26,981 bases of DNA from a virus, in the IMG/VR virus record IMGVR_UViG_3300045988_122866, positions 1-26,981 of that record; one strand, written 5' to 3'. The first letter of the stretch is position 1. Every line of letters starts with the position of its first letter. Position numbers and translations under genes: made by a program. Shown piece after piece: positions 1 through 26,981 of the stretch. Below the pieces are notes generated by a model that worked only from the letters and a program-made list of their open reading frames with translations, had not been told where the DNA came from and ran no database searches.

Positions 1-54
1 AATTGTAGATTTGTAGATTTCTTAAAAATTGTAGATTTGTAGATTTCTTAAAAA
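1..54. repeat. Tandem direct repeat, 2 x 27 bp (aattgtagatttgtagatttcttaaaa), each unit containing a 9-bp sub-repeat tgtagattt x2
   Basis: Read directly: units 1-27 and 28-54 are identical. The window edge cuts any further copies. Confidence 0.75.
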
Positions 55-124
55 TTGTGAGAGTGTGGTACCGATCGGTTTAACAACCAACAACCACATT
101 TTCCCGTCTCCGATCTTCGAACCT

Positions 125-160
125 AAAAAAAAGAGAGACTTTTTTTAGTCTCTCTTTTTT
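125..160. terminator. Bidirectional intrinsic terminator (stem agagagact/agtctctct, T-rich loop) between an A-run and a T-run
   Basis: Perfect 9-bp inverted repeat just downstream (minus sense) of the stop of CDS 228..605. Confidence 0.7.
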
Positions 161-227
161 CATATTAGGCAATTCTTGGTGAAATTGTCGATTCTTAGGA
201 TGAAAAATATCTCACCCGACACATTGT

Positions 228-605
228 TCACTTATTGATGAAAGTATTCAAAAAATCGGCAATTACATCATCATCAGTTCTCTTGACCTTCTTAACCTTT
301 ACTGGCTCACTCTTGGGAAAAAGCACGTCAAGAAGATCGTTAACCCCGGTCATAAGACCGTAAACCTCAGCAAAGATATTCTCCACATCGGACGCGGTCA
401 ACGCAGAATCCTTGTAGCCATTAAGAGCGGCATATTCGTTAATCCGATCGGCAATTTCCTGCGCGAGCGCGGTCTTCCGATCGGCCTGCTTGGTTTCCTT
501 CTCTACCTGCTTAACTGCATCGTTTAGAGACTTAGCCATTTCGTCCGCAATAGCCTGAGCGTCCTCACCATTTTTCAGACGAGCAATAATATCATTCATA
601 TCCAT
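228..605 (-). CDS. Hypothetical small early protein, mostly helical. Start moved to the internal Met (MDMNDII...) because the track's N-terminal extension runs across the promoter.
   Basis: SD AAGAGG 7 nt before the ATG. Consensus promoter about 637-665: -35 TTGACA, 17 bp, -10 TATAAT on the minus strand. TGA stop. Confidence 0.5.
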   Translation of the reverse strand: MDMNDIIARLKNGEDAQAIADEMAKSLNDAVKQVEKETKQADRKTALAQEIADRINEYAALNGYKDSALTASDVENIFAEVYGLMTGVNDLLDVLFPKSEPVKVKKVKRTDDDVIADFLNTFINK

Positions 606-856
606 ATGAATACCTCTTTTCTTATTTTCTATATATATTATATACTTTTTTTTTAAAAATGTCAAGATTTTTTTGGACGAAAACATACGCGTGAAACAAT
701 GTAAGGGCGAAGCAATTTTTAATTAATCATAAAGGCATATGATCCTACGCGGGCTTAAAAAAGTCTTTTTTTACCATTATAACATATTTTTTATAAAAAG
801 TCAATTTTCGGGATTTTTTTGGGCCATATGGAGAGGTGCTAGAAGTATGAAAAATT

Positions 857-990
857 TTGCATATGGGTATACCGATCGGAAACTCGGGCCGGCACGTCCC
901 GCGACGGCCCGGCCATTATACCACATTTTCCGATCGGTGTCAATAGGTAAAATGCACAAAAAAATCAGCAGGTTTTAGTCAACCTGCTGA
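857..990 (-). promoter_or_regulatory. Leader module copy G: minus promoter (-35 about 938-943, -10 TATAAT about 915-920, TGG-extended), GC hairpin about 885-911 at the transcript 5' end, and a terminator hairpin about 966-989 for gene 999..1409
   Basis: Shares the core aaactcgg-[GC hairpin]-ccatt(t)ata(c)caca...tgtcaatag...A-run-terminator with six other copies. The plus-strand promoter is degenerate here. Confidence 0.6.
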
Positions 991-998
991 TTGAATAT

Positions 999-1409
999 TT
1001 ATGCAAGAAATGCACTTACAATTTCATCGAAAACCGTGGGGTTAATGTCCACGTTAAAAAAGCGGTCATTCTTGCGGAACGCTTTGGGGTATCGTCTAAT
1101 CAGTTCCGCACGCAACGCGCTTTCCGCACCCTCGGCGGGATAGTCCCCGCAAGAACGGATTCGATGAACTTCAACGCGCGTGATAGAATACTTTTTCGAG
1201 TATTCACCGATTTCATCACGCAAACGCCCTACAACATCTTTTGCGGAAGTGCCTACCTTGTTAAATTCAAGTTCGTCGTTGTGGTAAAACTTGAAAAAGT
1301 AAACCGCTTGTTCATTTTTCAGATTCTCGCCACAATTAGGCATAAACTCCATAGAAACGGGCGGTCTACCGTCCTTAAATCGGCGTAGCTTAATAGTAAT
1401 TTCTTCCAT
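999..1409 (-). CDS. Hypothetical protein, possibly GIY-YIG/T5orf172-like (VYFFKF...NKVGTSAKDVVGRLRD). Start at ATG 1409.
   Basis: SD GAGAGGA upstream. TAA stop. The 5' UTR contains the conserved stem-loop also found before the exonuclease gene. Confidence 0.5.
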   Translation of the reverse strand: MEEITIKLRRFKDGRPPVSMEFMPNCGENLKNEQAVYFFKFYHNDELEFNKVGTSAKDVVGRLRDEIGEYSKKYSITRVEVHRIRSCGDYPAEGAESALRAELIRRYPKAFRKNDRFFNVDINPTVFDEIVSAFLA

Positions 1410-1430
1410 TGACACAAAATCCTCTCTATT

Positions 1431-1460
1431 GATTGAGGTTTACCATCGTTCTCTCAACCA
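1431..1460 (-). repeat. Conserved 5'-UTR stem-loop element (GGTTGAGAGAACGATGGTAAACCTCAATC on the minus strand), copy 1
   Basis: About 28 nt identical to 4358-4385. Potential 7-bp stem GGUUGAG/CUCAAUC with a 15-nt loop. Sits in the leader of gene 999..1409. Confidence 0.6.
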
Positions 1461-1481
1461 TTATTTTTTGCACTTTTTTGC

Positions 1482-1517
1482 TTGTTTTTGGGTGAAAAAC
1501 CGCATTTTTCAGCGGTT
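1482..1517. terminator. Perfect 14-bp inverted repeat GGGTGAAAAACCGC-N8-GCGGTTTTTCACCC downstream of gene 1533..1940
   Basis: Read directly. T-rich on the plus side. Confidence 0.6.
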
Positions 1518-1532
1518 TTTCACCCTTTTTCA

Positions 1533-1940
1533 TCAATTTTTGGGCTTTCGCTTCTGAATCAGGGTCAATTCGTAGTCATTTTCGCCCACATGAAACGCAA
1601 TCATGCGCTCAATGTTCGTGATTTCCACATTTTCGCACGCATTTTCGCTGTTTTCACGCAAAAAAGTCGCAAGTTCAGCGATAATCGAGCGTTTTGTGGG
1701 ATTTTCCTTGCGCTGTCGCTTCTCAAATTTATAAGCGGTCGGCGCTTTGCGTGTTCCGGTCTTAGAATACTTGTTAGCTTCTTTGAGCTTTTCCGCGGAC
1801 AGGTCAAAGTCCTTGGCGATTCCATGGTCAATGTCATCATCGTCCATGAGAATTTCTTTTGCTTCCTCGGCAGTACAATCTAACTTTTTCATCAGATTAT
1901 CAATCTTTGCCTGAAAGTCCTTTTCACTCATTTTAGGCAT
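1533..1940 (-). CDS. Hypothetical early protein (135 aa)
   Basis: SD AAAGGGGG. Promoter about 1953-1990 (TTGACA-17-TATAAT, minus). TGA stop. Confidence 0.55.
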   Translation of the reverse strand: MPKMSEKDFQAKIDNLMKKLDCTAEEAKEILMDDDDIDHGIAKDFDLSAEKLKEANKYSKTGTRKAPTAYKFEKRQRKENPTKRSIIAELATFLRENSENACENVEITNIERMIAFHVGENDYELTLIQKRKPKN

Positions 1941-2008
1941 TTCTTTTGCCCCCTTTCAAGTATGATTATAACACCGCCGTCAGCAAATGTCAAGAGAAAT
2001 TTTTGGGA

Positions 2009-2038
2009 GCGCCTAATTTTTTTTAGGCGCTCCCCTTG
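2009..2038. terminator. Hairpin gggagcgccta-N-taggcgctccc with a T-run loop, terminator for gene 2041..2418
   Basis: 11-bp inverted repeat immediately after the stop. Confidence 0.6.
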
Positions 2039-2040
2039 AA

Positions 2041-2418
2041 TCAATGCGCCATGCGGAAGTAGGACTTGCGCTTGTCCACAATCTTTTCCACCTTGTTGGC
2101 GTCAATCATCTGGCGCAGAAGAGCGGAAACGCGCTGGTTGGTGAGGTCGCCCAGACCGTCCACATTCTTGATAAGGTCGGTCACGGTATACAGCTTGTCA
2201 GGATTCGCGGACAGCTCAGCAAAGATAATGTCCTTGTAGCCGTCGTTGGCAATCTGATTCGCGGTCGGCTTCTTATCACCGGCGTTCTTGCGAGACAGCA
2301 GGTCGATTTCGTGATTGATAAACTCAACCATAGCGGGGTCAGCCTGAACCTCGGACAGTTTGAGCAGAGCCTCGAAACGGTCGCGCTTGGTGAGCTTCTT
2401 AACAGTAGAAGTAGACAT
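2041..2418 (-). CDS. Winged-helix DNA-binding protein, paralog 1 (…QRVSALLRQMIDANKVEKIVDKRKSYF…)
   Basis: Paralogous to 4471..4845 with identical RBS context (aaaggaattgatactATG). Promoter about 2462-2490 (TTGACA-17-TGGTATACT). TGA stop. Confidence 0.6.
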   Translation of the reverse strand: MSTSTVKKLTKRDRFEALLKLSEVQADPAMVEFINHEIDLLSRKNAGDKKPTANQIANDGYKDIIFAELSANPDKLYTVTDLIKNVDGLGDLTNQRVSALLRQMIDANKVEKIVDKRKSYFRMAH

Positions 2419-2816
2419 AGTATCAATTCCTTTCTTTGGCGGTAGGTCGCTACCCTTTTGATATTATTGAGTATACCACATTTTAGAGGGCTTGTCAAGA
2501 GGTTTCGCAAACTTTTCACACGAATTACTACCCCGACCTGACGGATAATTTATTGTTTGTTGACTCAATCTATTTGTCAGCAAAAATGCTTCGAGGATAG
2601 TTGGTTCAATCAAACTCACTTTCACGTTCAACGTTTGGCTTTACAACGTGGTGTATTATGTTTTCTTCCTATACTTTCTCAAGGTCGCGCGCCCTCGGAT
2701 TTCTTGGGCTACTCCCTCTTGACATTTTCTATTATAACAGATTGCCCACAGATTGCAATTGACAAAATAACCAAATTACGGGAAAAAATTTTCTTCACTT
2801 TTGTGCAACTTTTCTC

Positions 2817-2963
2817 TTGACAAAATTGGCGGGGCGTGGTATAATGGAAAATTCGGACCGCTGCGTACGCTGGCGGTCCGCCCATTTTATCACAAAAATC
2901 CGCGTTTGTCAATAGTCAAAATAGACAAAAAAAACTGCCCATTTTTGGGCAGTTTTTTATTTT
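2817..2963. promoter_or_regulatory. Leader module copy A with convergent promoters. Plus promoter: TTGACA about 2817-2822, N17, TGGTATAAT about 2840-2845. GC hairpin 2854-2880 (cggaccgc/gcggtccg). Minus promoter: -10 about 2884-2889, -35 about 2907-2912. Bidirectional terminator 2935-2952 (ctgccca/tgggcag) between an A-run and a T-run.
   Basis: Both promoters have exact 17-bp spacing. The hairpin sits at about +1 of both transcripts. The overlapping track ORFs 2557..2820 and 2709..2912 are artefacts. Confidence 0.7.
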
Positions 2964-3192
2964 AGTCCAGCAGGTTAATTTCGCCGGGAATTGCGAAAGA
3001 ATCAGCGTCCAGCGTGGAATTGTAGTCCTCGGTAAAGAGTTCAATCATTCCACACTCCATGACGTAATTCTGAACCGACCGCCGAACGTTGTTCCAAAGG
3101 TCAGTTTTTCGGCTTTCCGCGCGGGCTTCCTGTATCTGGATAATGAGTTCGTCCAGTTTCTCGGCGGTCATGTAATTAAAATCCAAATCCAT
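2962..3192 (-). CDS. Hypothetical small protein (start at ATG, M3 of the track ORF)
   Basis: SD AAGGGGGAG. TAA stop. Closely follows CDS 3195..3473 as a two-gene unit. Confidence 0.5.
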   Translation of the reverse strand: MDLDFNYMTAEKLDELIIQIQEARAESRKTDLWNNVRRSVQNYVMECGMIELFTEDYNSTLDADSFAIPGEINLLD

Positions 3193-3194
3193 TT

Positions 3195-3473
3195 TCAAAA
3201 CTCCCCCTTAATGGCTTCTTTCCACGCGTCCCAGCCGAATTTTTCCTTGCTATCCAGTTCCTTGCCAATGTCTTTTGCGGTCAGCAGGTCAAGCTCGTCC
3301 GCAATTTCATCTTCAAAGTTTACCCAAGAGTCGTAGGTCTGAATAATGAAAACTTCATCAGCTTCAAAGACGCCACCGCACTCGGCGCAGATAATATAGT
3401 CATGGTCGATTAAAATACCCATGTGAGGGTCATTGTCATCAGGGACTACAAAAAGGACTTGTTTAGCGTTCAT
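3195..3473 (-). CDS. Hypothetical small CxxC-containing protein. Start at the third ATG (MNAKQVLF…).
   Basis: SD AAGAGGTG 7 nt upstream. The first two ATGs lie at or upstream of the predicted transcription start of promoter 3503-3531. TGA stop. Confidence 0.5.
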   Translation of the reverse strand: MNAKQVLFVVPDDNDPHMGILIDHDYIICAECGGVFEADEVFIIQTYDSWVNFEDEIADELDLLTAKDIGKELDSKEKFGWDAWKEAIKGEF

Positions 3474-3502
3474 GTGAAACACCTCTTTCATTTGATACAT
3501 TG

Positions 3503-3541
3503 ATTATACCATAGGGAATAGGACTTGTCAAGCCCTATTCC
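3503..3541 (-). promoter_or_regulatory. Consensus promoter (TTGACA-17-TGGTATAAT) with the -35 inside a 9-bp inverted repeat GGGAATAGG…CCTATTCCC
   Basis: Read directly. The inverted repeat also lies just downstream of the stop of the exonuclease gene. Confidence 0.65.
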
Positions 3542-3551
3542 CCTATTTTTT

Positions 3552-4328
3552 TTAGCTCATGTTTATCATGGGATTTTCCTTAATGTTTCGCATGAGCGCG
3601 CGCTGAAACTCGGTAGGCTTGGGGCGTTCCACCGTGGGAGTTTTGAAAAGGGACTTTTCCATTTCCTTGTGCTGTCGGACACAATAGCGCAGAATCTCAA
3701 CTTCAATGAGAACATCTTCTAATCCTGTGTGGGATTCATCAAAGCTGTCTTCACCGCTGATAAAGCGATAGAGAATTTCTGCGGTGAAACGGAGCTGTCC
3801 GTTCTTGGTCTTGTAGCCATTCTTTTCGCAATAGTCGCGGTAAGTGGGCATTTTGCCCATAACCTGTCGCGCCATTTTCAACGTGTCCCAAACTTCAAGG
3901 CCGTAGGGGAAGAAATAGCGATACTTGCTTTTCGTGTCCCATCTTTGCGCGTTGTTGCAGGCGTTAAGGTCGAACCGCATATTGTGAGCGCAGACAAAAG
4001 AGCAGTTATAACGCTCGACACATTCGCAGAACGCAAGACGAATTTCGTAAAGGTCAGCCATAATGCGAGTGCCGTTTTGAATGTCCTCAATGTAGCGGGG
4101 AATCTTATCGGCATAGTATGTGGACTGCATAAGGTCGCGCTCGTAGCAGAAAATGTCGCGATTCACAAAAGAATGAGTTTCATAAACATTTCCCTTGGAA
4201 TCAATGACCGCCCACCCAAAGTCGTAGGGAAGCACATTTGACATATCCAGCTTATCGCCGTCCTGAATGGTGTTTGCAGTTTCCGTGTCCAGCATAATAC
4301 CGTAGTTCCTGCGCCTATCAATACCCAT
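3552..4328 (-). CDS. DnaQ-like DEDDh 3'-5' exonuclease
   Basis: Motifs MLDTETA (Exo I), CAHNMRFDLN (Exo II) and HTGLEDV (Exo III with His). SD GGAGACG. TAA stop. Confidence 0.75.
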   Translation of the reverse strand: MGIDRRRNYGIMLDTETANTIQDGDKLDMSNVLPYDFGWAVIDSKGNVYETHSFVNRDIFCYERDLMQSTYYADKIPRYIEDIQNGTRIMADLYEIRLAFCECVERYNCSFVCAHNMRFDLNACNNAQRWDTKSKYRYFFPYGLEVWDTLKMARQVMGKMPTYRDYCEKNGYKTKNGQLRFTAEILYRFISGEDSFDESHTGLEDVLIEVEILRYCVRQHKEMEKSLFKTPTVERPKPTEFQRALMRNIKENPMINMS

Positions 4329-4357
4329 TTTATCGTCTCCTATTGGAAAAGTAGATT

Positions 4358-4385
4358 GAGGTTTACCATCGTTCTCTCAACCTCT
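4358..4385 (-). repeat. Conserved 5'-UTR stem-loop element, copy 2, in the leader of the exonuclease gene
   Basis: Near-identical to 1431-1460. Lies between promoter (TTGACA-17-TATACT about 4387-4415) and the SD. Confidence 0.6.
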
Positions 4386-4435
4386 AAATATAGTATAGCA
4401 CTTTGCTATTGGTTTGTCAATAGTTTTTTTGTAGG

Positions 4436-4466
4436 GCAGGGGATTTTTTTTATCCCCTGCCCTTTT
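4436..4466. terminator. Hairpin gggcagggga-T8-tcccctgccc followed by a T-run
   Basis: 10-bp inverted repeat just beyond the stop of gene 4471..4845. Confidence 0.6.
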
Positions 4467-4470
4467 CCCT

Positions 4471-4845
4471 TTACGCGAGGGAGAAGTAGGACTTGCGCTT
4501 GTCAACCGTCTTGACAACCGTGCCTGCATCAATCATCTGACGCAGAAGAGCAGAAACGCGCTGGTTGGAATACTCCGCAAGCTCGGGAACGCCCTTGATG
4601 AGGTCGGTCACCGTATACAGCTTGTCAAGGTTGGCGGTCATCTCGTCCAGAATGACCTGCTTCACGGCGTCATTCTCCATCTGCTTGGCCGTGGGCTTCT
4701 TGTCGCCCGCGTTCTTCTTGGCGAGCAGTTCAATCTCATGCTCGATGAACGCCACCATATCAGGATTTGCCTGAACCTCGCTCATTTTGAGCAGAGCCTC
4801 GAAACGGTCGCGCTTAGTGAGCTTCTTAGTAGTAGAAGTAGCCAT
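4471..4845 (-). CDS. Winged-helix DNA-binding protein, paralog 2. Start at M18 (MATSTTKKLTKRDRF…).
   Basis: N-terminus and RBS match paralog 2041..2418. Promoter about 4880-4915 (TTGACA-18-TATAAT). TAA stop. Confidence 0.6.
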   Translation of the reverse strand: MATSTTKKLTKRDRFEALLKMSEVQANPDMVAFIEHEIELLAKKNAGDKKPTAKQMENDAVKQVILDEMTANLDKLYTVTDLIKGVPELAEYSNQRVSALLRQMIDAGTVVKTVDKRKSYFSLA

Positions 4846-5345
4846 AGTATCAATTCCTTTCTGGTTTTTAAGACTGTCCTTGTCTATGGTAGTCATTATA
4901 TCATAGGCGGGAGTAGGTTGTCAATAGGTTTTTGCAATTTTTTTTAGGGGCGGTCGCGAGGTTTATTACTATACATCTTGTTTATACCTACCTTTATCTA
5001 TACTCTTAAACCAATTCAAAATTTACTAAGCCATTAGTTTTTAAGGCGGTGGACGAGCATCAGAAATCATCTTGTTTTTACCTCTCTCATTTGATGTATT
5101 CATTATACCCTACGTAGAACGGTTTGTCAAGGGGTTTTTCAAACTTTTTTTGAAAGTTTGTTCGGCACGCCACGCTTGGAACATTCCGTCGGATTTTGGT
5201 ATAATGGTCAAAGGAACTGCCTTTCCGCAGGTCTTACTCTTTCCTCCTGACATTATGTAGTATAGCAGATTGGTAATAATTTGTCTATTGATAAAATAAC
5301 CAAATAACGGGAAAAAATAAAATTGAAATTTGTACGAAATTTCTC

Positions 5346-5490
5346 TTGACAAAAATGCTGGCAGGGTGTATAATGGTAAATTCCGGTCGCAACATGCGTT
5401 AGCGACCGGCCAATTTTAGCACATTCAGATGGTTTTGTCAATAGTCAAAGTAAACAAAAAAATCTCCCCATTTTTGGGGAGATTTTCTTT
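5346..5490. promoter_or_regulatory. Leader module copy B. Plus promoter: TTGACA about 5346-5351, N17, TATAAT about 5369-5374. Hairpin 5383-5409 (ccggtcgc/gcgaccgg). Minus promoter: -10 about 5413-5418, -35 about 5436-5441. Terminator 5462-5483 (atctcccc/ggggagat).
   Basis: Same architecture as copy A. The hairpin stem sequence differs but pairing is preserved. Confidence 0.7.
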
Positions 5491-5747
5491 TAGCCAATCA
5501 CATTGACTTCGGTTTTGACAGGCGTTACCATCTTGTCGCGCGAGAACTCGCGAACCTGACCCGTTTCAAGATTCACCGCGTAGCAATACTGCGAACCTCT
5601 CGACCGGACAAACGGCGTGTTGTTGTTGCTGTCAATTTTGAGATACATTCCCATACCGACCCCATTGGAGCGCGGAGTGGTGAACGTGCCACCGCTGAGA
5701 ATGTTGATAATTTGAAGCTGACCCTTAGTGCCAAAATTTACTTTCAT
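5490..5747 (-). CDS. Hypothetical small protein (start at MKVNFGT…)
   Basis: SD AAGAGGGA. TAA stop. Closely follows CDS 5762..6076. Confidence 0.5.
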   Translation of the reverse strand: MKVNFGTKGQLQIINILSGGTFTTPRSNGVGMGMYLKIDSNNNTPFVRSRGSQYCYAVNLETGQVREFSRDKMVTPVKTEVNVIG

Positions 5748-5761
5748 TTTTATTCCCTCTT

Positions 5762-6076
5762 TCAAAATTCTTCTAAAAAGTGAATCGGCTTATGGTTTGG
5801 TCTGAAAAATGCCATTCCCTCGGTATAAAGAGAATTAAACAAATCTGCGGACACTTCAAACCATTCCGTGCCGCTAATGCGATTGCCTAACTCACTTAAA
5901 GTCAGATGACAAGAATTTTCCATGTCTCGACTTCCGGCGCAAGTGCTACGCATTATCGCTTTCGGATTATGGCTATAATAGCTTTTACGACGCTTTGCAA
6001 GGTTTTTAGTGCCGTCAGAATAGCCAACTTTAACCAAATGGCTATTGGTTAAATTATCCATCATCAAATACAGCAT
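5762..6076 (-). CDS. T5orf172/GIY-YIG-like domain protein
   Basis: LVKVGYSDGTKNLAKRRKSY … EWFEVS resembles the T5orf172 (MUG113) signature. SD GAGGT. TGA stop. Confidence 0.5.
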   Translation of the reverse strand: MLYLMMDNLTNSHLVKVGYSDGTKNLAKRRKSYYSHNPKAIMRSTCAGSRDMENSCHLTLSELGNRISGTEWFEVSADLFNSLYTEGMAFFRPNHKPIHFLEEF

Positions 6077-6232
6077 TTTTACCTCACAGCAGATGGGTAT
6101 TAACCCATTCTGCGGTCACAAGTCCGATTTCCTTAGAGACAACCGTTTCATAGCGGTAATTACCGCCATCAGTTCGTCCGGTCACTTTGGCGAGAACGCC
6201 AAGAGTAAGCCAAAAGTAAGGCATCATTTTTA

Positions 6233-6439
6233 TCACCCCTTATTGCCGACCGAGAAGATGGACTGTAAAAGCACGAGAATAATCCAAATTGCGAGTGCCA
6301 ACTTCCACGAAAATACGATGACGAAAGTGCCGATTGCGGTGATACCAAGAGCGGGAAGAAGCCAACAGAGAAGCCAAACCAAACCAGAGGTAAGCAGGAA
6401 CGAAACAGCGAGAGACAGCAGAATCAAAAGAACAATCAT
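6233..6439 (-). CDS. Small membrane protein (two predicted TM helices)
   Basis: Hydrophobic throughout. Promoter with hairpin-embedded -35 at about 6455-6502. TGA stop. Confidence 0.5.
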   Translation of the reverse strand: MIVLLILLSLAVSFLLTSGLVWLLCWLLPALGITAIGTFVIVFSWKLALAIWIILVLLQSIFSVGNKG

Positions 6440-6494
6440 TTTATTTTCCCCTTTTCATTTGATGTATTTATTATACCATTGGAGTAGGGCTTTG

Positions 6495-6995
6495 TCAAGC
6501 CCTTTTCTCCAAAAGTTCCGAAAGTTTTTCGATAATGTTTACTGCGGTCGGGTCAATGGTAGCGCCCAAGTGCCAACCATTCCGAACCTTTTCATTATCG
6601 TCAACCAAGATAGACACGTCATAGCGGTCGCGCACGCTGTCGGCCTTAGTCGCGCCATACTGGACGCCGTGGAAGTGGTCATAGTGGAAGCCCTGTTCTT
6701 CAAGCCACGCGCGTTTTGCTTCACGCACGAGGTTTTTGTATTCCTCGCTCGAATCCTTAGAGAGCCAAGTGATGATATTGATTTCCCAACCCTCGGCGCG
6801 GAGAAGTTCGCAAACCTCATTCAATTCAGCCATGTCGCACATGGGAACGGCAGTTCGATAGGGCTTAGGATTTTCCGAACGGAGAAGCGCAAGCCAATCC
6901 TTGACGCCGTAGAGGTCAGCGATAGTGCCGTCCATATCAAAGTTGATGGAGCGTCGAGTGGCTACAACGTGGGACTTAATGTAAGTGATTTTCAT
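6495..6995 (-). CDS. HAD-superfamily 5'(3')-deoxyribonucleotidase-like protein
   Basis: HAD motif I FDMDGTIADL and motif III-like ILVDDN. The fold family resembles the T5 Dmp / NT5C type. TGA stop overlaps the next promoter's -35. Confidence 0.6.
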   Translation of the reverse strand: MKITYIKSHVVATRRSINFDMDGTIADLYGVKDWLALLRSENPKPYRTAVPMCDMAELNEVCELLRAEGWEINIITWLSKDSSEEYKNLVREAKRAWLEEQGFHYDHFHGVQYGATKADSVRDRYDVSILVDDNEKVRNGWHLGATIDPTAVNIIEKLSELLEKRA

Positions 6996-7064
6996 TGGTA
7001 TTTACCCCTTTCCTTTACTGTATCTGTATTATACCATACGTTTGCGCAGTTGTCAAGAGAAATT

Positions 7065-7358
7065 TTAGCAATTTTTCGTTTTATTTATCCACTCTTTCCA
7101 CTGGTCTTCGGCAAACTTTTTATATTCTTCCTGCCAAAGACCCCGTGCGATGACATCTTTTACCGCGTCATCAATAGAAAGATATTGGTCGAGAAGAACA
7201 AAGTCCTCGCAAAAGAACCGAGTTCGACCAAAGAATTTGCGGTTAGGGCGGATAACTTCATAGACATAGATGAATAAGAAAGCCCCATACTCATCTCCGC
7301 TGTATGCCTTGACCTCAAAGGTTCTTCCCTCATACTCATAAGTTTTCGGTTTACTCAT
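7065..7358 (-). CDS. Hypothetical protein (97 aa)
   Basis: Track ORF with promoter at about 7380-7418. TAA stop. Confidence 0.5.
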   Translation of the reverse strand: MSKPKTYEYEGRTFEVKAYSGDEYGAFLFIYVYEVIRPNRKFFGRTRFFCEDFVLLDQYLSIDDAVKDVIARGLWQEEYKKFAEDQWKEWINKTKNC

Positions 7359-7426
7359 AGCACTTACCTCTTTCCTTTACTATACCCATAGTATATCAGA
7401 TACTTCTGGATTTGTCAAGAGTTTTT

Positions 7427-7558
7427 TTAATTTTCTTCTTCATAATTTTCGTCTTCTTCTTCACAAGGCGCGATGGGGCTTTCACAGTGGCAACAGGCGA
7501 AATCATCATTTTCACCTTTATAATAATAGCCACAATTAAAACTTTCACAAAATGACAT
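7427..7558 (-). CDS. Micro-ORF, about 43 aa, Cys-rich and acidic (MSFCESFNCGYYYKGENDDFACCHCESPIAPCEEEDENYEEEN). Coordinates +/-2.
   Basis: SD TAGGGGGT 8 nt upstream. Follows 7565..7708. Absent from the track because it falls below the size cutoff. Confidence 0.35.
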   Translation of the reverse strand: MSFCESFNCGYYYKGENDDFACCHCESPIAPCEEEDENYEEEN

Positions 7559-7564
7559 ACTATT

Positions 7565-7708
7565 TTACCCCCTAAAAGATAAGAAATTAAGCAAAATCAG
7601 CACAGGAATAGCGTAGACGATATTGAAATAGTCCCACCCGAGACTTTCACAGGAATAAGCAAAAATAAAGCCAAAAACGAGGCCGAAAATGCCGATTAAA
7701 ATAATCAT
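7565..7708 (-). CDS. Small single-pass membrane protein (start M15). ATGA overlap with the upstream stop.
   Basis: SD GAGGAT. The start codon overlaps the TGA of 7705..7968, suggesting translational coupling. Confidence 0.45.
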   Translation of the reverse strand: MIILIGIFGLVFGFIFAYSCESLGWDYFNIVYAIPVLILLNFLSFRG

Positions 7709-7968
7709 TCTAAATCCTCTATATGACCGTAGTGTTCGTTGATATGCCATTCAAGATAGGCATTAGTCGCAATCTGAATTTCTCTATCCAGCCAGTTATA
7801 AAAATCCTCGGGGTCGCGGGCCATGCGTTCATCAATGATATCTTTGAGAGAAACGCGGTGAGCAAGGAATTCCGAAATATCAAGAGAATCCATAGAAGAA
7901 AGAAGCTCTTCCACACATTCTCCACGAGTAGAGAACTTTTCAGTAGAAAAATCGTGAGTGTAATACAT
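7705..7968 (-). CDS. Hypothetical protein (87 aa)
   Basis: Track ORF. Lies downstream of module C's minus promoter and has its own promoter at about 7990-8035. Confidence 0.5.
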   Translation of the reverse strand: MYYTHDFSTEKFSTRGECVEELLSSMDSLDISEFLAHRVSLKDIIDERMARDPEDFYNWLDREIQIATNAYLEWHINEHYGHIEDLE

Positions 7969-8087
7969 TGTTTATATCCCCTTTCCTTTACGGTAATCAT
8001 AGTATAGCAGATTATTACATTCTTGTCTATTGACAAAATGCCCAAATTCGGGAAAATAATTAGTTGGACTTTTGGCTAAATTTCCTA

Positions 8088-8240
8088 TTGACAAATTGCT
8101 GGGATGGTGGTATAATGGAATTTCCGGCCGTGGCAGGCGCAAACGGCCGGCCATTTTATCACACTATTGGATTTTTGTCAATAGGCAAAATAAATAAAAT
8201 TTTGAGACGAGATTTGGTTATCTCGTCTCAAAATATTTTT
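8088..8240. promoter_or_regulatory. Leader module copy C. Plus promoter: TTGACA about 8088-8093, N17, TGGTATAAT about 8111-8116. Hairpin 8124-8150 (ccggccg/cggccgg). Minus promoter: -10 about 8153-8158, -35 about 8176-8181. Terminator 8203-8230 (11-bp stem tgagacgagat/atctcgtctca).
   Basis: Same architecture as copies A and B. Track ORF 8064..8261 is an artefact. Confidence 0.7.
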
Positions 8241-8691
8241 AACGTTCAGATACAATGCTGAGGTAGCGGACAATCATATCCATTTCGCAACCCATGTCCT
8301 GCTGGTCGCAAACCGCATAACCCACAAGGTCGCCGTCCGCACAAATCGGGTAAACACCATAAGTGTTATTGAAAACAAATGGCTTTCTTTTAAAATCCCA
8401 CTGGGTCGAAACATAAGGCGGAAAGTTTTCCATACCCCGCAGTTTCACGGTAGTATCATAGATTGCGATGGGACGCAGACCGGAATTCGATGCCATTGTA
8501 ATAGCGGTTCGCAGAGCTTCTTCGGTCAAAGAGCCAAGCACTGAATACCTCTTGAAGCAAACGCAGTCGTTATCTTCAATGAAGATTTCGAGCGGGTCTC
8601 CCTCGCGAATCTTCAAAGTCCGGCGAATCTCTTTCGGAATGACCACACGTCCAAGGTCATCAATTCTGCGGATAATACCAGTAGCTTTCAT
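8239..8691 (-). CDS. AbrB/SpoVT-family (swapped-hairpin) DNA-binding regulator with a C-terminal domain of unknown function
   Basis: N-terminus GIIRRIDDLGRVVIPKEIRRTLKIREGDPLEIF matches the AbrB-N/MazE-like fold. TAA stop immediately followed by module C's terminator. Confidence 0.65.
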   Translation of the reverse strand: MKATGIIRRIDDLGRVVIPKEIRRTLKIREGDPLEIFIEDNDCVCFKRYSVLGSLTEEALRTAITMASNSGLRPIAIYDTTVKLRGMENFPPYVSTQWDFKRKPFVFNNTYGVYPICADGDLVGYAVCDQQDMGCEMDMIVRYLSIVSER

Positions 8692-8755
8692 TTTAATTTT
8701 CCCCTTTCATTTAATACGTTAAGTATAGCAGAATAAAAGGCTTTTGTCAAGCCCT

Positions 8756-9229
8756 TTATTCAAGATTTTTGCTTTCCGCAACAAAATATTTTGCTTCATA
8801 CTGATTGGCGATAGCCTTGACTTTTGCGCTTTCCTTTTGGGTCGCGCAGTAGAAATTGAAAAGCGTATGTTTATCGCTCAATTCAATATAAGAGTGTGGG
8901 ACATCATGTAAGTCAAAGTCAATGGTATTAGTGTATTTTGTTGGGACAGTCAGCTCGACTTTCCATAACCGGTCTTTGCGGGCTTTCTCTTCAATCCACT
9001 TGACAAAGTAGACGCCTACGAAATTACAAACAGCAGTAATAGCCATTTTCAACCAGATAGGCATACCGTCCGCGGAAGTCAGCACAATCACATAGGAATA
9101 AAAACCATAAGTGATAGCGTTGATAAGAGACGCGCTAACTTTTCCGCCGTTGACCGTCAAGATGCTTTTGATAGTTGACAGAATCACATTCACCGCCGTG
9201 CAAAGCGCGAACAGAAGAATTGTATTCAT
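8756..9229 (-). CDS. Membrane protein (157 aa, hydrophobic N-terminal half)
   Basis: Track ORF with several predicted TM segments. TAA stop inside a hairpin-embedded -35 element. Confidence 0.5.
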   Translation of the reverse strand: MNTILLFALCTAVNVILSTIKSILTVNGGKVSASLINAITYGFYSYVIVLTSADGMPIWLKMAITAVCNFVGVYFVKWIEEKARKDRLWKVELTVPTKYTNTIDFDLHDVPHSYIELSDKHTLFNFYCATQKESAKVKAIANQYEAKYFVAESKNLE

Positions 9230-9474
9230 TCTACCACCTCAATATCGCAGTAAATACAGTCGGTAATATCGACGTATTCCTCAAAGCTCATTCTTTTATC
9301 GTCGCGATGGGTGAAGTCGATATAGGCATCTTCGCCATGAAGATTATTCTCTTCGTTATATGCGCGGGTGGCATTGTCAAAAGCCTTAATAGCGTCAGCT
9401 TCATTATAAACTACCACTTCTTTGACTTCGGGAGCATCATACCAAATAGTATATTTCTTTTTCATTATTATCAC
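9226..9474 (-). CDS. Hypothetical protein (82 aa)
   Basis: Track ORF. The 4-nt overlap with 8756..9229 suggests coupling. TGA stop. Confidence 0.5.
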   Translation of the reverse strand: MIIMKKKYTIWYDAPEVKEVVVYNEADAIKAFDNATRAYNEENNLHGEDAYIDFTHRDDKRMSFEEYVDITDCIYCDIEVVE

Positions 9475-9528
9475 CCTTTCCTTTTTCTATTATAATAATA
9501 TCATATTATAATAGAAATGTCAATAGAG

Positions 9529-9693
9529 AGTTTTTAATTTACTCTTTTAATTTTTCTAATAGGTCATCAACACATTCGTAGCTGATACTTCTGCGGTCGC
9601 ACTCGTTGGACAAAGGACAACACGCGCAGTCATTAAAGGTTTCCGTCCAAGCGCGCAACCAGTCAATCAAGCGCAAAGTATTAACTTCCTCAT
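9529..9693 (-). CDS. Micro-ORF, about 54 aa, Cys-rich (…NDCACCPLSNECDRRSISYEC…). Its ATG overlaps the TGA of 9690..10037. Coordinates +/-3.
   Basis: ATGA overlap with the upstream stop. Below the track's size cutoff. Confidence 0.3.
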
Positions 9694-10037
9694 ACATTGT
9701 TATCATTCTCCTTTACTCGGACAAAAAAGACCTTGTTATAGATTTTTGTTGCTTTAAGGTCAATCCAGAAATACACGTTTCCGCATACTCGATAGATTTT
9801 ACAAGTCTCTCCGCTAACCTTTTTGACTTCCTCAAATTTCTCTGGTGTTGTAGGGTGGAAAACCGTCAGTTTGAGAAATATGCAATAGAAAGCCAAAGGA
9901 ACGAAGCCGATAATCATAGCAATCCATGCGAGAACATCAGTTAAAGTGTTTTCCCATTCACACCACTCATCGGTGATTGTAGCGAACGCAATACCCACGC
10001 AAAACGCGAGAATCAACCAATACCATGCAACCATCAT
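9690..10037 (-). CDS. Membrane protein (115 aa)
   Basis: Two or three hydrophobic helices. First gene downstream of module D's minus promoter. TGA stop. Confidence 0.5.
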   Translation of the reverse strand: MMVAWYWLILAFCVGIAFATITDEWCEWENTLTDVLAWIAMIIGFVPLAFYCIFLKLTVFHPTTPEKFEEVKKVSGETCKIYRVCGNVYFWIDLKATKIYNKVFFVRVKENDNNV

Positions 10038-10141
10038 TTTAGTCCCCCTTTATTTGTTGTATACATCTTACCACATTATAGGATTTTTGTCTATTGGCAT
10101 TTTACACAAAAATTCGTGCGAAAATTTGTTGAACTTACCTC

Positions 10142-10265
10142 TTGACAAAAAACTCGGCGCGCCACAGTCGTTCGCGCGCCGACGATTTTATCACATTCAA
10201 GGAACTTTGTCAATAGTCAAAACAAATAAAAAATTCAGGCGAGATTTGGTTATCTCGCCTGAAAA
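10142..10265 (-). promoter_or_regulatory. Leader module copy D. Hairpin 10156-10180 (ggcgcgcc…gcgcgcc). Minus promoter: -10 about 10185-10190, -35 about 10208-10213. Terminator 10237-10260 (aggcgagat/atctcgcct). The plus-strand -10 is deleted.
   Basis: A TTGACA lies on the plus strand at about 10142, but no -10 follows at 17 bp. The rest of the core is conserved. Confidence 0.6.
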
Positions 10266-10493
10266 TTACACGTCCCACATGGCTTCCGCAATCCAGAAGT
10301 ATTCATAGCGGAGCTTTGACTGAATCGCAAACAAAGCGTCCGCAATTTCTCCACCGTCTCTGCGGTCTTCCACATTTGAAAATTCCTTGCTCTCTTTCGC
10401 AATTCTTTGAGCTAATTTTTCAATGGCATCTGCCTGTTCTCTCAAAGCCTGCGGGATAGGTTTTTCATTCATTATTTGTTTCCCCCTTTGCAA
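10266..10493 (-). CDS. Hypothetical protein (75 aa)
   Basis: Track ORF. SD AAAGGGGGAAAC. The TAA stop abuts module D's terminator. Confidence 0.5.
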   Translation of the reverse strand: MQRGKQIMNEKPIPQALREQADAIEKLAQRIAKESKEFSNVEDRRDGGEIADALFAIQSKLRYEYFWIAEAMWDV

Positions 10494-10618
10494 AGTTAGA
10501 GGTTAGCTCTAACGTATGTCCGCATTCATCGCAATACCAATAGTAATAAACTGTTCCATACCGGCCATGAGAAGCATTTACAAATTTCATTTCATTTCCG
10601 CAGATGGAGCAATAGCCG

Positions 10619-10822
10619 TCATTCCATGCCTTTTTTATCGGCATTGTGGTCAGCGACTACTGCGCCCGTCATACCGTAGCCAAGAGCGCACGAAATGAGA
10701 AGACCAACCAACAGTCTGACTATTGGGTGAAATTTATCCATGTTGCACCAACAGACAAGACAGACAAATAGCGCGAGGACTGCACTAAAAATTCCGCCAA
10801 CGATTAAAAATTCCATTCCCAT
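10619..10822 (-). CDS. Small membrane protein (67 aa, two TM helices)
   Basis: Track ORF. Start is coupled (TAAAAATGG) to the upstream micro-ORF. Confidence 0.5.
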   Translation of the reverse strand: MGMEFLIVGGIFSAVLALFVCLVCWCNMDKFHPIVRLLVGLLISCALGYGMTGAVVADHNADKKGME

Positions 10823-10824
10823 TT

Positions 10825-10896
10825 TTATTTCCCCTTTTCACATTTAACGCATTGAGCGTGTGTTCCGCACTTTCCATCACAATAAGGACATTTCAT
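10825..10896 (-). CDS. Micro-ORF, 23 aa, five Cys (MKCPYCDGKCGTHAQCVKCEKGK), zinc-ribbon-like. Coordinates +/-1.
   Basis: SD AAAGGGGAA. Its ATG lies 1 nt after the TAA of the preceding 38-aa ORF. Confidence 0.4.
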   Translation of the reverse strand: MKCPYCDGKCGTHAQCVKCEKGK

Positions 10897-10897
10897 T

Positions 10898-11014
10898 TTA
10901 GTTCCCCTTTCTCAGACTCTCTTCAATTTCTTCCCATTCGCTTCTGAACAATTCAATGTTCGTATTGCCGATACACTCTAAAATAGCTTTAATCTGTTCC
11001 TCAGTAAATTTCAT
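10898..11014 (-). CDS. Micro-ORF, 38 aa (MKFTEEQIKAILECIGNTNIELFRSEWEEIEESLRKGN). Coordinates +/-1.
   Basis: SD AAAGGGGAA. Promoter with hairpin-embedded -35 at about 11046-11078. Confidence 0.4.
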   Translation of the reverse strand: MKFTEEQIKAILECIGNTNIELFRSEWEEIEESLRKGN

Positions 11015-11092
11015 TTTTTTTATTCCCCTTTCCTTTGATACATTAAGTATAGCAGAAAAAGGGCTTTTTGTCAAGCCCTTTTCTTATTTTTT

Positions 11093-11455
11093 TCAATTTT
11101 CTTTTCTAATGGAGTAGTAGCTCCGACTTCCCTTTTTGGTGTAGGTCAACTTTCTGTCAATCCAGCAAAGATGACCACAATACCACGAAATAGTGGCGCA
11201 AGAATATTCCTTGCCAGTCTCACGGTAAAGAATAAACTGAATTTCCGTAGGGCGCAGGGGCTTTTCCGCCTTTGAGAGAACATCGAGCATCATGTTTTTC
11301 ATCATGGTGTTGCGGATTTCCTGTTTCAGTTTCCGCGCTTCCTGGGCTTCTTCATACTGTGAGCAAGCTCTCTCCGCGTGGATTTCATCAATTCCGGTGA
11401 AAGTGCCATTGTCAAGGAATTTCTTCAAAAGGCTATAAGTTTCAAAGTTCATCAT
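11093..11455 (-). CDS. Hypothetical protein with a C-terminal winged-helix-like segment
   Basis: …LRPTEIQFILYRETGKEYSCATISWYCGHLCWIDRKLTYTKKGSRSYYSI looks like a wHTH. TGA stop. Confidence 0.45.
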   Translation of the reverse strand: MMNFETYSLLKKFLDNGTFTGIDEIHAERACSQYEEAQEARKLKQEIRNTMMKNMMLDVLSKAEKPLRPTEIQFILYRETGKEYSCATISWYCGHLCWIDRKLTYTKKGSRSYYSIRKEN

Positions 11456-11555
11456 GTCAGTATTCCCTTTCCTTTATTGTGCTTTTATTATAGCATCTGC
11501 TTTTGAATTTGTCAAGAAGTTTTTTGGAAAAAGAGGGAAAAATTTTCCCTCTTTT

Positions 11556-11825
11556 TTACCACTTTACAGTAAGAATACCGTTTGAGTAAGAAGTGGTATA
11601 GCCATAATTCCGCAAAAGATTTTTCAGAGCTTCTTTTACAGCTTCATCTTCAATGGCAACGAGACAGCGAGACAGATAATTTTCGCCCTTTTCCGCGCGG
11701 TCTTCAATATCTTTCATCAGATTTTCTTCGAGATAGGCACGGGCCGTAGCAGTATCTTCTGCGCGCTTGGCGTCGCGAGTTTCCTTGGCGATAGTTGCTA
11801 TTTCGTGAGCATATTTAATTTCCAT
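11556..11825 (-). CDS. Hypothetical protein (89 aa)
   Basis: Track ORF. Promoter with hairpin-embedded -35 at about 11845-11889. TAA stop. Confidence 0.5.
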   Translation of the reverse strand: MEIKYAHEIATIAKETRDAKRAEDTATARAYLEENLMKDIEDRAEKGENYLSRCLVAIEDEAVKEALKNLLRNYGYTTSYSNGILTVKW

Positions 11826-11903
11826 GGTGTTTCTCCCTTTCCTTTATTGTATCTTTATTGTAGCATATAGGGCTTGTTTTGTCAAGCCCTATATACATTT
11901 TTT

Positions 11904-12212
11904 TTAACAGTAAGCCAGATTCCCGCGCGCCCAGCCATATACGCTGATTTGATTGCACGCCTTGCCAATTTCAAGCGCCTGCTTCTTGGTCTGCACCCTC
12001 TTGGACTTGTCAACATAATAGATGCCGTTCGCAAGCCATACGCCGCAGTTTCCGCCGAAGTCCTTAACCGCATTGATAGCTTCGCGTGCGGTCTTACATT
12101 CAACGCCGTTGGTAGCGACTTGCCAGCCGGACTTGTAGTTGACTTTCTTGCCATATTTGAGAGTCAGGCCGTCATTTTCAGCGAGCTTGCGAATAGAACG
12201 AATGTTAATCAT
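11904..12212 (-). CDS. Hypothetical protein (about 102 aa, start MINIRSIRKL…)
   Basis: SD AAAGGGAT. First gene downstream of module E's minus promoter. TAA stop. Confidence 0.5.
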   Translation of the reverse strand: MINIRSIRKLAENDGLTLKYGKKVNYKSGWQVATNGVECKTAREAINAVKDFGGNCGVWLANGIYYVDKSKRVQTKKQALEIGKACNQISVYGWARGNLAYC

Positions 12213-12341
12213 GTTGTTATCCCTTTCCGGTTTGGTAGGTTTTCCTTCCCTTACTGTGATTATAGTATAGCACCGATTCGGGATTCTGTCTATTGACATT
12301 ATGCACAAACTTTCGCCATAAAAATTTGTGCAATCCGCCTA

Positions 12342-12470
12342 TTGACAAAAACTCGGCGCGCCAGGTCCGTTCGCGCGCCGGCCGATTATACTACAAAGTT
12401 TTGGGACTGTCAATAGACAAAATGACAAAAAAATTCGGCAGGATTTTGTGTATCCTGCCGAATTTTTTTT
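12342..12470 (-). promoter_or_regulatory. Leader module copy E. Hairpin 12355-12379 (ggcgcgcc…gcgcgcc). Minus promoter: -10 TATAAT about 12385-12390, -35 about 12408-12413. Terminator 12434-12462 (11-bp stem ttcggcaggat/atcctgccgaa plus a T8 run).
   Basis: Same core as copy D. The terminator directly follows the TAA of 12469..12663. Confidence 0.6.
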
Positions 12471-12663
12471 AATCTTTCCAACTCTCGATGACTTCACCGG
12501 TCATTGCGTCGATAATGTCAACCGAGAGGACGTTGTCCGCGTCCATAAACTTCTGACCGAGGGCGTATGCATTTTCCTGTCCCGCGACAGACACTTCATA
12601 GCGATAATGCCCCATGTCGCCCGCCTTGTAGTTGTAGTAGTTAACAGAAACAATAAATAACAT
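12469..12663 (-). CDS. Hypothetical small protein (start MLFIVSVNYY…)
   Basis: SD AAAGGGGAT. Promoter at about 12680-12720. TAA stop. Confidence 0.5.
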   Translation of the reverse strand: MLFIVSVNYYNYKAGDMGHYRYEVSVAGQENAYALGQKFMDADNVLSVDIIDAMTGEVIESWKD

Positions 12664-12748
12664 TTGGTTTATCCCCTTTCTTTTTATACTCTTATTATAC
12701 CATAGATTCAAGATTTGTCAAGGACTTTTTTCAAGAAAGAAGCGGGGC

Positions 12749-12940
12749 TTAGTAGCCCCGCTTTTCCAAACGGTCCAGGCGTCCAGCAAGGATTCTCGCA
12801 AGAACGGGCTTTGTCCATTTCATCAGACTATCAGCAGTGCTTTGGCAGTTTGCCCAAACCTCCCAAGTTTGGCCCTCGCGAATAATGTCAGCCTTGCGCA
12901 TCTTCATGAACTTCTCGTAATACATTTCGAAAGTATCCAT
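12749..12940 (-). CDS. Hypothetical small protein (63 aa)
   Basis: Track ORF. TAA stop inside hairpin gcggggct-tagt-agccccgc. Confidence 0.5.
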   Translation of the reverse strand: MDTFEMYYEKFMKMRKADIIREGQTWEVWANCQSTADSLMKWTKPVLARILAGRLDRLEKRGY

Positions 12941-13048
12941 AACTAACCTTTCTGGTGTTTGGGATTTTCCTTTCCCTTTCTGATATTATAATACCACAGA
13001 CCGCAAAGAATGTCAAGTGTTTTTTTTCAAAAAAAAAAGAAAAGTTTT

Positions 13049-13171
13049 TCAACTTCTCTTTCTACGGCGAATCGCTCTCTTTACGCGGTGCTCCACGTAT
13101 TCGATGAGCGCACCCGCGCCGATAACACCAACATAGATAGCGAGAAGAACAAGACCATCGTGAGTAGACAT
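13049..13171 (-). CDS. Micro-ORF, about 40 aa, with one TM helix and a basic tail (MSTHDGLVLLAIYVGVIGAGALIEYVEHRVKRAIRRRKRS). Coordinates +/-2.
   Basis: SD AAGAGGTAAATCAA. Promoter with hairpin-embedded -35 at about 13205-13239. The overlapping plus-strand track ORF 13010..13432 is an artefact. Confidence 0.35.
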   Translation of the reverse strand: MSTHDGLVLLAIYVGVIGAGALIEYVEHRVKRAIRRRKRS

Positions 13172-13251
13172 TTGATTTACCTCTTTCTTTCTTTTGATGT
13201 ATTCATTATACCAAACAAAGGGGCTTTTGTCAAGCCCCTTTTTTATTTTTT

Positions 13252-13530
13252 TTACAGTTCTTTTCCAACCTTAACAAATACGATTTTCTCCGGCAAGACT
13301 TCGATGCCCTTAATGCCCGCTTCATTGACTTCCTTGTTCGTGCAAGTCCACCCAAACTCATCTAATGCGTCCCATTCACCGTTCCCACTGGGAGTCCAAG
13401 TGTTGAATCCGTCATCAATCATCACGTCATAGCCCTTGCTGTAAGTCTCCATAATCTGTTCGATAGTCATTTGTTGTATTCCCCTTTCCTTTGATGATAC
13501 TATTATAGCATTTCGGGATAGGAATGTCAA
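13252..13530 (-). CDS. Hypothetical protein (92 aa)
   Basis: Track ORF. Promoter at about 13495-13530 (TGTCAAG … TATAAT). TAA stop. Confidence 0.5.
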   Translation of the reverse strand: MTFLSRNAIIVSSKERGIQQMTIEQIMETYSKGYDVMIDDGFNTWTPSGNGEWDALDEFGWTCTNKEVNEAGIKGIEVLPEKIVFVKVGKEL

Positions 13531-13653
13531 GTGGTTTTTGGCAAAAAATGGAAAAAATTTTGCTTTAACGCTTTACTGTGGTAAAGTTCGGGCTGGGACG
13601 CCCTACACGCGCACAACGGCGTAAGAGAAAGAGCGGGAAGCCCGCTCCCGCCC

Positions 13654-13863
13654 TTAATACATTTCGCTACTGGGTTCAACTGTGAAATACTCAACATTCC
13701 GCAAGTCGAGCTTGCCATAGGACTTGTCATTATACATTGTAGCACCTGTCGCAAGTAAGTCATTCATCTTACCTGCAATCTCCATAGCGCGCTGTTCCTC
13801 GAACGCCTGCTGGAAGAGATAGCCCTGACCGCCCTTAGTGTAATAAACAATGCCGTAAATCAT
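13654..13863 (-). CDS. Hypothetical protein (69 aa)
   Basis: SD AAAGGGGAA. Terminator gagcggg-aag-cccgctc follows the TAA. Overlapping track ORF 13527..13763 rejected. Confidence 0.5.
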   Translation of the reverse strand: MIYGIVYYTKGGQGYLFQQAFEEQRAMEIAGKMNDLLATGATMYNDKSYGKLDLRNVEYFTVEPSSEMY

Positions 13864-13993
13864 TTTTCATTCCCCTTTCCTTTTGTGATTATAGAATACC
13901 ACATTCTAACTGATTTGTCAAGACCTTTTTGCAAAAAATCTTTGTTAATTTTTTAACAATCTACGCCGTTAGGAAGGGAGCATTACTGCTCCC

Positions 13994-14326
13994 TTATTCT
14001 GCGTAAAGACTCATCAATTCATTTATCTTATCAATGGCTTCATCAATGTCATCGAGGTAGTTGTCTGCCAACATACTTGCATGGCTGGCTTCCTCGTAGT
14101 CATCATACGCGTCGCTGAGTTCCTGTGTGCCAAACTTGTCTGCCTGTTCGAGGGCGTCTACCTCGTGCCATGCCCTCGACATCTCACCACGCTTAACCTG
14201 ACAGTCGCGGAACGCCTGCTTGCTTTCGTTCATTAACCGTTCCTTTTCAGCTTTGAGAGCCTTGTAAAAATCCTGATTAGTCATTTGAGTATTCCCCTTT
14301 CTTATTGTATCTACATTGTAGCACAT
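13994..14326 (-). CDS. Hypothetical acidic protein (110 aa)
   Basis: Track ORF. Promoter at about 14340-14375. Terminator gggagca-ttac-tgctccc after the TAA. Confidence 0.5.
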   Translation of the reverse strand: MCYNVDTIRKGNTQMTNQDFYKALKAEKERLMNESKQAFRDCQVKRGEMSRAWHEVDALEQADKFGTQELSDAYDDYEEASHASMLADNYLDDIDEAIDKINELMSLYAE

Positions 14327-14413
14327 TACCGCGCATTTGTCAAGACCTTTTTTACTCTTCTCTGCTTGTTAATTTTTTAACAATCTTCGCCGATCCGCAA
14401 GAAAGAGAGAGAC

Positions 14414-14779
14414 TTAATAAGCCTCTCTCCATACCTTAATGATTGTATCATCTTCCACAGTATCAGTGTCATTGTCGTTAATCCACAAGAGCAAGAAGTC
14501 GTTGTCATCAATGTTGAGTGCTTCCACGTCCCACAGGTTGCCCTGCTCATCAATGAGCGTCAGGGTATCGCCCTCGCGTGCGTAGACCTCTGCGCCGACG
14601 AAACGAATACTTCCGCGTTCCGTGCCTGCACCGCACCAATTCTCAATGACCGAGAGGTCGTAGGACTGGGGCGCTTCCTCACAGGCTTCCGCGGTTGTGT
14701 GGTCGTGGAGTGGAGTGAAAAGAGATGCGCAGAGAATGATGCCAAGAGCGATGGTGATGATTTTGGAAACGTTTTTCAT
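14414..14779 (-). CDS. Secreted or lipoprotein-like protein with an N-terminal signal peptide
   Basis: MKNVSKIITIALGIILCASLF… then an acidic domain. Promoter at about 14795-14845 (TTGACA-17-TATACT). TAA stop. Confidence 0.5.
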   Translation of the reverse strand: MKNVSKIITIALGIILCASLFTPLHDHTTAEACEEAPQSYDLSVIENWCGAGTERGSIRFVGAEVYAREGDTLTLIDEQGNLWDVEALNIDDNDFLLLWINDNDTDTVEDDTIIKVWREAY

Positions 14780-14929
14780 TTTGATTTACCTCTTTCTTTT
14801 TGATGATACAAGTATAGCACATGGCTACTGGATTGTCAATAGTCATTTTGCACAAATGTGATGGCGTGGTTTCGGGTATTTTGACGATTGTGCATTATGA
14901 CGAAGTTTCGGCGAGAAATTTGTGCAAAC

Positions 14930-15000
14930 TGCTGATTTTTATAAAACTCGGCTCGCCACTACCGCCAGCGAGCCGAGCAACGTTTACCGGGGTGTTTATG
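14930..15000. promoter_or_regulatory. Degenerate leader-module copy F: aaactcgg plus a 10-bp-stem hairpin 14948-14977 (ctcggctcgc/gcgagccgag). No intact flanking promoter.
   Basis: Shares the aaatttgtgcaa…aaactcgg-hairpin context with copies D and E. The conserved -10 box is absent. Confidence 0.4.
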
Positions 15001-15147
15001 CGGGATGTGGTTGTGCGTTCTGCAAAAGAGCGAGAGTAAGGCTGGTATACTCTCAGAGAATAAACGAGTTAGAACCTTATGGATGGGGGTGTATTTCGGG
15101 AAAAAATTTTTTTTGATTTGTGTTTTTTCTTTTGCGTGGTCAAAACG

Positions 15148-15310
15148 CAATCTAAATCAATTTTCAATTTCAGAATACGGTTTAAAACAATAAATCAATT
15201 TTTAATTTCAGATTACGAAGAATAATTTAAATTTACTATAATTAATTTTCAATTTCAGAATACGATTTAAAACAACAAATCAATTTTCGATTTCAAATTA
15301 CGATTTCTTT
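15148..15310. repeat. Iteron-like tandem direct repeats, 3-4 units of about 30-40 bp with core AAATCAATTTTCAATTTCAGAATACGATTTAAAACAA, in an AT-rich stretch
   Basis: A 32-nt near-exact repeat (about 15160-15190 vs 15245-15275, one mismatch) plus two partial units. Located at the early/late boundary. Confidence 0.65.
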
Positions 15311-15394
15311 TTTCTACCCCTTTTGGGCTTCTCACCCCACATAAGAGTGTATAATCCAGAAGTAGCAGAATAAGTAGCTTTCTGCTGATACTTT

Positions 15395-15790
15395 TTAGCA
15401 ACTGCCTTCAAGGGACTGAGTGGTTTCCGCATTTAATTTTTCCTCCATATATTCGATTAATTTATCTTTATATTTACAACTATCAATATATCTATTAATA
15501 GTATTTATATCATATTTTTCCATTAAGTGTTCTAATACATATTTGTATTTATTCAACTGATATTCTTCTTGTTCTTCTTTGGTGCTTAATTGAGCCTTTT
15601 CCGCGTCTGATAAAGGTCTGTAAGTAATCGTTCTTGACCCATTATCCTTTTGCTCAATACGTATTGTTTTAAATAATTTCCAATCTCTTACAAAAGGGTC
15701 TTTATCTCTTGTAGTGTTAAAATATTCTTGTTCTAATCTAAATATTACCGCGTCTATCCCTCTTACTTCAAAAGGCTGGTTCCATCCCAT
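15395..15790 (-). CDS. Hypothetical protein (start MGWNQPFEV…)
   Basis: SD GGGAGGA 8 nt before the internal ATG. Overlaps the end of the upstream gene by about 20 nt. TAA stop. Confidence 0.5.
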   Translation of the reverse strand: MGWNQPFEVRGIDAVIFRLEQEYFNTTRDKDPFVRDWKLFKTIRIEQKDNGSRTITYRPLSDAEKAQLSTKEEQEEYQLNKYKYVLEHLMEKYDINTINRYIDSCKYKDKLIEYMEEKLNAETTQSLEGSC

Positions 15791-16160
15791 CTTCAATATC
15801 CTCCCATTCAAATGTTCCATCATCTAATTCATATACAAATGCTTGTTTATAAAATGATGAAACAATTCCATCATTTGTAATTCCTTTTGGACTATTTTTT
15901 ACATCATGAAAACAATTATAAACAATTAGTCCTTGCGTTTCATATCGTGAAAAATCTACTGCCCTTCCCTCAAAATCATAATTATAAAATATGTTTAATA
16001 ATAGCATACACTCATATTGTGCGATTGGCCATTTATTTAATTCTTTTTGCTAATTTGCCATTTTTTGGTATAATACCCAAAAGGCTTTTCTATATAACCA
16101 TAAAAAAAGGAGTGATGCTACTAACGCACAACTCAATAATACAATAAAAATAGTTTCCAT
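15768..16160 (-). CDS. Membrane-anchored protein with one in-frame TAG codon (at about 16050-16052) read through
   Basis: ATG at 16160 with SD AAGGAGTA. Promoter at about 16186-16220 (TTGACA-17-TATTAT). The frame is continuous with track ORF 15768..16007 across a single TAG. N-terminal TM helix IFIVLLSCALVASLLFLWLY. Confidence 0.5.
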
Positions 16161-16299
16161 AAATACTCCTTTTCTTTTTTCTTATAATAATAATAAAATA
16201 AAAATAAAGAAATGTCAAGTCATAGAGCGTGATTGGGCAAAAGTTATTTGTTTTGTTAAAAAAATTTTTAAATATAAAAAGAAAAAATTTTAAATGAAA

Positions 16300-16330
16300 C
16301 TTGACAAAAAAAATTTTTTCGAGTATAATA
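16300..16330 (+). promoter_or_regulatory. Consensus sigma70 promoter TTGACA-N17-TATAAT driving the plus-strand late-type operon
   Basis: cTTGACAaaaaaaattttttcgagTATAATat. GGAGGT SD then ATG at 16354. Coordinates +/-1. Confidence 0.75.
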
Positions 16331-16353
16331 TAAATATAGACTGGAGGTAAAAA

Positions 16354-17409
16354 ATGATAAAACTTGATTATTCTTTACAAACTCCAGAAGAAAGAAATCA
16401 ATTAGTCGAACAAATTTTGGCTGATAATCCAGATCCGCCTGAAAAGTATTTAGAAATTTTAGCAGACTATTTGGTTCTTTGTATGGAGAAACAAGAAAAA
16501 AAGGAGAAAAAATTATTAACTGATAATCGTATGGCTACAGTTAATAAGCGTGAGATTTCTTTTGAAGGTCTTGTTTCCCAACTCGAAAATGGCGAAGATG
16601 GAATTTATAATTTAATTACAGACAATAGAAATACAATATTTCAACCACATATTACAATTACAAAAAAAGATTTAGAAGAGATACCAAGTTTAAATTAGTT
16701 AAGAGAAGCCATTAATGTTTGGGAGGCTAAATTAAAAGTAACAGAAGGCAAAGATGCTTTTGTTATTAAAAAGGCTCTTATTGAAATGCGTAAAGATTAG
16801 TATGTTATGAAAAATGCTTATCGTCGTCCAATAGTGCCTACAAAATTAACTAGATCAAAGTCTTATATTCCATTAGATGATAAAACATTTATTTTTGATG
16901 ATGATGGTTTTCCCATTCCTGATGGAATTAGTTTATTAAGACCTGAAATATGTTCTGCGGTTTTATGTAATTATTCCCGATTAAAGCAAGATAGTTGGGG
17001 CGAATACGATAAAGACTTATGGTATTTAATGGAGGATTTTGATAAGCTTTGTGATAAAGCTTTAGCTAATTATCCTCTTTATGATAGAATCGTTGAATAT
17101 AAAATTGATGGTTTACAAAATATTGACATTCAAGAGAAAATACAAATGGAATTTGGCATTAAGCACAGTCTTGAATATATTTCAAGTTTATGGCGTAATA
17201 AAATTCCAAAATTAATTGCTTCGACTGCGGAAGATGAATATTTAGATAATTATTATTTAAATGTTGAAAAAGGTAAATATAAAAAATGTAGTCGTTGTGG
17301 TAAAATAAAATTAGCTCATAATAAATATTTTAGTAAAAATAAAACAAGTAAAGATGGCTTTTATAGTATTTGTAAAAGTTGTCGAAATTCTAAGGCCAAA
17401 AAATCTTAA
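16354..17409 (+). CDS. Hypothetical protein, 351 aa, with a C-terminal CxxC-N17-CxxC zinc ribbon. Contains 2 in-frame TAG codons (16696, 16795).
   Basis: Track ORFs 16354..16698 and 16807..17409 are in the same frame. The intervening segment has no TAA or TGA. TAA stop. Confidence 0.6.
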
Positions 17410-17458
17410 TATTGTCCTTTTGTTTATAATAAATAGTTGAAAGGAGAATATTTTATTT

Positions 17459-18646
17459 ATGGCTGAAACATATTATTGCGAAAAATGTAATCGCACAATG
17501 AATGGCACGGAATTCTATTCATCTAATAATTTAGAAAAATATCCTAATGATGGTAAATTTCCTGTGTGCAAAAAATGTATGACAATGCACGTCGATAATT
17601 GGAATCCAGATACTTATTTATGGATTTTGCAAGAAGCAGATGTTCCTTATGTCCCAGATGAATGGAATAAATTAATGGAAAAATATGGACGCGATCCGCA
17701 GTCTATGACCGGTATGACAATTCTTGGACGTTATTTGTCAAAAATGAAACTCAAATAGTTTAAAGATTATCGTTGGAAAGATACAGAATTTTTATAGTAG
17801 ATGGCGAATAATAAATTAGAACAAACTATGAAGCGTCAAGGATATGATGCTCAATAGATTGCAACCGCTATTGAAAAAAGTTCTATTGCTATTCCAGAAG
17901 GAGAACTAAAAGAGCCGGTTTATGCTCCACCACCTAATGCCCCTACGGAAGATTATTTCGCACAATAGAGGGGTGAAGTGGAACAAGAATTAGACTTAAC
18001 TGATGAAGACCGCACTTATTTAAGACTTAAATGGGGCAAAACTTATAAACCTGAAGAATGGGTTAAGCTTGAATAGCTGTATGAAGAAATGATGGCTTCT
18101 TATGATATTCAAGGTGCCGGACATAAAGATACGCTAAAATTAATATGTAAGACATCTTTAAAGGCAAATCAATTGATCGATATTGGTGATATTGAAGGTT
18201 TCCAAAAGATGAGCAAAGTATACGATAGCTTAATGAAGTCTGGTAAATTTACTGCTGCTCAAAACAAAGCAGAATCAGGTGAATTTGTTGATTCAATTGG
18301 TGAATTAATTGAATTGTGTGAAAAAGAAGGATATATTGAAAGATATTATGTTGAATAGCCACATGATAAAGTGGATTTAACTATTCAAGATATGCAACGT
18401 TATACTCGCACTCTTATCGAAGATGAAACTAATATTAGCACAATGGTAGAAAAGGCTTTACGCGAAAATGCTAAAGAAGATGAAGAGAAAGCAAAGAACG
18501 CGGAAAGCGATATCGTTGATGATGCTGATTTAAGTATTGAAGAACTTGAAAAAACTATTAAAGATAGTGATTATGCGGATTTTGAGGAATTTAAAGAATA
18601 GGAATCTGCGCAAGATAATGAGTTCTTATAGGGTTTGGATAAATAA
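17459..18646 (+). CDS. Hypothetical protein, 395 aa, with an N-terminal CxxC-N23-CxxC zinc ribbon and an acidic C-terminus. Contains 9 in-frame TAG codons including a tandem TAG-TAG. Candidate small terminase by position only.
   Basis: Track ORFs 17459.., 18089.. and 18371.. share one frame. A codon-by-codon walk finds no TAA or TGA until TAA 18644-18646, which overlaps the TerL ATG (TAATG). SD AAAGGAGAA. Confidence 0.55.
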
Positions 18647-20385
18647 TGGCATTACAAGATTTACTGTAGTTAAGTGATAGCCGTAGAAAAATAGGTCTAT
18701 CACCGGAGCGAGTAGAAGCGGTAATGCCTACTATCCGCAAATACGTTGCCTTTTGGAGAGAATATCCTGATTTATTTGTAGATTTTATGGTGCGAGGAAG
18801 ACGCACTGAAATAAAAGATGGAGAATTTAATTTTTATTTTTATTAGAGAGTATTTCTCCGTTCTGTTATGCGTTATTAGTATGTTTACGCGGTTTTCCCT
18901 CGTGCTTATTCTAAATCATTCTTGTCTGTTATGGCATTAATGATTAGATGTATTTTATATCCTGGTGCGCACTTGTTCGTTACTTCTGGAGGTAAAGAGC
19001 AAGGTGCTAGTATTCTTCATGATAAAGTTCAAGAAATATGTGAACTTATTCCAAGCTTTAATCGAGAAATTGATTGGAGTCGAGGAAAAACTCTTGAAGG
19101 AAAAGATAAAGTTAGATATGTGTTTAAAAATGGTTCAGTTTTGGATAACCTCGCAGCTCGTGAAAGCACTCGTGGTCAGCGTCGTCATGGTGGATTAATG
19201 GAAGAATGTGTCGGTATTGATGATGCTATTCTTCGTGAAGTTATTATTCCTGTTATGGCAATTTCTCGTAGAGCTAAAGATGGCACTACCAATGAACAAG
19301 AGCCATTAAACAAATCACAGATCTATATTACTACTGCTGGTTATAAGGGCACATTCCCTTATGATAGACTTATTGGTTTCTTAGTTCGTATGGTGACTTA
19401 GCCTGATCGTTGTATGGTATTGGGCGGAACATGGCGAACTCCTGTTGCAGTAGGATTACAAAGTAAAACATTTATTACTGACCAAAAGAATGAAGGAACT
19501 TATAATGAAGCTTCATTCGAACGTGAATATGAATCTAAGTGGTCAGGAACTGTTGAGGATGCTTTCTTTAATGGAGAGCATTTTGATAGGAATAGAAAAC
19601 TATTATAGCCTGAATATGAAGCTTCTGGACGTGCGGGCGCACAAGCTTATTATGTGCTTTCTGTAGATGTAGGTCGTAAAGGGTGTGATTCAGTAGTTTG
19701 TGTATTTAAAGTAACACCACAAGCTCAAGGCCCAGCTATTAAATCATTAGTAAATATGTATACTATGTCAGATGACCATTTTGAAGATTAGGCTATTAAA
19801 TTAAAGAAATTATTTTATAAATATAAAGCTAAAACTTTAGTTATAGATGGTAATGGTTTAGGTATTGGACTTTTAGATTATATGGTAAAATCTCAAAATG
19901 ATGAAGATGGTGAATTTTTACCTGATTTTGGTGTTGAGAATGATGATGATGGATATTATAAAAAATATCGCACACCAAATACTCAATTTGATGCTATGTA
20001 TGTTATTAAAGCAAATGCTCCAATAAATACTGAATGTCATGCTAATGCTCAGACTCAATTGCAAGCGGGTAAAGTAAAATTCTTAATAGATGAGAGAACA
20101 GCTAAAGAAAAATTATTAGCTACTCAAAAAGGTTCAAAAATGACTTCTGAACAAAGGGCAGATTATTTAAAACCATTTACTTTAACCTCCATATTAAAAG
20201 AAGAAATGATGAATTTACGCGAAGAAAATGAAGGTATTAATATTATCCTAAAACAGGCAAATCGTGGAATTCGTAAAGATAAATTTTCGGCTTTTGAATA
20301 TGGATTATATTATTTAAAACTTGAAGAAGATAAAAAGAAAAAACGTAAAAAGTTTAATGCGGCTGATTGGTGCTTTTTAAATTAA
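18646..20385 (+). CDS. terL: Terminase large subunit, 579 aa, with 6 in-frame TAG codons
   Basis: Track ORFs 18922.., 19414.. and 19882.. are in one frame, and the frame extends upstream to ATG 18646 across 3 more TAGs. Walker-A-like PRAYSKS after FYFY(Q)RVF. C-terminal nuclease-like segments YVLSVDVGRKGCDSVV and LVIDGNGLGIGLLDYM. Confidence 0.8.
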
Positions 20386-20397
20386 GGAGGGTGGAAA

Positions 20398-20754
20398 ATG
20401 CGTGCTTCAAGAGGAGAAATTAAAATTGAAGAAATCTTAGAAGAAGCAGGACTACCTTTTAAAATGGAATATATCTTTCCAGATTTAAAAAGCCCAAGCG
20501 GGCGTCCGCTTCGTTTTGATTTTGTTATATTTGATGATGATGGAAAAATTGATTTCATTATTGAGTATTAGGGAAAATAGCATTATGAAGCCAGTTCTAA
20601 ATTTGGCGGAAAACGCGGTTTATACCAGTAGCAATATAATGATAATCAAAAAAGACGTTTTTGCGCTTTACATGATTTTAGATTAATAGAGATTCCATAT
20701 ACCGACGAAAACCTTATTTCTTATGATTATATAATGAAATTAGCAGGTTATTAA
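20398..20754 (+). CDS. Small PD-(D/E)xK (Vsr/DUF559-like) nuclease-fold protein, about 118 aa, with 3 in-frame TAGs
   Basis: SD AAGGAGGG. FDFVIFDDDGKIDFIIEY(TAG)GK(TAG)HY fits the D…E-x-x-G-x-Q-H signature if TAG is Gln. TAA stop. Confidence 0.5.
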
Positions 20755-20767
20755 AGGAGGTGGAACT

Positions 20768-22417
20768 TTGGATACGCAAGATCGTAATGAATAGATTCAT
20801 GCTAAAGGTTTTGATATTTATAATGGTCGTTATGAATATAATTATAATGATACCATGGACTATGCCAATAGAAAAATAAAAGTTGGCACAAAAACTTTAG
20901 ATGACGCTATTTTAAAACTTGGTGATTATAGTAAGATTAGATATCCAGGTCAAAATCGTATTATCACGAAACCTGATGTGCTTCGCGCGCTCGCAGAAAG
21001 AGATCTAAATGCTTTGCGATACATCTCTAATTTTTATTATGATATAAGTGGTGTATATCAACGAGTTTGTAATTATGTTGCTTTTTTATATCGTTATGAT
21101 TGGTATATTGCAGCCGAAACTTATGATGACAATGTAAAAGAAGAAAAAGTTTTAAAAGATTTTTATAAAATGTTGAATTATTTTGATAATAGCTATATTA
21201 AAAAGGTTTGCGGAGATATTGCTTTACAAGTTGTTAAAAATGGATGCTATTATGGTTATATAGTTCCTTCAGAGAAAAATCTAATTTTACAAGAATTACC
21301 AGTTAGATATTGTAGAACACGTTATAGTGTAAATAATACCCCAGTTGTTGAATTTGATATGCGATTTTTTGATACTTTTAGAGATATGAATTATCGTTTA
21401 AAAGTATTAAAATTATTCCCAGAAGAATTTGCTAAAGGTTATGTTCTATATAAACAAGGAAAACTTGCTTTGGAAGAGGCAGTTGGATGCTAGCATACTG
21501 GTAGTTGGTATGTTCTTGAACCAGAAAATTGTGTTAAATTTAATATTAATAATAGTGATGTTCCTATTTTTGTAAATTCGATTCCTACTATTATGGATTT
21601 AGATGCAGCGCAAGATCTTGACCGCAAGAAACAAATGTAGAAGTTGCTTAAAATTTTAGTCCAAAAGCTCCCAATGGATAAAAACGGTGATTTGATATTT
21701 GATGTTGATGAAGCCAGAGATATCCATAATAATGCCGTTTAGATGTTATAGAGGGCTATTGGAGTAGATGTTTTAACTACATTTACCGATGTAGATTCTA
21801 TTGATATGTCTGATAAGAATACTACTACAACGACAGATGATTTAGCTAAAGTTGAACGTAGCGTTTATAATTCGTTAGGTATTTCATAGAATTTATTTAA
21901 TACTGATGGTAATATGGCTTTAGAAAAATCAGTGTTAAATGATGAATCTACAATAAGAAGTTTAATTTTATAGTTTAATATATTCTTTAATAGAATTATT
22001 GAAAAAAAGAGTAGTAATAAGAAATATAATTTTAGATTTTATTTATTAGAAACTACTCAGAATAATTATCAAACACTTTCTAAAATGTATAAAGAACAAG
22101 CGCAAATGGGACAATCAAAGCTATTGTCTTAGATTGCTCTTGGACATTCGTAGAGTTTTATTCTTAATGCAGCTCATTTTGAAAATGAGATTTTACATTT
22201 AAGTGAAATTATGATTCCTCCTCTTATGAGTTCTACTATGGGTAGTGAAGATATTTTGGGTTTAAAAGGTTCATCATCTAATAATAAAACTCAAAATAAT
22301 TCAGGAAGTTCAGGCTCTGGAACTGCTAAAGCTTCTAATGGCGAGGCAGGACGTCCGGAAAAACCTGATGATTAGAAAAGTGAAAAAACTATTCAAAATA
22401 AAGAAGCAATGAAATAA
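20768..22417 (+). CDS. Putative portal protein, about 549 aa, with at least 9 in-frame TAG codons
   Basis: SD AAAGGAGGT then a TTG start (alternative ATG at 20855). The frame is continuous with track ORF 20855..21493 through to TAA 22415-22417, with no TAA or TGA in 1.6 kb. Size and position after TerL fit a portal. Confidence 0.55.
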
Positions 22418-22426
22418 GGAGGATTT

Positions 22427-24004
22427 ATGAAACATACAAGTATTAAATTAAATACACCTTGTGAGTTTATAAATATAACTCCTGTAAATCCTTTAATTTC
22501 TAAATGCCAAATTAAGGTTTGTTATGTAGATGATAAACCTAATCGTAACAAAAGTGTAATTACTAAAGATGTAGCGACTGAGATGGCTAATAGCCTTCCT
22601 GGTAGTCCTATTGTTGGCTTTTTTAATGAGAATGCTGAAGATTTTGAAGAACATAATAGGATAATTGAATTATCTAACGGCGAATTTAGAATGAGAGATG
22701 ATACTCGTCCTTATGGTTTTGTTGATCTTGGAGCTAAAGTTTGGTTTTAGAAATTTTTGGATGATGGTGTTGCCGAACGTGAGTATTTAATGACTGAAGG
22801 TTATTTGTGGACTGGTTAGTATCCTGAATGTAAACGTGTAATTGATAAAGGGAATAATCATTCTATGGAGCTTGATGAAAAAACATTAAATGCTACGTGG
22901 GCAAAAGATAGCAATGGAAAACCTTAGTTTTTTATTATAAATAAGGCAATTATTTCTAAACTTTGTATTTTGGGAGAAGAAAATGAACCTTGTTTCGAAG
23001 GTTCCCAAATCAATGTGAATTTTTCATTCGATGATGGTTTTAAGAACACTTTGTTCTCCATGATGAATGAACTTAAAGAATTTATGAAAGAAGGAGGAGC
23101 CAAAGTGTTTACACAATACGCTGTTAATATTGGCGACAATTTGTGGAATTCTCTTTATTCTTATATTGAGAATAAGTATCCTGTCGAACCAAAGAATTAT
23201 TGTTCTGTTTATCGCATTGAAGGTGTTTGCGAAGATGGTGAACAAAAGTTTGCTGTTTTGAAGAATAAGCAGGATGAAAAATACTATCGTATGGATTTTT
23301 CTCTTGAAGCAGAGAATTTCGTTCCTTCTGATACTTTGATTGAAGTAACTGATTATGCTCCTGCGGCTGAGCCTCAGTTTGCTCTTAATGCTGTAGAAGA
23401 ATTTGAAAATGAGTATGCTTCAAAAAAGAAAGCAGAAGAGGACAAAAATAATAAATCAAATAATCCTGACGGTGAAAATAAATCAGAGGGCAATGATAAT
23501 AAAAAGAACCCTGATAATGGAGAGCCCTCTAATAAGTCTGATAAAGGCGACAACGGTGAGAATGATGATGATAAAAAGAAAAAGAAAAATTATTCTCTTG
23601 AGGACGTTGTTGAATATACTGAACTTAAAGCTCAGTATGATGAATTACAGACTAAATTCGCAGCTCTTGAAACTGAAAATAATAGCTTGAAAGAGCAAAT
23701 TGCTCCACTTGCTGAATTTAAAAATGCTGCTGAGAAGAAAGATAAAGAAGATATGATTGCTAAATTCTATATGCTTTCTGATGAAGATAAAGCTGATGTT
23801 GTTGAAAATATTGATAAATATTCTCTTGATGATATTGAAGCTAAATTATCTGTTATTTGTGTTCGCAACAAGGTGAGTTTCGACCTTGACGAAAATAATA
23901 AGCCCAATGGTGCTACTACTTTTAATTTGAACAATAATGGTTCAGAAGACGATGATATGCCCGCTTGGGTGAAGGCGGCTTTTGCTACCGCCAACAAAAA
24001 TTAA
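22427..24004 (+). CDS. Scaffold-like protein, 525 aa: N-terminal globular domain (3 TAGs at 22748, 22817, 22925), acidic low-complexity linker, C-terminal coiled coil. Possibly a protease-scaffold fusion.
   Basis: SD AAGGAGG. Track ORFs 22427..22750 and 22970..24004 are in the same frame, verified codon by codon. Contains a KE/D-rich segment and heptad-like repeats. Confidence 0.5.
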
Positions 24005-24021
24005 TAAGGAGGACATACTAA

Positions 24022-24939
24022 ATGTTTAAAGACTTTTTGAATAAGAATCTTCCTATTAAGTCTCAGGCAAAGTATGTTGAGTTTGGTTACGGTCAGGTCG
24101 AGCCTAATCACCTTTCCGCGCAAAGAAATGCTCAAATCTATGCTCAACTTCCTGCCAATAAAGACATTGAGATTCTTGAAAACGGTCAGTTTGTAAAGTA
24201 TGACTATGCTGCTAATGGTAATGGTATCGGCGAAGTCAACTTTACTGGCGAAGGTGAATGGATGCTCGTTTATAATGAGATTAAGCTTTATCGTGATCAT
24301 TATGATGGCAGTAAGCAGTGGGACTGCGAATTTGCTATGATTAAAGATGACTATCAGGCTCGTGTTTATAGTCCTTATGATTGGGAGCATACCGAGGTTG
24401 AATATGGTGGTCGTTTCTGGAATGGTGTTGATGAAAAGGGTCAAACCTATAAGTTAATCAATCAGACCGTTTCCGCAGATCAAGGTTTAAAGACTGTTAC
24501 TATTGCTGGTCGTGTTTATGATGTTGATGAAACCGGCAAGTTTACTTATGATGGTAATGAATATACTCTTGATAGTAATCATCAGGTTGCTAATGTTCCT
24601 GTAAAGTATTACTATGATAAGCTTCTTACTGATGTTCCTGATATGTATGAAATGAATTGGACCAATGATCCATATCATAAGTTAGGTATTTATCATGAGA
24701 AGTTCATGGAATCTGGCACTTCTATGGTTCCTCGTGTATTTAAGACCATGATTGGTGATCTTTATACTACTAATATGATTAATGAAGAGACTCTTGCTGT
24801 TGGAGATAAGCTTTCTCCTTCTGCTGCTACAAAGGGTATTCTTAGCAAAACTGGCGACGATTCAATGACCTGGCAGGTTGTTAAGGTTTATACTATGCCT
24901 GATGGTCAAAAGGGCGTCAAGGTAATGCGTATTAAGTAA
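24022..24939 (+). CDS. Major structural protein (capsid, decoration or second coat protein), 305 aa, TAG-free
   Basis: Strong SD AAGGAGG. Codon usage shifts to GCT/GGT/CGT/CTT, typical of highly expressed genes. Lies between the scaffold-like gene and the capsid candidate. Confidence 0.45.
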   Translation: MFKDFLNKNLPIKSQAKYVEFGYGQVEPNHLSAQRNAQIYAQLPANKDIEILENGQFVKYDYAANGNGIGEVNFTGEGEWMLVYNEIKLYRDHYDGSKQWDCEFAMIKDDYQARVYSPYDWEHTEVEYGGRFWNGVDEKGQTYKLINQTVSADQGLKTVTIAGRVYDVDETGKFTYDGNEYTLDSNHQVANVPVKYYYDKLLTDVPDMYEMNWTNDPYHKLGIYHEKFMESGTSMVPRVFKTMIGDLYTTNMINEETLAVGDKLSPSAATKGILSKTGDDSMTWQVVKVYTMPDGQKGVKVMRIK

Positions 24940-24956
24940 GAAAGGAGAAAAGGATA

Positions 24957-26063
24957 ATGTTAGATAAAAATAATTTAATTGCTCTTATGAAGCAAGTTGC
25001 TAAGGCTGATCCTTCTGCTCCTGTTGCTTATAGTTATGAGGGAAAAAATCTTAGTTATGAAGCCTTAAATGAAACTCTTCGTAATGAAATGAATGAGTTG
25101 GCTGGTACTTACGCTCTTTATCGTGAAAATAAGAATCTTATTTTCTCTATGATTGAGCAGACTCTTGATGAGGTTCTTCCTAAGAAAGTTATTCAGCAAT
25201 ATGATCAGTTTGCTGAGGTTAAAACTTTCGCTCAGGGTGATAAGCCTATTTTCCGTCGTCCTCTTAATAATCGTGCTCGTGCTAAGCAGTTTGTAACTCG
25301 CGTTGGTCTTGCTGGTATTTATGAAGTCTTCAAGCTCGGACCTAAAGAGAATGAAGCCTTTGAGGTACGTACTAGCGCTATCGGCGGAGCTGCTCAGATT
25401 GGCTTCGAAGAGTTCCTTGATGGTCGTGTTGATTTCGGTGAAGTAACCAAGATCATCATGGATGGTATGGATGAACTTATTTATAAAGAAGTTGCTGCTG
25501 CTCTTAGATCTTCTATCAATCAGCTTCCTCCTGCTAACCGCGTTGCGGCTGCCGGATTTGATGAAGCTGCTATGGATCGTTTGATCACTATTGCTTCTGC
25601 TTATGGTACTCCTACTATTTATTGTACTTATGAGTTCGCTGTTAAGATGATTCCTCATGAGGCTTGGAGATATACTGAAGCTATGAAGAACGAGCTTTGG
25701 AATAATGGTCGTCTTGCTACTTACAAGGGCACTAAGGTTATTATTCTTGAGCAGGGCTTTGAAGATGAAACAAATACTCGTAAGGTTATTGATCCTGGTT
25801 ATGCTTGGGTTATTCCTACGGGCGCTGATGGTAAGCCTGTAAAGATTGCTTTCGAAGGTGGCACTATTGTTGACGAGTTCAACAATTATGATCGTTCTCG
25901 TGAGATTCAGGTTTACAAGAAGGTTGGCGTAGTTTGTATGCTTGCTAATAACATCTGTGCTTATGTTGATACTTCACTTCTCGGTCAGATGTATACTTGG
26001 AATTATGATGGAGTCACCGGTAAGGTTGTCACTTATGATGGCCGTCTTGATGGCAAGATCTAA
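24957..26063 (+). CDS. Putative major capsid protein, 368 aa, TAG-free
   Basis: SD AAGGAGAAAAGG. High-expression codon bias. Followed by the strongest terminator in the late region. Size fits an HK97-fold coat protein. Confidence 0.5.
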   Translation: MLDKNNLIALMKQVAKADPSAPVAYSYEGKNLSYEALNETLRNEMNELAGTYALYRENKNLIFSMIEQTLDEVLPKKVIQQYDQFAEVKTFAQGDKPIFRRPLNNRARAKQFVTRVGLAGIYEVFKLGPKENEAFEVRTSAIGGAAQIGFEEFLDGRVDFGEVTKIIMDGMDELIYKEVAAALRSSINQLPPANRVAAAGFDEAAMDRLITIASAYGTPTIYCTYEFAVKMIPHEAWRYTEAMKNELWNNGRLATYKGTKVIILEQGFEDETNTRKVIDPGYAWVIPTGADGKPVKIAFEGGTIVDEFNNYDRSREIQVYKKVGVVCMLANNICAYVDTSLLGQMYTWNYDGVTGKVVTYDGRLDGKI

Positions 26064-26082
26064 TTTAATATAAATTATTCCA

Positions 26083-26125
26083 TGGGGAGAAGGGATTAAA
26101 CTCCCTCTCCCCATATTTTTGTTTT
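26083..26125 (+). terminator. Intrinsic terminator (tggggagaaggga…tccctctcccca plus a T-run) after the capsid gene
   Basis: A 12-13-bp stem followed by tatttttgtttt. Confidence 0.7.
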
Positions 26126-26149
26126 ATGAGTAAAAGGAGAAATTGAATA

Positions 26150-26743
26150 ATGATTAATAATGAAGATATTTATAATGTAAAAAATAGAAGCACTAGTGTA
26201 GTTGTTTATACTATTCCTGATACTAATTTGCGTCGTGAATTTGCGCCTGGTGAAACTAAGCGTATTCCATTTGGTGAGCTAGAGAAATTAACTTATCAGG
26301 CAGGCGGTCGCGAATTAATTGCTAATTTTTTACAAATTTTAGAGCCAGAAGTAACTCATACTCTTAATGTTCATACTGAACCTGAATATAATATGTCAGA
26401 GCAACAAGTTGCTGATTTAATTCTTAATGGCTCATTAGATGCTTTCTTAGATGCTCTTGATTTTGCTCCTATTGGAATTATTGACTTAATCAAGAATTTA
26501 TCTGTTAGCCTTCCTATTACTGATATTAATAAGCGTAGAGCTTTGAAGGAAAAAACTGGGTTTGATGTTGATAAAGCTATTGCTAATGATATCGCTAGTA
26601 AAGAAGAAGATACTATTGTAGAGAAAGAACCCGCTGCTAAGCGCCGTGTAGTAAGAGAAGAGCCTACTACTCAAGGTCGTCGCACAAGCGGTTCTGGATA
26701 TAAAGTAATTAATAAAACCGAGGAAACTTCCTCCAAGAAATAA
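26150..26743 (+). CDS. Hypothetical structural-module protein, 197 aa, TAG-free
   Basis: SD AAAGGAGAA. TAA stop. Confidence 0.5.
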   Translation: MINNEDIYNVKNRSTSVVVYTIPDTNLRREFAPGETKRIPFGELEKLTYQAGGRELIANFLQILEPEVTHTLNVHTEPEYNMSEQQVADLILNGSLDAFLDALDFAPIGIIDLIKNLSVSLPITDINKRRALKEKTGFDVDKAIANDIASKEEDTIVEKEPAAKRRVVREEPTTQGRRTSGSGYKVINKTEETSSKK

Positions 26744-26762
26744 TTTATAGGAGGGCGATTAA

Positions 26763-26981
26763 GTGGGAACATTATTCTCAGCTGTTTATAATCGCTTTCT
26801 AAACAAGGTTACTGATGACATGTATCTGGAGTTGACTCCTGAAGATACTCTAAGAGATTTATAGAATCTTATAATAGATGCTATTCCTGGATTTGAATTT
26901 CCACGAAAAAATCTTTTAGATTATAATTTAGATGTTGCTACTATTAATGAATCTGATGCTATGCCAGATGATTTTATTGTA
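26763..26981 (+). CDS. Hypothetical protein, 5' part only (runs off the window), GTG start, with one in-frame TAG
   Basis: SD TAGGAGGGCG. The frame stays open to the window end apart from one TAG. Confidence 0.4.

What the first reader, a model, noticed from the sequence alone, without database searches (positions are those of the whole stretch)
22970..26743. TAG codons are unevenly distributed: abundant structural genes avoid them, low-copy morphogenesis genes carry them
From 22970 to 26743 (scaffold C-terminus, the 305-aa structural protein, the capsid candidate and the 197-aa protein) there is not a single in-frame TAG. These genes also show a distinct high-expression codon bias (GCT/GGT/CGT/CTT). 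TerL, portal, the zinc-ribbon proteins and the small nuclease carry 3-9 TAGs each. This fits suppression-limited translation. TAG read-through would act as a timing or dosage gate on packaging genes while coat proteins escape it.
Basis: partly seen in the sequence, partly recalled or inferred. Interest (0 to 1): 0.65.

Follow-up and report, generated by a model that had tools for sequence, protein, structure and literature searches.

The report
Abundant virion genes avoid recoded TAG
In this gut phage that reads the stop codon TAG as glutamine, the genes for the most abundant particle proteins are almost free of TAG while their low-copy neighbours are full of it, which is best explained by ordinary selection for efficient translation rather than by a special regulatory gate.

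Summary
Read with TAG as Gln, window 16354-26981 is a late operon. It runs sigma-like protein, Zn-ribbon protein, TerL, homing nuclease, portal, protease-scaffold, p305, major capsid protein (MCP), p197. No in-frame TAG lies between 22928 and 26861: 0 of 39 Gln codons there, against 33 of 96 upstream (scan permutation p=5e-5).

The pattern holds across the clade. In 24 recoded lineages, TAG makes up 1.5-2% of Gln codons in MCP, p305 and the major tail protein. It makes up 24-53% in low-copy genes. A codon-bias score learnt only in standard-code relatives predicts TAG share (rho -0.76).

In low-copy genes TAG sits close to the level expected from mutation bias. TAG/(TAG+CAG) is 0.80 and TTG/(TTG+CTG) is 0.84. 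TAG is spread evenly along these genes.

The left edge of the block falls inside one ORF. A conserved internal GGAGGA-N6-GTG (start 23105) marks a probable nested scaffold gene behind a T4 gp21-like protease domain.

Best reading: expression-dependent purifying selection against a costly suppressed codon. The "gate" idea is neither needed nor excluded. This is a new member of a known kind (phAss-1-like code-15 phages).

The parts
16354..17409 (+). Sigma-factor-like protein with a C-terminal zinc ribbon, 351 aa, 2 in-frame TAG
   Evidence: phrog_5767 'sigma factor' E=9e-55; TAG count
17459..18646 (+). Zinc-ribbon protein of unknown function, 395 aa, 9 in-frame TAG
   Evidence: phrog_3314 E=1e-58; TAG count
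18646..20385 (+). Large terminase subunit, 579 aa, 6 in-frame TAG
   Evidence: phrog_2 terminase; 45-60% identity to TerL of phAss-1, Enterococcus and Geobacillus phages
20398..20754 (+). Small homing-endonuclease-like nuclease, 118 aa, 3 in-frame TAG
   Evidence: phrog_9084 and phrog_559; TAG count
20768..22417 (+). Portal protein, 549 aa, 10 in-frame TAG
   Evidence: phrog_2739 portal E=3e-82; TAG count
22427..24004 (+). Prohead protease-scaffold fusion ORF, 525 aa. Its 3 TAG (22748, 22817, 22925) all lie in the N-terminal protease part.
23090..23107 (+). Conserved in-frame internal Shine-Dalgarno plus start, GGAGGA GCCAAA GTG. The start codon is 23105-23107 (codon 227).
   Evidence: GGAGG[AG]-N6-9-[AG]TG is present in 28 of 28 lineages although synonymous sites are saturated. 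The start is always GTG or ATG, although GTG is a rare Val codon.
23105..24004 (+). Inferred nested scaffold ORF, 299 aa, 0 TAG
   Evidence: Across recoded lineages TAG share is 31% upstream and 6% downstream of the internal start (Fisher p=1e-11). The codon-bias score is higher downstream in 28 of 28 lineages.
24022..24939 (+). p305, unknown protein between scaffold and capsid genes, 0 TAG, strong high-expression codon bias
   Evidence: No TAG in 20 of 24 recoded lineages. Fold not resolved (pLDDT 46).
24957..26063 (+). Major capsid protein, 368 aa, 0 TAG, CAG 10 and CAA 2
   Evidence: Homologs in Bacillus phages are annotated major capsid protein. Weak match to the HK97-fold capsid model NF042927. 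No TAG in 20 of 24 lineages.
26150..26743 (+). p197, unknown head-module protein, 0 TAG here, intermediate in the clade (8% of Gln codons)
26763..26981 (+). Start of the next gene (runs off the window). TAG resumes at 26862.
   Evidence: The ortholog in L009 (190 aa, phrog_3853) has 3 TAG.
22928..26861 (+). The full run without any in-frame TAG

Best explanation
The window carries the late (head) operon of a phAss-1-like, SPbeta/Tsamsa-type phage of gut Clostridia that reads TAG as glutamine.

Once TAG is readable, AT-biased C-to-T mutation turns CAG into TAG. TAG accumulates to near its mutational equilibrium in weakly expressed late genes.

Each TAG must be decoded by a suppressor tRNA(CUA). 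That tRNA is inferred to compete with host release factor 1. Every TAG therefore costs some truncated product and ribosome time, and the cost scales with how much of the protein is made.

Purifying selection removes TAG from the genes made in the largest amounts: the major capsid protein, p305, the internally initiated scaffold and the major tail protein. The same genes are also purged of other poor codons.

Shown here: the depletion, its conservation, its link to codon bias, and near-neutral TAG levels elsewhere.
Inferred: the release-factor competition, the actual expression levels, and the internal scaffold start.
For: 1. Recoding is real.
- Reading TAG through restores full-length TerL, portal and the other late genes.
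- Gln is the commonest residue opposite TAG in standard-code relatives, 27% of aligned residues.
- All nine late genes end in TAA.

2. The depletion is significant in the window.

3. The depletion recurs in 24 recoded lineages that share less than 90% portal identity.
- TAG share of Gln codons is 1.5% in MCP, 1.5% in p305 and 2.1% in the major tail protein.
- It is 24-53% in ten low-copy genes.

4. An independent predictor works. A codon-bias score trained on MCP against TerL plus portal, in standard-code relatives only, predicts TAG share of the other gene families in recoded relatives. Spearman rho is -0.76, p=0.003.

5. An internal control agrees. In high-bias genes TAG/(TAG+CAG)=0.03 against TTG/(TTG+CTG)=0.40 (p=2e-38). 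In low-bias genes the values are 0.80 and 0.84.

6. Polymorphism fits purifying selection. Among 18 near-identical genomes, TAG at Gln sites in MCP and p305 appears only as CAG-to-TAG variants in 1-2 genomes. Most TAG sites in other genes are fixed or at high frequency.

7. There is a contrast inside one gene. TAG share is 31% before and 6% after a conserved internal SD plus GTG/ATG in the protease-scaffold ORF.

8. tRNA(CUA) genes sit in the tRNA array of 5 of 6 recoded sister lineages examined and of 0 of 4 standard-code ones. phAss-1 also has them.
Against: - No expression data. 'Abundant' rests on function and codon bias.
- p305 has no assigned function, and its structure model failed.
- No suppressor tRNA lies in the window, and none was recovered for the window's own lineage.
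- The depletion is not absolute. Four of 24 lineages have 1-2 TAG in MCP.
- In crAss-like code-15 phages a tail tube family was reported as preferentially recoded (bioRxiv 10.1101/2021.08.26.457843). The rule may therefore be clade-specific.
- The lineages are related, so the 24 are not fully independent samples.
Confidence: 0.7

Rival explanations
1. Regulatory gate. TAG codons are kept by selection in packaging and other low-copy late genes, so that these genes are translated only once suppressor tRNA is plentiful, or only at a reduced dose. Coat proteins escape this control.
For: - Early-region genes on the minus strand (1-15200) are readable in the standard code.
- tRNA(CUA) genes track recoding across sister lineages.
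- The published model proposes such gating for late and lysis genes.
- TAGs confined to the protease part of the protease-scaffold ORF would lower the ratio of fusion protein to scaffold.
Against: - The TAG level in low-copy genes is close to the mutation-bias proxy (0.80 vs 0.84).
- TerL and portal are not enriched relative to other low-copy genes.
- TAG positions are uniform along genes, 35-37% in every fifth.
- Individual TAG sites are poorly conserved between lineages, with many columns that each hold few TAGs.
- A gate that leaves the capsid, scaffold and tail tube ungated would not stop premature particle protein synthesis.
Confidence: 0.15
2. Selection against poisonous fragments. TAG is purged from multimer-forming shell proteins because truncated subunits would poison assembly, not because of translation cost.
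For: The TAG-free genes all encode self-assembling polymers: capsid, scaffold and tail tube.
Against: - The same genes show strong bias at many other amino acids (ATA 0.00, AAG 0.63, CGT 0.66). Fragment toxicity does not explain that.
- The same bias exists in standard-code relatives.
- Portal, also an oligomer that nucleates assembly, carries 10 TAG.
Confidence: 0.1
3. Mosaic origin. The capsid block was recently acquired from a standard-code phage and has not yet had time to accumulate TAG.
For: - The block has higher GC (0.38-0.41 against about 0.30-0.34).
- MCP is 76-100% identical across lineages whose portals are only 54-75% identical.
Against: - Fourfold-degenerate sites of MCP between the window and other lineages are 52-75% identical. 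That is near the saturation level expected from its own codon bias. TerL gives 44-54%. The divergence is therefore old.
- The depletion recurs in 20 of 24 lineages and also in the distant major tail protein gene.
- The depletion starts inside an ORF, at an internal start codon.
Confidence: 0.03
4. Chance clustering of TAG codons.
For: None beyond the small number of genes in the window.
Against: Permutation p=5e-5 in the window, with replication across the clade.
Confidence: 0.01

Closest known systems
phAss-1-like phages ('Caudoviricetes code 15 clade'; Babkin et al. 2023, PMC10607447)
   Same: - Gut phages of 130-200 kb with TAG read as Gln and tRNA-Sup(CTA) genes.
- TerL, portal and tape measure interrupted by TAG.
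- Predicted Clostridia hosts.
- Window proteins match phAss-1: TerL 45%, MCP 50%, protease domain 43% identity.
- The paper lists TerL and tape measure, but not MCP, as recoded. phAss-1 MCP has 0 TAG among 15 Gln codons here.
   Different: - No nucleotide-level match to any deposited phage, so this is a different genus-level lineage.
- The paper does not analyse which genes avoid TAG or why.
Gene-family-specific use and avoidance of recoded stops (Borges et al., bioRxiv 10.1101/2021.08.26.457843)
   Same: - Recoded codons are unevenly spread.
- Early genes and integrases avoid them, and late genes carry them.
- The authors propose that selection enriches or depletes them by gene family.
   Different: - That work stresses enrichment in lysis genes as regulation, and it reports a tail tube family as preferentially recoded in crAss-like phages.
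- Here the tail tube, capsid and scaffold are the depleted genes.
- Here the level in other genes matches mutation bias.
Single-genome note that a crAss-like amber-reassigned phage has no TAG in its MCP (bioRxiv 10.64898/2026.08.21.746148)
   Same: The same observation for one capsid gene, with the same suggested reason of translational pressure.
   Different: It is an anecdote in an unrelated order (Crassvirales). It has no statistics, no other abundant proteins and no comparison across lineages.
Nested protease/scaffold genes (lambda C/Nu3, herpesvirus UL26/UL26.5; cited from my own knowledge)
   Same: - An N-terminal assemblin/gp21-fold protease.
- A C-terminal coiled-coil region.
- A conserved in-frame internal start that would give a more abundant scaffold.
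   Different: - The internal product has not been observed.
- Here the evidence is codon-level conservation plus the step change in TAG share and codon bias.

Membership tests
Genetic code 15 (TAG read as Gln) phage | In-frame TAG inside conserved essential genes, which become full length when TAG is read through | tested here: met
   TerL, portal and four other late ORFs carry 33 TAG and match full-length families
Genetic code 15 (TAG read as Gln) phage | TAG aligns with Gln in standard-code homologs | tested here: met
   Gln is the top residue opposite TAG columns (519 of about 1900 residues, 27%). Next come Glu and Lys, which are single-base neighbours of TAG.
Genetic code 15 (TAG read as Gln) phage | TAG not used as a terminator in recoded genes | tested here: met
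   All nine late genes in the window end in TAA. A standard-code sister lineage does end its portal gene in TAG.
Genetic code 15 (TAG read as Gln) phage | Phage-encoded suppressor tRNA with CUA anticodon | tested here: inconclusive
   None in the window or within 10 kb of the capsid gene in relatives. Present in the tRNA array of 5 of 6 recoded sister lineages and 0 of 4 standard-code ones. Not recovered for the window's own lineage.
Proposed genus Phassvirus (phAss-1, BK046881, BK025033) | High nucleotide identity (80-86%) and shared synteny with phAss-1 | tested here: not met
   No megablast match in the phage collection. Protein identity is only 42-50%. It belongs to the wider clade, not this genus.
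Expression-linked translational selection on codon usage | The same genes are biased at many amino acids, not only at Gln | tested here: met
   ATA, AGA, GGA and TTA are avoided, and CTT, CGT, GCT, AAG and TTC are preferred, in TAG-free genes
Expression-linked translational selection on codon usage | The bias is a property of the gene family, independent of recoding | tested here: met
   A score learnt in standard-code relatives ranks MCP, p305 and the major tail protein highest. It predicts TAG share with rho -0.76.
Expression-linked translational selection on codon usage | Biased genes are the most highly expressed | not testable with these tools
   No transcript or protein abundance data. 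Inferred from the roles of capsid, scaffold and tail tube.
Nested protease-scaffold gene (lambda C/Nu3 type) | N-terminal capsid maturation protease fold | tested here: met
Nested protease-scaffold gene (lambda C/Nu3 type) | Conserved in-frame internal ribosome-binding site and start codon | tested here: met
   GGAGG[AG]-N6-9-GTG/ATG in 28 of 28 lineages
Nested protease-scaffold gene (lambda C/Nu3 type) | A separate, more abundant C-terminal protein is actually made | not testable with these tools
   Needs mass spectrometry or N-terminal sequencing
Regulatory recoding (TAG as a gate on specific late genes) | TAG enriched in the gated genes beyond compositional expectation, or placed to block translation early | tested here: not met
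   0.80 against the 0.84 proxy. TerL and portal are mid-range. Positions along genes are uniform. Lysis genes lie outside the window and were not tested.

The most novel reading that the evidence does not exclude
TAG density is actively tuned as a translational attenuator that sets virion protein stoichiometry. One example would be the ratio of protease-scaffold fusion to nested scaffold made from one ORF. On this reading, recoding in this clade is a selected dosage-control system rather than a tolerated mutational by-product.
Probability: 0.12. Interest if true: 0.7.

Novelty: new member of a known kind. Interest (0 to 1): 0.42.

Why it matters
Whether stop-codon recoding in phages is adaptive regulation or a tolerated drift product is an open question. 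This clade is very abundant in metagenomes (more than 8000 p305 clusters). It also contains recoded and standard-code sister lineages side by side. That makes it a clean natural test.

- TAG behaves as a nearly neutral codon in low-copy genes and as a clearly costly one in high-copy genes. This argues that suppression is imperfect and that much of the TAG pattern is a balance of mutation and selection.
- TAG share can serve as a sequence-only proxy for expression level in recoded phages. Here it pointed to a hidden nested scaffold gene and flags p305 as a probable major virion component.
- Abundant structural genes survive standard-code gene calling intact while their neighbours fragment. This biases marker-gene surveys.

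Tried and rejected
- **+4 base after TAG.** I looked for a release-factor-weakening context. C is enriched after TAG (0.20 against 0.12 after CAA/CAG). The same enrichment follows all G-ending codons: AAG+GAG 0.20, CAG 0.22, TTG 0.25. It is a dinucleotide effect, not evidence about suppression.
- **p305 structure.** The model from a 20-sequence alignment was too poor to search (pLDDT 46). Sequence and profile searches of the PDB, Pfam and NCBIfam gave nothing useful.
- **In-frame TAG in a 'standard-code' portal (L027 cluster).** It is simply that gene's real stop codon.
- **Left arm (1-15190) as host DNA or a chimera.** Rejected. Relatives L004 and L011 share it across the junction, and its ORFs hit phage families.
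- **Recent horizontal transfer of the capsid block.** Rejected on synonymous-site saturation.
Full report
**What the window is**

Base composition splits the window in two. Positions 1 to about 15200 have GC near 0.42. They hold densely packed small minus-strand ORFs that are readable in the standard code, have GGAAAGGGG-type ribosome-binding sites, and end in TAA or TGA. Some of them hit phage families: exonuclease-like, deoxyribonucleotidase/kinase-like and antitoxin-like.

From 16354 onward GC is near 0.30. Here the + strand resolves into long ORFs only if TAG is read through. Family searches identify the following:
- a sigma-factor-like protein
- a zinc-ribbon protein
- TerL
- a homing-endonuclease-like nuclease
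- portal
- a 525-aa 'scaffold' family protein
- a 305-aa protein (p305)
- a 368-aa protein
- a 197-aa protein (p197)

Homologs of the 368-aa protein in Bacillus phages are annotated major capsid protein. It also gives a weak match to an HK97-fold capsid model.

The closest named relative is phage phAss-1, with TerL 45% and MCP 50% identity. phAss-1 belongs to a described group of gut phages that use genetic code 15 and carry tRNA-Sup(CTA) genes. Their predicted hosts are Clostridia (PMC10607447). No deposited phage matches the window at nucleotide level. ARAGORN finds no tRNA in the window.

**Check of the observation**

In-frame TAG counts are 2, 9, 6, 3 and 10 for the five genes from the sigma-like protein to portal. 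The protease-scaffold ORF has 3, all in its first 167 codons. p305, MCP and p197 have none. The next ORF has a TAG at 26862. The TAG-free run is therefore 22928-26861.

Inside it, 0 of 39 Gln codons are TAG, against 33 of 96 upstream (Fisher p=3e-6). A permutation that allows for picking the longest run gives p=5e-5. The run still contains 25 TAG trinucleotides (all frames, + strand), none in the coding frame. The absence is therefore a coding-frame property.

The codon-bias claim holds when the five TAG-free genes are pooled (three in the window, two read from relative L009). They avoid ATA, AGA, GGA and TTA. They prefer CTT, CGT, GCT, AAG and TTC. They use CAG for 53% of Gln codons, against 8% in TAG-bearing genes.

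**Extension with relatives**

A capsid-protein scan of IMG/VR returned 80 loci from contigs of up to about 200 kb (most 90-200 kb). Their MCP is 76-100% identical to the window's. Several are 97-98% identical to the window in DNA from about 15190 to the end.

L009 shows what lies downstream of the window:
- five genes with 3-9 TAG each
- a 332-aa gene with none
- a 368-aa gene with 15 TAG
- a 177-aa gene with none
- a tape-measure gene with at least 17 TAG

Homologs of the 332-aa protein are annotated major tail protein or tail tube protein. The pattern therefore repeats outside the window.

Clustering at 90% portal identity gives 29 lineages. Twenty-four are recoded, four use the standard code, and one is phAss-1.

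Pooled over the 24 recoded lineages, the TAG share of Gln codons is:

| Gene | TAG share |
|---|---|
| MCP | 1.5% |
| p305 | 1.5% |
| major tail protein | 2.1% |
| p197 | 8% |
| 177-aa protein | 16% |
| protease-scaffold ORF | 19% |
| remaining ten genes | 24-53% |

Columns holding TAG align mostly with Gln in the standard-code relatives. This confirms the reassignment.

**Why the depletion reflects selection tied to expression**

First, I trained a codon-bias score on MCP against TerL plus portal, in the standard-code relatives only and leaving out Gln codons. It ranks p305 and the major tail protein next to MCP. It predicts the TAG share of the remaining families in recoded relatives (Spearman -0.76, p=0.003).

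Second, the Leu pair TTG/CTG serves as a proxy for first-position C-to-T bias.
- In low-bias genes of recoded lineages, TAG/(TAG+CAG)=0.80 and TTG/(TTG+CTG)=0.84.
- In MCP, p305 and the tail protein the values are 0.03 and 0.40 (p=2e-38).

TAG is therefore roughly where mutation would put it in low-copy genes, with a small but significant shortfall (p=0.006). It is strongly purged in high-copy genes.

Third, among 18 near-identical genomes, TAG at Gln sites in MCP and p305 appears only as CAG-to-TAG variants carried by 1-2 genomes. Most TAG sites in other genes are fixed or common. This is what weakly deleterious variants look like.

Fourth, fourfold-degenerate sites of MCP between lineages are close to saturation. 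The TAG-free state has therefore been held for a long time and is not a recent import.

**The left edge of the block**

Across recoded lineages the TAG share inside the 525-aa ORF falls from about 30% to about 5% near codon 250. Just upstream lies GGA GGA nnn nnn GTG (window 23090-23107).

This motif is conserved at the codon level in 28 of 28 lineages. The start is always GTG or ATG, although GTG is a rare Val codon here. Upstream of it the TAG share is 31%, downstream 6% (Fisher p=1e-11). The codon-bias score is higher downstream in all 28 lineages.

From general knowledge, lambda C/Nu3 and herpesvirus UL26/UL26.5 are in-frame nested pairs of this type, and the internal product is the abundant scaffold. 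I infer the same here. No protein data exist.

**The gate idea**

Nothing found here requires it.
- TerL (32%) and portal (33%) are mid-range among low-copy genes.
- The TAG share is 35-37% in every fifth of gene length.
- An apparent excess of C after TAG is a general property of G-ending codons.

The idea is not excluded. Lysis genes, the focus of the published model, lie outside the window.

tRNA(CUA) genes are present in the tRNA array of 5 of 6 recoded sister lineages and of none of 4 standard-code ones. This links recoding to a phage-borne suppressor. I could not recover that region for the window's own lineage.

**Comparison with the literature held**

- Borges et al. describe gene-family enrichment and depletion of recoded stops. 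They stress lysis genes, and they report a crAss tail tube family as enriched. The word 'capsid' does not occur in the preprint text.
- Babkin et al. list TerL and tape measure, but not MCP, as recoded, without comment.
- A 2026 preprint notes one crAss-like phage whose MCP lacks TAG and suggests translational pressure.

The kind of phenomenon is therefore known and expected from codon-usage theory. New here are the quantified, clade-wide pattern across capsid, scaffold, p305 and tail tube, the near-neutral level elsewhere, and the nested-gene inference.

**Verdict**

This is a new member of a known kind, of moderate interest.

Noticed in passing
window 1-15190 vs 15190-26981: There is a sharp GC step, about 0.42 on the left and about 0.30 on the right. 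The left arm is a swappable module. Near-identical relatives L004 and L011 share it across the junction. L002, L009, L013 and L016 carry unrelated sequence there.
   Followed up: partly
window 15153-15306: A 38-bp unit (TAAATCAATTTTCAATTTCAGAATACGATTTAAAACAA) is repeated 3.8 times in tandem. It lies in the AT-rich gap between the divergent early and late gene blocks, exactly where relatives lose similarity. Copy number varies between relatives. It could be an origin, iterons or a recombination hotspot.
   Followed up: no
L009 16309-17415 (downstream of the window in a 98% identical relative): A 368-aa gene has 15 TAG among 22 Gln codons, the highest density seen. It sits next to the TAG-free major tail protein gene. 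No ortholog was found in any other lineage cluster. It is probably an insertion that came from another recoded phage.
   Followed up: no
window 20398-20754: A small homing-endonuclease-like gene is wedged between TerL and portal and carries 3 TAG. Borges et al. noted a recoded intron endonuclease in another clade.
   Followed up: no
loci L257, L280, L283, L298, L311 vs L285, L320, L323, L324: In sister lineages one or two tRNA(CUA) genes sit just upstream of tRNA-Leu(UAA) in a tRNA array, as in phAss-1. Standard-code sisters keep the Leu-Gly-Lys-Cys array but lack the suppressor. The suppressor sequences differ widely between lineages. L265, the tRNA-array region of recoded lineage L023, showed none in the stretch held.
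   Followed up: partly
L027 cluster, portal gene end: Standard-code sister lineages end their portal gene in TAG. Recoded lineages have a sense codon or TAA at that position. This is a direct view of the stop-codon change that accompanies recoding.
   Followed up: yes
window 22427-23104 (protease domain): Database homologs carry a precomputed Pfam domain PF27290. It is absent from the local Pfam copy, so the Pfam scan of the window protein missed it.
   Followed up: no
window 24022-24939 (p305): This is a very abundant family in metagenomes, with at least 8000 clusters at 90% identity. One cluster is labelled as from a Clostridiales MAG. The N-terminal 134 residues are nearly invariant yet have no predicted structure and no family match.
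   Followed up: partly
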